Part shown: in pieces, positions 1-61,469 of the stretch | Position numbering within the stretch: position 1 is the first letter of the stretch | Layout of the letters: each line of letters opens with the position of its first letter | Source of the DNA: an uncultured Pelagibacteraceae bacterium | GTDB taxonomy: Bacteria > Pseudomonadota > Alphaproteobacteria > Pelagibacterales > AG-422-B15 | NCBI GenBank assembly: GCA_902565955.1 | Contig: CACFGR010000001.1 | Span: 1-61,469, forward strand | DNA length: 61,469 nucleotides | Direction: 5' to 3' | The notes under the pieces: model-generated | What the model was told of the DNA's origin: nothing | Seen by the model: only the letters and a program-made list of their open reading frames with translations | The model's database searches: none | Position numbers and translations under genes: made by a program

Positions 1-1152
1 CTCTCCTCTAAAAACTGTCTCAGCAAATACATGAGCTGACCCTGGAGTTGCTTTGAATCCCCCAGTTCCCCAACCACAATTAATAAATAAGTCTTTTACA
101 GGGGTCTTGCCTATTATTGGGCTTCTATCAGGGGTTACATCTACAATGCCTCCCCAGCTGCGAAGCATTTTAAGTCTTGAGAATATTGGAAATAATTCGA
201 CCAAAGGAGCCATCATATGTTCAATCATATCAAAGGATCCTCGCTGAGAATATGAGTTATAGGCATCAGAACCTGCTCCAACCACTAGTTCACCTTTATC
301 TGATTGACTTACATAAACATGAACGGAGTTTGACATGATGACACAATCCAGAATTGGTTTAACAGGCTCGCTTACTAAAGCCTGTAAGGGTACAGAGTTT
401 ATTGGGAGAGAAAAACCTGCCATATTAGCTAATACTGAGGAGTGTCCAGCGGGTACAAGACCAACTTTATCAACTTTAACAGAACCTTTTGTTGTTTGTA
501 ATCCAACAACCTTGCCATTTGAAATATCTATTCCTTTAACCTCACAGTTTTGAATTATATCGACACCAAGATTTTCTGCCGCTCGTGCATACCCCCATGC
601 TACAGCATCATGACGCGCTGTTCCTGCTCGCCTCTGAAGTAAAGCCCCTAAAACAGGATACCTGCCATTAACATTAATATGAGGTATTTTTTTTGCAACT
701 TGATCCTGATTTAGAATTTCAGCGTCAATACCATTTAAATAATTAGAATAACCTCTCCTTGTGATTTCTTGCATGTCATGAACCGAATGCGCTAAGTGAA
801 ATAAACCTCTTTGTGAAAACATTACATTAAAATTAAGCTCACTAGAAAGGCCTTCCCATAAATTAACAGCATGATTATAAAGAGCTGCACTTTCATCCCA
901 TAAGTAATTTGATCTTATTATGGTTGTGTTACGTCCAGTATTACCTCCACCAATCCATCCCTTCTCAAGAACTGCAATATTTTTAACACCAAATTCTTTT
1001 GCTAGGTAATAGGCTGTTCCTAATCCATGGCCGCCGCCTCCAACTATTACTACATCATATTCAGGTTTAAGATCAGGACTGCTCCATGCTTTTTCCCAAT
1101 TCTCATGATAAGAAAATGAATTCTTAACTAAATTGTATAGTGAGTATTTCAT
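1..1152 (-). CDS. soxB: Sarcosine oxidase beta subunit (heterotetrameric type). Partial: the C-terminus runs off the window edge.
   Basis: Absent from the ORF track because it is truncated. Reverse translation from the ATG at 1152-1150 gives MKYSLYNLVKNSFSYHENWEKAWSSPDLKPEYDVVIVGGGGHGLGTAYYLAKEFG...EKGWIGGGNTGRNTTIIRSNY...RRAGTARHDAVAWGYARAA...INCGWGTGGFKATPGSAHVFAE. The frame stays open to position 1. The start overlaps the upstream stop as ATGA. Confidence 0.85.
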   Translation of the reverse strand, partial: MKYSLYNLVKNSFSYHENWEKAWSSPDLKPEYDVVIVGGGGHGLGTAYYLAKEFGVKNIAVLEKGWIGGGNTGRNTTIIRSNYLWDESAALYNHAVNLWEGLSSELNFNVMFSQRGLFHLAHSVHDMQEITRRGYSNYLNGIDAEILNQDQVAKKIPHINVNGRYPVLGALLQRRAGTARHDAVAWGYARAAENLGVDIIQNCEVKGIDISNGKVVGLQTTKGSVKVDKVGLVPAGHSSVLANMAGFSLPINSVPLQALVSEPVKPILDCVIMSNSVHVYVSQSDKGELVVGAGSDAYNSYSQRGSFDMIEHMMAPLVELFPIFSRLKMLRSWGGIVDVTPDRSPIIGKTPVKDLFINCGWGTGGFKATPGSAHVFAETVFRGE

Positions 1153-2384
1153 AACTTAAACCTCTTTACAGAATACGGTGACAAATCTAAATCTGTATTG
1201 TTTGCGCAAATTTGTTGTGCAACCAGTTTTCCTGAAATGCCACCTAATGACCACCCAATATGTTGATGGCCAAAATTATAATAAATATAAGGGTTTTTTG
1301 GAGATTGTCCAATCACTGGAAGAGAGTCAGGCACCGATGGCCTGAACCCTACCCATGTTTTTTGAGGAAGGTCTGCTGAGGGAAAAACTTCCTTTAATGT
1401 CCGGTTTAAAAAGTTAAGGACTTTTTCATTTTTTGTTTCATTTAACGCTCCAAATTCAACAATTCCACCCGTTCTTAGACCGTCAGACATAGGTGTAAAA
1501 TATGTTCCTCGTTCTTGCCAAGATATTGGTCTTTTTACAATATTCTTCAATTCTGGATTGACCAAGTGGTAACCTCTTTCAGCTTCCAGTGGCACTTTGT
1601 CGCCTATATGTTTAAGCAGATTATTAGACCATACTCCAGATGTAATCACGACTCTATCGTGCAGGGTCTCTCCTGAGTTTGTTTTAATATTTATTTGATT
1701 AGTTTCAGTTTTTTTGATGGATATAACTTTCTCTTTTTTGAATTTTCCTCCTTTTTTAATAAACAGTTTCATTAATGCTTCGCTAACCTTGATCGGACTT
1801 TTTGCAAAATAACTACCTTCAAATAAGGCTCCTTTGTAAAAGATATTATTAATATTAGGTTCAAGATCAGAAATATCATCTCGACTCAGAGTTGTTATTT
1901 TAACACCTGTTTCTTCTCTTTTAGGAAAATCTTGTTTTGCAGCATTAAAAAATAATTTTGTAGACCATCCATACATGATAGACTCTCTTGATATATAATC
2001 TTCTGCATTTGCTTCGTTGAATAGATCTTCATAACCATCATCCATATGTGACAGTAAAGTTGTTAAATGTTGAACAGTGTGGTTAACTTTTTCATTTCTG
2101 CAATTGCTCAAGTATTTAATAATCCAAGGAAATGTCTCGTTTAATCGTTTTAGGCTAATGAATAAGGGGCTGTTTTTGTTTAGCAATAAATATGGAAATA
2201 AATAAAAATAGGATGATGAATTAGTTGGTATATTTGCATATTTTGCATAAGTTCCAGCATTGCCGTAACTTGCTTGTGATCCAGGATCATTCATGTCATA
2301 CAAGGTCACATCTTGACCGTACTTCTTAAGCCAATTGGCTGAAGAAATGCCAACAATTCCCGCTCCTATTACTGCTATTTTCAT
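1149..2384 (-). CDS. FAD-dependent oxidoreductase, DAO / D-amino-acid dehydrogenase-like family
   Basis: 411-aa ORF. It has an N-terminal Rossmann motif (MKIAVIGAGIVGIS) and a C-terminal HQHIGWSLGGISG region typical of DadA-like enzymes. It is translationally coupled to soxB. Confidence 0.7.
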   Translation of the reverse strand: MKIAVIGAGIVGISSANWLKKYGQDVTLYDMNDPGSQASYGNAGTYAKYANIPTNSSSYFYLFPYLLLNKNSPLFISLKRLNETFPWIIKYLSNCRNEKVNHTVQHLTTLLSHMDDGYEDLFNEANAEDYISRESIMYGWSTKLFFNAAKQDFPKREETGVKITTLSRDDISDLEPNINNIFYKGALFEGSYFAKSPIKVSEALMKLFIKKGGKFKKEKVISIKKTETNQINIKTNSGETLHDRVVITSGVWSNNLLKHIGDKVPLEAERGYHLVNPELKNIVKRPISWQERGTYFTPMSDGLRTGGIVEFGALNETKNEKVLNFLNRTLKEVFPSADLPQKTWVGFRPSVPDSLPVIGQSPKNPYIYYNFGHQHIGWSLGGISGKLVAQQICANNTDLDLSPYSVKRFKL

Positions 2385-2390
2385 TTGTAA

Positions 2391-3446
2391 TTATTGTGAT
2401 TTCATTTCTAGAAGTCTGCTTATGGTTCTGTTAAATTTATCTTTCAAATGATATGCACTGCCAAGATCGCTTATTTCTTTTTCTGTGCTTAAATATAATT
2501 TAATTTTATTATCATAGAGAACATCAATTAAATTAATAAATCTTTCTTGAAGATTAGAATTTGTATTTCCAAAAATTGGAACATTTTCAACGATTAATCT
2601 ATCAATTAATTTAATTAACTCGAGGTAGTCTTCAGTGCCTCTATTATCGCCACAAATTTCATTGAATTGAAAACGAGCTATTCTATTAGACAAATTCTTA
2701 ACAACAAAATTTCTCTTCTTCACACTTATTACTTTATCCTCGACTGAAGTTTTATTTGAATGGATAGAAAAAATATCATTTATTTTAAGCTTGCTAACCG
2801 GTGAATTTGATAAAAAAAAGTTCTTTTCTTCTTTTAATGATCTTGTTCTATAGTCAATGTCTATTGATAGATGATGAATTAGAGAGTTATTTTTAATTAA
2901 ATTAATAAATGGAATAAAAAGTTCTCTTTGCAGCCCTTCTTTGTATAAGTCTTCTGGGCTGGAATTAGAAGTTAATACAATTAAAATATTATTTTTAAAG
3001 AACTCCTCAAATAAATGCCCGAGAATCATTGCATCAGCTATATTTGTGACCTGGAATTCATCAAAAAATATGAGACTTGATTTCGATTTAATGCCTTTTA
3101 CAAGTTTTGAAATTATAAAATCTCTTGAATTTTTTTCATTTCTGAGTTGGTGTAATTGATCATGTATATCAATCATAAACTCATGAAAATGGACTCTTTG
3201 TTTTTCTTTTAAATTTACGTCATCATAGAATAAATCCATAATGAGTGTTTTTCCAATGCCCACTCCCCCGTATAAATAAAAGCATTTCTTTTGATTTAAA
3301 TTATATCGAAATAGTTTTTTTATAAAATTTCTGCTCGAACCTAACAAAAATTTATCTAATTCAATAACTAAATCTTTTTGCTTAATATTATGTTCAATAT
3401 GCTTATCTTTACAGAGCTGTTCGTAAACTTTTAAAGCTTCTGACAC
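2391..3446 (-). CDS. zapE: AFG1-like ATPase / cell division protein ZapE
   Basis: 351-aa ORF. The Walker A context FYLYGGVGIGKTLIMDLFY and the Walker B-like LIFFDEFQV are characteristic of the AFG1/ZapE family. Confidence 0.8.
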   Translation of the reverse strand: MSEALKVYEQLCKDKHIEHNIKQKDLVIELDKFLLGSSRNFIKKLFRYNLNQKKCFYLYGGVGIGKTLIMDLFYDDVNLKEKQRVHFHEFMIDIHDQLHQLRNEKNSRDFIISKLVKGIKSKSSLIFFDEFQVTNIADAMILGHLFEEFFKNNILIVLTSNSSPEDLYKEGLQRELFIPFINLIKNNSLIHHLSIDIDYRTRSLKEEKNFFLSNSPVSKLKINDIFSIHSNKTSVEDKVISVKKRNFVVKNLSNRIARFQFNEICGDNRGTEDYLELIKLIDRLIVENVPIFGNTNSNLQERFINLIDVLYDNKIKLYLSTEKEISDLGSAYHLKDKFNRTISRLLEMKSQ

Positions 3447-3458
3447 TTTTTCAAGTAG

Positions 3459-5894
3459 CTAAGATCTAAGTTTCTGATTATCAGGATCGTATGGACTTTC
3501 GGGTATTACCGTTACATCAAACATATCTCCCAAAATATCGATCTTTAACTTTGTGCCTACTTCTGAATGAGCTGGATTGACCATAGCTAAAGCGAGAGAC
3601 TTATTAACTCGAAAGCCAAAATTTCCACCTGTAGCGCGACCAATAACTTTGCCATCAGCATATATTGGATTATTGCCAAGCACATCAGCATCTTTGACAC
3701 CATGAACTTCAAGAGTTACGAAGGAATTTTCAAAACCTTTTTCTCTCCACTGAACTAATGCATCTCTGCCTATGAATTGACCTTTGTTTGGGTGAATGAA
3801 CCTGTCTATTCCTGACTCATATCCTGCGTATTCAATTGATAATTCTGTACCAATTAGTTTGTAGGATTTCTCAATTCTCAAAGAGTCCATTGCTCTTATC
3901 CCAAAAGGCTTTAAACCCAGATCTTTTCCTGCATCCATTAATGTATCGAATATATGATTTTGTACTTCAATTGGTGAGTGGATTTCCCATCCTAATTCGC
4001 CAACGAAATTTACTCTTATTGCAAGTGTTTCTGCAGCACCAATTTTTACTTTTTTACCAGATAGCCATGGGAAACCCTCATTTGTGAAATCATCCTCAGA
4101 TACTCTTTGAAGAAGTTCTCTCGACTTCGGACCAGCGACAACTAATACTCCAATTTGATTTGTAATATTTTCAAATTTTACACTTCTGTCATCGGGCATA
4201 TGTTTTTTTACCCAATCATGGTCCAGCCGTTGCCAAGCTCCAGCAGAAACACAATAAAAACTGTCATGAGACTCCCTCATTATTGTAAATTCTGAGTGTA
4301 CTCCTCCTTTAGAATTCAAAGCATGACAGAGATTTGTCCTTCCTATCTTTTTTGGTAATTTATTAGCAACTAAATTATCTAGGAATTCTTCTGCTCCTGG
4401 TCCGCTTATTCTGCATTTTGCAAATGCGGTCATATCTAAAAGACCTACATTTTCTGTTACATTTTTACATTCATTTCCAATGTGCTCAAACCAAGCTGAT
4501 CGCCTGAATGACCAATCGTCTTCTTGTGGAACTCCTTCAGGAGCAAACCAGTTTGCGCGCTCCCAACCAAACTTTTGACCAAACACTGCACCTAAATTTT
4601 TCAGCCTATCATAACAAGGAGCTTGTCTTAATGGCCGGCCTGCGGGCCTTTCTTCATCAGGATAATGGATTGTGAAAACGTTAGCATAAGCCTCTTCATT
4701 TTTTTTGATTAAATATGATTTTGATGCGTAATCGCCAAACCTTCTGGGTTCAACCCCGAGCATATCAATGGTCGGTTCGCCATCAACAATCCATTCTGCG
4801 ATCTGCCAGCCTGCACCACCAGCAGCTGTAACGCCAAACGAATGACCGTCATTTAAATATAAATTTTTTCTATCCCATGCTGGACCGATAATTGGGCTTC
4901 CATCTGGAGTATAACAAATAGCACCATTATAAACTTTCTTAATTCCTGCTTCTCCAAAAATAGGAACTCTGTGAATTGCATGCTCTATATGAGGGCCAAG
5001 TCTGTCTAAGTCTTCTTGGAATAATTCATACTCACAGTCTTTGCTAGGTCCGTTGACATAGCAACATGGTGCACCATTTTCATATGGTCCAAGAATTAAT
5101 CCACCAGCTTCCTCACGCATATACCATGCGCCGTCAGATCCTCTAAGTACACCCATTTCAGGAAGGCCTTCTTTTTGTCTTTCTAGAATTTTAGGATGAG
5201 CTTCTGTAACTATATATTGATGCTCAACAGGTATCACTGGGATATCTAATCCAACCATTTCTCCGGTTTGCCTGACAAAATTTCCCGAGCATGAAACAAC
5301 AATATCACATTTGATTTCACCTTTATCAGTTGTAACAATCCAACTATCATCTGGTAACTGTTCAAGTCCTATGACTGCAGTTTGTCTGTAAATTTCAGCT
5401 CCAAGCGCTCTTGCTCCTTTTGCTAGAGCTTGCGTAAGATCATTGGGTTGTATGTATCCATCCTCAGGGTGCTGTATAGCACCCACTAAGCCCTCAGTTG
5501 AACAAAGCGGCCAAACTTTTTGAACTTCTTCGGGAGTTAAAAAATTGACTTTAACACCTATTGTTTCCGCAACACCTGCATATTGACGATACTCATCCAT
5601 TCTATCCTGATTTTCAGCAAGTCGAATATTACTTACTTGCCTAAAGCCAACATCTTGACCAGTTTCTTTTTCGAGTTCTTGATAAAATTTAACTGAGTAT
5701 TTATGGATTTGACCAACAGAGTAACTCATGTTGAATAAAGGCATCAAACCCGCAGCGTGCCACGTCGAACCTGATGTAAGTTCTTTGCGTTCGCACAAAA
5801 CTACATCAGACCATCCTTTTTTTGCAAGGTGGTAAAGCGTACTAACTCCAACTACACCGCCACCAATGACGACAACTTTAGCTTTGTTTTTCAT
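3459..5894 (-). CDS. Dimethylglycine dehydrogenase-like enzyme (N-terminal FAD oxidoreductase fused to a C-terminal GcvT aminomethyltransferase/THF-binding domain)
   Basis: The ~811-aa two-domain layout has KVVVIGGGVVGVSTLYHLAK at the N-terminus and a GcvT-like C-terminal half. I moved the start to the ATG at 5894 (MKNKAKVVVIGGG), 5 nt after the upstream stop. The track start at 5915 would overlap the upstream gene. Confidence 0.8.
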   Translation of the reverse strand: MKNKAKVVVIGGGVVGVSTLYHLAKKGWSDVVLCERKELTSGSTWHAAGLMPLFNMSYSVGQIHKYSVKFYQELEKETGQDVGFRQVSNIRLAENQDRMDEYRQYAGVAETIGVKVNFLTPEEVQKVWPLCSTEGLVGAIQHPEDGYIQPNDLTQALAKGARALGAEIYRQTAVIGLEQLPDDSWIVTTDKGEIKCDIVVSCSGNFVRQTGEMVGLDIPVIPVEHQYIVTEAHPKILERQKEGLPEMGVLRGSDGAWYMREEAGGLILGPYENGAPCCYVNGPSKDCEYELFQEDLDRLGPHIEHAIHRVPIFGEAGIKKVYNGAICYTPDGSPIIGPAWDRKNLYLNDGHSFGVTAAGGAGWQIAEWIVDGEPTIDMLGVEPRRFGDYASKSYLIKKNEEAYANVFTIHYPDEERPAGRPLRQAPCYDRLKNLGAVFGQKFGWERANWFAPEGVPQEDDWSFRRSAWFEHIGNECKNVTENVGLLDMTAFAKCRISGPGAEEFLDNLVANKLPKKIGRTNLCHALNSKGGVHSEFTIMRESHDSFYCVSAGAWQRLDHDWVKKHMPDDRSVKFENITNQIGVLVVAGPKSRELLQRVSEDDFTNEGFPWLSGKKVKIGAAETLAIRVNFVGELGWEIHSPIEVQNHIFDTLMDAGKDLGLKPFGIRAMDSLRIEKSYKLIGTELSIEYAGYESGIDRFIHPNKGQFIGRDALVQWREKGFENSFVTLEVHGVKDADVLGNNPIYADGKVIGRATGGNFGFRVNKSLALAMVNPAHSEVGTKLKIDILGDMFDVTVIPESPYDPDNQKLRS

Positions 5895-5899
5895 ATGAA

Positions 5900-6580
5900 T
5901 TATGGTCCGGCCCAATCAACAGCACAATATTCGGCACTTCCACCTGTGAAATCCCAATTACGGCCGTGATCTCTAATCCTACTTCTTTTTGATCCTTTGC
6001 AAACAATTATTTCTGGCGCAACCCAATATTTTAAGTTTGATACTTTTACTACTTCGCCTCTCTCTTTTCCTGGCTCATGTTCAATTCGACCATCTAAGAT
6101 TTCTGGAATTGTAAACGACCATCCATCGTCGGTTTCTTTATATGATATAGAACATCTTTTTACGCCAAGGAAGTTTGCAATCATATGTCTAAACCAACCT
6201 GTTTGTCCACCTGCTTGACCTGAGAAAATAACTGCGAGCGCATCAGCTGCATCATCAGATGCTTTTTCGTCAATATATAATCCTGCTGTCCAACCGCCTG
6301 AACCTAAAGGGCCAGGAACTTCTAAAAGAATAGCAACATTTAAACCACTTAAATCCATAATTCCTTTAGACTCTCTTTTGATAGGGTTAAATCCAGACCA
6401 CTTTTCTTCTGCGTATCCTTCTTCGATATTAATTCCCCACCATGAAAAGCATTTACCATTTGGTGAATTTGGAACCGCTCTCCCCAGGGACATCGGACAA
6501 TTGCAAAATACATCGCAGTTACAATTCAGCAAAAAATTTCCTTTTATTTCCCAATGTAAGTTTAGTGGATTTACAGTCAT
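5900..6580 (-). CDS. DUF1326 family protein (cysteine-rich, unknown function)
   Basis: 226 aa. The N-terminal HWEIKGNFLLNCNCDVFCNCP (CxC-x3-CxC) and the later GLNVAILLEVPGP...ALAVIFSGQAGG match my recollection of DUF1326 proteins. It is adjacent to a DUF2182-type membrane protein, which is the usual pairing. Confidence 0.65.
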   Translation of the reverse strand: MTVNPLNLHWEIKGNFLLNCNCDVFCNCPMSLGRAVPNSPNGKCFSWWGINIEEGYAEEKWSGFNPIKRESKGIMDLSGLNVAILLEVPGPLGSGGWTAGLYIDEKASDDAADALAVIFSGQAGGQTGWFRHMIANFLGVKRCSISYKETDDGWSFTIPEILDGRIEHEPGKERGEVVKVSNLKYWVAPEIIVCKGSKRSRIRDHGRNWDFTGGSAEYCAVDWAGP

Positions 6581-6584
6581 ATAG

Positions 6585-7466
6585 TTAAATAAGTATTAAA
6601 TACGCCCCCCAACCTACAAGAAGAATGCCCAGAAATCTAGAGCTAAGTTTCTCGTAAGGCAGCATTTTTTCAGCCAATACAATTATTGTTATTGCGACAA
6701 CCCAAAGTAAATTCATAACTCCATTTACAAAAAGCAGAAGCATAAGAACCCAGCAACACCCTAAGCAAAATAAACCATGCTTTAGACCCACATAGGCAAC
6801 ATTTCCGTATCCTTTAATAGGACCAGCCATTAGAAACGATAAGGGGTTTCTGCATTTCTCAAGACATGTATCTTTCAAACTTGTAAATTGAAATGCACCT
6901 GCTCCAACAAGAAGTAATCCTGCAAGAATATTATTTTGTAATGTTCCCATCATATCGACTACTCCGTTATTGTGAAAAATATATTGAAGAGTACATGCAA
7001 TAAGTGAAAAAATTGTCCAAATTAAAATATAAGTGAATGAAATTACTATCATCTCAATAATAATATTCGACGATATTTGCATATTCGATCTCATCATTCT
7101 AAAAATATTTAAAAAGATAAATGTAGATGGAAGCATCATCGCAAACATCATGACAGTCCACATTACGAACATCACGATAAAATCGTTTATTGTCCACTTT
7201 CCTGTCATTGGCATCATAAGAAAATTGATTGATGAGTTTTTTTCATTCATATTCATTGAGTCCATAGTCATTTCTGTATCAGACATCGAGTTCATTGACA
7301 TTTCATTTTCTGACACGGTTTCCATTGACATTGTCATTGGATTTTTATTTTGCATCATTGAGTCCATTGGATTAGATGCCATGAGGAATAAATAGTACCA
7401 AGCTAAAGCAATTAGCAAGGTGAGAAAAAAAAGTGTGGTGATATATTCAATTTTAAATGTTTTCAT
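6585..7466 (-). CDS. DUF2182-type predicted metal-binding integral membrane protein with a Met-rich N-terminal region
   Basis: 293 aa with multiple TM helices. The MWTVMMFAMMLPS helix and a GLFCLGCCW segment are typical of DUF2182. Residues 29-87 contain 17 Met. There is a 1-nt TAATG overlap with the upstream PCuAC gene. Confidence 0.6.
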   Translation of the reverse strand: MKTFKIEYITTLFFLTLLIALAWYYLFLMASNPMDSMMQNKNPMTMSMETVSENEMSMNSMSDTEMTMDSMNMNEKNSSINFLMMPMTGKWTINDFIVMFVMWTVMMFAMMLPSTFIFLNIFRMMRSNMQISSNIIIEMIVISFTYILIWTIFSLIACTLQYIFHNNGVVDMMGTLQNNILAGLLLVGAGAFQFTSLKDTCLEKCRNPLSFLMAGPIKGYGNVAYVGLKHGLFCLGCCWVLMLLLFVNGVMNLLWVVAITIIVLAEKMLPYEKLSSRFLGILLVGWGAYLILI

Positions 7467-7921
7467 TAATGTTCTGTATGATCTTCTAGACTTTTTTGAG
7501 TTTCAACCTCAAAAAGCACTTTGATCTCGCCTGCATTTTCAAATACTAAAGACCCTTCTAAACTTATTCCATGAGTTAATTCAATACTAAAATTTGAAAA
7601 CATTATATGGTGCGTGCCGGGTTTGAGCGATTTAGCTTTTTGTGGAGGGATTTCAATAAAATCAACTTTACTCATTGTAACTATTCCATTCTCTACACTT
7701 GAATAATGTAACTCAGTATCTGCAAAGTCAGTAACAACTTTAATTAAACGATCTGTCTCGAAACCCATGTTTACTATTTTCATATATCCAGCTGCAGGGC
7801 CTGATGAAATTACAAATTTAATGTGTGGGTGATTTATATTAATATGATCTTTTTGAAATTGGTGAGCAGCTCCAATTTTTGTAGAAACTAAAAACAAAAC
7901 TATTATTAGTGCTTTATACAA
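7466..7921 (-). CDS. Periplasmic copper chaperone PCuAC (DUF461 family)
   Basis: 151 aa with a signal peptide. AAGYMKIVNMG...ELHYS...GIVTMSKV...LKPGTHHIMF fits the H(M)-M-HxM Cu(I) motif pattern of PCuAC. The apparent start is TTG, 3 nt after the upstream stop, and no nearby ATG is available. Confidence 0.7.
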   Translation of the reverse strand: MYKALIIVLFLVSTKIGAAHQFQKDHININHPHIKFVISSGPAAGYMKIVNMGFETDRLIKVVTDFADTELHYSSVENGIVTMSKVDFIEIPPQKAKSLKPGTHHIMFSNFSIELTHGISLEGSLVFENAGEIKVLFEVETQKSLEDHTEH

Positions 7922-7924
7922 CCC

Positions 7925-8170
7925 TTAATCTCTCTCTGTCGAAAACATACAGACATCGTTAACACAAGTTAAAACGCATAATAAGTTTTTATCTTTGTTA
8001 TGATAAGATGCCCATAATTCAGTCTTTTCATGTTTTAAAAGAAGCTCAACATTAGAATCACAATTTTTTTTTGATGCTTGTTCAGATGCCAATTCTCTAT
8101 ATTTATTTGTTTCTATTATTTCGGAACAAGACAATAAAACAAAAAAAATAAATATTGATATTTTATACAT
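7925..8170 (-). CDS. Small Cys-rich putative lipoprotein (unknown function)
   Basis: 81 aa. It has a signal peptide with a lipobox-like VLLSC and five further Cys, including LLCVLTCVNDVCMF (C-x3-C-x3-C). It sits between the SCO1 and PCuAC genes. Confidence 0.45.
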   Translation of the reverse strand: MYKISIFIFFVLLSCSEIIETNKYRELASEQASKKNCDSNVELLLKHEKTELWASYHNKDKNLLCVLTCVNDVCMFSTERD

Positions 8171-8172
8171 TT

Positions 8173-8823
8173 TTATAGATTTTTTAAATCTTCAACCATT
8201 TGTTCAATACTAGAACCAAAGGGAAGTATGCTTCTTAATACATCATTATCATCAAAAATATAATAGAAAGCAGTATGTTGAACCATGTAGTTTTTTTCTT
8301 TATTACTTATTTCATCAGATTGTTCAGATGTACCTAAATAATTTTGATGTTCTGAATTTGTTGCCGGCTCTACATGTACAAAAAAATCTTTCCATATTGG
8401 CATAAGATTTTCATGTGTCCCCGTTAAACCAATTAAATTATTGCTAAAGTTGCTAAGAAATTCTTTTAATCGGTCAGGGTTATCCCTAACAGGATCAACT
8501 GTTACAAAGAAAAATTTTATATTTTCTATTGAATGGTTTTCTCTATTTAATTGATCAATGGCATTACTCATAAGATTTGCACTAATTGGACAAATATCTG
8601 GGCAATGAGTAAAGCCAAAAAAGAATACTTTACTATATCCGCTATAAGTTCTTTCACTTACATCAACTCCAAAATGGTCAACCGCTGTAAATTTTAAATC
8701 AATATCATTTGATACTTCTGAAGTATTGTCTCTAAATAATTCAGAAACTGCCCAACCAGCGACGACTGCTAATATAATTATTGAGAGGAATAAAAGTTGA
8801 TTAACTCTACTTCTTGAAATCAT
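8173..8823 (-). CDS. SCO1/SenC family copper chaperone (thioredoxin fold)
   Basis: 216 aa with an N-terminal membrane anchor. It carries the diagnostic FGFTHCPDICP (CxxxC) motif and a downstream His (MVQHTAFYY region). Confidence 0.85.
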   Translation of the reverse strand: MISRSRVNQLLFLSIIILAVVAGWAVSELFRDNTSEVSNDIDLKFTAVDHFGVDVSERTYSGYSKVFFFGFTHCPDICPISANLMSNAIDQLNRENHSIENIKFFFVTVDPVRDNPDRLKEFLSNFSNNLIGLTGTHENLMPIWKDFFVHVEPATNSEHQNYLGTSEQSDEISNKEKNYMVQHTAFYYIFDDNDVLRSILPFGSSIEQMVEDLKNL

Positions 8824-9959
8824 TATTCCATTTTTTCGAGTCTAGAACTAAATGGTAAAGGGACAACTTCAACTTCTCGTTTTTCTCCATCATGATCAAT
8901 CTGATAAACTTCTTCTGAATTAATTAAATTAATATCAATGAACCCTAAGGCAATATTGCATCCAAAGTTTGGGCTATAAATACAGCTGGTTACAAATCCT
9001 TTTTTTTCAGAGTTATTGTCAAACAATGGTATTCTTGCCATATTATAACCAATTTTCTTTCCTGAAATTTTAAAACCAGTGAATTGTTTTTTAATGCCCT
9101 CTTCTCTTATTTTTAAGAGAGCATCTTTTCCTACAAAGTCCGCTTCTTGATCAAGATCATAAAATTTTGGTAAGTTTAGTTCTAAAGGGTTCTCAGCTAA
9201 TGAGGTATCTCCTTGGTGGGAAATCATACCGGCTTCAATTCTATCTATTTGATTAGGACAACTTGGTACAATTTTAAACTCTTTTCCTGCTTCCATTAAT
9301 GCATTCCATAATGCAGGACCATCTACTTCTCTTGTTATATAAATTTCGTATCCAAACTGATTACTCCAACCGCTGCGTGCAATGATGATATCTAATCCAA
9401 ATAAGTCAGTTTCGATAAATTGATAATATTTTAATCCCATAATAACTGGATCATCATTTGTAGCTTTTCTCATGAGTTCTTTTGCGCGCGGGCCTTGCAA
9501 TGAAAGCGGACAAGCTTCAGGCTCCGAAATTTTAACATTAAACTTACCAGATAAAGCAACGCCTTTACACCATAGTATCGCATCAGAATCTGCAATACTC
9601 AGCCAATACTTATTTTCATTAAACTTTAAAATTAATGGATCATTTATGATTCCACCATTTTCATCTGTCATAAATGCGTAACGACAAAACCCATTTTTAA
9701 AAGTTGATAGATTTCTTGGCGTCATATACTGAACAAATTTAGCGGCGTCTTCTCCAATAATTTCAATTTGTCTCTCTGCTGCCACATCCCATAATGTTAC
9801 ATCGTTTATTAATGATTGGTATTCCTCCTCAGGAGTCGTATAGCCAACAGGCATCGTCATACGGTTATAAGTTGTAAAATTGGTAGCGCCGTATTTTAGT
9901 GTCTCTTCAAAGAAAGGTGATTTTCTAATCCTTGGGGTGTATATAATACCTTTTGACAT
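8823..9959 (-). CDS. GcvT-family THF-dependent aminomethyltransferase/demethylase, DmdA-like
   Basis: 378 aa. RKSPFFEETL..., WDVAAERQIEIIGEDA, ENGGIINDPLILK, WLSIADSD, LSLQGPRA, ARSGWSNQFGYEIY and IEAGMISHQGD follow the DmdA/GcvT pattern. Confidence 0.7.
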   Translation of the reverse strand: MSKGIIYTPRIRKSPFFEETLKYGATNFTTYNRMTMPVGYTTPEEEYQSLINDVTLWDVAAERQIEIIGEDAAKFVQYMTPRNLSTFKNGFCRYAFMTDENGGIINDPLILKFNENKYWLSIADSDAILWCKGVALSGKFNVKISEPEACPLSLQGPRAKELMRKATNDDPVIMGLKYYQFIETDLFGLDIIIARSGWSNQFGYEIYITREVDGPALWNALMEAGKEFKIVPSCPNQIDRIEAGMISHQGDTSLAENPLELNLPKFYDLDQEADFVGKDALLKIREEGIKKQFTGFKISGKKIGYNMARIPLFDNNSEKKGFVTSCIYSPNFGCNIALGFIDINLINSEEVYQIDHDGEKREVEVVPLPFSSRLEKME

Positions 9960-10064
9960 TCTGTTCTCCTTAATGATCAGACCTTATAGACCATAAAGTC
10001 ATAAAAAGTAAATCCTTTTCCTAAGTTTCTACTTACTAATTAAAACTATAAATGCTAAAAAATA

Positions 10065-10991
10065 ATGATGAGCAAAAGATATGAAAATTTAATGAAACGT
10101 ATTCATGCCGGAGAAAATATTCTTCTTGATGGGGCCACTGGTTCGGAGCTTGAAAACCGTGGTATTAAAATGGATAATTCTTGGTGTGGCACAGCTTCCT
10201 TAGAGAGCGATACATTAAAGCAAATACATAAAGATTATATTGAGGCTGGCTCAAGTATTATAACTACAAATACTTATGCAACAAATCGAATGATCTTAGA
10301 AACCGCGGGGGTAGATAATCAATTCAAAGAAATAAATCTAAGTGCAATAAATGCAGCTCTGGAAGCAAGGGAAGAATGTGGTAGAGATGATGTACTTATA
10401 GCTGGGTCCTTGTCTCATCAAATACCGTATGAGGATGCTTTTGAAACACAAGAGGAAAGAGAGAAATTTAAAAAAAAACTCACACCCGAATATTTTCAAA
10501 AGTCTTTTGATGAGCTCGCTTTTTTTCTAGCCGATAATGGGTGTGATTTTATTCTACTAGAGTTAATGTATCGACCAGATCGAATTGAAATAATTTTTGA
10601 CTCAGCAAGTAAGGCTGGATTGCCTGTGTGGGCTGGATTCTCATCTAGAAATAAAGACGGGTTAATAGCCCTTACTACAGACTATGACTATAGTTTTAAA
10701 AAAATGATTAGTAATGTCAAACATCATAAATTGGATGCTGTAGGAATAATGCATTGTGAAATTAATGTAATAGAACAAAGTATTAAAGAACTTAAAGAAG
10801 TTTATGACCTTCCTGTTATGGCGTATCCAGAAGTAGCGGTATTTAATTTTCCACACTACGACATGAGCAATGTAATTTCTCCTGATGATTATTTAATTGA
10901 AGCAAAAAAGTGGAAGGATGCTGGAGCGCAAATTATAGGTGGATGTTGCGGCACTACAATTGAACACATTAAAGTACTCAATCAATTATAG
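10065..10991 (+). CDS. Homocysteine S-methyltransferase family protein (betaine/S-methylmethionine-homocysteine methyltransferase-like)
   Basis: 308 aa. LLDGATGSELENRG at the N-terminus and the zinc-ligand motif IIGGCCGTTIEHI at the C-terminus are typical of the family. Confidence 0.8.
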   Translation: MMSKRYENLMKRIHAGENILLDGATGSELENRGIKMDNSWCGTASLESDTLKQIHKDYIEAGSSIITTNTYATNRMILETAGVDNQFKEINLSAINAALEAREECGRDDVLIAGSLSHQIPYEDAFETQEEREKFKKKLTPEYFQKSFDELAFFLADNGCDFILLELMYRPDRIEIIFDSASKAGLPVWAGFSSRNKDGLIALTTDYDYSFKKMISNVKHHKLDAVGIMHCEINVIEQSIKELKEVYDLPVMAYPEVAVFNFPHYDMSNVISPDDYLIEAKKWKDAGAQIIGGCCGTTIEHIKVLNQL

Positions 10992-11903
10992 TTAGCCCGT
11001 ATCTTCTTCAGTCTTTGATGCAAATATTATTTCTGTTAATCCAGCAAATATAATGAAAGAGCTGCCTAATATTTCTCGCCATCCAATAAGCTCATCTGTT
11101 AATACCGCGGCACTGAAAGTTCCTACAACTATTTCAAAAAGTATAATTATAGAAAATATGCCTGCACCAATTCTACTTGGTGCACCTAAGATCACTATAT
11201 TTGTCGGTATATGAAATAAAATTGCAATTAAAATTAGCCACGGCATCATTGCAACCCATGACTCTATTGATGGAGCATCACCTAGGTAGTCGCTCAAGAA
11301 ATATGATTGTATTAATGTAAATAAGCCTCCATAAAAAAAGAATGAAAATAATATAGGGTATATTCCCTCTGGCTTTTTTATCTCCATTCTAACTGCTGAT
11401 GCGGCAATAAGAATTCCGCCTAATAAAGCAATCCAATCACCAGAATTTTGTGGTAAGGGTATCACGCCTTCTTGACCAAAAACTATCCAAACACCAGATA
11501 GTGCAAGAGCTAATGTTATGTATCTATAAAAACGTGGAATTTGTCTAAGAAATACTATTTCAAAAATAGTTGTCCAAACTGGGGTTATATAAAAGAGTAT
11601 TAAAGCTCTAACTACATCTGTCAGTAAAAAACTATTAGCGTAGCAAGCAATACCTCCTCCAAACAAAAGTCCAATTAGAGGATACTCTAGGCCAAAAGAC
11701 TGACCTTTATAGAGCCTCCATAGTGATATTGGAAGCAGCATTGCAAAAGGTATAACCATTTGAGAAATCGTTGCCCATCCGCCCGTTAAACCACCAGCCT
11801 CTAACGCTCTTTGAGGGATCCAGAATAAACCCCACATACCCGCAGCGATTAATAATGCAAAGCTAATTGTATAATAGTAAGGATGTCTTGATGAGGTGAT
11901 CAT
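10992..11903 (-). CDS. DMT superfamily (EamA-like) permease
   Basis: 303 aa and about 10 predicted TM helices, with two similar halves. The call rests on topology and size only. Confidence 0.55.
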   Translation of the reverse strand: MITSSRHPYYYTISFALLIAAGMWGLFWIPQRALEAGGLTGGWATISQMVIPFAMLLPISLWRLYKGQSFGLEYPLIGLLFGGGIACYANSFLLTDVVRALILFYITPVWTTIFEIVFLRQIPRFYRYITLALALSGVWIVFGQEGVIPLPQNSGDWIALLGGILIAASAVRMEIKKPEGIYPILFSFFFYGGLFTLIQSYFLSDYLGDAPSIESWVAMMPWLILIAILFHIPTNIVILGAPSRIGAGIFSIIILFEIVVGTFSAAVLTDELIGWREILGSSFIIFAGLTEIIFASKTEEDTG

Positions 11904-11914
11904 AAAAGTTAACT

Positions 11915-11947
11915 AAAAAAAAGGCCTTGCACAAAAGTAACAAGGCC
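11915..11947 (-). terminator. Rho-independent terminator downstream of proX
   Basis: On the minus strand: GGCCTTG-(11 nt loop)-CAAGGCC followed by eight T residues. It lies 28 nt after the proX stop. Confidence 0.7.
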
Positions 11948-11974
11948 TTAATTTTCTGATTTAGCTATTTAGAC

Positions 11975-12979
11975 TTACGGAAGCCAAGCTTTCCATTCGT
12001 CTGTACTGTTTTTCCATTCAGCAACAGCTTCTTCGACAGATAATCCGTCGTCACCAACTCTTACAAGCATTTTTGCTTGATCCGTATTAGAGAAAGCCAT
12101 TTTTTTGAAGAATGCAACTGCTTCAGCGTTCTCAGGTTTAGACATAACTTCAGGATTCATATAATTCATCGTGTAGTCTTTATCCCAACCTGTAGCAGGC
12201 CATGCTGCAGTTCCACAATCTTGCCAGTTATTAGCTTCAGTAAAACTATCACAGTATTTGTATGCTGGTAGTTTTACACCAACCATTTCATTCTTACCGA
12301 AGAAAAAGTGTGGTTCCCAAAGATACAGAAGGAATGCTTCACCTCTATCATAAGCTCCTTGAGCTTCCGCTAGAGCTGCAACCTCAGTACCTAGTTCTGA
12401 TGCTTCAAAATCAATTCCTAAAAGATCTAATCTTTTTTGGTCATGACAGTTCCAACCAGCAACTGGACATCCAATCAATCTGCCTTTTGAACCTGTTTCA
12501 GGTGTCGCAAATTGATCTTTGTATTTATTTAAATCTGACCAGTCTTTAAAATCTGGGTTAGCGTCAACAAAGTATTTTGGAACATAGTAATCTGACATTC
12601 CAATGATACCACTTGTGTACGCATCAACAGATCCATCACCAGAATACTCTTTTACAACTTCTCCGTCATAAACAAGATTCATGTTGATCATTACATCGTC
12701 AGCCTCAGCATAACTTGGCCAACTTTCACATGCGAAGTCAATATCGCCAGCGGCAATAGCTTCCCATAGACCTGTTCCTGAAGCGAATTCTATTCTATCA
12801 ACTCTGTAGCCTAGCTCTTCTTCAAGGATAGCAACTGCAACCTGACATGTTAATTCTCCACCAGTCCAGTCAGCAACAGCAGCTGTTAAACGCTTAGCGT
12901 TGGCAGTACCTGCCGAAAGAACTAAAAAAGAAGACAAAATCAGGGCAGCAAAAGTTTTTGCAAATAATGAATTTTTCAT
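11975..12979 (-). CDS. proX: Glycine betaine/proline betaine ABC transporter substrate-binding protein
   Basis: 334 aa with a signal peptide (LSAGTANA). AVADWTGGELTCQVA and WEPHFFFGK are ProX/OpuAC-like. It is adjacent to proW and visibly richer in G+C than its neighbours, which is consistent with high expression. Confidence 0.85.
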   Translation of the reverse strand: MKNSLFAKTFAALILSSFLVLSAGTANAKRLTAAVADWTGGELTCQVAVAILEEELGYRVDRIEFASGTGLWEAIAAGDIDFACESWPSYAEADDVMINMNLVYDGEVVKEYSGDGSVDAYTSGIIGMSDYYVPKYFVDANPDFKDWSDLNKYKDQFATPETGSKGRLIGCPVAGWNCHDQKRLDLLGIDFEASELGTEVAALAEAQGAYDRGEAFLLYLWEPHFFFGKNEMVGVKLPAYKYCDSFTEANNWQDCGTAAWPATGWDKDYTMNYMNPEVMSKPENAEAVAFFKKMAFSNTDQAKMLVRVGDDGLSVEEAVAEWKNSTDEWKAWLP

Positions 12980-13100
12980 TAATTTCCCCTTTTTATTAAT
13001 TAATTAATAAATAATTTTAGACCAAAAAAGATGAATAAGTAAACCGCTTTATCAACATTTTTTGAAGAAAAGTATCAGGAAATATGTATATAAATTAGAT

Positions 13101-15221
13101 CTATAAACCTAGGGCATCTCTTTGCTTTTTTGTCCATGCAAGACTGATACGGTCAATTATCATGGCTAATAAACAAATTCCTATGCCAGCAGCAAGAGCT
13201 CTACCAGTATCTGATCGAGCTAAGCCATTAAATACCTCAAGACCTAGCCCTTTACCACCAATGAGAGGTGTGACAATCTGCATCGCAAAAGCCATCATGA
13301 CTGTTTGATTGAAACCCATAACCAAACTAGGAACTGCTAGAGGAAATTTTATCTTATTGAGAGTCTGAATTGTAGTGCCTCCAAATGACTTTGATACTTC
13401 TGAATATGTGGAAGAAACTTGAGACAGGCCCAATACAGTTAAACGTATTATTGGAGGTATGGAGTATATAATTGTTGCAAGTAATGCAGAAAATGCTCCA
13501 CCACCAAAAAACATTAAAACTGGAACAAGGTAACAAAAATATGGCAATGTTTGCATTGCATCTAATATTACCTCGTTGATATTTTGAAATCTCTTACTGT
13601 AAGATGCTAAGATACCTATTGGCACACCAATTACAAAACATAAAAGAACTGAGATAAGAACTGATGAAAGAGTAATCATTGCTTCAGTCCAAATATTGCA
13701 AGCGCCGATGAATGCTAGAAGGATGGTAGTAATAATCGCAAATCTAATTCCAACAGATTTCCAGCTGATTAGAACCAATGCGCCAATTGTAAACCAATAT
13801 GGTAAATATGTGAGATAAAAATCAAATGGTCTTAGAAGGTAAATAACAACAGTTGATCTGATTGTTTTGGTTATTGAAATAAATGTATCATTTACAACCA
13901 ATGACTTTACACCAGCAGAAATTTCTTCTCTTATTGACAGATTCCATGCTTCAGGAAATGTTCCTATTGCAGCAACGTTTGCATCATAATAAACGATGCC
14001 AATCAATATTAATAATCCAGAGAAAAAGAAATAATGAGCATTTATAAATTGTGCAATCGCTGAGCCGTAATCCTTATTAAATAAAGAAATTACTGAATTT
14101 AAAATGAAAGAAAATATTCGAATAACGCTTGAGAATACAAATGCAAATGCAAAATGAATTAATTGTAGAGGTTTTTCAACCTGTCTAGCAATGGGATAAA
14201 TATCCCATGTTTGCGGTAAAAGATAAAATTTTTGACTATCGGATGGCAAAGTAACTGTCTCCCGACTAGCGGCTTTACCAAATCTATCGAACATGATTGC
14301 CATTAAAAGAACGCAAATACCTCCTTCCAAAGCAGCTCCAACTTCTAGTTTTTTTATCGATACCCAAATATCTGAACCTAGACCTTGAGCCCCAATAAAC
14401 GTTGCTAAAACAACCAAGGCCAATGCCATCATTATTGTTTGGTTAACGCCCATCATGATGCTTGGGAGAGCTAATGGAATTTGCACTTTAAATAAAATTT
14501 GGCTCTTACTAGAACCAAAAGCTGTTGCTGTTTCTACTGTTTCATTGGGGACCTGACGTATACCTAAGTTTGTCAGACGAATAATAGGAGGCATTGAATA
14601 AATCATTGTTGCAAGAATTGCAGGCGCGCCTCCGATTCCAAAGAAAAACATTGCAGGGATAAGATAAACAAATGCAGGCATCACTTGCATTATATCGAGA
14701 GCTGGTTTCATATTTCTCTCAAAACGATCACTTAATGCACAGAAAATACCAAGTATTACTCCAACAGCTACAGATAAGAATACTGATAGACCCATAAGAG
14801 CAAGAGTTTCCATAGCAGAGTCCCAAAGCCCAACCATTCCCCAATACATGGTGCCAAAAAGGACCAGAAAACCTAATTTAATTCCACCGAATGCAAGTGA
14901 TGGAATAAGCAATAGCGCCGCTATAAATACCCAAGATGAATCCAGTAAAAAATCCTCGAGCATCCAATAAAGGTCTTTTACATAACCAGCAACCATCCTT
15001 GTATAAACTTTAATATTATCTTTTAAAAAATCTTCACCAGCATTGACCCAAGCTGTAAAAGTAAAAGCGTCAGTTATAAAGACAGGAAATTCAGAAACAT
15101 CTTCTCCTTGAAATGCAAGCCAGATTGAAGCTAGAATTGCAGCAAAAATTAGCCCAGGAATGATGAGACTCTGAGTACTACTTTTAGAAGATAAAAGAGA
15201 TGTATCTTGGGTTAATGCCAT
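13101..15221 (-). CDS. proW: Glycine betaine ABC transporter permease, tandem-fused (two ProW-like permease domains in one polypeptide)
   Basis: 706 aa. The permease core is present twice: AFVYLIPAMFFFGIGGAPAILATMIYSMPPIIRLTNLGIRQV (first half) and YFCYLVPVLMFFGGGAFSALLATIIYSIPPIIRLTVLGLSQV (second half). Confidence 0.85.
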   Translation of the reverse strand: MALTQDTSLLSSKSSTQSLIIPGLIFAAILASIWLAFQGEDVSEFPVFITDAFTFTAWVNAGEDFLKDNIKVYTRMVAGYVKDLYWMLEDFLLDSSWVFIAALLLIPSLAFGGIKLGFLVLFGTMYWGMVGLWDSAMETLALMGLSVFLSVAVGVILGIFCALSDRFERNMKPALDIMQVMPAFVYLIPAMFFFGIGGAPAILATMIYSMPPIIRLTNLGIRQVPNETVETATAFGSSKSQILFKVQIPLALPSIMMGVNQTIMMALALVVLATFIGAQGLGSDIWVSIKKLEVGAALEGGICVLLMAIMFDRFGKAASRETVTLPSDSQKFYLLPQTWDIYPIARQVEKPLQLIHFAFAFVFSSVIRIFSFILNSVISLFNKDYGSAIAQFINAHYFFFSGLLILIGIVYYDANVAAIGTFPEAWNLSIREEISAGVKSLVVNDTFISITKTIRSTVVIYLLRPFDFYLTYLPYWFTIGALVLISWKSVGIRFAIITTILLAFIGACNIWTEAMITLSSVLISVLLCFVIGVPIGILASYSKRFQNINEVILDAMQTLPYFCYLVPVLMFFGGGAFSALLATIIYSIPPIIRLTVLGLSQVSSTYSEVSKSFGGTTIQTLNKIKFPLAVPSLVMGFNQTVMMAFAMQIVTPLIGGKGLGLEVFNGLARSDTGRALAAGIGICLLAMIIDRISLAWTKKQRDALGL

Positions 15222-15307
15222 ATAAAATAGTATTCCTTAAGGTTAAATAAATTATTCAAAAATCCTCAACATAGTATAACATTCAGCAGATAAAGCACTC
15301 AAAAATA

Positions 15308-16348
15308 ATGGAAAAAAATGACAAAATAGTATGCACAAATATATGGAAAGTATTTGGGCCGAATGAAAAAAATGTTCTTACAAATTTAGACAAAAATCTT
15401 TCAAGAAGTGAAGTGCAAGAAAAAACTGGACATGTGGTTGCAGTTAAAGATGTAAGTTTCTCAGTTCAAAAAGGTGAAACGTTTGTTGTAATGGGTTTAT
15501 CAGGTAGTGGTAAATCTACATTAGTAAGATGTTTATCAAGACTGATTGAGCCAACAGCGGGTGAGGTAAAAATTGACAATCAAGATGTAACACAGATGAG
15601 TAATAAAGATTTAACAGATCTGAGGCGTAATAGAATGAGTATGGTATTTCAGCACTTTGGTCTTTTCCCTCATCGAAGAGTGATAGAAAATATTGGCTAT
15701 GGACTTGAAATAAGGGGAGTAAAGAAAAAAGATCGATTAGATAAGTCAATGGAAACACTTAAACTTGTAGGACTAGAAGGTTGGGATCAACATTACCCTC
15801 GCGAATTGTCAGGTGGAATGCAACAAAGAGTTGGACTAGCTAGAGCTCTAGCAGTTGATCCAGAGATTCTAATTTTTGACGAACCTTTCTCAGCACTGGA
15901 TCCATTGATAAGAAGGGAAATGCAAGACGAGTTAATTAGCATTCAAAAAATGGTTCAAAAAACAATGGTATTTATTACGCATGATTTTTCTGAAGCTATT
16001 AAAATGGGTGATCATATTGCGATAATGAAAGATGGAGAAATATCACAAGTTGGTACACCAGAGGAAATTGTTGCAAATCCTGTGGATCAATATGTAAAAG
16101 ACTTCACTGAAGATGTTCCCAAATACAAAGTTTTAAGTGCGGGTAAATGCGCAAGAAAAGAATGCTGCGAAGATACAAAAACCCTGTTCGCCCAGGGCAA
16201 TGAGTGTATTAAAAGTGACGTTAAAATCGATACTTTAATTAATCAGATAGCTGACACTGACAAAAAATATCCTGTAATCGATGCAGTTTCAGGAGAACTA
16301 ATTGGTGAAATTGATCGGTCAATAGTCTTAAAATCAATGACATCTTAA
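15308..16348 (+). CDS. proV: Glycine betaine/proline ABC transporter ATP-binding protein
   Basis: 346 aa with Walker A GLSGSGKST, signature LSGGMQQRVGLARAL and Walker B ILIFDEPFSALD. It is divergent from proW. Confidence 0.9.
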   Translation: MEKNDKIVCTNIWKVFGPNEKNVLTNLDKNLSRSEVQEKTGHVVAVKDVSFSVQKGETFVVMGLSGSGKSTLVRCLSRLIEPTAGEVKIDNQDVTQMSNKDLTDLRRNRMSMVFQHFGLFPHRRVIENIGYGLEIRGVKKKDRLDKSMETLKLVGLEGWDQHYPRELSGGMQQRVGLARALAVDPEILIFDEPFSALDPLIRREMQDELISIQKMVQKTMVFITHDFSEAIKMGDHIAIMKDGEISQVGTPEEIVANPVDQYVKDFTEDVPKYKVLSAGKCARKECCEDTKTLFAQGNECIKSDVKIDTLINQIADTDKKYPVIDAVSGELIGEIDRSIVLKSMTS

Positions 16349-16368
16349 TTAATTTGAATAAATAAACC

Positions 16369-17559
16369 ATGACGCTTTTCAATTTGAATAAAGAAGAAAT
16401 TCTTGCCCCTCAAGATTGGGGTTTTCCTGTACCGATAGCATATGGTCCAGGTAGATTTTCCGAAATTGGAAATTATTGTTCTGTGAATGAGATAACCAAT
16501 CCACTTATTGTCACTGATAGTGGCAGTGTTGATCTTCCCTTCATTGATAACTTGGTCGAAATTTTAAAAAAATCGAAAATTAATTCAGGTATTTACTCAA
16601 AAATTTCACCCAACCCAAGAGATGATGAAATTGCATCAGGTAAAAAACTTTTCAATGATAACAATCACGATGCAATAATTGCTATTGGCGGCGGAAGTGC
16701 CATGGATGGTGGCAAGTCAATTTGTCTAACCGCTAATAATGAAATTGAGTTATTTGACTTTGAGTGGGAAAAGACACCTCAAGTCATTGGACCAGATAAT
16801 AAATTTCCTAAACTTATTACAATTCCTACAACAGCTGGAACAGGCGCTGAAACAGAAAGTACAGCAATGGTAACAGATACCAAACAAGGAATTAAACTTT
16901 GTATAATGCATCCTGAATTGAAGCCTTCATTGGCATTGCTCGATCCTGAACTAACATTGGGATTACCCTCAAATCTTACAGCATGGACAGGTGCAGATGC
17001 AATGATCCACTCAATTGAGGGTTATTGTGTTCCAGGTTTTCACCCCTTATGTGACGGTGCCGCACTCGAAAGTCTAAACTTAATTTCTAAATCACTCATT
17101 ACAGCTGTAGAAGAACCAAATAATCTTGAAGCAAGAGGGGCTATGCTTGTTGCTTCGTGTTTGGGGGGAGTTTCTTTTATAAAAGGGCTGGGTCTTGTTC
17201 ACGCTATTGCGCATATGGTTGGGGCAGAATTTAATACGCATCACGGACTAACTAATGCTATTATTTTGCCAGCAGTTCTAAAATACAACCTACCACATAT
17301 GGAAGAGAAAGTGATGAGAATGGCTCAGGCAATGCAATATAAAGATCATACTGCAAATCATTTCATCGAAAGCATGGAAAAAATACTAGATCGAATTAAG
17401 ATACCCAAGGGTTTAAATGAAATTGGTGTTCCAGAAGATTGTATTGAGAGAATATCTGAAAAGTCAATGATTGATACAGCCTTTGGCACTAACCCTCGTT
17501 CAGCCACATTGGATGATGTTAGAGAGCTAGTCAAGGTCAGTATTTTTGGAGCTCGATAA
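16369..17559 (+). CDS. Iron-containing (type III) alcohol dehydrogenase
   Basis: 396 aa. AIGGGSAMDGGK, TTAGTGAETES and His-rich GLVHAIAHMVGAEFNTHHG motifs are typical of the Fe-ADH family. Confidence 0.85.
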   Translation: MTLFNLNKEEILAPQDWGFPVPIAYGPGRFSEIGNYCSVNEITNPLIVTDSGSVDLPFIDNLVEILKKSKINSGIYSKISPNPRDDEIASGKKLFNDNNHDAIIAIGGGSAMDGGKSICLTANNEIELFDFEWEKTPQVIGPDNKFPKLITIPTTAGTGAETESTAMVTDTKQGIKLCIMHPELKPSLALLDPELTLGLPSNLTAWTGADAMIHSIEGYCVPGFHPLCDGAALESLNLISKSLITAVEEPNNLEARGAMLVASCLGGVSFIKGLGLVHAIAHMVGAEFNTHHGLTNAIILPAVLKYNLPHMEEKVMRMAQAMQYKDHTANHFIESMEKILDRIKIPKGLNEIGVPEDCIERISEKSMIDTAFGTNPRSATLDDVRELVKVSIFGAR

Positions 17560-17571
17560 AAAACCTCTTAG

Positions 17572-18996
17572 ATGATTACTCATTTATCTGTTCGGGATCA
17601 AATTGATTTAATTTCTAAAAAAGAAATAAAAGTTGAAGAACTTTTTCAAGAATACTTATCCAATATTGAAAAGCTTAATCCTAAGCTTAACGCTATTGTG
17701 TCACTTAGAGACAAAGATTGGATTATTGATAAAGCAAAGGCACAGGATGAACAAAAAGTTGATGTTACAAGAAAACAAATTTTATTTGGACTTCCATTTG
17801 TTTCAAAAGAATTATTTGACGTAACTGGACTGCCAACTACTTATGGAATACTTGAATATCGAAATAATTTTCCACAAAATGACTCGTTAATTGTAAAAAA
17901 AATAAAGCATCAAGGAGCCACAATTATTGGAAAATCAAATATGGCAGAACTAGCAATTGGATCTCATACAAAGAATAAATTATTTGATCCAGTTTCAAAT
18001 CCTTATAACTATAATCTATCACCTGGCGGCTCAAGCGGAGGAGCGTCAGCAGCTGTAGCTAGCTGCCTCATACCATTTTCTGATGGTACGGACATGATGG
18101 GCTCTTGCAGAAACCCTGCAGCTTTCACAAATCTATATGGTTTTAGACCATCTCCTGGACTGATATCTGATAAAAGAGAAACCAGTAAATTTCCTGTATT
18201 GACGACTCCAGGTGGAATTGCCAGAACACCTGATGACTTAAGTATTTTTTTAGATGCCGTCGTTGGAAAAGATATAGAAGATCCCTACTCGTTTAACTTT
18301 GAGGGTTCATTTCAGTCAATAACTAAAAATTTATCTAGTGAAATAAAGATTGGTTGGATTAGTAACTTTGTTGAACACTATTCTTTTGAAGAAGGAATTA
18401 TAGAATTATGCGAAGCTTCTTTAAACAAACTCGTGGAAACAGACAAAAAGATATTTGTAGAACAATGCAAAGTTAATATTGATCCAGATAAACTATGGGA
18501 TACATGGTGCACTCTCAGGTCAAAAATCACATTTAATGATATTTCTGCAATGCAAATTAAGGATTTTAATGAACTAAGCTTTCCAGCTAAATGGGAATAC
18601 GAAGAAGGAAGTAAAGTTTCAGACGATCAAGTTTCTAATTCCATTGATTGGTGTAATAATTATAAAAAGTATGTCGATAGTATATTTGAAAAATATGATT
18701 TTATTGCTTTACCATCAGCTCAATTATTTCCATTTAACAAAGAAATAGATTTTCCAAAAAGTATTTCAAAAACCCAGATGGACACATACCATCGCTGGAT
18801 GGAAGTTACGGTATTTGCAAGCATGTTTCAATTGCCTACCATCTCATTACCAGTTGGCTTTAATGCTGAGGGACTGCCAATGGGTATGCAATTAATTGGA
18901 AAAAATAAATCAGATGAAAAAGTGATACAAATTGGAAAATATTATGAAGAAATCTTTAATCATTCAAAAATAAAACCTAATATAATTAATGGTTAA
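17572..18996 (+). CDS. Amidase (amidase-signature family)
   Basis: 474 aa. The Gly/Ser-rich signature GGSSGGASAAVAS and the upstream GKSNMAELA are present. Confidence 0.85.
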   Translation: MITHLSVRDQIDLISKKEIKVEELFQEYLSNIEKLNPKLNAIVSLRDKDWIIDKAKAQDEQKVDVTRKQILFGLPFVSKELFDVTGLPTTYGILEYRNNFPQNDSLIVKKIKHQGATIIGKSNMAELAIGSHTKNKLFDPVSNPYNYNLSPGGSSGGASAAVASCLIPFSDGTDMMGSCRNPAAFTNLYGFRPSPGLISDKRETSKFPVLTTPGGIARTPDDLSIFLDAVVGKDIEDPYSFNFEGSFQSITKNLSSEIKIGWISNFVEHYSFEEGIIELCEASLNKLVETDKKIFVEQCKVNIDPDKLWDTWCTLRSKITFNDISAMQIKDFNELSFPAKWEYEEGSKVSDDQVSNSIDWCNNYKKYVDSIFEKYDFIALPSAQLFPFNKEIDFPKSISKTQMDTYHRWMEVTVFASMFQLPTISLPVGFNAEGLPMGMQLIGKNKSDEKVIQIGKYYEEIFNHSKIKPNIING

Positions 18997-20152
18997 TAAG
19001 TTAGTCGATACCCCAAACCCAACTCTTGTAACATTACGCGACAATAAAGCTAAATGGAACCTTCCTGAATATAGAAGAACTGGCTATAGGAATCTTCATA
19101 AAATAAACAGATATGGTCTTTTGTTAAGATCAGATTACGTTCTTTTGCTTAATGAGAGCAGTAAAGATGAAATAGATAAAATAAACTCAGTAAGGGAAAT
19201 GACGAGCCATAAATCTTTTTGTTCTTTAATAGTTGGAAGAGGGCAAGAAATATTTTTTGAGAAATATGCAAAAGATTTCTCTTCTGAAACACCGCATACA
19301 ATAATGTCAATTTCAAAGATGTTTTTAAATCTATTTGTCGGTGAATTAGTTGAGAAAGGTGAATTGCAATTGGAAAAACCTATTGGCTATTATTTGCCCA
19401 ATATTGGAGAAGGATATTCAAAAGCGACGGTTCAAAACGTATTAAATATGAACATTATTAATGCTTTTACCGAAGATTATACTGATCCGTATTCAACATC
19501 ATTTATGCATGAAACTGTTGGTGGCTGGCGAATACCAGATAAAGATAAAGATGAAAAGTTTCAAGAAGATTTCTTGAACAGTATTCAAACAGATGGAACT
19601 AATTCTGTAATAAACAATTCTGATAAAGCATTTTATAAGTCAGCAAACAGCGATGTGATTGCTCTACTAATTGAAAAATTAAGTGGAAGAGAGCTGCGAG
19701 AGTGGCTTCTCTCGTCAGTAGAAGCAATGGGTCTTGAAGATGGTTTGTATATGGCAACAGATAGAGGTGGGATGCCATGGCTGTCCGGTGGTGGTTGTCT
19801 TATTGCAAGAGATTTGCTACGCATGGGACTGCATTTCTCAAGAAAAGGTCTTGGGATCAGAAATAGATTAGCTGGCTCTCGTAAATTTATTGATGATACA
19901 GTTTCTGAAAAAGGTCCAAAATATATGCACTTAAAAGATGAAAAATATGTTTATTATGCAAATCAAACTATGAAATCTAATAATTGGATTGGGCATTCTG
20001 GATACGGTGGGCAATTTTTAATGATTAACTTAGAAACAAATGTTGTTGCAAGTTTTTTTTCTGTTTTAGAAACCGACTCAGCAACTGATGAAGACTATAA
20101 AGCCAAAATGATTCTGATGCTTGAGGAAGTAACATCAAAGCAATATTCATAG
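18989..20152 (+). CDS. Serine hydrolase, beta-lactamase/transpeptidase-like fold
   Basis: 387 aa. It has the SxxK motif (MSISKMF) and a C-terminal HSGYGGQ (HxG/KTG-like) motif. It overlaps the amidase stop by 8 nt. Confidence 0.6.
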   Translation: MVNKLVDTPNPTLVTLRDNKAKWNLPEYRRTGYRNLHKINRYGLLLRSDYVLLLNESSKDEIDKINSVREMTSHKSFCSLIVGRGQEIFFEKYAKDFSSETPHTIMSISKMFLNLFVGELVEKGELQLEKPIGYYLPNIGEGYSKATVQNVLNMNIINAFTEDYTDPYSTSFMHETVGGWRIPDKDKDEKFQEDFLNSIQTDGTNSVINNSDKAFYKSANSDVIALLIEKLSGRELREWLLSSVEAMGLEDGLYMATDRGGMPWLSGGGCLIARDLLRMGLHFSRKGLGIRNRLAGSRKFIDDTVSEKGPKYMHLKDEKYVYYANQTMKSNNWIGHSGYGGQFLMINLETNVVASFFSVLETDSATDEDYKAKMILMLEEVTSKQYS

Positions 20153-20164
20153 AAAGGATAGATA

Positions 20165-20548
20165 ATGAGAGGATACGTAATGGTTGGGTCAAGTAATTTA
20201 AAAGAATCTAAAGCATTCTACGATGTTGTCCTCGCAGTAATGGGAATAGTTTCAATTTATGAGGATGAGGTGTGTGTAGGTTATGCTCGAGAGGGGAAAC
20301 AAGATGTTGAGTTCTATATAACCAAACCGGCAAATGGAAAGCCTGTTACATTTGGAAATGGTACACAGATATCCTTTTTGACCGAGTCAAAAGAACAAGT
20401 TGATAAGTTTCACAAAACTGCTTTAGGACTTGGAGCACAAAATGAAGGGGATCCAGGTTTTAGACCAAGCGACAGTAATGTTTATTATGCATACATCAGA
20501 GACCCAGATGGTAACAAAATTTGCTCATATACAAGTGTAAATGTCTAG
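20165..20548 (+). CDS. VOC (glyoxalase/bleomycin-resistance/dioxygenase) family protein
   Basis: 127 aa. The size and the AYIRDPDGNKI C-terminal motif are typical of VOC proteins. Confidence 0.6.
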   Translation: MRGYVMVGSSNLKESKAFYDVVLAVMGIVSIYEDEVCVGYAREGKQDVEFYITKPANGKPVTFGNGTQISFLTESKEQVDKFHKTALGLGAQNEGDPGFRPSDSNVYYAYIRDPDGNKICSYTSVNV

Positions 20549-21533
20549 GGCTACCAGGTTTAAATTATATCGAGTATTGCTTATAGTTGCTATTGTTTTA
20601 ATAGTACCAGTCATCTTTATTGTAGGAATTACTCTGCCCTATTTATTTAATACAATAAAAATAACTTTTCCTGATATTGTTATTGATAAAGATGTTGAAA
20701 GCTATATTGCTGAAAAAGAACTGCTTTTTGAGAATACTGATCCCCGAGCAAAGAAAAAAATCATATGGCATGATGATGCGAAAATTAAAACTGAATATTC
20801 AATTGTTTATCTTCATGGAAGTTTTGCGACGGGGCGTCAACAAGAAGAAGTTTTGGTAAAGATTGCCAAAAAATTAAAGGCTAATTTATTTATATCAAGA
20901 CTAGCTGGCCATGGCTCTGGTTTTGAATCTACAAAATCTCTGGAGGCCAAAAATTTTCTCGAAGATGCAGCCGAAGCCGTTGCAGTAGGCAATAAAATCG
21001 GAAACAAAGTTATATTAATGGGTTTTTCAGCTGGAGGTTCATTTGCATTAATGGCTGCAAAAGATCAGAATTTAAGTGAAAAAATTGATCATTTGGTACT
21101 TGTGGCGCCATGGACTCCCAAGCTATCTCTTCCTTATTTCTTAGCGGCGACTGGGTTATTTTTTAAAAGCCAATACAAGTTTAATTTTCCTAGAATGTTT
21201 GACTTGCCAAATGAAGAATGGGATCCTTTTTGGGTCAATGAATTTCACAGGGAACTTCCAAAACAGCTTTGGTTGGCGGCATTTTCTGGAAGGAAACTTG
21301 AATTTCAAGAGACTAAGATTCCACTATTAGTATTTTATGAAGAAAAAGATAAAGTAGTAAACGCTGAAGGAGTTAAAAAAATATTTGAACAATGGAAAGG
21401 ACCTAAGAAAATAATTAATAACGATACTAATTTAGGAGGCTTTAATTATCATGATATTATTGGAATTCTAAACTCCCCACAAGATGATTTCTTTGTTGAG
21501 GAAATCAACAACTGGATAGAAGTTAACTCTTAA
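20541..21533 (+). CDS. Membrane-anchored alpha/beta hydrolase
   Basis: 330 aa with an N-terminal TM helix, the nucleophile elbow GFSAGG and an HG oxyanion-like YLHGSF. It overlaps the upstream gene by 8 nt. Confidence 0.6.
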   Translation: MSRATRFKLYRVLLIVAIVLIVPVIFIVGITLPYLFNTIKITFPDIVIDKDVESYIAEKELLFENTDPRAKKKIIWHDDAKIKTEYSIVYLHGSFATGRQQEEVLVKIAKKLKANLFISRLAGHGSGFESTKSLEAKNFLEDAAEAVAVGNKIGNKVILMGFSAGGSFALMAAKDQNLSEKIDHLVLVAPWTPKLSLPYFLAATGLFFKSQYKFNFPRMFDLPNEEWDPFWVNEFHRELPKQLWLAAFSGRKLEFQETKIPLLVFYEEKDKVVNAEGVKKIFEQWKGPKKIINNDTNLGGFNYHDIIGILNSPQDDFFVEEINNWIEVNS

Positions 21534-23034
21534 ATAAACTTTTATTATTTTCTCTCAATTTATTTTTTTGAACTTTGCCCATAGAATTTCTAGGTAAATT
21601 TGACATAAATATTATTTTTTTTGGCTGTTTATATTTAGCAATTTTACCTTTTGTATAATCCAATATTTGACTACCATCATTTTTATCATCTGTTGTCACT
21701 ACTGCCGCAACAACTGCTTCGCCAAAATCATCATGTTGAACACCAAAAACTGCTGACTCTGTAATATTTGGTAACTCATTTATCACATCTTCTATTTCCT
21801 TAGGATAAACATTTAGTCCACCGCTTATAATCATATCTTTATCTCTACCAACAATAGTAAAGTAGCCATTTTCATCTTTCTTTGCGAGATCACCTGTTAT
21901 GAAGAAACCATCATCTTTAAATGATTCTTTAGTCTTTTCTTCCATTCCCCAGTACCCCTTGAAAATATTTTCGCCCTTAAGTTCAATAGTTCCTATTTGA
22001 CCCACCTTTACTTCATTACCTTCTTCATTGACTATTCTTATTTCAATACCTGGAAGAGGTATGCCCACTGTGCCTGCTTTTCGTAATCCGTCATATGGAT
22101 TTGAAATATTCATATTTGTTTCTGTCATGCCATATCTCTCAAGGATTTTTTTACCAGTTCTTTTTTCAAATTCAATGTGAGTTTCTGATAGTAAAGGTGC
22201 TGAACCAGAAATAAATAGCCTCATGTGTTTTGCTGACTCATTATTTAATTTTTCATTTGCCAACAATCTCGTATAAAAAGTTGGCACGCCCATCATGGAT
22301 GTGGCTCTTTTCATCCAAAGCAAGGCTTTTTCAGCATCAAATTTTTCCAAGAAAATCATTGATCCTCCGACAATTGCAAGAAGATTGCATGCAACAAAAA
22401 GACCGTGCGTATGGTAAATAGGTAGCATATGTAAAAGCACATCATTTTCTGTAAATTTCCAAAAATTTCTTAAAACTTCAGTATTTGAAACCAAATTTCT
22501 ATGCGATAGCATCGCTCCTTTTGATTTTCCAGTAGTGCCAGATGTATATAAAATGGCAGCTAAGTCATTTTCGTTTCTTTTGATAGATTGAAATTTTTTT
22601 GGATAGTTTTTTATCTGTTCAATCAATGAACCAGTTTCATCTAAATTTAATGATAAAATTGAAACCGAAGAATAGCTTACTAAGTTTTTTACTTCATTTT
22701 GAATTTTGTCATCGACAATTATCACCTTAGGTTTGGCGTCATTGAAGAAATATTCTAATTCACTTAGGGTATAGCCAGTATTTAGTGGCAGATAAACACC
22801 TCCAGCTTTAATGGTTGCTACGTATGTAGCAAGTTGAATTACATTCTTTTCTGCCTGTATGGCCACTCGGTCACCCGGTAATAAATTAATATCTATTAAG
22901 TAATTAGAAATTTGATTTACAATTTCATTGAATTCTAAGTAAGTTATCTCTTTATTTTCATTGATCAAAAAAATATTTGGACTCGTTTCGTTAGATTTGA
23001 ATATTTCATCGAATAGATAGTTTGATTCAGTCAT
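21523..23034 (-). CDS. matB: AMP-dependent acyl-CoA synthetase, malonyl-CoA synthetase (MatB)-like
   Basis: ILYTSGTTGKSKGAMLSHRNL, GGVYLPLNTGYTLSELEYFFNDAKPKVIIVD and the N-terminal MTESNYLFDEIF resemble MatB. I chose the start at the ATG at 23034. The track start at 23046 is also possible. Confidence 0.7.
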   Translation of the reverse strand: MTESNYLFDEIFKSNETSPNIFLINENKEITYLEFNEIVNQISNYLIDINLLPGDRVAIQAEKNVIQLATYVATIKAGGVYLPLNTGYTLSELEYFFNDAKPKVIIVDDKIQNEVKNLVSYSSVSILSLNLDETGSLIEQIKNYPKKFQSIKRNENDLAAILYTSGTTGKSKGAMLSHRNLVSNTEVLRNFWKFTENDVLLHMLPIYHTHGLFVACNLLAIVGGSMIFLEKFDAEKALLWMKRATSMMGVPTFYTRLLANEKLNNESAKHMRLFISGSAPLLSETHIEFEKRTGKKILERYGMTETNMNISNPYDGLRKAGTVGIPLPGIEIRIVNEEGNEVKVGQIGTIELKGENIFKGYWGMEEKTKESFKDDGFFITGDLAKKDENGYFTIVGRDKDMIISGGLNVYPKEIEDVINELPNITESAVFGVQHDDFGEAVVAAVVTTDDKNDGSQILDYTKGKIAKYKQPKKIIFMSNLPRNSMGKVQKNKLRENNKSLFKS

Positions 23035-24172
23035 TACTATTTTCATCCAATGAATAAATGCTCAACCGAGATAAAATATCTTCATGAATAACTATACCAA
23101 GTCCAGCTGATTTATTTAAATGTGCATTATTATCAACAATATCAAAAGGTAACTCACAAAATTTCTTTGAAAAGTTTATATAATCTGGAAATATTTCAGC
23201 CTTTTCTGAATTAGAAATACTTGAGCAAACATGAAGCATCGCAGATGCTGAAACGGACATTGAATTCCAGCAATGCGGAGAAATAGAGATGCCATTATTT
23301 GATGCTTCATTTGATATCTTGATAATATCAATCAGTCCGCCCATACCTGAAATATCAGGATTAAATATATCTGCTGCATTTCTGTGTATTAATTCTCTGA
23401 AATGGACCAAGCCTGATTGCTTTTCACCAGTTACAACTTTCATATTAAAAGTATTTTTGATCTCAGTAAGTAAGCTAATATTCTCACCATCAACAGGCTC
23501 TTCTATCCAGTAAGGATTAAATGACGATACTTCTTTTAAAAAAGATTTTGTATGATCTAAATCTTTAGGTACAGCTAAATCAAGCATTAGTGGTAATTCA
23601 TCTCCCACTATTTCTCTAACTTTTTCAACAAACTGAATTGAAATTGATACGCTATCTAGCATTGGATATATCTTTATTCCCCCATATTTCTCTCCAAAAA
23701 ATTTTTCTATTTGCCTCAAATAATCATTTGTGTCCTTTTTTAGGTCGCTCCAACACGTAGCATAAATGGGAACATTTGGTTTGGGGCTTTTTGTTAGTAA
23801 AGAATTTAAAGGAAGATTTTTACACTTCCCTGATATGTCCCATAATGCAATTTCAATGGCGCTCGTAGCAGAGCTGAAGTCTAAACCTCTATGACCATCA
23901 CTTAATAATGAAATTTTACTATAAAATGACTTTAGTGATAGATTTGGAATATTCGAAATTTCTCTAAATAGCTCTTTTATAATAATCGCAATACCCTTTT
24001 CTCTAAGATTAATAGAGAACGCTTCTCCCCAACCTTCAATTCCATCTTCAGTTGTTATTTTTATAATGATAAATTTTTTTGTATTTGACCATTGATCATC
24101 AGACAGATGATTATCAGTTATCCAGATCTTTAACCTTGAAAGTTTGCCAATGCTTATATCTTGATTATTCAT
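23027..24172 (-). CDS. Enolase-superfamily enzyme (mandelate racemase / muconate lactonizing enzyme family)
   Basis: 381 aa. The N-terminal capping domain (TEDGIEGWGEA) and barrel region with LMLDLA...WIEEP metal-ligand context are present. Confidence 0.7.
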   Translation of the reverse strand: MNNQDISIGKLSRLKIWITDNHLSDDQWSNTKKFIIIKITTEDGIEGWGEAFSINLREKGIAIIIKELFREISNIPNLSLKSFYSKISLLSDGHRGLDFSSATSAIEIALWDISGKCKNLPLNSLLTKSPKPNVPIYATCWSDLKKDTNDYLRQIEKFFGEKYGGIKIYPMLDSVSISIQFVEKVREIVGDELPLMLDLAVPKDLDHTKSFLKEVSSFNPYWIEEPVDGENISLLTEIKNTFNMKVVTGEKQSGLVHFRELIHRNAADIFNPDISGMGGLIDIIKISNEASNNGISISPHCWNSMSVSASAMLHVCSSISNSEKAEIFPDYINFSKKFCELPFDIVDNNAHLNKSAGLGIVIHEDILSRLSIYSLDENSND

Positions 24173-24247
24173 TATCAGTATTAATATTAGATGGAATATA
24201 ATTTAATTTGATCTTTAACATATATAAAAAAAACCTTATGTTAAGGT

Positions 24248-24742
24248 ATGATTTCAAAGTTAATACTAGGCGCAGGATGTTTTTGGGGAGTAGAAGTTCT
24301 TTTTGAAGAAATGTCTGGCGTTAAAAAAGTAATTTCAGGGTATGCCGGTGGACATACAGAAAACCCTACATATGAAGAGGTCTGCACTGGTAAGTCAGGG
24401 CACATTGAAGTTGTTGAGATTGAGTATGATAATAGTGAAGTAAAGTTTGAGGAATTGTTAGACAAGTTTTTTTTTATTCATGATCCAACTCAGATGAATC
24501 GTCAAGGTCCAGACATTGGTGAACAATACAAGTCAGTTATTTTTTATAATTCTGATGAAGAAAGAAGAATATCGGAAAGCAAAATTGATGAGATTAATAA
24601 CTCAGGCGAACATCAAAACAAAGTAGTAACGGAATTAAGAGAGAATGCTAAATTTTGGCCTGCTGAAGAATACCACCAAGACTTCATAGAAAAAAATGGT
24701 AAAGTTTGCTATCACCAACTTTACGTACAACACAAATCCTAA
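24248..24742 (+). CDS. msrA: Peptide methionine (S)-S-oxide reductase
   Basis: 164 aa with the diagnostic GAGCFWGVE active-site motif, followed by GYAGG and EYHQ. Confidence 0.9.
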   Translation: MISKLILGAGCFWGVEVLFEEMSGVKKVISGYAGGHTENPTYEEVCTGKSGHIEVVEIEYDNSEVKFEELLDKFFFIHDPTQMNRQGPDIGEQYKSVIFYNSDEERRISESKIDEINNSGEHQNKVVTELRENAKFWPAEEYHQDFIEKNGKVCYHQLYVQHKS

Positions 24743-24759
24743 ATTTCATTATTATTAAT

Positions 24760-24785
24760 GCTCAGCACGTTGATTTGTGCTGAGC
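24760..24785. terminator. Perfect 9-bp GC-rich hairpin between the convergent msrA and GcvT-paralog genes (putative bidirectional terminator)
   Basis: GCTCAGCAC-(gttgattt)-GTGCTGAGC lies in a 55-nt convergent intergenic gap. No clean U-tract is present on either side. Confidence 0.5.
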
Positions 24786-24797
24786 AATTAATATAAA

Positions 24798-26141
24798 CTA
24801 GCCCTTTACAACTTCTCTTGTATTCGCGTTGAAAGACTCAGTAAACGGTACATCAACTGTTACAGCGTCTACTGGTACTCCTGGCTCATCAGCATAAATA
24901 TCAGGTAAATGAACTTTAAATTTTTTACCTAGTTCCCATTTTGGAAAGCCATTTGCATTAAGGGTTCCATCAAAAGGTATATAACCCATAGCTATATTTT
25001 TTCCTTTTTCAGGATGATACCAAGGTGAAGTAATAAAGCCACATGGGTCTCCACCGTCACCAGGAGACACAAGCCAAAAATCAGGCGCATACTCATCAAT
25101 TGGTTTGCCACCAATTTCAAATCCCACCAATTGTAACTTGTACGGCTTATGACCATCTTTCAAGTCAGTCTTCATCTTTTCAAGCGCTTGCTTACCGATA
25201 TAATCACCTTTTTTCTCCCACTCACCTTTTCCAGATAAAGAAACTTGATAGCCAAGATTACATTGGAAAGGATTGTGCTCATGATCTAAGTCCTGACCCC
25301 AGGATAAAATACCTGCTTGTATTCTTCTGTGGTGAGCAGGTGCTATAACCATTAGATTATGTTTCTTGCCTGCTTCTAAAACAGCATCCCACATATCGTC
25401 GGCATAGAGCGTCGCATTTCGTAAATAAATTTCATAACCTGACTCGCCAGAGAAACCAGTTTGAGAAATCACACAACTTCTTCCACCAACTGTAACTTCT
25501 GCTAAACCATAGAAAGGAATATTATCAAGATCAACTTGATCACCCACTAGGTCTTTCATCAAGGCAATGGCTTTTGGTCCTTGAATTTGAACAGGGCACG
25601 CATCAATTTCATCAATTTCCACATTAAATCTTTTATCAGCGTTTACGCCTTGCAAATAAAGTCCAATATCTGAGTCTGACAAACTAAACCAAAACTCATC
25701 TTTCGAGATTCTTAAGAGAATAGGATCATTTAAGACTCCGCCTTTATAGTTACATAATATTACGTACCTAGCTCGTAATGGTGATATCTTTGTGGCATCC
25801 CTTGTAATTACATAGTCTGTAAATTTTTCAGCATCTGGACCAATTACACGTATTTGTCTTTCAACTGCAACATTCCACATAGTCACATGATTTTTAATTG
25901 CTTCATATTCAACCATTGCTCCACCATCTTCAGGCTTTACATAACCTCTGGGATGATAAATACGGTTATAAACTGTTGCTCTCCAGCATCCTGCTTCCAT
26001 TGACTTATGCCAATATGGTGACTTTCTCACTCGAGTTGAAATCAACATTTCAACTTTTGTTGGTCCACTTTGGCGTAAATTGTAAGGAACATGTCTGTCG
26101 CTTTGATCAACAGTGGTGTTATGTTCTATTTTTTTAGACAT
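24798..26141 (-). CDS. GcvT-family THF-dependent demethylase/aminomethyltransferase paralog (long form)
   Basis: 447 aa. VRKSPYWHKSME, WNVAVERQIRVIGPDA, KGGVLNDPILLR, FWFSLSDSD, VQIQGPKA and SGFSGESGYEIY parallel the 8823-9959 protein. This one has longer termini. Confidence 0.7.
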   Translation of the reverse strand: MSKKIEHNTTVDQSDRHVPYNLRQSGPTKVEMLISTRVRKSPYWHKSMEAGCWRATVYNRIYHPRGYVKPEDGGAMVEYEAIKNHVTMWNVAVERQIRVIGPDAEKFTDYVITRDATKISPLRARYVILCNYKGGVLNDPILLRISKDEFWFSLSDSDIGLYLQGVNADKRFNVEIDEIDACPVQIQGPKAIALMKDLVGDQVDLDNIPFYGLAEVTVGGRSCVISQTGFSGESGYEIYLRNATLYADDMWDAVLEAGKKHNLMVIAPAHHRRIQAGILSWGQDLDHEHNPFQCNLGYQVSLSGKGEWEKKGDYIGKQALEKMKTDLKDGHKPYKLQLVGFEIGGKPIDEYAPDFWLVSPGDGGDPCGFITSPWYHPEKGKNIAMGYIPFDGTLNANGFPKWELGKKFKVHLPDIYADEPGVPVDAVTVDVPFTESFNANTREVVKG

Positions 26142-26874
26142 AGTAGTTCTCCTTTTCTAACCATTCGTTTGCTTTTTTTATTCCACCAAACGCATAAATG
26201 TGAAAATGTTCAACGTTCTCTTTTAATTCTTGAATTACATCATCAGGTGTCTGAACAGTCAATAAATCAAAAATTTTAGATGCATTTTTTTTTGCGAAAT
26301 TAAGCGTATTCTTTAATCCAACAAATCCAGCGAATTTAACTAGCGTCTTCATAGAAGCCGGACCCGCAACGCCTACATGAACAGGAAGTGGTGCTCCAGA
26401 AATAAAAGACGATAATGCGTCTGTATCTTGTGTCCACTGTGTTACAATATAGTCAGCAAATGGGGCCTTTGATTTCATTGCTTCTTCAATAGCTGCATCG
26501 CTCATATTTGGAGATCCTTCAGGATGACCAGCGATACCTATTTTCATTCCATCAAACAATCCAGTTTCTATAAGTTGTAGTGAACAATGATATTTTCCTA
26601 AAATATCTCGATCGCCACCAATTATTAAAACTTGTTTAACTCCAGCCTCTTTAACTTGCTCTATATATGATTTTAGCATATCTGAATCAGTAATTGAACG
26701 AGCTGGAAAGTGAGGAATGGGATTATAACCTGCACTAGCTAACGCTTTGGTTTGTTCAATAACATCAAGATAACTTGTGCCAGGCAAAAAGGTAATATAA
26801 ATGTCATTGAGTTTAGGCAAATCAGACAGGTTTGTTCTTGTAGTAACTTCCAATGAAAAATTTACATTTCCCAT
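26134..26874 (-). CDS. Methylenetetrahydrofolate reductase-like protein (short form)
   Basis: 246 aa. FSLEV, PHFPAR, LIIGGD, AGHPEGSP, IVTQW and FHIYAFGG line up with the FSFEFFPP / PHLTC / ALRGD / YPEGHPE / ITQ / HFYTLN blocks of MetF. It overlaps the downstream GcvT paralog by 8 nt. Confidence 0.6.
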   Translation of the reverse strand: MGNVNFSLEVTTRTNLSDLPKLNDIYITFLPGTSYLDVIEQTKALASAGYNPIPHFPARSITDSDMLKSYIEQVKEAGVKQVLIIGGDRDILGKYHCSLQLIETGLFDGMKIGIAGHPEGSPNMSDAAIEEAMKSKAPFADYIVTQWTQDTDALSSFISGAPLPVHVGVAGPASMKTLVKFAGFVGLKNTLNFAKKNASKIFDLLTVQTPDDVIQELKENVEHFHIYAFGGIKKANEWLEKENYYV

Positions 26875-26894
26875 AATGCTGTAAATGAGTGTAC

Positions 26895-26934
26895 CGCTTA
26901 AGCCACGCGAATTTTCAATTGCACTGCTTGGCTT
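26895..26934 (-). promoter_or_regulatory. Perfect 8-bp hairpin in the 5' leader of the MTHFR-like/GcvT operon
   Basis: TTAAGCCA-(24 nt)-TGGCTTAA, with two additional inner G-C pairs possible. It ends about 20 nt upstream of the ATG at 26874. It is one of the few GC-containing segments in this AT-rich spacer. Confidence 0.3.
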
Positions 26935-27064
26935 AATTTTGCAGCGCTATTTGAGTCTCCTAAAACAAAATTTAAGTAAAAATTTGTTCTATAGCAATAC
27001 ATTTTTGTAGACTCCTATCTGTAAAGTTCTTAAGTTGTCTAGGTTTTTAATATTAGTATTATTT

Positions 27065-28732
27065 ATGGCTGTACTCTCAGATATTGAAATTGCTAGAGAA
27101 AATAGCATGGCTCCAATTGAAGAAATTGCTTCAAAATTAGACTTAAAAGATCAAAATCTCCAAAAATTTGGGCACCACATTGCTAAAATTGATACTCAAC
27201 ATATAGAAAGTAATAACAAGAACGGAAAACTCATTTTAGTGACGGCCATTTCACCTACCCCAGCGGGTGAAGGAAAGACTACTACATCAGTCGGTCTCAG
27301 TGATGGCTTGAATAAAATTGGAAAACAGTCATTGGTATGCTTGAGAGAACCTAGTTTAGGACCTTGCTTTGGTGTCAAAGGGGGTGCTGCAGGAGGCGGT
27401 TACGCCCAAGTAGTACCAATGGAAAAAATTAATTTACATTTCACAGGTGATTTCCATGCGATCACATCAGCACATAACCTCCTTGCATCGATGATTGATA
27501 ACCATATTTATTGGGGAAACGATTTAGGAATTGATACAAGAAGAGTGGTTTGGGGACGTGTTGTAGATTTAAATGATCGTGCTTTAAGAAATATTAATGT
27601 TAATTTAGGCGGTATAGCCAACGGGTACCCACGTGAGGATAAATTCGATATTACTGTTGCATCTGAAGTGATGGCAATTTTTTGTTTATCTACAAGTTTA
27701 GACGATTTACAAAATAGACTTGGGAATATCATTGTTGGTTATACAAGGGAGAAGAAAGAAATTACGGCGCGAGACTTAAATGCAGACGGCGCGATGACTA
27801 CTTTGCTAAAAGATGCTTTCTTACCTAATCTTGTTCAAACACTGGAGAAAAATCCTGCTATCATTCATGGGGGTCCTTTTGCAAATATTGCCCATGGATG
27901 CAATTCTTTAGTTGCTACTCAAACTGCTCTTAAATTAAGTGATTATGTTGTAACAGAAGCAGGCTTTGGTGCAGATCTTGGAGCAGAAAAATTTTTAGAC
28001 ATAAAGTGCCGTAAAGGAAAATTAAATCCTTCAGCAATAGTAATAGTTGCAACAGTTCGAGCGTTAAAAATGCATGGCGGTATGGATAAAAAAGAATTAA
28101 AAAATGAAAATGTTGAAGCTGTAAAAAATGGTTTATCAAATTTAAAGCAGCACATTGCAAATATGCAAATGTATGGGGCGCCTGTTACAGTTGCTATTAA
28201 TCATTTCATATCTGACAGTGAAAAAGAATTGTCGGCAATCAGCGATTGCTGTGATTCATTGAATGTAAAGTCATTTAATTGCACACATTGGAGCAATGGT
28301 GGTGCAGGCACAGAGGACCTAGCAAAGCACATAGTAGAAATTACTGAGCAAAATGCTCCAAAGATAAAGCACCTGTATCCGGACGAAATGAAATTATGGG
28401 ATAAGATGAAAAAAATTGCACAAGAAATATATGGAGCGAGCGATATTATTGCTGACCAAAAAATAAGAATGCAGTTTGACGACTTGGAGGAAAAATATGG
28501 CCATTACCCAATATGTGTAGCTAAAACTCAATACAGCTTCTCAACTGATCCAAATCTAAGAGGCGCTCCAAAAGACCATGTAGTTCCTATCAGAGAAGTT
28601 AGACTAGCAGCGGGTGCAGAATTTCTTGTAGTTGTATGCGATAAGATTATGACTATGCCAGGTCTGCCTAGAGTTCCAGCTGCAAATGCTATACACTTAA
28701 ATAAAAATGGCGACATAGAGGGATTGTTTTAA
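27065..28732 (+). CDS. fhs: Formate-tetrahydrofolate ligase
   Basis: [10 protein letters not shown]..., [38 protein letters not shown] and [10 protein letters not shown] are hallmark FTHFS motifs. I set the start at the ATG at 27065 rather than the TTG at 27035. Confidence 0.95.
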
Positions 28733-30375
28733 TGGCTCACATGTATGATACAAATTTAGACAAAAACGATGCAAATTTTACACCGTTGTCTCCTTTAAGT
28801 TTTCTCATACGAGCAGCGGAAGTTTATCCAAACAGAACTTCGATTATACATGGCAAAAAACAATTTACATGGTCTGAAACATATAAAAGAAGCAAACAAC
28901 TTGCGAGCGCACTTTCTAAAAGAGGTATAGGAAAGGGAGACACTGTTGCGGTTCTTTGTTTTAATACTCCTGAAATATATGAGACACATTTTGGTGTTCC
29001 GATGATTGGCGCTGTATTAAATACGATAAACATCAGATTAGATGTAGATACAATTAGCTATATTCTTGAGCACGGTGAAGCAAAAGCATTGATTACTGAC
29101 AATGAGCTTTCACCGACGATAAAACAAGTACTCGATAAGATAAAAAATAAAATTCTTGTAATAGATATTGATGATGAGCTAGCAAATCATCCTGAAGGAG
29201 CAGGAGAGAATCTTGGGGAAATAAATTATGAGGATTTTCTCTTAACAGGTGACAGTGATCTCGAATGGAGTTTACCAGATGATGAATGGCAATCATTAGC
29301 GCTCAACTATACGTCAGGCACCACTGGATTACCAAAAGGGGTTGTTTATCATCACAGAGGCTCATACTTGATGGCACTTGGATCTGTTACTGCTTTTAGT
29401 ATGCCAATGCATCCTACTTATATGTGGGTTGTTCCAATGTTTCATTGTAATGGTTGGGGTAATCCCTACACGCTCACAGCCCTAGCAGGCACGAGTGTAT
29501 GCCTTAGATATGTTTCAGCTAAAAATATGTTTGATGCTATTGCAGATCATAAAGTAACTCATTTTGGTGGCGCACCAATTGTTCTAAATTTTCTAGCACA
29601 AGCAACAGCTGAGGAAAAAAGAGAATACTCTCAACAAGTATATGTAGTCACAGCAGGAGCTCCTCCACCCGCAGCCACATTAGAAGCGGTTCAAAAAATG
29701 GGTTTTGACGTTACTCATGTTTATGGACTGACTGAAACATACGGACATATTTCATTATGCGCATGGCAGGATGAATGGAATGAGCTTTCAGTTGAAGAAC
29801 AGTCAAAGCTTAGATCAAGGCAGGGCGTAAAGTTTCCGATGATGGATGGTCTAGCAATTATGAACCCTGAGACTATGGAGCACGTTAAGAATGACGGTGA
29901 AGAAATAGGTGAGATCATGATACGCGGCAACTGTGTAATGAAGGGATATTTAAAAAATAAGGAAGAAACAGATAAAGCTATGGCAGGAGGCTGGTTTCAC
30001 TCAGGTGATCTGGCTGTAATGCATCCTAATGGTTACATTCAAATAAAAGATAGAAGCAAAGATATAATCATCTCTGGTGGTGAAAATGTCTCATCAGTTG
30101 AAATAGAAAATACACTTTATAAACATCCATCTGTATTATTTGCTGCAGTGGTTGCAAAACCAGATGAAAAATGGGGTGAAACACCATGTGCTTTTATCGA
30201 ATTAAAAGATCAAAATGATAGCGTGAGTGAAGGCGATATTATTTCGTTTTGTAAAGAAACTCTTGCTGGCTTTAAGTGTCCTAAAAAAGTCGTTTTTACT
30301 GAACTACCAAAAACTTCAACAGGTAAGATATTAAAATACGAACTGAGAGAAATGGCTAAAGCCGCCGACGCTTAA
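28732..30375 (+). CDS. AMP-forming short/medium-chain acyl-CoA synthetase (AAE7/ACN1-like clade)
   Basis: 547 aa. LNYTSGTTGLPKGVVYHHRG, VPMFHCNGWG, YGLTETYG and DRSKDIIISGGENVSS are adenylate-forming enzyme motifs. Confidence 0.85.
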   Translation: MAHMYDTNLDKNDANFTPLSPLSFLIRAAEVYPNRTSIIHGKKQFTWSETYKRSKQLASALSKRGIGKGDTVAVLCFNTPEIYETHFGVPMIGAVLNTINIRLDVDTISYILEHGEAKALITDNELSPTIKQVLDKIKNKILVIDIDDELANHPEGAGENLGEINYEDFLLTGDSDLEWSLPDDEWQSLALNYTSGTTGLPKGVVYHHRGSYLMALGSVTAFSMPMHPTYMWVVPMFHCNGWGNPYTLTALAGTSVCLRYVSAKNMFDAIADHKVTHFGGAPIVLNFLAQATAEEKREYSQQVYVVTAGAPPPAATLEAVQKMGFDVTHVYGLTETYGHISLCAWQDEWNELSVEEQSKLRSRQGVKFPMMDGLAIMNPETMEHVKNDGEEIGEIMIRGNCVMKGYLKNKEETDKAMAGGWFHSGDLAVMHPNGYIQIKDRSKDIIISGGENVSSVEIENTLYKHPSVLFAAVVAKPDEKWGETPCAFIELKDQNDSVSEGDIISFCKETLAGFKCPKKVVFTELPKTSTGKILKYELREMAKAADA

Positions 30376-31823
30376 GAAAAATGAATAGAATCGTCGTTTA
30401 GTCGGCCAAATTTAATACCAAAGAAATCTTTAAAATAATTTTGTGTATTGATCCATGGTGACCTACTGCCTTGTTGGGGGAATAAATGAATAGCTCGATG
30501 TATATATCCTGAGGAAAACTCAGTCGCGAGCCAATCTTTTTCAGCTTTCACATCCACTGGAACCCTTGGTACACAATGACTGTAGTTATTCTGATCAAGA
30601 TAATTAATTAATCTACAAGCATATTCACAGGTTAAATCTGCTTTCAAGGTCCAAGATGCATTAATATAACCAAAAGAATTTACGAAATTTGGAATACCGC
30701 TGAACATCATACTTTTATAAGTCATTGTTTCAGAAGGCTCGACCAATTTGCCGTCGACATGAACTTGGACACCACCAAAAGATTGTAAGTTTAAACCTGT
30801 AGCAGTTACGACAACATCAGCTTCAATATTTTGCCCTGATTTTAGCTTTATTCCCTTGCTAGTAAACTTATCGATATGATCTGTAACGACTGACGCTCTA
30901 TTGTCTCTTATTGAATCAAACAAATCGCCATTTGGAATAAGACACATTCTCTGTTCCCATGGATAATATCGCGGAGTAAAATGTTTTGAAATATCGTGAT
31001 TAGGCAATAATTCTTTAACTCCATCTATGAGCTTTCGTTTTACATATTTTGGATATGACCTACAAATTCTGTAGAGAAGCTGCTGAAAGAATACATTTCG
31101 TAACCTAACAAGAGTGTAAGACATTTTTTGTGGTAAAACTTTTTTTAAAAAATTTGCAAATCTATCTTCATCTGGACTTGGAAAATAATATGTTGGTGAG
31201 CGTTGTAACATCGTTACGTGTTTAGCTTTTTTTGATAGTTCGGGAACTATAGTTGCTGCTGTTGCGCCACTACCGATAACAACCATTTTCTTATCTGTAT
31301 AGTCAAAATCTTCAGGCCACTTCTGAGGATGTATTAATTTACCTTCGTACTTGTCTAGATCATCAAATTCAGGTGTGTATCCTTCATCATAATTATAGTA
31401 TCCTGTCCCCATGAATAGAAAATTTGCTGTTAATAATATTTCTTGCTCATGATGAGCAGCTCTTACTTCCCAATTTCGCTCTGCTGAATTCCAGTTTGCG
31501 CTTAAGACTTTGTGACTAAATTTTATTTTTTCGCGTAAATTATTTTCTTCAACTGTTTCTTCTAAATAACTTAATATAGAAGGTCCATTTGCTATTGTTT
31601 TTTGCTCCTTCCATGGCTTAAATGCATACCCGAGTGTGAACATATCGGAGTCTGATCTTATTCCTGGATATTTAAATAAGTCCCATGTACCGCCTATATT
31701 CTCTCTCCCTTCAATAATACAAAAGGATTTATTAGGACAATTTTTTTTTAAGTAATATCCAGCTCCTATACCCGAGATTCCAGCGCCAATTACAATTACA
31801 TTAAAATGATTGCTATTTTCCAT
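30372..31823 (-). CDS. Class B flavoprotein monooxygenase (Baeyer-Villiger / EthA-like)
   Basis: 483 aa. It has the FAD motif VIVIGAGISGIGAG, GGTWDLFKYPGIRSD, a BVMO-like fingerprint YEGKLIHPQKWP and a second Rossmann motif VVIGSGATA. It converges on the acyl-CoA synthetase gene with a 4-nt overlap of the coding ends. Confidence 0.8.
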   Translation of the reverse strand: MENSNHFNVIVIGAGISGIGAGYYLKKNCPNKSFCIIEGRENIGGTWDLFKYPGIRSDSDMFTLGYAFKPWKEQKTIANGPSILSYLEETVEENNLREKIKFSHKVLSANWNSAERNWEVRAAHHEQEILLTANFLFMGTGYYNYDEGYTPEFDDLDKYEGKLIHPQKWPEDFDYTDKKMVVIGSGATAATIVPELSKKAKHVTMLQRSPTYYFPSPDEDRFANFLKKVLPQKMSYTLVRLRNVFFQQLLYRICRSYPKYVKRKLIDGVKELLPNHDISKHFTPRYYPWEQRMCLIPNGDLFDSIRDNRASVVTDHIDKFTSKGIKLKSGQNIEADVVVTATGLNLQSFGGVQVHVDGKLVEPSETMTYKSMMFSGIPNFVNSFGYINASWTLKADLTCEYACRLINYLDQNNYSHCVPRVPVDVKAEKDWLATEFSSGYIHRAIHLFPQQGSRSPWINTQNYFKDFFGIKFGRLNDDSIHFS

Positions 31824-31828
31824 TGATA

Positions 31829-32458
31829 TTAATTCTTAATCGATATTTCCACTGCATCATATATATTATTTCTATACTCTAATTTCGAGCTAAAATTTTG
31901 AGACAGATATTTCCCGGATTCTCTCACATAGTCGAAATATTCAGCCATTTCATCTTTAAAAATCCCAACATTATCAGCAAATACTACAGAATTTTTGACA
32001 ATTATGCCCTTTGATTCCAAAAGTTTTAAATCCGAAAGATACTTATTCTTGGCATGGTCAATAAATACAAAATCAGCATTGAAATTTAATTTTGGTATTA
32101 TTTCCTCAGCACTTCCGTACATCAAGTTTACTTTATGATCTAGTCCAGCAAAGTTAATTAATTCTTTCGCTATTTCTATAGAGCGAATGTCTGAGTCAAT
32201 CGAAGTTAATTGACTTTTTTCTCCAATAGTTGATGAGATTAATACTGCTGAATATCCAATAAAAGTTCCTAACTCTATTACATTATTTGGTTCTGACTTT
32301 AAAAGATGATTTTTTAGAATTTCTCCTTTTTCTGGACCGACATTCATTAAGAATTGACCACTCTCTAACACAAAATTATCTATTGTTTGCAGTATAGATT
32401 TCGGATTGTTTCTTTCAGCATTTGAAAAAACATAATCCAAAGTTTGTCGCATTAACAT
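31829..32458 (-). CDS. Class I SAM-dependent O-methyltransferase (family 3, catechol/caffeoyl-CoA OMT-like)
   Basis: 209 aa. VIELGTFIGYSA (SAM motif I), the later FVFIDHAK and the overall size match O-methyltransferase family 3. Confidence 0.65.
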   Translation of the reverse strand: MLMRQTLDYVFSNAERNNPKSILQTIDNFVLESGQFLMNVGPEKGEILKNHLLKSEPNNVIELGTFIGYSAVLISSTIGEKSQLTSIDSDIRSIEIAKELINFAGLDHKVNLMYGSAEEIIPKLNFNADFVFIDHAKNKYLSDLKLLESKGIIVKNSVVFADNVGIFKDEMAEYFDYVRESGKYLSQNFSSKLEYRNNIYDAVEISIKN

Positions 32459-32461
32459 AAC

Positions 32462-33088
32462 TTATTTTAGCGGACTAGCGGCGCCCCAGTAATGATAGCT
32501 TAAAAATTTTGGTCCAGGAACGTACATGCTGTCTATTTTATCTATTTTAAAATTAGCTTTTGTTATTTCATTTGGAATATCTACATCAAGATGACAACCG
32601 CCCGCTATCCTTTTTTGAATCCCGTTCATTCTTTTTTGCCATTTCAAAACATTTGAGTCAGGAGATTTGCCATGTTCAGAGAATAGAAATTTAGCGTTTG
32701 GTTTCATAACTCTGTTTATTTCAGACATAGCACTGCCTAAGCCAGGAATGGAACACATTGTGTAAGTGCTAATCACTGTATCAAATGAGTTATTATCGAA
32801 AGGCAATTCCTCAGCCTTAAGTTGTTGGATATTCAAATCTATATTGTTTAATTCTGCATTTTGTTTTGCTTTTTTCAACAATATGCCATCTGGCTCAACA
32901 GCAAACACCTCAGATACATTTGCTTTATTGTAATAATTAAAGTTTAATCCTGAACCAATACCTATTTCTAATATTCTACCAGACGCAAAGGGTATTACTT
33001 TTTCTCTTTGTTTTCTGAATGGTTTCATTTGCATCGCATAATTAATGAGATGCGGACAAATATATTTATCGTATAGTTTTTGCAGCAA
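32462..33088 (-). CDS. Class I SAM-dependent methyltransferase (Methyltransf_11-like)
   Basis: 208 aa. ILEIGIGSGLN (motif I) and FDTVISTYTMC (post-I/II) are present. Confidence 0.7.
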   Translation of the reverse strand: MLQKLYDKYICPHLINYAMQMKPFRKQREKVIPFASGRILEIGIGSGLNFNYYNKANVSEVFAVEPDGILLKKAKQNAELNNIDLNIQQLKAEELPFDNNSFDTVISTYTMCSIPGLGSAMSEINRVMKPNAKFLFSEHGKSPDSNVLKWQKRMNGIQKRIAGGCHLDVDIPNEITKANFKIDKIDSMYVPGPKFLSYHYWGAASPLK

Positions 33089-34114
33089 TTATTTTACACC
33101 TAATTTTTTTTGAATATCGCTTGATGAAGTTGTGTATCGAAAAGTTAGCGTTTCATCTGGTCTAGCGCGTATAAATGCTTTCTGTGCTGCTAGGGCAGCT
33201 TCATGAAAGCCTGATAGAATTAACTTTAGTTTACCTGGGTAATAAGAAATGTCTCCCATTGCAAATACACCTGATAAATTCGTTTCAAAATTTTCCGTAT
33301 TTACCTCTATTTGTTTTTCATTCAAATTTAGGCCCCAATCATTAATGGGTCCTAGCTCCATTTTAAGTCCATAAAAAATTAAGATTTCGTCACAATCTAA
33401 AATTTTTTCATTTCCGTCATTATCTTTTATGATTGCTTTTTCAACTCTATCACTGCCCTTAACATCACTAATCTGATTTTTTGTGATCAAGTCAACGTGA
33501 CCTTCTTTAACAAGTTGTTTCATTAAATTAACCGTGTGATTAGCTGCTTTAAACTCATCACGTCTATGAACTAATGTTACGTGAGAAGCAATTTTTGAAA
33601 GTTCAACAGTCCAGTCAAGCGCGCTATCACCTCCACCAAAAATTATAATCTTTTTATCTTTATAAAAGTTTTTATCAGGTATCGAATATTGAATACCTTT
33701 ATTTTCATATTTTGATACATTTTCAATTGGTGGTTTTCGTGGCTCGAATGAGCCAACGCCACCAGCTATAAATATATTAGGAGTTTCAAAAACTTTATTG
33801 CCCGTAGTTTTAAGTTTCCATAAGTCGCCAGTATTTTTTATTTCATCAATTCTTTCATTTAGGTGAAACGGAGTATTAAATGGCTTGATTTGTTTTTGTA
33901 AATTTTCAATTAATGATAATCCGGTACACTCTGGAAGCGCAGGTATATCGTAAATTGGTTTGTCTGGATATAACTCAGCACATTGTCCTCCAATTTTGTC
34001 AAGATTATCTACAACGTGACTATCAAGTCCTAATATACCCAACTCAAATACTGCAAACAGACCCACAGGGCCTGCTCCAATTATTAGACAATCTGTCTTG
34101 ATAGTTTCAGACAT
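33089..34114 (-). CDS. Ferredoxin-NADP(+) reductase, thioredoxin-reductase-like type
   Basis: 341 aa. CLIIGAGPVGLFA, GGQCAELYPDKPIYDIPALP and a second nucleotide motif IIFGGGDSALDW match the TrxR-like FNR family. Confidence 0.8.
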   Translation of the reverse strand: MSETIKTDCLIIGAGPVGLFAVFELGILGLDSHVVDNLDKIGGQCAELYPDKPIYDIPALPECTGLSLIENLQKQIKPFNTPFHLNERIDEIKNTGDLWKLKTTGNKVFETPNIFIAGGVGSFEPRKPPIENVSKYENKGIQYSIPDKNFYKDKKIIIFGGGDSALDWTVELSKIASHVTLVHRRDEFKAANHTVNLMKQLVKEGHVDLITKNQISDVKGSDRVEKAIIKDNDGNEKILDCDEILIFYGLKMELGPINDWGLNLNEKQIEVNTENFETNLSGVFAMGDISYYPGKLKLILSGFHEAALAAQKAFIRARPDETLTFRYTTSSSDIQKKLGVK

Positions 34115-34166
34115 ATATTTATTCCTTGTTATATGATAATAAATAATATTACTTATTGATTATACA

Positions 34167-34766
34167 ATGATTTTATTGCGCAGATACCTATTATATTTAA
34201 TTGCAGTAATATTGATTGCTGTAGCCTTTACTTATGCCTCCGCCAAGCTTTACGAAGAATTTGCATTTATCAAGAACGACAATTGGCAAATTTTGCCATC
34301 TCCAGGCGATAAAAATAGAGATATTTACACAAGGGCCGCTGTCGCAATGAGAGGAACATTTGCTTTGGCAAAGCCTGAAGCTGCATATTTCCATGCATTT
34401 AACGACATTGAAGAACTAGAATTACAAGGCAACTGCAATTATCATTTATTCGGAAATGATATTGAATCTAGATGGTGGAGTATCACCGTCTACAATGAGG
34501 ACGGTTATTTAGTTGAAAATAATGAAAAAATATATGCGTTAAATAGTGAAACAATTGATTTTAATATCGATGGCGGGTTCGATATTTTTTTAACTAATGA
34601 CAATAATTTTATTTCAAAAGTAGCTGATAAAAATTGGATGAGAACACCTAGTGATGAGAGTTTTTCCGTCGCATTAAGAATTTATTTACCAGGTGAAGAA
34701 TATTTCTCAAAATTGAAGAGAGTGGATTTGCCGGTTATTGAAAAATTGGAGTGTGGTGATGAGTAA
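34167..34766 (+). CDS. DUF1214 domain protein with an N-terminal membrane anchor
   Basis: 199 aa. YTRAAVAMRGTFALAKPEAAYF...LQGNCNYHL...WWSITVYNEDGYLVENNEKIYALNS...DGGFDIFL follows the DUF1214 pattern as I recall it. Confidence 0.55.
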   Translation: MILLRRYLLYLIAVILIAVAFTYASAKLYEEFAFIKNDNWQILPSPGDKNRDIYTRAAVAMRGTFALAKPEAAYFHAFNDIEELELQGNCNYHLFGNDIESRWWSITVYNEDGYLVENNEKIYALNSETIDFNIDGGFDIFLTNDNNFISKVADKNWMRTPSDESFSVALRIYLPGEEYFSKLKRVDLPVIEKLECGDE

Positions 34767-35286
34767 TTTAGTTAAAAAATTATTTGCACTTGTATTCATT
34801 GGGTTTTCACTTCATCTAGTGATAATTTACTACACACCTAGTTTAATGATGAAGTTTATCGGTAGAAATTGGGAAGAGCAAAATATGATTAATAATTCAT
34901 TTGCTCGCGATTTACCTGACTCAGAATTTACTGAAGTTATAAGACCAAGCGCTGACATACTTTATGGTGGATGTGCTTATGACGTTACTTATTTTCCATT
35001 GGTTGTAGAAACTGAAGTACCTGAGTCTTACTGGTCGATATCATTCTTTTCAGAAAACACTGACAACTTTTCTACAATAAATGAAAATGCGCACAACGTT
35101 GGCAAGCTTAAAATTTATTTGTTTGGACCAAATTCTATGCCAACAAAGGTAAATGATGGTTTTATTGTTGTTTCCCCGTCTAACAAAGGCCTTATGTTAA
35201 TGAGACAATTTATAGGAAATGGTTCTAAACTTGATAAATTAAATGAGATACAAAATAGTTTAGACTGTAAACTTGAGGGTTCTTAA
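34759..35286 (+). CDS. DUF1254 domain protein with an N-terminal membrane anchor
   Basis: About 175 aa from the ATG at 34759, which gives an ATGAGTAA overlap with the upstream stop. [16 protein letters not shown]...[18 protein letters not shown]...LFGPN...[16 protein letters not shown] resembles DUF1254. Confidence 0.55.
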
Positions 35287-35603
35287 AACTGCTTCTCAGG
35301 CATATTAACAACTAAACCGTCTAGCTCATCAGAGACAGTAATTTGACAACTTAATCTGCTGTTATCTTTAACGTCAAAAGCAAAATCCAGCATATCTTCC
35401 TCAGAGTCCTCTTTCGGAGGCAGTTTTTCTATCCATTCTTTTGCTACATATACATGACAAGTAGCACATGCACATGCACCGCCACAATCTGCATCAATAC
35501 CAGGTATTTTATTCTTGATCGCACCCTCCATGACAGTCAGCCCACTACTAACATCAATTTCGTGCTCCGCGCCGCTAAATTCGATATATTTGATCTTTGC
35601 CAT
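35283..35603 (-). CDS. [2Fe-2S] ferredoxin, adrenodoxin/putidaredoxin type
   Basis: 106 aa from [11 protein letters not shown]. Cluster ligands are [12 protein letters not shown] plus LSCQI. The 19 extra N-terminal residues in the track ORF are unlikely to be translated. Confidence 0.85.
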
Positions 35604-35661
35604 TGAGATTTTTTTAAGAATATTTAAAAATGCATTGCTTAAGGGGATCAAATACATCAAA

Positions 35662-35700
35662 AAAGCGCCAAAGCAAGAATTTTCTCACTTTAGCGCTTTT
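35662..35700 (-). terminator. Intrinsic-terminator-like hairpin 58 nt upstream of the ferredoxin start codon
   Basis: Minus-strand RNA: AAAAGCGCUAAAG-(loop)-CUUUGGCGCUUUUUU. The stem has 9 continuous pairs, including one G-U, followed by six U. On the plus strand the same position is a C-A mismatch, which favours minus-strand function. Confidence 0.5.
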
Positions 35701-35854
35701 TCTGGGGCCGGTCGAACCCCGAAACGCATGAACGTCTCATTGCGAACGGTCATTCTAGGAAGGTATTTTTTTTGAAACAAGGGGTTATATATGCAAAAAA
35801 GTTATCCACACGAATTAAGCACACTTATCCCCACTCAAACATTAACTTATTAAC

Positions 35855-36850
35855 ATGATATCAAAACCGTATTTATTATTTCTTGGAGACGCAAAAGATG
35901 ATTTGGCAATAAAGACTGCTGCAGGTGTTAATTACTGGCGTCCAGATTGGTGTATCGGTCAAATGAGCCTTCCAAATGCCAAATCTAGCTTAGGTTTAAA
36001 GGAAATGAGTATAGAAGAAGCTGTTAAGAATGGCGCCAAGACATTTGTTATTGGCGTAGTGAATGCCGGGGGCGTTATGCCTGAAGAATGGAAATCTATT
36101 ATAATTAATGCAATATCATCTGGAATGAATGTAGCCAGTGGAATGCATACAAAACTATCCTCGTTTAGTGAAATTGCAGAAGCGGCTGAAAGAAATAATG
36201 TTCAACTTCATGACTTACGGTTTAGTAAAAAACAATTTCAGACAGGAAAAGGAATAAAACGATCAGGCAAAAGACTACTTACTGTTGGAACAGATTGTTC
36301 TGTGGGAAAGAAATATACAGCACTCGCAATTGAAAGAGCGATGCAGAGTAATCAAATAGATGCATCTTTCAAAGCAACTGGACAAACTGGAATCTTAATT
36401 GCAGAAAGTGGCATTGCAATTGATGCTATTGTTTCTGATTTTATCTCAGGAGCAGTCGAATGGTTATCGCCTGACAATGATAATAATCACTGGGATATTA
36501 TTGAAGGTCAGGGATCTCTGTTTCACCCTTCATTCGCAGGAGTTTCACTAGGATTGCTTCATGGAAGCCAACCGGATGCATTTGTTGTATGTCATGAACC
36601 AACACGAACTAATATGAGGGGCGTGGATACACCTTTACCGAGTATAAGAGAGGTTATCGATCAGACAATACAAAATGGTAAGCTTACTAATAAGCAAATA
36701 CAATGTATTGGCATTGCACTTAATACATCTAATTGTGAGTCTGAGGCAAGTGATCATAAGGACAGATTATCTAAAGAATATGGCTTACCATGTTTAGACC
36801 CTTTACAAGACAGCCTTGATCCATTCATTCAGATTATTGAAAAAATTTGA
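35855..36850 (+). CDS. DUF1611 family protein (DgcN-like putative N-acetyltransferase)
   Basis: 331 aa. The N-terminal PYLLFLGDAKDDLAIKTAAG, a P-loop-like GTDCSVGKKYTA and its adjacency to an Ala-Glu-epimerase-like gene are typical of DUF1611 loci. Confidence 0.65.
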   Translation: MISKPYLLFLGDAKDDLAIKTAAGVNYWRPDWCIGQMSLPNAKSSLGLKEMSIEEAVKNGAKTFVIGVVNAGGVMPEEWKSIIINAISSGMNVASGMHTKLSSFSEIAEAAERNNVQLHDLRFSKKQFQTGKGIKRSGKRLLTVGTDCSVGKKYTALAIERAMQSNQIDASFKATGQTGILIAESGIAIDAIVSDFISGAVEWLSPDNDNNHWDIIEGQGSLFHPSFAGVSLGLLHGSQPDAFVVCHEPTRTNMRGVDTPLPSIREVIDQTIQNGKLTNKQIQCIGIALNTSNCESEASDHKDRLSKEYGLPCLDPLQDSLDPFIQIIEKI

Positions 36851-36857
36851 AACATTA

Positions 36858-37841
36858 ATGTCTAATATTCAGATAAAGCATATATCTTGGGATTTAAATA
36901 AATCATTTAATATTTCTAGAGGTTCTAAAACTACAGCCGAAACAATTGAAGTACAGATAGAAAGTAATAATTTTTATGGTTATGGCGAGTGTGTTCCTTA
37001 TAAAAGGTATGATGAAACTATTGATAGCGTAACTTCGGAAATTAACAATTTAAAACCAGACATTGAAGAAGGTAATGTCAACTTAACTAATCTCGATAAT
37101 TTCATAAAAAATGGGGCAGCAAGAAATGCAATTGACTGTGCGATGTGGGATCTCGAATGTAAGATTAAAAATACCTCGATTTGGAAATTAATGGGAGTTA
37201 CAAAACCAACTACATTACCTGGCAGCTATACCGTAGTATTAGATGAGCCAGAAAAAATGATAGAGGATGTAAGTAATCATCTAGAATTTCCAACATTAAA
37301 ATTAAAAGTTAATAAAAACGATCTTCACCAAATCTTAACAAAAACAAGAGAGCTTTCTCCAAATAAAGTATTAATCGTTGATGCTAATGAGGCATTCAAT
37401 ATAGATGACTTAAAATCAAATGCTGATTTATTTGTAAAAACAAAGATTGATTTAATAGAACAACCACTGTTATCTGAAAATGATAATGAGCTAAAAGGAT
37501 TGAATTTTCCTATTTCTTTATGTGCAGATGAGTCATTCCATGACAGTTCTGATTTGGCAAAAGTGGCTCATAAATATAATACGATAAATATTAAACTCGA
37601 CAAAACCGGTGGTCTTTCAGAAGCAGTAAAAATAGTCGAAGAGGCAAAAAAGTTAGATCTAAAAATCATGCTTGGATGCATGGTCTCCAGCTCCTTATCA
37701 ATGTTGCCGTTATTGCCGCTATATGAAAACGCGGATTTTATAGATCTTGATGGACCTTGCTTTATAGCTAATGATAGAAAAAATGGACTTATTTATGAAA
37801 ACGGTATGATGCTAGTCAAGGAAGATCTTTGTTGGGGTTAA
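36858..37841 (+). CDS. Enolase-superfamily dipeptide epimerase-like enzyme (DgcA-like / L-Ala-D/L-Glu epimerase family)
   Basis: About 327 aa from the ATG at 36858. GYGECVPYKRY, LKLKV, VDANEAF, IEQPL and LCADES (metal ligands), plus KLDKTGG, fit the family. Confidence 0.7.
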   Translation: MSNIQIKHISWDLNKSFNISRGSKTTAETIEVQIESNNFYGYGECVPYKRYDETIDSVTSEINNLKPDIEEGNVNLTNLDNFIKNGAARNAIDCAMWDLECKIKNTSIWKLMGVTKPTTLPGSYTVVLDEPEKMIEDVSNHLEFPTLKLKVNKNDLHQILTKTRELSPNKVLIVDANEAFNIDDLKSNADLFVKTKIDLIEQPLLSENDNELKGLNFPISLCADESFHDSSDLAKVAHKYNTINIKLDKTGGLSEAVKIVEEAKKLDLKIMLGCMVSSSLSMLPLLPLYENADFIDLDGPCFIANDRKNGLIYENGMMLVKEDLCWG

Positions 37842-37842
37842 A

Positions 37843-38028
37843 TTATTTTTCTGCTTTTGGTGTAAATATTTTCTTTCCATTGTAAGTGCCGGTTGTCATA
37901 TCAACGTGATGAGAAAGTCTCATTTCACCAGACTCTTTATCTTCAATAAAATTTTTTCCCTTTAGACGTAAATGAGATCTTCTCATTCCTCTTTTGGAAT
38001 TCGATATCTTACTCTTTGGGACAGCCAT
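37843..38028 (-). CDS. rpmF: 50S ribosomal protein L32
   Basis: 61 aa. MAVPKSKISNSKRGMRRSH is the canonical L32 N-terminus. Confidence 0.95.
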   Translation of the reverse strand: MAVPKSKISNSKRGMRRSHLRLKGKNFIEDKESGEMRLSHHVDMTTGTYNGKKIFTPKAEK

Positions 38029-38039
38029 TTTATTTTCCT

Positions 38040-38504
38040 TTATAATTTAGTTGGATTTGGTTCATCTCCGTAAACTTCATCAGGATCAAAAACTTTCTCT
38101 TCTGTTGTGAACCTTAACCCAGACTTATTTGCAGTATCTTCTAAGTCAATTTCGCGGTAAAAACAAGACTTATAACCAACATGACAACTAGCGCCATTTT
38201 CTCCTATATCAACCTTCAAACAAAGGGCATCTTGATCATCATCAATTAGGATTTCCTTCACTTTTTGAGTATATCCACTTTTAGCTCCTTTATGCCATAA
38301 GGCATTTCGACTTCTGCTAAAGTAGAAAGCTTCTTTCGTTGTAATAGTTTTTTCAAGTGCCTCTTCATTCATAAAACCTGTCATTAAAATTTCATTAGTT
38401 CTATAGTCAACTGTTGTAACAACTATCAAACCATTATCATCGAATTTAGGGGCAAGTTCATTGCTCTCTTCAACCTGCTGTACTGATTGTCTTTTCTTAA
38501 ACAT
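38040..38504 (-). CDS. hisI: Phosphoribosyl-AMP cyclohydrolase (monofunctional)
   Basis: 154 aa. MTGFMNEEAL, ALWHKGAKSG, DDDQDALCLKV and NGASCHVGYKSCFYR are HisI motifs. Confidence 0.9.
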   Translation of the reverse strand: MFKKRQSVQQVEESNELAPKFDDNGLIVVTTVDYRTNEILMTGFMNEEALEKTITTKEAFYFSRSRNALWHKGAKSGYTQKVKEILIDDDQDALCLKVDIGENGASCHVGYKSCFYREIDLEDTANKSGLRFTTEEKVFDPDEVYGDEPNPTKL

Positions 38505-38578
38505 AATTTATACTTGTCAAATAATTTAGGGTGGGTTTAACTTAAAAAATTAAATAATTCAATTAATTAAACATAAAT

Positions 38579-39076
38579 ATGACAAACAATAAAGACCCTA
38601 TAAAACGTGTCAGAGCCCAAGGCGCTAGGACAACGTTTTTCCCTCCTTATGCCCTAATGATTGGATTGATAGCATCAAGCCTCCTTGACAGTTTTTTTAT
38701 ACATTTGCCTCTCTTTAAAGGAAGTATGATAGTTTTAATCATCGGATTAATTATTGCTGTTTCCTCTTTTTTAATGGCTATTTACACCTTAAAAATATTT
38801 TCTGATAATGAAGAAAACCCTCACCCAAAATCAGTTCAAAATCAATTGTTTGTTGGTGGAACATTCAAATATTCGAGAAATCCAATTTACTTAGCAATGG
38901 TAATAATTCTATTAAGTTGCGGACTTGCATTCAACTCATGGTGGTATGTAATTAGTGCGGCTATATCAATACCACTATTGACTTATGGAGTAATAATTCC
39001 AGAGGAAAAATATCTTGAAAAAGAATTCGGAAATGTTTACTTAGACTACAAGAAGTCAGTCAGAAGATGGCTTTGA
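38579..39076 (+). CDS. Isoprenylcysteine carboxyl / phospholipid methyltransferase family membrane protein
   Basis: 165 aa and about 4 TM helices. YSRNPIYLAMV and EEKYLEKEFG are typical of the ICMT/PEMT family. Confidence 0.6.
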   Translation: MTNNKDPIKRVRAQGARTTFFPPYALMIGLIASSLLDSFFIHLPLFKGSMIVLIIGLIIAVSSFLMAIYTLKIFSDNEENPHPKSVQNQLFVGGTFKYSRNPIYLAMVIILLSCGLAFNSWWYVISAAISIPLLTYGVIIPEEKYLEKEFGNVYLDYKKSVRRWL

Positions 39077-39098
39077 AATAACTTCATAAATTTAAAAT

Positions 39099-40328
39099 AT
39101 GTATAGCTTGCTTAAGGGAACATGGGCCCTATTTTTTGGTGTTGCAATGATAATGCTTGCGAATGGGCTTCAAGGTAGCTTGATTGGAGTTAGAGCATCA
39201 ATAGAAGGGTACTCCGCTGCATCAGCGGGTATTATACTTACTGGATATTATGCTGGATTCTTATCTGGAGCCCTCTTGATACCTCGTCGCATAAAAAGTG
39301 TTGGACATGTAAGAATGTTTGCAGCTCTTGCATCAATTGCTTCTATCTCAATTCTCTTGCATTCAATTCATGTAAGTTTCTTTGGATGGTTTTTAATGCG
39401 TTTTATATCTGGAATGTGTTTTGTAGGCATGTACACCGTTGCAGAAAGTTGGATCAATGACCTTTCGGAAAATAATAATAGAGGTAAAGCTTTATCTATT
39501 TATATGATGGTTAGCATGGCTGGAAGTGCGGTAGGTCAGTTATTTCTTAATATAGCAAATCCAGAGACCGCATCTTTGTTCATGCTCGTTTCAATTCTAA
39601 TTTCCATATCTCTCGTACCAATATTAATTGTTGTAAGTAAACAGCCAGATTTTAGTGTTACTGAGTTTTTAAATGTCAGACAGCTTTATGAAGCATCGCC
39701 TCTTGGAGTAATTGCCGCTATGATGACGGGTTTGGCTCATGGAACTCTTTGGGGTATCGGAACCATATATGGTTTAAAAAGTGGGCTTTCAATTGAGCAA
39801 GTATCAATTTTTATGTTTACATTTATTATTGGAGGAGCACTAAATCAGTATCTTATCGGCTATTTGTCAGATACGTATGATAGAAGAACAATTATCGTAA
39901 TTGTTGCTTTTTTAGCTGGTGTCTTCTCTATTTTAGCTCTAATTTTTGGTAATACTTTTTCTGTTCTCGTAGCAATTACTTTCATATTTGGAGGCCTGAC
40001 TGTACCTCTTTATGCACTTTCGATTGCACATACAAATGACTTTTTGTCAAAAAGAGAAATGGTTGCAGCAAGCTCAGGGCTTCAACTGGCAGGAGGTATA
40101 GGCCTTACAATTGGACCTATCTTAGGAGGGCTGGCAATCGATATAATTGGAGCTTCAGGTTTTTGGATATATTTATTCCTAATTCACACCAGCCTAGGTT
40201 TGTTTGGGTTATACAGAATGACGATCAGAACTGCTGTTCCATTAGAAGATCAAGGAAGCACTGTGCTTGTAAGCAGCAGAGCTTCGCCTGTTTCTATGGA
40301 ATTGTATCCAGACGCTGAAGAGGGTTAA
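39099..40328 (+). CDS. MFS transporter
   Basis: 409 aa and about 12 TM helices, with an MFS-like loop motif after TM2 (PRRIKSVGHVRM). Confidence 0.75.
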   Translation: MYSLLKGTWALFFGVAMIMLANGLQGSLIGVRASIEGYSAASAGIILTGYYAGFLSGALLIPRRIKSVGHVRMFAALASIASISILLHSIHVSFFGWFLMRFISGMCFVGMYTVAESWINDLSENNNRGKALSIYMMVSMAGSAVGQLFLNIANPETASLFMLVSILISISLVPILIVVSKQPDFSVTEFLNVRQLYEASPLGVIAAMMTGLAHGTLWGIGTIYGLKSGLSIEQVSIFMFTFIIGGALNQYLIGYLSDTYDRRTIIVIVAFLAGVFSILALIFGNTFSVLVAITFIFGGLTVPLYALSIAHTNDFLSKREMVAASSGLQLAGGIGLTIGPILGGLAIDIIGASGFWIYLFLIHTSLGLFGLYRMTIRTAVPLEDQGSTVLVSSRASPVSMELYPDAEEG

Positions 40329-40329
40329 T

Positions 40330-41187
40330 TTAAATAGACTTCAACCAATTATCTATATTTTCACTTATTTCATAAGGTGAGTCTTCTTGAACAAAATGGT
40401 TACCTTTTACAGTCGCTTCGGATTGATTTTTAAATTTTCTGCAAAATTCAATTAGAGGCTTTGGCATTAAACGGCCTGGCTCTGCAATGATTAAAAGTTT
40501 TGGTATTTCTGTCTCCATCATAAAAGATAGATTTTTTTTAACTTCTTCATGGACGTGCTTAGGTTCTTTATCAATTGGTATTTGTCGCGGCCAGTCCAAA
40601 GTTGGTCTTCTATCCTCCCCAGGATTAAGAAACGGTTTTCTATAAACAGCCATAGTTTCTTCACTTAGAGGAGTAATTGGGTCTGTTCCCAACATTTTTT
40701 CAACAAAGAAATTTTCTTCTAAAACCTTTTTGTCACCTTTTTCCGACCTTAGCATCATAAATAAACTTTTGAGCGGTTCTTGCATTTCTTCAGATTTAAT
40801 CGGCGCAATAACTGTTTCAAAATAACATATGCCTCTTACTTTATCTGAATTCTCTCTCGCCCATTTAATACTTAATGGTCCTCCCCAGTCTTGTCCTACT
40901 AGGGTAATTTTTTCATTTAAATTTAGACTTTTTATTAATTCAGATAAGTATTCAAAATGAGTATCAAATGTATAAGTCATGTGACCAGGATTATCTAACT
41001 TATCAGAGTCACCCATACCAATCATATCTGCCGCAATACATCTGTAACCACTATTTAAGTTTTTAATAATATTTCTATACAAATAGGATGAGCTTGGGTT
41101 TCCGTGAAAGAAGATTATCGGATCACCTGTGCCAGTGTCAACATATGCAATTTTTTTATTTTTATGAGTAAAAAATTTTTTATCCAT
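40330..41187 (-). CDS. Haloalkane dehalogenase (alpha/beta hydrolase)
   Basis: FHGNPSSSYLYRN and the nucleophile context LVGQDWGG are hallmark HLD motifs. I set the start at the ATG at 41187 (MDKKFF), which gives a TGATG overlap with the nitroreductase stop. Confidence 0.8.
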   Translation of the reverse strand: MDKKFFTHKNKKIAYVDTGTGDPIIFFHGNPSSSYLYRNIIKNLNSGYRCIAADMIGMGDSDKLDNPGHMTYTFDTHFEYLSELIKSLNLNEKITLVGQDWGGPLSIKWARENSDKVRGICYFETVIAPIKSEEMQEPLKSLFMMLRSEKGDKKVLEENFFVEKMLGTDPITPLSEETMAVYRKPFLNPGEDRRPTLDWPRQIPIDKEPKHVHEEVKKNLSFMMETEIPKLLIIAEPGRLMPKPLIEFCRKFKNQSEATVKGNHFVQEDSPYEISENIDNWLKSI

Positions 41188-41849
41188 CACTTCTTTATAA
41201 ATGTACACCAATCTTCTGGTGATCTTCTCTTAGTTTTATAATTGTTCAATGGCGAAGAAACATCCCTGTATCCAATTGCCATACCACAGAATAACATGAG
41301 ATCAGGGTCAGCTTCAACAAATTCGGATACCATTTTCTGCCTAAGTGACCAAGATTCCTGAGCACAAGTATCAATTCCTTCTTCTTGAGCAAGTAGCATA
41401 AATGTCTGTAGGAACATTCCTAAATCTGACCACTGAGGTTGGTTCATCTGGCGGTCTACAAAACAGAATAATGCTGCTGGTGCACCAAAAAAAGTGAAAT
41501 TTTTAAGCATTTGATCTACCCTTGCTTGCGAATCTGATCTTTCAATTCCAATAGAACCATATAACTGTTCACCAACTTCAAACCGTGAGGTTCTATAAGG
41601 CTCTTTTAGTTTTGCAGGATAAATTGGGTACTCGGGTGTATCTGTGCCCTTCCATTTATTCTGAAATTCAAGAAAACGTTTCATTGAGTTCCCATTAATT
41701 ATAAATATTCTCCATGGCTGTAAGTTTCCTCCCGATGGGGATCTAGAAGACTTATAAATTAGGCTTTCTAGTATTTGATTTGATACCTGTTTTTTTGTAA
41801 AAGCTCTAACTGATTGGCGATTGTTTACGGCCTCTGAAACGGTTGTCAT
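41187..41849 (-). CDS. Nitroreductase family protein (FMN-dependent)
   Basis: 220 aa. NRQSVRAF near the N-terminus and SGGNLQPW are typical nitroreductase motifs. Confidence 0.8.
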   Translation of the reverse strand: MTTVSEAVNNRQSVRAFTKKQVSNQILESLIYKSSRSPSGGNLQPWRIFIINGNSMKRFLEFQNKWKGTDTPEYPIYPAKLKEPYRTSRFEVGEQLYGSIGIERSDSQARVDQMLKNFTFFGAPAALFCFVDRQMNQPQWSDLGMFLQTFMLLAQEEGIDTCAQESWSLRQKMVSEFVEADPDLMLFCGMAIGYRDVSSPLNNYKTKRRSPEDWCTFIKK

Positions 41850-41977
41850 AATTTAATTTTTATTCTTTTTTTTTCATGAAGTTTTTTTTTATTTGCGACC
41901 TGTTTTGGTCTAAACTTATCTGTCCTTAACTGTCTTGCAATAGGATTGCTTTTTAATTTACTTTTTTTCTTTTTCAT
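41846..41977 (-). CDS. Unlisted 43-aa highly basic small ORF (ArfA-like motif?)
   Basis: Below the 60-aa track cutoff. It translates to MKKKKSKLKSNPIARQLRTDKFRPKQVANKKKLHEKKRIKIKL. Its TGA overlaps the nitroreductase ATG (ATGA), and it fills an otherwise empty 131-nt gap between same-strand genes. Confidence 0.45.
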   Translation of the reverse strand: MKKKKSKLKSNPIARQLRTDKFRPKQVANKKKLHEKKRIKIKL

Positions 41978-41980
41978 TCT

Positions 41981-42736
41981 TTACAGAAGCACACTGCCTC
42001 CATCTACCATCAAGGTTTGTCCTGTAACGAATTTACTTTGATCACTTGCAAGATAAAGAACGGTTCCATATATATCATCAACTTCAAGTGTCTTTTGTAA
42101 TATCTGTCCTTTAGAAATAACCTCAAAACCACGTTCTGCTTTTTCTCCTAAAAATTCCTTTGCCGACTCAGTTCTTACCATAGATGGTGCTACTGCATTT
42201 ACACGAATGTTATCTTTTCCCATTTCTCTCGCCATAACCCGAGTTAGTCCAATAACGGCAGCTTTTGATGTAGCGTAATCTGCAGCGTAAGGCATGCCAA
42301 ATTTAGCTGCTAGAGAAGCGATATTTATTATTGAACCACTTTTGCTTTCTCTCATTATTGGAGATATTGCTCTGCAGCAATTCCAAAGTCCTTTCACATT
42401 AACATTCATCGCTTTGTCCCATTGATCTGGATCAATATCTTCAAATCGTGAACTTTTTAGTGCTCCATATAGTGCAGCGTTATTTACCAATACGTCTATT
42501 TTAGAAAATTTATCAACAGCCTTCGCCATCATATTGTTGCATGAGTTTATATCCGTCACATCAAGATTTAGACTCAAAAATTTATCTGTAACTTCACTCA
42601 CCTTTTTTTCTGTCTCAGAACAATCAGATATATCTGCAAAAATGATATTTGCTCCAGCTTTTGCAAATTCAAGTGAATATTTCTGTCCCAGACCTCTTGC
42701 GGCACCTGTAACAATAATTGTTTTATCTTTGATCAT
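41981..42736 (-). CDS. Short-chain dehydrogenase/reductase (SDR)
   Basis: 251 aa. TGAARGLG, NNAA and the YATSKAA catalytic motif are present. Confidence 0.85.
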   Translation of the reverse strand: MIKDKTIIVTGAARGLGQKYSLEFAKAGANIIFADISDCSETEKKVSEVTDKFLSLNLDVTDINSCNNMMAKAVDKFSKIDVLVNNAALYGALKSSRFEDIDPDQWDKAMNVNVKGLWNCCRAISPIMRESKSGSIINIASLAAKFGMPYAADYATSKAAVIGLTRVMAREMGKDNIRVNAVAPSMVRTESAKEFLGEKAERGFEVISKGQILQKTLEVDDIYGTVLYLASDQSKFVTGQTLMVDGGSVLL

Positions 42737-43253
42737 AAATATCTTCTAGCTCCTCTATACTCATTTCAAATAATATTTTCTTTACGATATTATATGAAAA
42801 ACCTGCTCTTGACAAAACTCCAAGTTCTCTCATTTTTATTTTTTCTGTAAGTTCATTTTTTCTATAAGGTCCTATAGATTTCTTTTTCGCTAACTTGCAA
42901 GCTGCTATAAGATCAATATTTTTAACTGAATCTCTTATGTTCTGTATTGCATCAATAATTATATTATCCTTTACGTTTAGTTCCTTAAGTTTGAATTCAA
43001 TTTTTTTTAGTGACCAACCCTTATTTAGATAATTCCTAATTTTACCCTCAGAAAATAGCTGATCATTAAGAATTTTTTGCCTTTCTAAAGAACAAATTAT
43101 TTCATTGATAATTTCCTCTGAGTTAATACTTAGATGGCTATCTTTAACTTTTCGTCTTAGATAAATTCTTAAGTTTTCTGAGCTTGATGCGTATCTTTGT
43201 AAGTACCATAAAGCTTTTGACTCAATTTCATTATAATTAGATTTATTTTTCAT
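42723..43253 (-). CDS. recX: RecA regulator RecX
   Basis: 176 aa. ALWYLQRYASSSENLRIYLRRKV and the repeated helical modules resemble RecX. Confidence 0.65.
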   Translation of the reverse strand: MKNKSNYNEIESKALWYLQRYASSSENLRIYLRRKVKDSHLSINSEEIINEIICSLERQKILNDQLFSEGKIRNYLNKGWSLKKIEFKLKELNVKDNIIIDAIQNIRDSVKNIDLIAACKLAKKKSIGPYRKNELTEKIKMRELGVLSRAGFSYNIVKKILFEMSIEELEDIYDQR

Positions 43254-44379
43254 TAACTATCTGAATAATTTTTTCTGCTGCCATTATACTTGGTGTACTT
43301 TGAGATTTGAGTTTCGCAGCAGCTTCACTTGCATTTGATAGAACTTCTTGAAGGTAATCATTATCATCTAAAAATTTTTTTAAATAATACATAATATTAT
43401 CTTTATTACTTTTACTTTGTAGCAGTTCAGGAATGATAAATTTCCCTTGAATAATATTAATCAAATTACCCATTCTAGTTTTAATAAGAAATTGCAGTAT
43501 AAAGTAGGTTACAGGATTGAATTTATATGCTGTCACATAAGGTGTATTAAAATATGAAACTTCTAGAGCTGCTGTTCCTGAGGTCACAATAGCAAGCTTA
43601 GCATGATAGTAATAAGAGTATTTAATCTGCTCATCTAGAATTATTTTTATTCTATTTTGTAAACCGAATTGACTTAAGATATTTTCTACATAAAAAGTCA
43701 TTTCTTTTGTAATTGGCATTACAAGTTCATATTTATCATCTAACTTCATGGCTTTTATTACTTCTAAGTAAGTCGGCAAAAGAGATACAACTTCCTTTTT
43801 TCTACTTCCCGGCAAAATTAAGAAAACATCTCTATCTTCTTCAGTAATTTGATTGTTTTTGAAGTTTTCAATATTTATCTCTGTTATCGGATGACCCACA
43901 AAAGTTGTCGGCACTTCATATTTCTCAAATATTTTCCTCTCAAAGGGCAGAATTGTAAGTAAGTGGTCTACTGATTTTTTTACTGTATGGACACGTCCAG
44001 GCCTCCATGCCCAAACGCTAGGAGCCACATAATGAAGAATTTTTAATTTATTGTTTCGTTTTTTTATCCGTTCTGCAATTCTTAATGTAAAATCCGGACT
44101 ATCAACTGTGAAAATAATATCAGGATCAAGTTCAATAATTTGATTAACCACTGATTTTATTATGCGATTTATTTTTAATATCTTAGGAATAACTTCAATT
44201 AATCCCATGACGTTAATGTCTGATATATCAAAAAATTTTTGAATACCCTCTTTTTCAAGAGCTCTTCCACCAATACCGAAAATTTTAAGAGGCTCATTTG
44301 AAATTTTTTTTAGTTCTTTTAAGGCTGATGCGGCTAATTTATCGCCAGACTCTTCACCGGTTATTACTACAATCTTCAT
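43243..44379 (-). CDS. lpxB: Lipid-A-disaccharide synthase
   Basis: 378 aa. MKIVVITGEESGD, MGLIEVIPK, DSPDFTL, YVAPSVWAWRPGR, LPGSRKKEV and SGTAALE are LpxB motifs. Confidence 0.9.
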   Translation of the reverse strand: MKIVVITGEESGDKLAASALKELKKISNEPLKIFGIGGRALEKEGIQKFFDISDINVMGLIEVIPKILKINRIIKSVVNQIIELDPDIIFTVDSPDFTLRIAERIKKRNNKLKILHYVAPSVWAWRPGRVHTVKKSVDHLLTILPFERKIFEKYEVPTTFVGHPITEINIENFKNNQITEEDRDVFLILPGSRKKEVVSLLPTYLEVIKAMKLDDKYELVMPITKEMTFYVENILSQFGLQNRIKIILDEQIKYSYYYHAKLAIVTSGTAALEVSYFNTPYVTAYKFNPVTYFILQFLIKTRMGNLINIIQGKFIIPELLQSKSNKDNIMYYLKKFLDDNDYLQEVLSNASEAAAKLKSQSTPSIMAAEKIIQIVNEK

Positions 44380-44420
44380 TTTACTATTTGATCTAATTGT
44401 TTATATTTATACCATTATAT

Positions 44421-45008
44421 ATGTCTAAAAACGTAACATTTTGCTTTGATTTTGGAAGTCCTTACTCTTACCTAGCCTACAATAATCTTAAAGTAATTAA
44501 AGACGAAGGAGCAGAAATTGAAATTATGCCTGTTCTATTAGGAGGCATATTTAAAGCTACAGGAAATCAACCGCCTGCAACTGTCCAAAAAAAGGGGGAA
44601 TATATGTTTAAAGATATTACTCGTTGGACAAAAACACTCAATATTCCATTTAAGATGAATCCCTATTTTCCAATATTAACAGTGCCTCACATGCGAGGGG
44701 CGGTCTTAGCCCAAAAAAATGATATTTTAGAAAATTACATGCAAGTTATGTTTGAGTCTATTTGGACAAAAGCAATGAATCTTAATGATCAGGAACTTCT
44801 GACTCAAGTTGCTACTGAATCTGGAATGGATGCAAATAGTTTTGCTGAAGGAATTTCAAGTGATGAAATTAAAAATAAATTAAGAGAGAATACTGAATTT
44901 GCTATTAATAAAGGAGCGTTTGGAGTACCAACATTTTACATCGATGATGAAATGTATTGGGGCATTGACAGTATGAAATTTCTTGTTGAATATTTAAAAA
45001 ATCAATAA
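44421..45008 (+). CDS. 2-hydroxychromene-2-carboxylate isomerase family protein (DsbA-like thioredoxin fold)
   Basis: About 195 aa from the ATG at 44421. FCFDFGSPYSYLA and GAFGVPTFYIDDEMYWG are family hallmarks. Confidence 0.8.
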   Translation: MSKNVTFCFDFGSPYSYLAYNNLKVIKDEGAEIEIMPVLLGGIFKATGNQPPATVQKKGEYMFKDITRWTKTLNIPFKMNPYFPILTVPHMRGAVLAQKNDILENYMQVMFESIWTKAMNLNDQELLTQVATESGMDANSFAEGISSDEIKNKLRENTEFAINKGAFGVPTFYIDDEMYWGIDSMKFLVEYLKNQ

Positions 45009-45821
45009 TTAGCCGTTATCCTCTTCATTATAATTACGAGCAATAATAGCTCCTAAACCAGGGAAATATCTTGATATATATAATGCTATTTTTGGAAAGC
45101 TTATTCTAGGAACAATATAAGCTTCTCTTTTATTTGCCTCTATTGATTTAATAATCATTTCTGAGGCTTTATCCAAATCCATACCTTGACTTTCATGGCC
45201 TCTATCATTAGCGCCATAAGGAGTGCCGTCTCCAGTTAAGGCTTTCATACCTATCTCAGTGTTAACAAATCCTGGAGCGACAGTATTAACTTTAATATTA
45301 TGTTCATGAACTTCAGCTCGAAGGGAGTCCATAAAACCGTGCAATGCATGTTTAGATGAAGCATATACAGTTCTTTTTTTTGATCCAAATTTGCCAGACA
45401 AACTGGTGTTCGTTACAATCTGACCTTTTTTATTTGATATCATTTGTGGCAGCAAACACTTAGTTAATTTAACAACAGAGAGAAAATTTAGATTCATAAC
45501 TTGTGTGTACACATTAAAATCTGTTTCATTTGCCGCAGAATATGCAGATACTCCCGCATTATTAAAGAGTATATCTATTGATCCAACCTCACGAGTAACT
45601 CTACTAACTAAATCATCAATAGACTCCAATTTTGAGAGATCGTGATCAAAAATATGTGCTTTTGCATTTCCACATTCTTTTTTTACTTCCTCTAATTTAT
45701 CTCTATTTCGCGCAGTTAATATTAATTCTGCACCTAATTTTGATAACTTAATTGCTACTGATCGACCAATGCCAGATGAAGCGCCTGTAACCCATATTCT
45801 TTTATTATGAAAATAGTTCAT
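45009..45821 (-). CDS. Short-chain dehydrogenase/reductase (SDR)
   Basis: VTGASSGIGRS, NNAG and YASSKHA are present. I set the start at the ATG at 45821 (MNYFHNKRIWVTG) to avoid overlapping the divergent GNAT gene. Confidence 0.85.
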   Translation of the reverse strand: MNYFHNKRIWVTGASSGIGRSVAIKLSKLGAELILTARNRDKLEEVKKECGNAKAHIFDHDLSKLESIDDLVSRVTREVGSIDILFNNAGVSAYSAANETDFNVYTQVMNLNFLSVVKLTKCLLPQMISNKKGQIVTNTSLSGKFGSKKRTVYASSKHALHGFMDSLRAEVHEHNIKVNTVAPGFVNTEIGMKALTGDGTPYGANDRGHESQGMDLDKASEMIIKSIEANKREAYIVPRISFPKIALYISRYFPGLGAIIARNYNEEDNG

Positions 45822-45842
45822 AGAATTATATAATCTAACATT

Positions 45843-46316
45843 ATGCAACTGAGACTAGCAAGAAATAAAGACGGAAATCAAATAATCAGCTTAATAAAAA
45901 AGTGCTATAAAGATTATAAAAATTGTTACCTTGATGTAGACAATGATTCTCCAGAGTTAAGAGGTGTCTATTCTTACTATAAAAAAAATAGAGGAAAGTT
46001 CTGGGTATACGTTGATAAAAATAAAATTATCGGATGCATGGGTTATCTACCTCATGAAAAAAATAACTTAGAAATACATAAGCTATATATAGATAAAAAT
46101 TATCGAATGAAGGGCATGGCAAAAAAGCTAATGTTAAAGATTGAGAATATTGCAAAGAAACATAAAAAAAGAAAGATAGTGTTATGGACTGATACTAGAT
46201 TCAAGGAAGCTCATAAAATGTATAAAAAATTAAATTATATAAAAATGCCGAAAACAAGAAAGTTAAATGACATTAGCAATACAACTGAATATGCCTTCCA
46301 AAAAGTAATTAATTAG
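45843..46316 (+). CDS. GNAT family N-acetyltransferase
   Basis: 157 aa. IHKLYIDKNYRMKGMAKKLM is an acetyl-CoA binding motif A-like segment. Confidence 0.7.
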   Translation: MQLRLARNKDGNQIISLIKKCYKDYKNCYLDVDNDSPELRGVYSYYKKNRGKFWVYVDKNKIIGCMGYLPHEKNNLEIHKLYIDKNYRMKGMAKKLMLKIENIAKKHKKRKIVLWTDTRFKEAHKMYKKLNYIKMPKTRKLNDISNTTEYAFQKVIN

Positions 46317-46992
46317 CTTTCACTGTTCCCAGTTTTCTCTCCGCTAACCCAACGGCTAAAACTATAATGAAATTAATAATTAAATATATTGACCCCGCTA
46401 CTAAAAATATTTCAACAGGTGCATAGGTTTTTGAGATAATAGTACGAGCTATTCCAGTAATTTCCATAAGCGTGATGATTGATATCAATGAACTGGCTTT
46501 AACCATTAATATCAACTCATTACCATAAGCTGGCAATGCTTGTCGTACAGTTATTGGAAGCGTTATTAACAAAAATGTCTTAATTTTATTTAATCCTAAT
46601 GCTCCTGATGCTTCTATAAAATTTTTTGAAACAGACAGGATACCTCCTCGAATTATTTCTGAAGAGTACGCACCAGTACTAATTGTAAGCGTGACGATAC
46701 CGCACCAGTATGGCTCTTTTAAAATTGGCCACAATATACTCTCTCGAATAAATGAAAATTGACCAAGACCATAGTAAACAAAATACAACTGCAGTAATAA
46801 TGGTGTACCCCTAATTAAATAGACAAAATAATAAGCTGGTATTGACATTGATTTTCTGCCAGAAATTCTCATCAATGCCACGATTATAGCTAATGCAAGT
46901 CCAAGCACTGTTGAAATAGAAACGACTTGTAATGTAAGAGGAACACCCTCAATTATTTTGAAAAATGACTCATACATTAATTCAAATCTCAT
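46309..46992 (-). CDS. Polar amino acid/opine ABC transporter permease (HisM/OccM-like)
   Basis: 227 aa and about 5 TM helices. The EAA-loop region is EASGALGLNKIKTFLLITLP. Confidence 0.85.
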   Translation of the reverse strand: MRFELMYESFFKIIEGVPLTLQVVSISTVLGLALAIIVALMRISGRKSMSIPAYYFVYLIRGTPLLLQLYFVYYGLGQFSFIRESILWPILKEPYWCGIVTLTISTGAYSSEIIRGGILSVSKNFIEASGALGLNKIKTFLLITLPITVRQALPAYGNELILMVKASSLISIITLMEITGIARTIISKTYAPVEIFLVAGSIYLIINFIIVLAVGLAERKLGTVKAN

Positions 46993-47702
46993 AATGCCCC
47001 CTTAGATACAAAGCCTTTGGAGTAGGTATTTTCAGCCTTATCAAATAAAATATTAGAAAGCCTGGTAATTACCAAATACAGAATTATGGCAACCGTATAA
47101 AATATAAATGGTTCATGTGTCGAACCTGCCGCAATACGCGACTGACGCATTATCTCAACCAACCCAGTTACACTAATTAGTGCCGTGTCTTTGAGAGTAA
47201 TTTGCCAAACATTCCCAATTCCGGGCAGTGCAATTCTTGCAACCTGTGGAAATATTACTCTACCATAGAGACCATATCCATTTAGTCCAAGAGTTTTACC
47301 AGCCTCAAACTGACCTTTGTGAACGGAGTTAACGGCACCTCGAATGACTTCTGTAGAGTAAGCCCCTGAAATTGCGCCAACTGCAATTGTGCCAATGGTA
47401 AATGCATTCAATTCAATATAACCATCATATCCAAAAATTTTAGCAATATACATTACCGCACCGCTGCCACCAAAAAAAAGAAGATATATGACTAAAAGCT
47501 CAGGTATTCCTCTTATTATTGTTGTGTATGTATTTGCTATTATTTTTAGAATGAAAATATTTGATAGTTTACATGCAGCAAAAATAATTCCTATCAGAAT
47601 ACCTAAAATTAAAGATGATGCGCTTACAAGAACTGTCATCAGCGCACCCATGAGCATTTCGTCTCCCCATCCAGATGAACCAAAGGCAAATACTTCAAAC
47701 AT
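46989..47702 (-). CDS. Polar amino acid/opine ABC transporter permease (HisQ/OccQ-like)
   Basis: 237 aa. The EAA-loop is EAGKTLGLNGYGLYGRVIFPQ. It has an ATGA overlap with the downstream permease. Confidence 0.85.
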   Translation of the reverse strand: MFEVFAFGSSGWGDEMLMGALMTVLVSASSLILGILIGIIFAACKLSNIFILKIIANTYTTIIRGIPELLVIYLLFFGGSGAVMYIAKIFGYDGYIELNAFTIGTIAVGAISGAYSTEVIRGAVNSVHKGQFEAGKTLGLNGYGLYGRVIFPQVARIALPGIGNVWQITLKDTALISVTGLVEIMRQSRIAAGSTHEPFIFYTVAIILYLVITRLSNILFDKAENTYSKGFVSKGAL

Positions 47703-47714
47703 ATTTATTTATAT

Positions 47715-47750
47715 AAAAAAAAACGGCTGAGTATTAGTCAGCCGTTTTTT
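47715..47750 (-). terminator. Intra-operon rho-independent terminator/attenuator between the binding-protein and permease genes
   Basis: CGGCTGA-(7 nt)-TCAGCCG is flanked by an A-run on one side and a T-run on the other. On the minus strand the hairpin is followed by nine U. Confidence 0.7.
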
Positions 47751-47769
47751 AAAGTTATTAATTTCAAAA

Positions 47770-48603
47770 TTATGGTGCTAGGTCTTTACCAAACCATTGC
47801 ATTGATATTTTAGAAATTGTTCCATCTGCAGCTGCATCAGCTATTGCTTTATCAAACATCGCTTTGAGATCGGCGTCTCCTTGTCTGATACCTGCACCAA
47901 CGCCCTCACCTAATAGCCCTCCAAATACATTTGGACCAAAAGTTACTACATTAGAACCACCTGAAGTTTCCATAAACGCTTCTGCTGTTCCGACATCGCA
48001 TAACATCGCATCTATTCTACCAGCAGCAAGATCAAGGTTCATTTCGTCTTGTGTCGGATAAACCTTTAAGTTTGAATCTAAGTATTTATTTGCAAAATCC
48101 TCGTGGATTGTTGCAACAGTTACTCCAATATTCATTCCTTTCATTGCATTGTTTAATGCACTTATTGTCCCCGATGTAGCGCTGCTATCATCATCAAGAT
48201 TTAAGTTTTTAGCTGAAGTAAAAGTACTTAATGGTGAACTGTTAAGTGTGAAAAACCTAGCTGGTTCTGTCATATAAGCTTTAGAGAAACTAATCGTTTT
48301 TTTTCTTTCTTCTGTCACTGACATACCTGCCATGATAACATCGTATTTACCATTAACTAGTGCAGGAATAATTCCATCCCAGTCCTGTTGAACGAATTCA
48401 CATTCAGCATTCATTCTCTTACATAGATCTCTTGCAAGGTCTAGCTCAGCGCCAACAAGGTTTCCAGATGCATCTGTAAAGTTCCATGGTTCATATGCAC
48501 CTTCAGTGCCAATTCTAATTTTTGACCAATGACCGTCCGCTAATGCCATTGAAGATATGGCGCTTATAGCCAATCCAATTATTAATAATTTTAAATTTTT
48601 CAC
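47770..48603 (-). CDS. Periplasmic polar amino acid/opine-binding protein (SBP family 3)
   Basis: 277 aa with a signal peptide ending SMALA. IRIGTEGAYEPWNF, GAELDLA and DVIMAGMSVTEERKK are SBP_bac_3-like. It starts at GTG, preceded by GGAGG at 7-nt spacing. Confidence 0.85.
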   Translation of the reverse strand: MKNLKLLIIGLAISAISSMALADGHWSKIRIGTEGAYEPWNFTDASGNLVGAELDLARDLCKRMNAECEFVQQDWDGIIPALVNGKYDVIMAGMSVTEERKKTISFSKAYMTEPARFFTLNSSPLSTFTSAKNLNLDDDSSATSGTISALNNAMKGMNIGVTVATIHEDFANKYLDSNLKVYPTQDEMNLDLAAGRIDAMLCDVGTAEAFMETSGGSNVVTFGPNVFGGLLGEGVGAGIRQGDADLKAMFDKAIADAAADGTISKISMQWFGKDLAP

Positions 48604-48687
48604 TAAATTTCCTCCAAATTGAAATAAACAGAAGGATAGGGTCTATTAAAATTACTAAATGAGCAAGAAAAATGTTAGTTTTACTTT

Positions 48688-48915
48688 TTATTTTTGAAGT
48701 TTATTCCAAAGATATATAATGATTGCTACTGAAATTATACCCACAACACCCTCACTTCCTAATTGGTTAATCAAACCTACCAAGTTCTGAGTAATATTTT
48801 TTCCTAAAAAAGGTGATGATGGTCCAAAAAGTACTTCCAAAATAATAGCTATTGCTATCAGCAATAAGCCAAAATCAATGATTTCTCTTAATATTTGCTT
48901 AATTCTTGAGATCAT
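48688..48915 (-). CDS. Small two-TM membrane protein, paralog B (unknown function)
   Basis: 75 aa. It is about 40 percent identical by eye to the adjacent 71-aa ORF. They share G-L..L-A, SxPFxG, N-Q-L-G-x-x-G-V-V-G and a C-terminal hydrophobic helix. Confidence 0.5.
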   Translation of the reverse strand: MISRIKQILREIIDFGLLLIAIAIILEVLFGPSSPFLGKNITQNLVGLINQLGSEGVVGIISVAIIIYLWNKLQK

Positions 48916-48927
48916 ATTTTATTTTTT

Positions 48928-48959
48928 ATCACCTCCCATGCGCAAACATGGGAAGTGAT
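48928..48959 (-). promoter_or_regulatory. 13-bp intercistronic hairpin containing a GGAGGUGAU element
   Basis: Minus-strand RNA: AUCACUUCCCAUG-(uuugcg)-CAUGGGAGGUGAU. All 13 positions pair (one G-U). On the plus strand that position is a C-A mismatch. The hairpin lies between the two small paralogous ORFs. Confidence 0.5.
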
Positions 48960-48966
48960 AATATAA

Positions 48967-49182
48967 TTAATCTCTAAATAACCAAAGAATAACACCAACA
49001 GCAATTAATCCAACAACTCCGGCATTTCCTAACTGGTTCACAAGAGATACGATATTGCTAGCTATATTGCCAACAAATGGGATGCTTCCTCCGCTTAACA
49101 GGCCAATAACAATACCCAAAGCTAGCAGTGAAAGACCAAGGCTGGTTAGAGCCTTTATCGCGTTCTGTGCGTTTCTAATCAT
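48967..49182 (-). CDS. Small two-TM membrane protein, paralog A (unknown function)
   Basis: 71 aa, preceded by a GAGGGGGAAAG SD-like element. It is paralogous to the ORF at 48688-48915. Confidence 0.5.
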   Translation of the reverse strand: MIRNAQNAIKALTSLGLSLLALGIVIGLLSGGSIPFVGNIASNIVSLVNQLGNAGVVGLIAVGVILWLFRD

Positions 49183-49373
49183 AACTTTCCCCCTCGTTAT
49201 GTTTATTTAGATAGCAGTACTATATTTAGTACATAAGTGAACAGTATATTCTAAATATGGTAAAACAAGTTTCTTTTATAATTTAAGTAATTGAATTTAT
49301 TTGATTTTTTCTAATATTTTTAAAAATGTTACATTTATACAACATTATTTTTTACATCTGCGCGGGGTTGATT

Positions 49374-50942
49374 CTATTCAATCTGCATTAGTAGCTCAGA
49401 TACAAGTTTATGAATATCTAACTCTTTTGATGAAATTCCATAGATCTTTTTATCTGGTCTGATAATTATTTCACCTTTTTCTAAATAATCGGACAATTCG
49501 GGGCCGATATCAAAATTAGAATAGTCAAAAATAAATTTAAAATTTAGGTTGATTAATTTTTTATAAATATCCTTGTTTAATTCATTTCTTACATCTCTTC
49601 TCGAAAATATTGCAAAACAGTTTCCGACCATTTTATCTAAGTAAGCATTACCTTGTTTATCGGTAATCTCTCTATTAGATAGTCTTCTGTTAATGATCAT
49701 GTCACTCTGTGAATGACTAAAAATCCCTTTTTTTGTATCCTTTTCATCAATTTTGTTATTTCTCCCAAATGCTTGATCTCTAGCTTCTGGGGCGATTGCC
49801 TCCTCTAATGGCATATTTTTCTGAAATGCCATAGATAGTGAATCAATCAATTGTCCAAGTGCAATAGATGATTTTATGGTTTGCTTTATTGGTTGAGCTC
49901 TCTCTAAATCATAAGAACGTAGTAGATTTTTGTTACAATTAAAATTAACAACTAAATTAATCTTCCATATTAGATTTAGTATATCTCTAATTCCGGTATT
50001 TAAACTTTGACTTGCATAGGGCGGCATTTGATAAGCAGTGTCACCTATTAAAAAAACATTGTTTTTTTGAAAAGTATTAGCAAAACATCCTTTAAAATTT
50101 TGAATAGATATATTTTCAATCTCGTACTGATTAGGCTCTATCCATTGTGAAATTAGGTTTTGAATATTATTTTTTTGAATAATTTTTTGGTGTTGTTCAC
50201 CCGTTAGTAATTGAAATTCAAACCTATGTCTTCTATCTGAAAGAGAAATATAAGAAGTAGGTCTTTTATCGTCACAAATTTGCCTGAAAACGTTTTCTAA
50301 ACTATTTTTATTCTTTAGCAATATATCGACAAGAAGCCAATTTTTTGAGTATCTTTGATCAACGGACTCAATGTCTAATTTATTTCGTACAAAAGAATTT
50401 GCGCCGTCGCATGCAATTAGGTAAGGGGCTTTAAAATGATTTAATTTGTTACCACTTTTTGTATCGAGACCCACTTTATTGTCATTTAAACTAAAATTAA
50501 TTAGTTCGTTATCGAATAGTAAATCTATATTTTCATCAGCTTTACATTTCTCTTTTATTATTTTTTCAATCTTTGGTTGAAAAAAAGTGCAAACAGAAGG
50601 AAAATCGTTTTCAGTGTTTAATACTGGATTACGTTGGATCACTTTTCCATTTGTTAGTACAATGTCAGTAAAATCTGGTTTATTTAGATACACTTTTAAA
50701 GCGTCGTATAAACCAATACATTCCAGTAAACGTAAACTTTCATCATCGAATGATACAGCTTTTGAGGAAAATTCAGTGTCCGATTTTGACTCAATAACTA
50801 ATGTTCTAAGATTGTATTGGCTGCATACTTTTGCACAGATTTGACCAATTAGTCCAAAGCCCACAATTGCAACATCATATTGATTAATATTACTAGTCAA
50901 AATAACTCCTAGATAATGAAATCGCTTGACTCTTACTTTCAA
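49374..50942 (-). CDS. Class A FAD-dependent aromatic-ring monooxygenase (MhpA/PheA-like)
   Basis: 522 aa. DVAIVGFGLIGQ (GxGxxG), ACDGANSFVR (DG motif) and LIGDTAYQMPPYASQSLNTGIRD (GD motif) are present. The start is uncertain: the track uses the TTG at 50942, and a second TTG at 50900 is also possible. Confidence 0.7.
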   Translation of the reverse strand: MKVRVKRFHYLGVILTSNINQYDVAIVGFGLIGQICAKVCSQYNLRTLVIESKSDTEFSSKAVSFDDESLRLLECIGLYDALKVYLNKPDFTDIVLTNGKVIQRNPVLNTENDFPSVCTFFQPKIEKIIKEKCKADENIDLLFDNELINFSLNDNKVGLDTKSGNKLNHFKAPYLIACDGANSFVRNKLDIESVDQRYSKNWLLVDILLKNKNSLENVFRQICDDKRPTSYISLSDRRHRFEFQLLTGEQHQKIIQKNNIQNLISQWIEPNQYEIENISIQNFKGCFANTFQKNNVFLIGDTAYQMPPYASQSLNTGIRDILNLIWKINLVVNFNCNKNLLRSYDLERAQPIKQTIKSSIALGQLIDSLSMAFQKNMPLEEAIAPEARDQAFGRNNKIDEKDTKKGIFSHSQSDMIINRRLSNREITDKQGNAYLDKMVGNCFAIFSRRDVRNELNKDIYKKLINLNFKFIFDYSNFDIGPELSDYLEKGEIIIRPDKKIYGISSKELDIHKLVSELLMQIE

Positions 50943-50991
50943 TTTAGTTTGAATTCAAGCCATTATTTAATTTGTTAAAAAAAGATTTGAA

Positions 50992-52098
50992 ATGGCAAAA
51001 ATAGTAAATTCATGGAATGAGTGGGATCCTCTTAAACACATAATCGTTGGTAGAGCAGATAATTGCTGCATTGCTCCAGTTGAACCTGCAATGGCTCCGA
51101 AAATTCCTGAAGATTCTGACATGAAAGGTAAATTTGGACCAAGACCACAACATACAATTGATAGAGCAAATTATTTACTTGATAATTTCTCTGATATTTT
51201 AGAGAAAAGAGGAATAAAAGTGGATCGTCCATCACCACTAGATTTCAATCAGAAAATTGGTACCCCAGATTGGAGCATAGAAACAATGTTTGGCTGCATG
51301 CCTCCTCGCGATGTTATACTTACTTTAGGCGCTGAGATGCTGGAAGCTACAATGTCCTTTCGTTCAAGATGGTTTGAGTATTTATGTTATCGACCGCTGT
51401 TACAAAGCTTTTTTGACCAAGACCCAGAAATGAAATGGGAAACTGCTCCAAAACCAAGGTTAACAAATAAATCATACAGGGATAATTATCTTGCAGATGA
51501 AATAACAATAGACCAAAGATACGAATGGGTTGCCGATAAAAAGTTTGTTACCACTGAAGAAGAACCACTATTTGATGCGGCCGATGTGTTAAGAATGGGA
51601 AAAGATTTATTTATTCAACACGGTTTCACAACAAACTTAAAAGGCATTGATTGGATTAAAAGACACTTTCCAGATCAACGTATTCATGTACTAAATTTCC
51701 CAACTGACCCTTTTCCTACACATATTGATGCTACATTTACGCCATTGAGGCCAGGATTGATATTAAATAATCCTGAAAGAAGACTACCTGATGAACAAAG
51801 AAAAATCTTTAATGATAATGACTGGGAAATAGTCGAAGCCGCTAGGCCGGCTCACAATTCTCCCCCTCCATTATGCTATTCAAGTGTATGGTTAAGCATG
51901 AACGTTCTTATGCTGGATCCAAAAACAGTTTGCGTTGAAGAAACTGAAGTTCACCAGATGGATCAACTAGATAAGTTAAATTTTGAAGTTGTTCCGGTCC
52001 CGTTCAGGGATGCTTATCCATTTGGTGGCGCTTTACACTGCGCAACAACTGATGTTTATCGTGAAAGCAGTCAGGAGGATTACTTTACAAAACAATAA
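50992..52098 (+). CDS. Amidinotransferase, glycine amidinotransferase (AGAT/GATM)-like
   Basis: 368 aa. WNEWDPLKHIIVGRADN, MPPRDVILTLGAEMLEATMSFRSRWFEY, TAPKP, KFVTTEEEPLFDAADVLRMGKDLF, HIDATF, VWLSMNVLMLD and GGALHCATTDVYR parallel the conserved blocks of vertebrate GATM, including the catalytic Cys context. Confidence 0.85.
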   Translation: MAKIVNSWNEWDPLKHIIVGRADNCCIAPVEPAMAPKIPEDSDMKGKFGPRPQHTIDRANYLLDNFSDILEKRGIKVDRPSPLDFNQKIGTPDWSIETMFGCMPPRDVILTLGAEMLEATMSFRSRWFEYLCYRPLLQSFFDQDPEMKWETAPKPRLTNKSYRDNYLADEITIDQRYEWVADKKFVTTEEEPLFDAADVLRMGKDLFIQHGFTTNLKGIDWIKRHFPDQRIHVLNFPTDPFPTHIDATFTPLRPGLILNNPERRLPDEQRKIFNDNDWEIVEAARPAHNSPPPLCYSSVWLSMNVLMLDPKTVCVEETEVHQMDQLDKLNFEVVPVPFRDAYPFGGALHCATTDVYRESSQEDYFTKQ

Positions 52099-52101
52099 TT
52101 T

Positions 52102-53229
52102 TTAATAATTAGTTTTCTCAATTATGATATTTCGATTGATATAACAATTCATTAAAAGTCCAAACCCAAACATAACTGCTAACATCGAACTTCCTCCATA
52201 GGATATAAATGGAAGTGGAACTCCTACTACTGGAAGCAAGCCTGTGACCATTCCAATATTCACAAAAACGTAAATGAAAAAAACATTACATACTCCTAAG
52301 GACAAATATTTACTAAATAAGCTGCGACTTTTTAGTGCAAGACGAATAGAAATCATAATCAAAGCTGCATATATTAATAACAAAAACAATGTCCCTATGA
52401 AACCAAATTCCTCACCTAACATTGTAAATATGAAATCTGTTTGCATTTCAGGAAGAAAATTTAGATGGCTCTGAGTACCTTCCATGTAGCCTTTCCCAAA
52501 AAGACCGCCAGAGCCAAGAGCAATTTTTGATTGCATTATATGGTATCCATTTCCAAGAGGATCACGTTCAGGATTAAAAAAAGTAAACACTCTGTCTTTT
52601 TGATAATCTTTGAGATATTGCCACAAAACTGGTAATGAACATAAAATTGAAAATACGCCTACTATAAAATATTTATAATTTAAACCAGAGATCCAAAAAA
52701 GACTTATTCCGCCAAGTAGAATTATTAGAGCTGTACCTAAATCTGGCTGTATAATTACTAACAATACTGGAACAATAGTTATGATCAGTGGAATAATCAA
52801 AGTCTTGATAAAACTGCTATCGTTATTTATAGAATGAAAATACTTAGCCAACGCTAAAATTAAAGTATATTTTACAAATTCGGAAGGCTGTAGACTTATA
52901 CCAGCTATATTTATCCATCTAGTAGCACCGTTACTTTCAATTCCAAAAAAAGGGATGATAACCAAAGAAATTATGCTCAGGAAAAAAATTACATATGCAT
53001 ATCCAAATATTAACCTTAAATCAAAGATTATGACTATAAAAAAGATGATTAATCCAAGTATAAATCTCTGAGTGTGCTTCAATGGCCACGAGTTAAAGTC
53101 ACCATTTGAAATACTATATAATGCAGCTAAACCCACAAAAAATAATGTAAATATCAAACCCAATAGAGGACAATTTATATTTTGTAGCTTAGCAAAGACT
53201 GAGCTATATATATTATTTTGATTATACAT
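52102..53229 (-). CDS. rodA: Rod shape-determining protein RodA (SEDS family)
   Basis: 375 aa polytopic protein. QPSEFVK, QPDLGTA, LPEMQTDFIF and PLPFISYGGSS are SEDS motifs. It lies downstream of mrdA. Confidence 0.9.
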   Translation of the reverse strand: MYNQNNIYSSVFAKLQNINCPLLGLIFTLFFVGLAALYSISNGDFNSWPLKHTQRFILGLIIFFIVIIFDLRLIFGYAYVIFFLSIISLVIIPFFGIESNGATRWINIAGISLQPSEFVKYTLILALAKYFHSINNDSSFIKTLIIPLIITIVPVLLVIIQPDLGTALIILLGGISLFWISGLNYKYFIVGVFSILCSLPVLWQYLKDYQKDRVFTFFNPERDPLGNGYHIMQSKIALGSGGLFGKGYMEGTQSHLNFLPEMQTDFIFTMLGEEFGFIGTLFLLLIYAALIMISIRLALKSRSLFSKYLSLGVCNVFFIYVFVNIGMVTGLLPVVGVPLPFISYGGSSMLAVMFGFGLLMNCYINRNIIIEKTNY

Positions 53230-55093
53230 TAAATATTTCGTTTCGCTTTAGATTAAGCTTATTTTTAAATAAATATTTAAATATGTCTGATGCAATTGGA
53301 GCTGCAGATCCTGATCCACTTCCTCCGTGTTCAACAATTACAGAAACTGCATACTTTGGATCTGTGATTGGGCCGTATCCAATAAAAAGACCATGATCTC
53401 TTTTTTCCCAGGGTAAATCTTTATTTTTTATTAAACCTTCTTCTCGTTCTTTAATTGATATTGCCCTTACTTGAGATGTACCTGTCTTACCAGCCATTTT
53501 GTACTTACCGATAATTCTTGATCTATAAGAAGTCCCTTCCGGAGCATTAGTAGCTTCGTCTAATGCATTTTTAATAATTTTTAGATATTTGGGATCTGCG
53601 ATAATTCGCTCATCATAAACATTTGGATTCTCAGTACCATATATTAATTTTGGATTAAGCCTAACTCCATTATTAATTAGTTGTGCTAACGCGAGGGACA
53701 GCTGCGCTGCAGTTGTTAAAAAATATCCTTGGCCTATACCAGCAGATAATGTTTCTCCTACCATCCATCTACTACCAAGATTTTCTAATTTCCACTGTTT
53801 GTTTGGAACTACTCCACTTTTTTCTTCATAAAAAGATTTGAAAACTTTTTCTCCTAACCCATATCTTTTACAAACCTCTGCAATTTTATTAATACCTACT
53901 CTTCTTGCAATTTGATAAAAATAAACATCACAGGATACTTTTATAGCCTTTGTCATATCTACATTTCCATGTCCTTCCTTCTTCCAGCAATGAAATGTTT
54001 TGTATCCTGAATCTAGACTAGTATCTTCTATTAGGTGTTTCCCATCACAAAAAAAAGTTTCTTTATGAGAAATTCCTGACTCTAAGGCTGCCAGTGCAAC
54101 AAATGGTTTTATGGTTGATCCAGGAGGATATTGATTGGATATCGACTTATTAATCAATGGTTTATATTTATTTGATAATAGATTTTCCCAAGTTTCATTT
54201 GAAATAGATTTACTAAATATATTTGGATCATAGGATGGCGAGGAAGCCAATGCATAAAACTCGCCATTTTTAACATTAATAACAGAGACACTTCCACTAA
54301 GTCCTTTTAGTCTTTCATAGCAAAATTTTTGTAATTCTGAGTCAATAGTAAGTTGTATATAGTTTCCTTGTACACTATTTACTCGATCAAGTTCTCTAAT
54401 TTCTCTTCCACTGGCATTAACTTCAATATTCTTATTGCCAAGTTTACCTCGTAAAATTGCATCTTTTGCTTTTTCTACACCTATCTTACCTGCTTTCGCT
54501 GTGCTTAGTTTAGATAACGGGTTTGACTCTTCTTCGCTCTTACTTATTGGAGAAACATAACCAATTAAATGTGAGTGTGACTCTCCTTGAGTATAATATC
54601 TTTTAAAGCCAATTTGAGTATAAATTCCCTCTAATTTATGAATATTTACATTTATTTTAGAAAAATCCTCCCATGTCAAGTCATCGATAATTCCAATGGG
54701 AATAAATTTTTTTCTTGAATTTACTTCCTTTAATATTTTTTCTATATCTATTTTAGCGTTAGGCATAATTGATCTTAGACTAACCAATGACTTTTCTACG
54801 TCTCTGGTTTCTTCTTTTATTATTATAATTTCATATTTTTGTTTATTGACCGCTATTGGTCGCCCCTGTAAATCAAAAATAATACCTCGTTCTGGTTCGA
54901 GAAATCTGTGTGTTATTCTATTTTTATCTGATAATTTTTTATAGTTACCATTTTCAGCGATTTGTAAATAAGCCAGTCTTCCAGCAAGTACAGAGAATAC
55001 ACCGGCTTTAGCAATTGTGACGAGCGCTGCTCTTCTATTTATTAAATTTTCAGTATCATATTTTTGGAAAATAAATTTACCTGATTTTTTCAT
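53222..55093 (-). CDS. mrdA: Penicillin-binding protein 2 (elongasome transpeptidase)
   Basis: 623 aa with an N-terminal anchor. It carries SxxK (PPGSTIKP), SxD/N (VSCDVYF) and KTGT (AGKTGTSQV). Confidence 0.9.
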   Translation of the reverse strand: MKKSGKFIFQKYDTENLINRRAALVTIAKAGVFSVLAGRLAYLQIAENGNYKKLSDKNRITHRFLEPERGIIFDLQGRPIAVNKQKYEIIIIKEETRDVEKSLVSLRSIMPNAKIDIEKILKEVNSRKKFIPIGIIDDLTWEDFSKINVNIHKLEGIYTQIGFKRYYTQGESHSHLIGYVSPISKSEEESNPLSKLSTAKAGKIGVEKAKDAILRGKLGNKNIEVNASGREIRELDRVNSVQGNYIQLTIDSELQKFCYERLKGLSGSVSVINVKNGEFYALASSPSYDPNIFSKSISNETWENLLSNKYKPLINKSISNQYPPGSTIKPFVALAALESGISHKETFFCDGKHLIEDTSLDSGYKTFHCWKKEGHGNVDMTKAIKVSCDVYFYQIARRVGINKIAEVCKRYGLGEKVFKSFYEEKSGVVPNKQWKLENLGSRWMVGETLSAGIGQGYFLTTAAQLSLALAQLINNGVRLNPKLIYGTENPNVYDERIIADPKYLKIIKNALDEATNAPEGTSYRSRIIGKYKMAGKTGTSQVRAISIKEREEGLIKNKDLPWEKRDHGLFIGYGPITDPKYAVSVIVEHGGSGSGSAAPIASDIFKYLFKNKLNLKRNEIFNV

Positions 55094-55562
55094 ATTTTTT
55101 CTGACTATATATAGTTATTAAGTTTATGGGCAGATATAATAAAACCATTATCAGGAAAGATGACAACTCTCCAATAGATAAATAATTAAGCTGGTAATTA
55201 AAATAAATAAATAAATTTTTAAAAATAAATAAAATTAATAATGCCGTAATAAATATAATAAATTTTAATGTTTGTTGTTCGAATATACCATTAATTGAGG
55301 TTATTTGACTTAAAACATAGAAACATAAAAAAATACTTCCAGAGTAACCTAAATTTATTCCGAGCAAAATATCTTGAGAAATACCCCAAGCAAAAAGAAA
55401 AATGGGAACTAACCATTCACTTTCGTTCCATTTTATTGAATATAAAAAAATGGACAGCATTAAAGTAAAATCAATTAGATTAAAATTAAATGCATTGTTT
55501 AATGAAATAAAAAAAAGAAAAAATCCATTTAATAGCAAATAGCCTTTGAATCTTAGACTCAT
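55077..55562 (-). CDS. mreD: Rod shape-determining protein MreD
   Basis: 161-aa hydrophobic protein in the canonical slot between mreC and mrdA. The call rests on position and topology. Confidence 0.65.
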   Translation of the reverse strand: MSLRFKGYLLLNGFFLFFISLNNAFNFNLIDFTLMLSIFLYSIKWNESEWLVPIFLFAWGISQDILLGINLGYSGSIFLCFYVLSQITSINGIFEQQTLKFIIFITALLILFIFKNLFIYFNYQLNYLSIGELSSFLIMVLLYLPINLITIYSQKKYEKIR

Positions 55563-55565
55563 TTA

Positions 55566-56405
55566 TTAACTTTCTTTTTTTAGTTTATAGTTTAATAACT
55601 TCACATGTGATAAAGCTGCTATATTTTCAAATATACTAATCTCTATTTCATTTGACTTTTTTCCAACTACTTGGCCAATTAATTGAAAAGGGGGGAAAAT
55701 TCCGCCTTTTCCTGATGTTGTAACTAAGTCTCCAATGCTAATTTTTTCAATGTGTTCAACAAAATCTATAATTGGATTTTCTCGACCTTGACCTATAAGC
55801 ATTCCATGATAACCCTCTTCAGAAATTATTACTGGAATTCTACTGTTAATGTTGCTTATTAGTAGTACTCGAGAGAGGCTTTCACCAACATGAGATATTC
55901 TTCCAATTATCCCATTAGATCCTAAAACTGGCATATCCACTTTAATATTTTCTTTTTTTCCTGAATTAACAATTAAGGTGCTATTAAAATTATTAGAAAA
56001 ATCACCAACTATTCTTGAAGTTCTATAATCAAATTCAATATCACTAGTTGCGTTTAATAACCTTTCATATTGAGCTATTTTTAGTTTCATAGAAACCATC
56101 TCTTGAAAACCGGCGGAGTCAAGTAATTGCATTTCCTTGAACCTTTGATTTTCTTCATAAATATTTTGAATCTCGTAAATGTTTTTAAGTCCATTTTTAA
56201 TTAAACTAATAGGACTAGAAACAATTGAAGTAATGGAGTAAATGGTATTGATACTTTTAGCTCTAAGTTCGTTTGAGAGATTGCCATTGTCAAACCGTCC
56301 GAAATAAAAAACAAGAGAAAATATGATTAAACCTAAAGGAATAAGAATAGACATATAGCTATTCTTGTTAACATATCTTGAGTAAAAATTACGTGATGTC
56401 CTCAC
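55566..56405 (-). CDS. mreC: Rod shape-determining protein MreC
   Basis: It has a single N-terminal TM helix, a coiled-coil region and a C-terminal beta domain (GIIGRISHVG...VTTSGKGGIFPP). I propose the start at the GTG at 56405, after the mreB stop. The track start at 56477 would overlap mreB by 59 nt. Confidence 0.75.
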   Translation of the reverse strand: MRTSRNFYSRYVNKNSYMSILIPLGLIIFSLVFYFGRFDNGNLSNELRAKSINTIYSITSIVSSPISLIKNGLKNIYEIQNIYEENQRFKEMQLLDSAGFQEMVSMKLKIAQYERLLNATSDIEFDYRTSRIVGDFSNNFNSTLIVNSGKKENIKVDMPVLGSNGIIGRISHVGESLSRVLLISNINSRIPVIISEEGYHGMLIGQGRENPIIDFVEHIEKISIGDLVTTSGKGGIFPPFQLIGQVVGKKSNEIEISIFENIAALSHVKLLNYKLKKES

Positions 56406-56418
56406 TGTCAGACTTAAA

Positions 56419-59033
<2,615 letters not shown>

Positions 59034-59330
59034 CTCTTATCCTCTAAATAAAATAAAATTGTGTTAAAATTAAGTACCCCCTGCAGTAATATTATATTAC
59101 CCAGGGGCTGCTAAGCAGATTTAACAGCAATAGAGATTGGGAAGTGCCATTCTCAACTAATTGATTTTTTAAATTTCTATTCAATTTTGTCACTTTATTT
59201 TATTGCACTCCCTACTTATTTGAGATTACTCGATAATTATATGAAAATTCTTTATTTATCAACGTATTAGTAAAAAAACCTAATTTTTTGCCATAAATCT
59301 AGGAAATTACTAAACTGGAGTTTTACTAAA

Positions 59331-60359
<1,029 letters not shown>

Positions 60360-60866
60360 TTACATCTTTTCTGTTCCGCGTGCAATAGCTACTACGCCAG
60401 TTCTAGATACTTCAGAAAGACCTAATGGCTTCATTAAATCGATAAAGGCATCAATTTTTCTTGGAGAACCATTCAATTCAAAGACGAAAGAATCATGTGT
60501 TGTGTCGATAACTTTGGCTCTGAAAACATCAGATAATCTCATTGACTCTACTCTTTTTTCTCCTGTTGAAACAATTTTTACTAAAGCCATTTCCCTCTCA
60601 ATACCCTGTTTCTCAAATGTAACATTTACTGCTCTTTTTACTGGTACAATTCTTTGCAATTGGCTAATCATTTTGTTTACAGTTTCTTCTGTACCTGGCG
60701 CTACAATTGTAATCCTAGAAATATGCTTTTCTGCATCTACTTCCGCAACTGTGAGACTATCAATATTGTAACCTCTACCAGAAATTAAACCGATTACTCT
60801 AGCAAGCACACCTGGTTCATTATCAACAAGAACTGATACAGTATGTTTTGAAATTAATTCACTCAT
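60360..60866 (-). CDS. ilvN: Acetolactate synthase small (regulatory) subunit
   Basis: 168 aa. It has an ACT domain (LVDNEPGVLARVIGLISGRGYNIDSLTV). It lies between ilvB and ilvC, with a 1-nt overlap with the ilvB stop. Confidence 0.9.
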   Translation of the reverse strand: MSELISKHTVSVLVDNEPGVLARVIGLISGRGYNIDSLTVAEVDAEKHISRITIVAPGTEETVNKMISQLQRIVPVKRAVNVTFEKQGIEREMALVKIVSTGEKRVESMRLSDVFRAKVIDTTHDSFVFELNGSPRKIDAFIDLMKPLGLSEVSRTGVVAIARGTEKM

Positions 60867-61469
60867 TACACTAATACTTTTCCTTCATCTGAGATCTCTT
60901 CCTTTTCTGTTTCATCGCCAAGCAACATTTCATTATGAGCCTTGCCAGAAGGTATCATTGGAAAAACATTTTCATTTTCATCAACTACGCAATCAAATAT
61001 CACAGGACCATCATGATCAATCATTTCATTAATTGCCTTGTCAAGTTCATTTGGGCTTTGGGCCCTTACGCCCTTAGCGCCGTAAGCTTCAGCAAGCTTA
61101 ACAAAATCAGGTAGCGCATCTGTATAGCTATGAGAGTATCTTTTGTCGTGAAGAAGCTCTTGCCACTGCCTTACCATTCCCATGTATTGATTGTTAATAA
61201 TAAAAATCTTAACTGGTAGTTTGTGTTGAATAGCGGTTGACATTTCTTGTATACACATCAGTATTGAAGCTTCTCCCGCTATATCAATTACGAGCTTATC
61301 AGGGTGAGCAACTTGAGCGCCTATTGCAGCTGGCAAACCGAAACCCATAGTGCCCAGTCCTCCAGATGTAATCCATCTGTTGGGTCTATTAAATTTGTAA
61401 TATTGCGCGGCCCACATTTGATGCTGACCAACCTCAGTAGTTACAAAAACATCTTTTTCCTTGGTCAGT
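60866..61469 (-). CDS. ilvB: Acetolactate synthase large (catalytic) subunit, C-terminal part. The N-terminus lies beyond the window edge.
   Basis: The frame stays open to the window end (...[15 protein letters not shown]). The ThDP motif region is [16 protein letters not shown]...[13 protein letters not shown]. Confidence 0.9.

What the first reader, a model, noticed from the sequence alone, without database searches (positions are those of the whole stretch)
5900..8823. Five-gene putative copper-relay cassette (SCO1, Cys-rich lipoprotein, PCuAC, Met-rich DUF2182, CxC-rich DUF1326) inserted in a methyl-group oxidation operon
Five consecutive minus-strand genes are separated by at most 4 nt or overlap by 1 nt (TAATG at 8823 and 7466). 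Two are recognisable Cu(I) chaperones:
- SCO1/SenC, with FGFTHCPDICP.
- PCuAC, with the Met/His motif ...GTHHIMF.

The other three have no assigned function but all look like metal-binding proteins:
- An 81-aa lipoprotein with C-x3-C-x3-C.
- A polytopic DUF2182-type protein carrying a very Met-rich segment.
- A DUF1326-type protein with CxC-x3-CxC.

DUF2182 and DUF1326 are known to occur as a pair, but to my knowledge they are uncharacterised. Physical fusion of the pair into one apparent transcription unit with SCO1 and PCuAC suggests a membrane Cu(I) uptake or relay system. The cassette sits between a GcvT/DmdA-like gene and a dimethylglycine-dehydrogenase-like gene. That is an unexpected location for cytochrome-oxidase assembly factors.
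Basis: partly seen in the sequence, partly recalled or inferred. Interest (0 to 1): 0.72.

Follow-up and report, generated by a model that had tools for sequence, protein, structure and literature searches.

The report
Copper-chaperone cassette fused to DmdEF in SAR11
In an abundant SAR11-type marine bacterium, two classic copper chaperones and a new small lipoprotein sit in one tight operon with the DmdE/DmdF pair (shown in 2026 to be essential for DMSP demethylation in Roseobacters and reported absent from SAR11), right after a DmdA-family demethylase gene, which suggests that DmdE/DmdF handle copper.

Summary
Five back-to-back minus-strand genes (5900-8823) encode SCO1/SenC, an 81-aa Cys-rich lipoprotein, PCuAC, a DUF2182 membrane protein and a DUF1326 protein, with all metal-ligand motifs intact and conserved.

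Pfam now names DUF2182 'PpoB2, copper chaperone'. Fu et al. (EMBO J 2026) named the DUF2182/DUF1326 pair DmdE/DmdF: operonic with dmdA in Roseobacters, essential for growth on DMSP, DmdF with H2O2-consuming activity. The position after a DmdA-family gene therefore matches a known functional association.

Three things appear new:
- The pair occurs in Pelagibacterales-labelled genomes. The exact DmdF sequence is on at least 1,000 contigs, some 1.16-1.41 Mb. The paper says SAR11 lack it.
- Only in this lineage is the pair fused to SCO1, an orphan lipoprotein and usually PCuAC. Among 75 other loci, none has SCO1 and one has PCuAC.
- Where PCuAC is missing, SCO1 carries a His-rich insertion.

Best model: a thiolate/thioether Cu(I) relay running from the periplasmic chaperones through DmdE to cytoplasmic five-Cys DmdF. 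Direction and client are inferred, not shown. I rate it a new variant of a known kind.

The parts
8823..9959 (-). DmdA-family (GcvT-fold) THF-dependent demethylase. First gene of the tight array; its stop overlaps the SCO1 start.
   Evidence: Pfam GCV_T + GCV_T_C. Best NCBIfam match is DMSP demethylase NF009133 at 353 bits, below the curated cut-off of 410, against GcvT at 189 bits. Best solved relative is P. ubique DmdA 3TFH, E 2.4e-82.
8173..8823 (-). SCO1/SenC copper chaperone with an N-terminal membrane anchor and a periplasmic thioredoxin-fold domain carrying C-x3-C and His ligands.
   Evidence: PF02630 6.5e-34. TM segment 9-27. CPDIC and VQH conserved in 8 homologs. Forms its own clade from 97% to 41% identity, then drops to generic SCO proteins at 36% or less.
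7925..8170 (-). 81-aa orphan lipoprotein (lipobox LLSC) with four further conserved Cys (NC...C-x3-C-x4-C) and a conserved C-terminal FSTERD.
   Evidence: No Pfam or NCBIfam family. Conserved in every cassette locus. A profile search of 1.84 billion representatives finds only about 80-aa relatives; the long hits are spurious ankyrin repeats. No PDB relative.
7466..7921 (-). PCuAC periplasmic Cu(I) chaperone with a signal peptide and an intact H-x10-M-x21-H-x-M motif. Dispensable: it is absent from one sub-lineage.
   Evidence: PF04314 9.2e-20. Motif read. Absent in L006, L008, L009, L087, L088 and L097, whose SCO1 carries a 34-47-aa loop with 3-5 His instead of 26-27 aa with 1-3 His.
6585..7466 (-). 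DmdE / PpoB2-family (DUF2182) polytopic inner-membrane protein. It has a signal anchor, a 73-aa acidic periplasmic loop with 17 Met, a Met-ladder helix (M99/102/106/107/110/111), a cytoplasmic C201-x3-C205 loop, and a TM helix with H230/C234/C237/C238.
   Evidence: PF09948 2.1e-54. Ligand residues invariant or nearly so in 82 sequences from many phyla. Topology by hydropathy and the positive-inside rule. AF2 model pLDDT 68.5, with 75-87 in most of the membrane core. No structural analogue in the PDB. The Met loop is expanded in this lineage: median 73 aa and 17 Met against 31 aa and 5 Met.
5900..6580 (-). DmdF (DUF1326), a soluble protein with no signal peptide and so presumably cytoplasmic. 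N-terminal five-Cys cluster C20-x-C22-x3-C26-x-C28...C44.
   Evidence: PF07040 2.9e-36. All five Cys are invariant in 73 of 73 sequences. No TM segment or signal peptide. The exact sequence equals GIR05439.1 'Candidatus Pelagibacterales bacterium', on at least 1,000 contigs.
3459..5894 (-). DMGDH-like FAD oxidoreductase fused to a GcvT domain. It follows DmdF after 5 nt and is followed in turn by an AFG1-like ATPase, DAO-type oxidases and, in relatives, soxBDAG.
   Evidence: Pfam DAO, FAO_M, GCV_T and GCV_T_C. The ATG at 5894 was read. The same order is seen in L004, L006, L088, L089 and L148-L155.

Best explanation
The cassette is a copper-handling module built around DmdE/DmdF.

Shown here:
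- Two bona fide periplasmic copper chaperones (membrane-anchored SCO1 and soluble PCuAC) and a Cys-rich lipoprotein are encoded in one tight gene array with a PpoB2-family membrane protein (DmdE) and a Cys-cluster protein (DmdF).
- The array sits inside an operon for methyl-group removal: a DmdA-family demethylase, a DMGDH-like gene, and sarcosine oxidase genes in relatives.

Inferred mechanism:
1. Cu(I) captured in the periplasm by PCuAC, SCO1, the lipoprotein and the long Met-rich loop of DmdE is passed by ligand exchange along a thioether/thiolate path in DmdE. The path runs from the Met ladder on TM2, to H230/C234/C237/C238 on TM5, to the cytoplasmic C201-x3-C205 loop.
2. From there it reaches the five-Cys cluster of cytoplasmic DmdF.
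3. DmdF is then the metallated end product, or a cytoplasmic chaperone. Its reported H2O2-consuming activity would protect the cell while flavin oxidases and thiol-producing demethylation run from the same transcript.

This parallels PpoB2 loading copper into tyrosinase, and MerP-MerT-MerA handing Hg(II) across the membrane by Cys pairs. Which way the metal travels, and the final client, are not established.
For: - Family assignments with intact ligand motifs.
- PF09948 is named for a protein genetically required for copper transfer to a cuproenzyme.
- DmdE has invariant soft-metal ligands in 82 sequences across phyla: M102, M106, M107, M110, M111, C201, C205, C234, C237, C238, M242, M251, with H230 in 78 of 82.
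- M99/102/106/110 have i, i+3, i+7, i+11 spacing, which places them on one helical face (read from the sequence).
- Topology puts the Met-rich acidic loop outside and the C-x3-C loop inside.
- DmdF has five invariant Cys and no export signal.
- The array has overlapping or nearly abutting genes and no internal terminator.
- The array is conserved in more than 30 loci, down to 43% SCO1 identity.
- The SCO1 is a specialised clade, and the lipoprotein is found only in this cassette.
- Loss of PCuAC coincides with a His-rich insertion in SCO1, as if metal capture were being compensated.
- The periplasmic Met loop is expanded in this lineage, in one case by a perfect 24-nt tandem repeat.
- In a Roseobacter, delta-dmdE and delta-dmdF both abolish growth on DMSP and delta-dmdA partly rescues delta-dmdE. 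DmdF consumes H2O2, and no metal analysis was done (PMC12992908).
Against: - No copper binding or transport has been shown for any DmdE or DmdF.
- The link to SCO1/PCuAC is confined to one lineage (0 of 75 other loci with SCO1, 1 of 75 with PCuAC). It therefore counts as roughly one evolutionary event, and SAR11 genomes are so compact that adjacency is weaker evidence than elsewhere.
- No cuproenzyme is encoded in the 61-kb window.
- Across bacteria the pair has no recurrent neighbour at all, copper-related or otherwise.
- A Cu(I)-thiolate site is an unusual catalyst for H2O2 removal.
- Five Cys could instead hold an Fe-S cluster or Zn.
- The DmdE model is of only moderate confidence and the DmdF model failed.
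- SCO1 and PCuAC normally hand copper to periplasmic sites, which fits export at least as well as import.
Confidence: 0.5

Rival explanations
1. The same relay runs outward. DmdF collects cytoplasmic Cu(I), and DmdE passes it to periplasmic SCO1, PCuAC and the lipoprotein. These either metallate a periplasmic or membrane cuproenzyme (aa3 cytochrome oxidase CuA, or a methanethiol oxidase) or simply keep Cu(I) away from the methanethiol made by DMSP demethylation. Copper plus thiol plus O2 makes H2O2, which would account for the ROS phenotype.
For: - SCO1 and PCuAC classically act as donors to periplasmic Cu sites (established knowledge of the families).
- Cu-dependent periplasmic methanethiol oxidase has its own operon-linked SCO1/SenC (PMC5739008).
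- delta-dmdA partly rescues delta-dmdE, which fits a toxic product downstream of DmdA.
- delta-dmdF has raised ROS.
Against: - The window encodes no SBP56/MtoX or cox genes.
- mtoX is carried by only about 0.2-0.6% of seawater bacteria in one survey, far below SAR11 abundance (PMC7039863).
- PpoB2, the only family member with a copper phenotype, is described as transferring copper specifically to tyrosinase PpoB1. From my recollection, not checked here, PpoB1 is cytoplasmic, which would argue for import.
- The direction cannot be read from the sequence.
Confidence: 0.22
2. The cassette is a thiol-based peroxide or redox defence that needs no copper. DmdF is a Cys-dependent H2O2 scavenger. DmdE shuttles reducing equivalents through its Cys pairs in the manner of DsbD/CcdA, and SCO1 acts as a thioredoxin-fold peroxiredoxin or reductase. 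The operon is protected because it encodes H2O2-producing flavin oxidases.
For: - DmdF consumes H2O2 in vitro, and Fu et al. place dmdEF under oxidative-stress protection.
- SCO1 has a thioredoxin fold, and many homologs also match AhpC-TSA (PF00578).
- The operon encodes DAO-type oxidases, and sarcosine oxidase in relatives.
- L050 has a catalase gene next to the pair.
Against: - O2 release from H2O2 is dismutation, which thiol peroxidases do not perform.
- DmdE shows no sequence or fold match to DsbD/CcdA.
- The invariant Met ladder and the Met-rich loop have no role in disulfide exchange but are typical of Cu(I) sites.
- PCuAC has no redox function, and its full Cu(I) motif is retained.
- The His-rich SCO1 insertion in PCuAC-less loci points to metal capture.
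Confidence: 0.13
3. The adjacency is coincidental. SCO1, the lipoprotein and PCuAC are this lineage's ordinary cytochrome-oxidase assembly factors and merely sit next to dmdEF in a streamlined genome.
For: - SAR11-type genomes pack unrelated genes tightly.
- The linkage arose essentially once.
- Orthologs of the DmdA-like gene exist without the cassette (L104-L107).
Against: - The order and the overlaps are kept across deep divergence (SCO1 down to 43% identity, DmdE down to 58%) while the surrounding genes are rearranged, for example in L088 compared with the window.
- The SCO1 is a separate clade found only in this context in every locus examined.
- PCuAC loss is accompanied by a change in the adjacent SCO1.
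- Roseobacters independently link dmdEF to dmdA.
Confidence: 0.1

Closest known systems
DmdE/DmdF of Roseobacters (Ruegeria lacuscaerulensis ITI-1157; Fu et al., EMBO J 2026, PMC12992908)
   Same: - Same two Pfam families (DUF2182/PF09948 and DUF1326/PF07040).
- Adjacent, in the order E then F.
- In one operon-like array with a DmdA-family gene.
- DmdE is a predicted metal-binding membrane protein with an N-terminal signal.
   Different: - Here the pair is preceded by SCO1, an orphan lipoprotein and PCuAC, which that paper does not mention.
- No DmdR-type regulator, acuI or dinB is found in the 61-kb window.
- The dmdA-like gene is upstream rather than downstream.
- The SAR11-type DmdE forms its own long-branch clade, not sister to the Rhodobacterales DmdR-linked example L068.
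- The paper states that SAR11 lack dmdE and dmdF.
PpoB2 of Marinomonas mediterranea (founder of Pfam PF09948 / COG5486)
   Same: Same Pfam family (184.8 bits against a cut-off of 28.7). A polytopic membrane protein with metal-binding motifs, and a genetic role in transferring copper to a specific enzyme.
   Different: PpoB2 is encoded next to its client tyrosinase PpoB1. Here there is no tyrosinase. The partners are DUF1326 and the periplasmic chaperones, and the client is unknown or is DmdF itself.
ScoI/SenC-PcuC (PCuAC) pathway for CuA/CuB assembly of cytochrome oxidases
   Same: SCO1 and PCuAC with canonical ligand motifs and periplasmic location.
   Different: There is no cox gene nearby. 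The SCO1 belongs to a separate clade found only in this cassette. PCuAC is dispensable and appears to be replaced by a His-rich SCO1 loop. The array sits in a methyl-oxidation operon.
mtoX-SCO1/senC-mauG cluster of Cu-dependent methanethiol oxidase (Eyice et al. 2018, PMC5739008)
   Same: A dedicated SCO1 is genetically tied to the DMSP/methanethiol pathway.
   Different: The window has no SBP56/MtoX or MauG, and the partner genes differ.
MerP-MerT-MerA mercury relay (mechanistic analogue only; from general knowledge)
   Same: A periplasmic metal-binding protein, a small membrane protein with a vicinal Cys pair in a TM helix and a cytoplasmic Cys pair, and a cytoplasmic acceptor with Cys ligands. 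Transfer is by thiol ligand exchange.
   Different: There is no sequence or fold relationship. The periplasmic partners here are copper-specific, and the Met ladder is not a Mer feature.

Membership tests
SCO1/SenC (PF02630) | Profile match above the curated cut-off | tested here: met
   117.2 bits against 22.8
SCO1/SenC (PF02630) | C-x3-C plus a distal His copper ligand set, and an N-terminal membrane anchor | tested here: met
   HCPDICP and VQH are conserved in 8 homologs. TM segment 9-27.
SCO1/SenC (PF02630) | Delivers copper to cytochrome oxidase CuA, or acts as its thiol reductase | not testable with these tools
   No cox genes in the window. The complete genomes could not be searched.
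PCuAC (PF04314) | Profile match above the cut-off and the H(M)-x10-M-x21-H-x-M Cu(I) motif with a signal peptide | tested here: met
   71 bits against 29.4. ELH-x10-M-x21-HIM read. Hydrophobic N-terminus.
PpoB2 / DUF2182 (PF09948) | Profile match above the cut-off, covering the whole domain | tested here: met
   184.8 bits against 28.7, profile positions 1-187 of 188
PpoB2 / DUF2182 (PF09948) | Encoded next to its cuproenzyme client (tyrosinase PpoB1) | tested here: not met
   No tyrosinase or any other cuproenzyme among the window ORFs of 130 aa or more
PpoB2 / DUF2182 (PF09948) | Required for copper transfer to a client | not testable with these tools
   Needs genetics or biochemistry
DmdE/DmdF system (Fu et al. 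2026) | DUF2182 and DUF1326 genes adjacent and co-oriented | tested here: met
   4-nt gap, order E then F
DmdE/DmdF system (Fu et al. 2026) | Operonic with dmdA | tested here: inconclusive
   A DmdA-family gene heads the same array. However, it scores 353 bits on the DmdA equivalog model, below the cut-off of 410. Its best PDB hit is P. ubique DmdA.
DmdE/DmdF system (Fu et al. 2026) | Close to dmdR and acuI, often with dinB | tested here: not met
   None of these is found among the Pfam-scanned window ORFs. By contrast, L068 (Rhodobacterales) has an AcuI-like reductase and a GntR-type regulator beside DmdE-DmdF.
DmdE/DmdF system (Fu et al. 2026) | Belongs to the Rhodobacterales DMSP-linked phylogenetic clade | tested here: not met
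   In a neighbour-joining tree of 101 DmdE cores, the SAR11-type sequences form a separate long-stem clade and L068 is not their sister. The tree is crude.
DmdE/DmdF system (Fu et al. 2026) | Required for growth on DMSP; DmdF consumes H2O2 | not testable with these tools
   Experimental
DMSP demethylase DmdA (NCBIfam NF009133) | Score at or above the curated equivalog cut-off | tested here: not met
   353.1 against 410. The relatives L104 and L006 score about 350, and L115 scores 386.

The most novel reading that the evidence does not exclude
DmdE/DmdF are a previously unrecognised inner-membrane copper translocation system: a Met/Cys-lined conduit plus a cytoplasmic polycysteine copper protein. 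It is fed by periplasmic SCO1, PCuAC and a new lipoprotein. Marine DMSP and glycine betaine demethylation, in Roseobacters and in an abundant SAR11-type population alike, would then depend on copper through this system. DmdF's 'peroxidase' activity would be a property of its copper centre, and DMSP turnover would be sensitive to copper availability in the ocean.
Probability: 0.3. Interest if true: 0.85.

Novelty: new variant of a known kind. Interest (0 to 1): 0.62.

Why it matters
DMSP demethylation is the main route of marine organic sulfur turnover, and it competes with production of the climate-active gas DMS. DmdE and DmdF were only recently shown to be essential for it in Roseobacters. 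The function of DmdE is unknown, and DmdF's activity rests on a crude H2O2 assay with no metal analysis.

This cassette matters for two reasons:
- It provides the only specific, interpretable genomic partners seen for the pair in the roughly 110 loci examined here, and those partners are canonical copper chaperones. That turns 'unknown function' into a directly testable copper hypothesis.
- It places the pair in Pelagibacterales-labelled genomes that are very widespread in ocean metagenomes, where the pair was reported to be absent. This changes estimates of who carries the system.

If copper is truly required, trace-metal availability would become a control on DMSP fate.

Tried and rejected
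- **Cuproenzyme client in the window.** I Pfam-scanned all 57 ORFs of 130 aa or more plus the 81-aa cassette ORF. None is a cuproenzyme: no SBP56/MtoX, cox, tyrosinase or multicopper oxidase.
- **Conserved neighbours of the pair across bacteria.** Clustering all ORFs within 5 kb in 75 loci gave no family in more than 6 loci. A Pfam census of 137 flanking ORFs gave no family in more than 3. The first clustering was dominated by shadow ORFs overlapping DmdE/DmdF and had to be filtered.
- **Solved structures.** DmdE, DmdF and the lipoprotein have no PDB relative by sequence. DmdE has none by fold either.
- **DmdF structure.** The single-sequence AlphaFold run gave pLDDT 29 and was discarded.
- **Remote homologs of the lipoprotein.** The long hits were ankyrin repeats and spurious.
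- **Ruegeria denitrificans locus L012 as the published operon.** Rejected: its context is LysR, a GFA-like protein and a methyltransferase, and its order is F then E.
- **L115/L116 as canonical SAR11 DmdA.** Not confirmed: L115 scores 303 bits to 3TFH and is also below the DmdA cut-off.
- **Recent horizontal transfer.** Not supported: GC3 of the cassette genes is 0.17-0.33 against about 0.25 in the flanks.
- **Regulatory RNA or operator upstream.** No Rfam hit, no inverted repeat, and only a -10-like box is conserved.
- **Exact-sequence look-up of the window's DmdE.** It found nothing, whereas DmdF was found.

Full report
**1. What is in the sequence**

Five consecutive minus-strand ORFs occupy 5900-8823.

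| Coordinates | Length | Pfam result |
|---|---|---|
| 8173-8823 | 216 aa | SCO1/SenC PF02630, 6.5e-34 |
| 7925-8170 | 81 aa | no family |
| 7466-7921 | 151 aa | PCuAC PF04314, 9.2e-20 |
| 6585-7466 | 293 aa | PF09948, 2.1e-54 |
| 5900-6580 | 226 aa | DUF1326 PF07040, 2.9e-36 |

NCBIfam has no model for any of the five.

There are TAATG overlaps at 8823 and 7466, and gaps of 2, 3 and 4 nt elsewhere.

The tight array extends further on both sides. The upstream GcvT-fold gene (8823-9959) overlaps SCO1. The downstream DMGDH-like gene most probably starts at the ATG at 5894, 5 nt after the DUF1326 stop.

No terminator-like site lies on the coding strand within the array, and promoter-like matches are not above the shuffle expectation.

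**2. What the genes are, in the light of current knowledge**

Pfam now calls PF09948 'PpoB2, copper chaperone'. PpoB2 of Marinomonas mediterranea is the membrane protein needed for copper transfer to tyrosinase PpoB1, and it was the first COG5486 member with a role (PMC2855505).

More importantly, Fu et al. (EMBO J 2026, PMC12992908) named the DUF2182/DUF1326 pair DmdE/DmdF. Their findings in Roseobacters:
- The pair lies in one DmdR-regulated operon with dinB, dmdA and acuI.
- delta-dmdE and delta-dmdF cannot grow on DMSP, and deleting dmdA partly rescues delta-dmdE.
- DmdE is not a DMSP transporter, and its function is left open.
- Purified DmdF consumes H2O2 and releases O2.

The paper reports no metal analysis and does not discuss the Cys motifs. 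The O2 test used 1.76 M H2O2 and His-tagged protein. It does not mention copper. It states that SAR11 lack dmdE and dmdF.

The gene at the head of the array is a DmdA-family protein:
- Its best NCBIfam model is DMSP demethylase at 353 bits. That is below the curated cut-off of 410 but far above GcvT at 189 bits.
- Its best solved relative is P. ubique DmdA, 3TFH, E 2.4e-82.

**3. Organism and abundance**

- The nearest genome records for DmdE are labelled Pelagibacteraceae or Pelagibacterales. They are single-cell genomes AG-337-E07 (71%), AG-901-G03 (96%, partial) and AG-914-G18 (52%), and MAG cluster2_bin.78 (58%).
- The window's exact DmdF sequence is GIR05439.1 'Candidatus Pelagibacterales bacterium'. 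It is on at least 1,000 contigs, is indexed in 3,504 blocks of the collection, and occurs on contigs of 1.16-1.41 Mb.
- The window's IlvC falls in a 90%-identity cluster with a 'Pelagibacteraceae bacterium' protein.
- The window has 34.4% GC. It carries the one-carbon island typical of SAR11: OpuA-type ABC transporter, BHMT, FTHFS, an MTHFR-like gene, three GcvT paralogs and DMGDH. Housekeeping genes follow.

I could not place the lineage within SAR11. The labels are those of the depositors.

**4. Conservation of the cassette**

The order 'DmdA-like, SCO1, lipoprotein, [PCuAC], DmdE, DmdF, DMGDH-like, AFG1, DAO, DAO, soxDAG' recurs widely:
- at 88%, 73% and 58% DmdE identity;
- around cassette-type SCO1 proteins of 65%, 50% and 43% identity;
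- in all eight of the long contigs shown.

In a metagenome scan seeded with the DmdA-like protein, 20 of the 24 informative loci at 79% identity or more carry the cassette directly downstream. The other four (L104-L107, about 80% identity) lack it and sit in a different context, with a HAD phosphatase and GlmU downstream.

The cassette SCO1 is a distinct clade running from 97% to 41% identity, followed by a sharp drop to generic SCO proteins at 36% or less.

The lipoprotein family is found only here. There were 22 clusters in the word-indexed search. A profile search of 1.84 billion representatives gave only relatives of about 80 aa, once spurious ankyrin-repeat hits are set aside.

PCuAC is missing from one sub-lineage (L006, L008, L009, L087, L088, L097). 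In exactly those loci the SCO1 loop before the His ligand is 34-47 residues with 3-5 His, for example SHDDHDSHSSHGDH. In the 14 distinct PCuAC-containing loci the loop is 26-27 residues with 1-3 His.

**5. The wider DUF2182/DUF1326 family**

A scan of one genome per species found more than 573 relatives. The best 80 span Proteobacteria, Chloroflexota, Acidobacteriota, Verrucomicrobiota, Bacteroidota and Actinomycetota.

- DmdF is adjacent to DmdE on the same strand in about three quarters of the loci.
- The usual order is F then E. The SAR11-type loci, a Rhodobacterales locus with an AcuI-like gene and a GntR-type regulator (L068), and L029 have E then F.
- None of the 75 non-Pelagibacterales loci has SCO1 or the lipoprotein within 10 kb, even at E<1. 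One of them (L050) has a PCuAC, on the opposite strand, and a catalase gene upstream.
- No other neighbour recurs. The largest cluster of real neighbours covers 6 loci and consists of generic families. In a Pfam census of 137 flanking ORFs no family occurs more than three times.
- In a neighbour-joining tree the SAR11-type DmdE form a separate long-stem clade, not sister to L068.

The SCO1/PCuAC fusion is therefore one lineage-specific event. The dmdA linkage in SAR11-type genomes appears to be independent of the Roseobacter one.

**6. Anatomy bearing on mechanism**

*DmdE.*
- The following are invariant or nearly so in 82 sequences: M102, M106, M107, M110, M111 (helix MW..MM.AMM.PS), C201-x3-C205, H230 (78 of 82), C234, C237, C238, M242, M251.
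- Hydropathy and the positive-inside rule give this topology: N-terminus inside, a signal anchor, an acidic periplasmic loop (residues 23-95; 17 Met, 9 Asp+Glu, 3 Lys+Arg), the Met-ladder helix, a cytoplasmic loop with C-x3-C, and a TM helix with H230/C234/C237/C238.
- M99/102/106/110 have the spacing of a single helical face. This is an inference from the sequence.
- The AlphaFold model built from 57 sequences has mean pLDDT 68.5, with 75-87 in most of the membrane core and a disordered Met loop. It has no structural analogue in the PDB: best E 1.6, TM-score 0.27 or less.
- The periplasmic loop is Met-rich across the family but expanded here, with a median of 73 residues and 17 Met against 31 and 5. 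In L095 it contains a perfect 24-nt x 3.5 tandem repeat encoding MSMEDMDS.

*DmdF.* It has no signal peptide or TM segment. It has five Cys that are invariant in 73 of 73 sequences (C20, C22, C26, C28, C44).

*Periplasmic partners.* SCO1 has an N-terminal anchor, PCuAC has a signal-like N-terminus, and the 81-aa protein has a lipobox. All three are thus periplasmic.

**7. Explanation**

The best-supported reading is a copper-handling module. Copper-specific periplasmic chaperones are coupled to a membrane protein whose conserved residues form a thioether/thiolate path, and to a cytoplasmic polycysteine protein. I favour inward transfer ending at DmdF for three reasons:
- PpoB2 is described as transferring copper specifically to tyrosinase PpoB1.
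- delta-dmdE phenocopies delta-dmdF.
- No other client is encoded nearby.

DmdF's H2O2 dismutation would then be a property of a metal centre. That would make sense in an operon full of flavin oxidases and upstream of methanethiol production. Direction, client and the identity of the metal are inferences.

Rivals:
- Outward transfer, to cytochrome oxidase or methanethiol oxidase, or as protection against copper-thiol chemistry. The precedent is the mtoX-SCO1 linkage. Against it are the low abundance of mtoX in seawater and the absence of a client in the window.
- A copper-free thiol peroxide defence. Against it are the O2 release, the Met ladder, the retained PCuAC motif and the lack of any DsbD/CcdA similarity.
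- Coincidental adjacency. Against it are the deep conservation, the specialised SCO1 clade, the cassette-restricted lipoprotein and the coupled change between PCuAC and SCO1.

**8. Novelty and verdict**

Each of the four recognisable families is known, and the dmdA-dmdEF association was published in 2026. Three things appear new relative to the literature I could search:
- the physical fusion of DmdEF with SCO1, PCuAC and a new lipoprotein;
- the presence of DmdEF in Pelagibacterales-labelled, very widespread genomes, contrary to the published statement;
- the copper hypothesis for DmdE/DmdF that follows.

I rate it a new variant of a known kind, with interest 0.62. The most novel reading still open is that DmdE/DmdF form a new class of membrane copper translocation system that makes marine demethylation copper-dependent. 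I give that about 0.3 probability.

Noticed in passing
window 2391-3446 (-): An AFG1-like ATPase (PF03969, 4.6e-85) follows the DMGDH-like gene and keeps that position in every relative examined (L004, L006, L088, L089, L148-L155). From memory, eukaryotic Afg1 is linked to turnover of cytochrome oxidase subunits. Its role in a methyl-oxidation/copper operon is unexplained.
   Followed up: no
window 24248-24742 (+); L088 8217-8708; L107 4521-5030: Methionine sulfoxide reductase MsrA lies 14 kb from the cassette in the window, but directly upstream of the DmdA-like gene in L088 and probably in L107. This could matter for a system with a 17-Met periplasmic loop and an oxidative-stress link.
   Followed up: partly
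L006, L008, L009, L087, L088, L097 (SCO1 genes): Cassettes without PCuAC have SCO1 proteins with a 34-47-residue His/Asp-rich insertion (for example SHDDHDSHSSHGDH) just before the His ligand. This may be a built-in substitute for the missing chaperone.
   Followed up: yes
L095 2712-2794: A perfect 24-nt x 3.5 tandem repeat encodes MSMEDMDS within the Met-rich loop of DmdE. Loop length ranges from 39 to 94 residues within the lineage, so this segment evolves quickly by repeat expansion.
   Followed up: partly
L010 9986-10819: Pelagibacterales SAG AH-269-J06 carries an orphan DmdE with a Met-rich loop but no DmdF, SCO1 or DmdA-like gene within 10 kb. It is flanked by agmatinase-like, GST-like and haloalkane-dehalogenase-like ORFs (identified by eye from the translations, not scanned).
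   Followed up: partly
L050 6933-12022: In an alphaproteobacterial MAG, a catalase gene lies upstream of DmdF-DmdE. A PCuAC with a Met/His-rich C-terminal tail (GHEMGGAGMGSDHMGG) lies just downstream on the opposite strand. This is the only copper chaperone found beside the pair outside the SAR11-type lineage.
   Followed up: partly
L021, L037, L075, L081, L063, L030: Several loci carry two DUF1326 (DmdF) copies, either flanking DmdE or in tandem, which suggests paralogous acceptors for one membrane partner.
   Followed up: no
L012 8348-8767: In Ruegeria denitrificans the DmdF-DmdE pair is preceded by a GFA-like Cys-rich protein (glutathione-dependent formaldehyde-activating family, judged by eye from the sequence) and a divergent LysR regulator. 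This is not the published dmdR/acuI context, so Roseobacters may have more than one kind of pair.
   Followed up: partly
window 24798-26874 (-) and 27035-28732 (+): A third GcvT-family paralog (447 aa; 235 bits on the DmdA model) overlaps a short MTHFR-like gene and sits next to formate-tetrahydrofolate ligase. Its substrate is unknown.
   Followed up: partly
window 34167-35286 (+): An overlapping DUF1214/DUF1254 gene pair of unknown function.
   Followed up: no
window 50992-52098 (+) and 55077-55562 (-): A 368-aa ORF with no Pfam match lies between a FAD-binding monooxygenase gene and rodA. A 161-aa ORF with no match lies in the position expected for mreD.
   Followed up: no
L104-L107: A sister population has a DmdA-like gene 80% identical to the window's but no cassette. 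The gene lies between msrA and a convergent HAD phosphatase/glmU. These would be natural comparators for testing what the cassette adds.
   Followed up: partly
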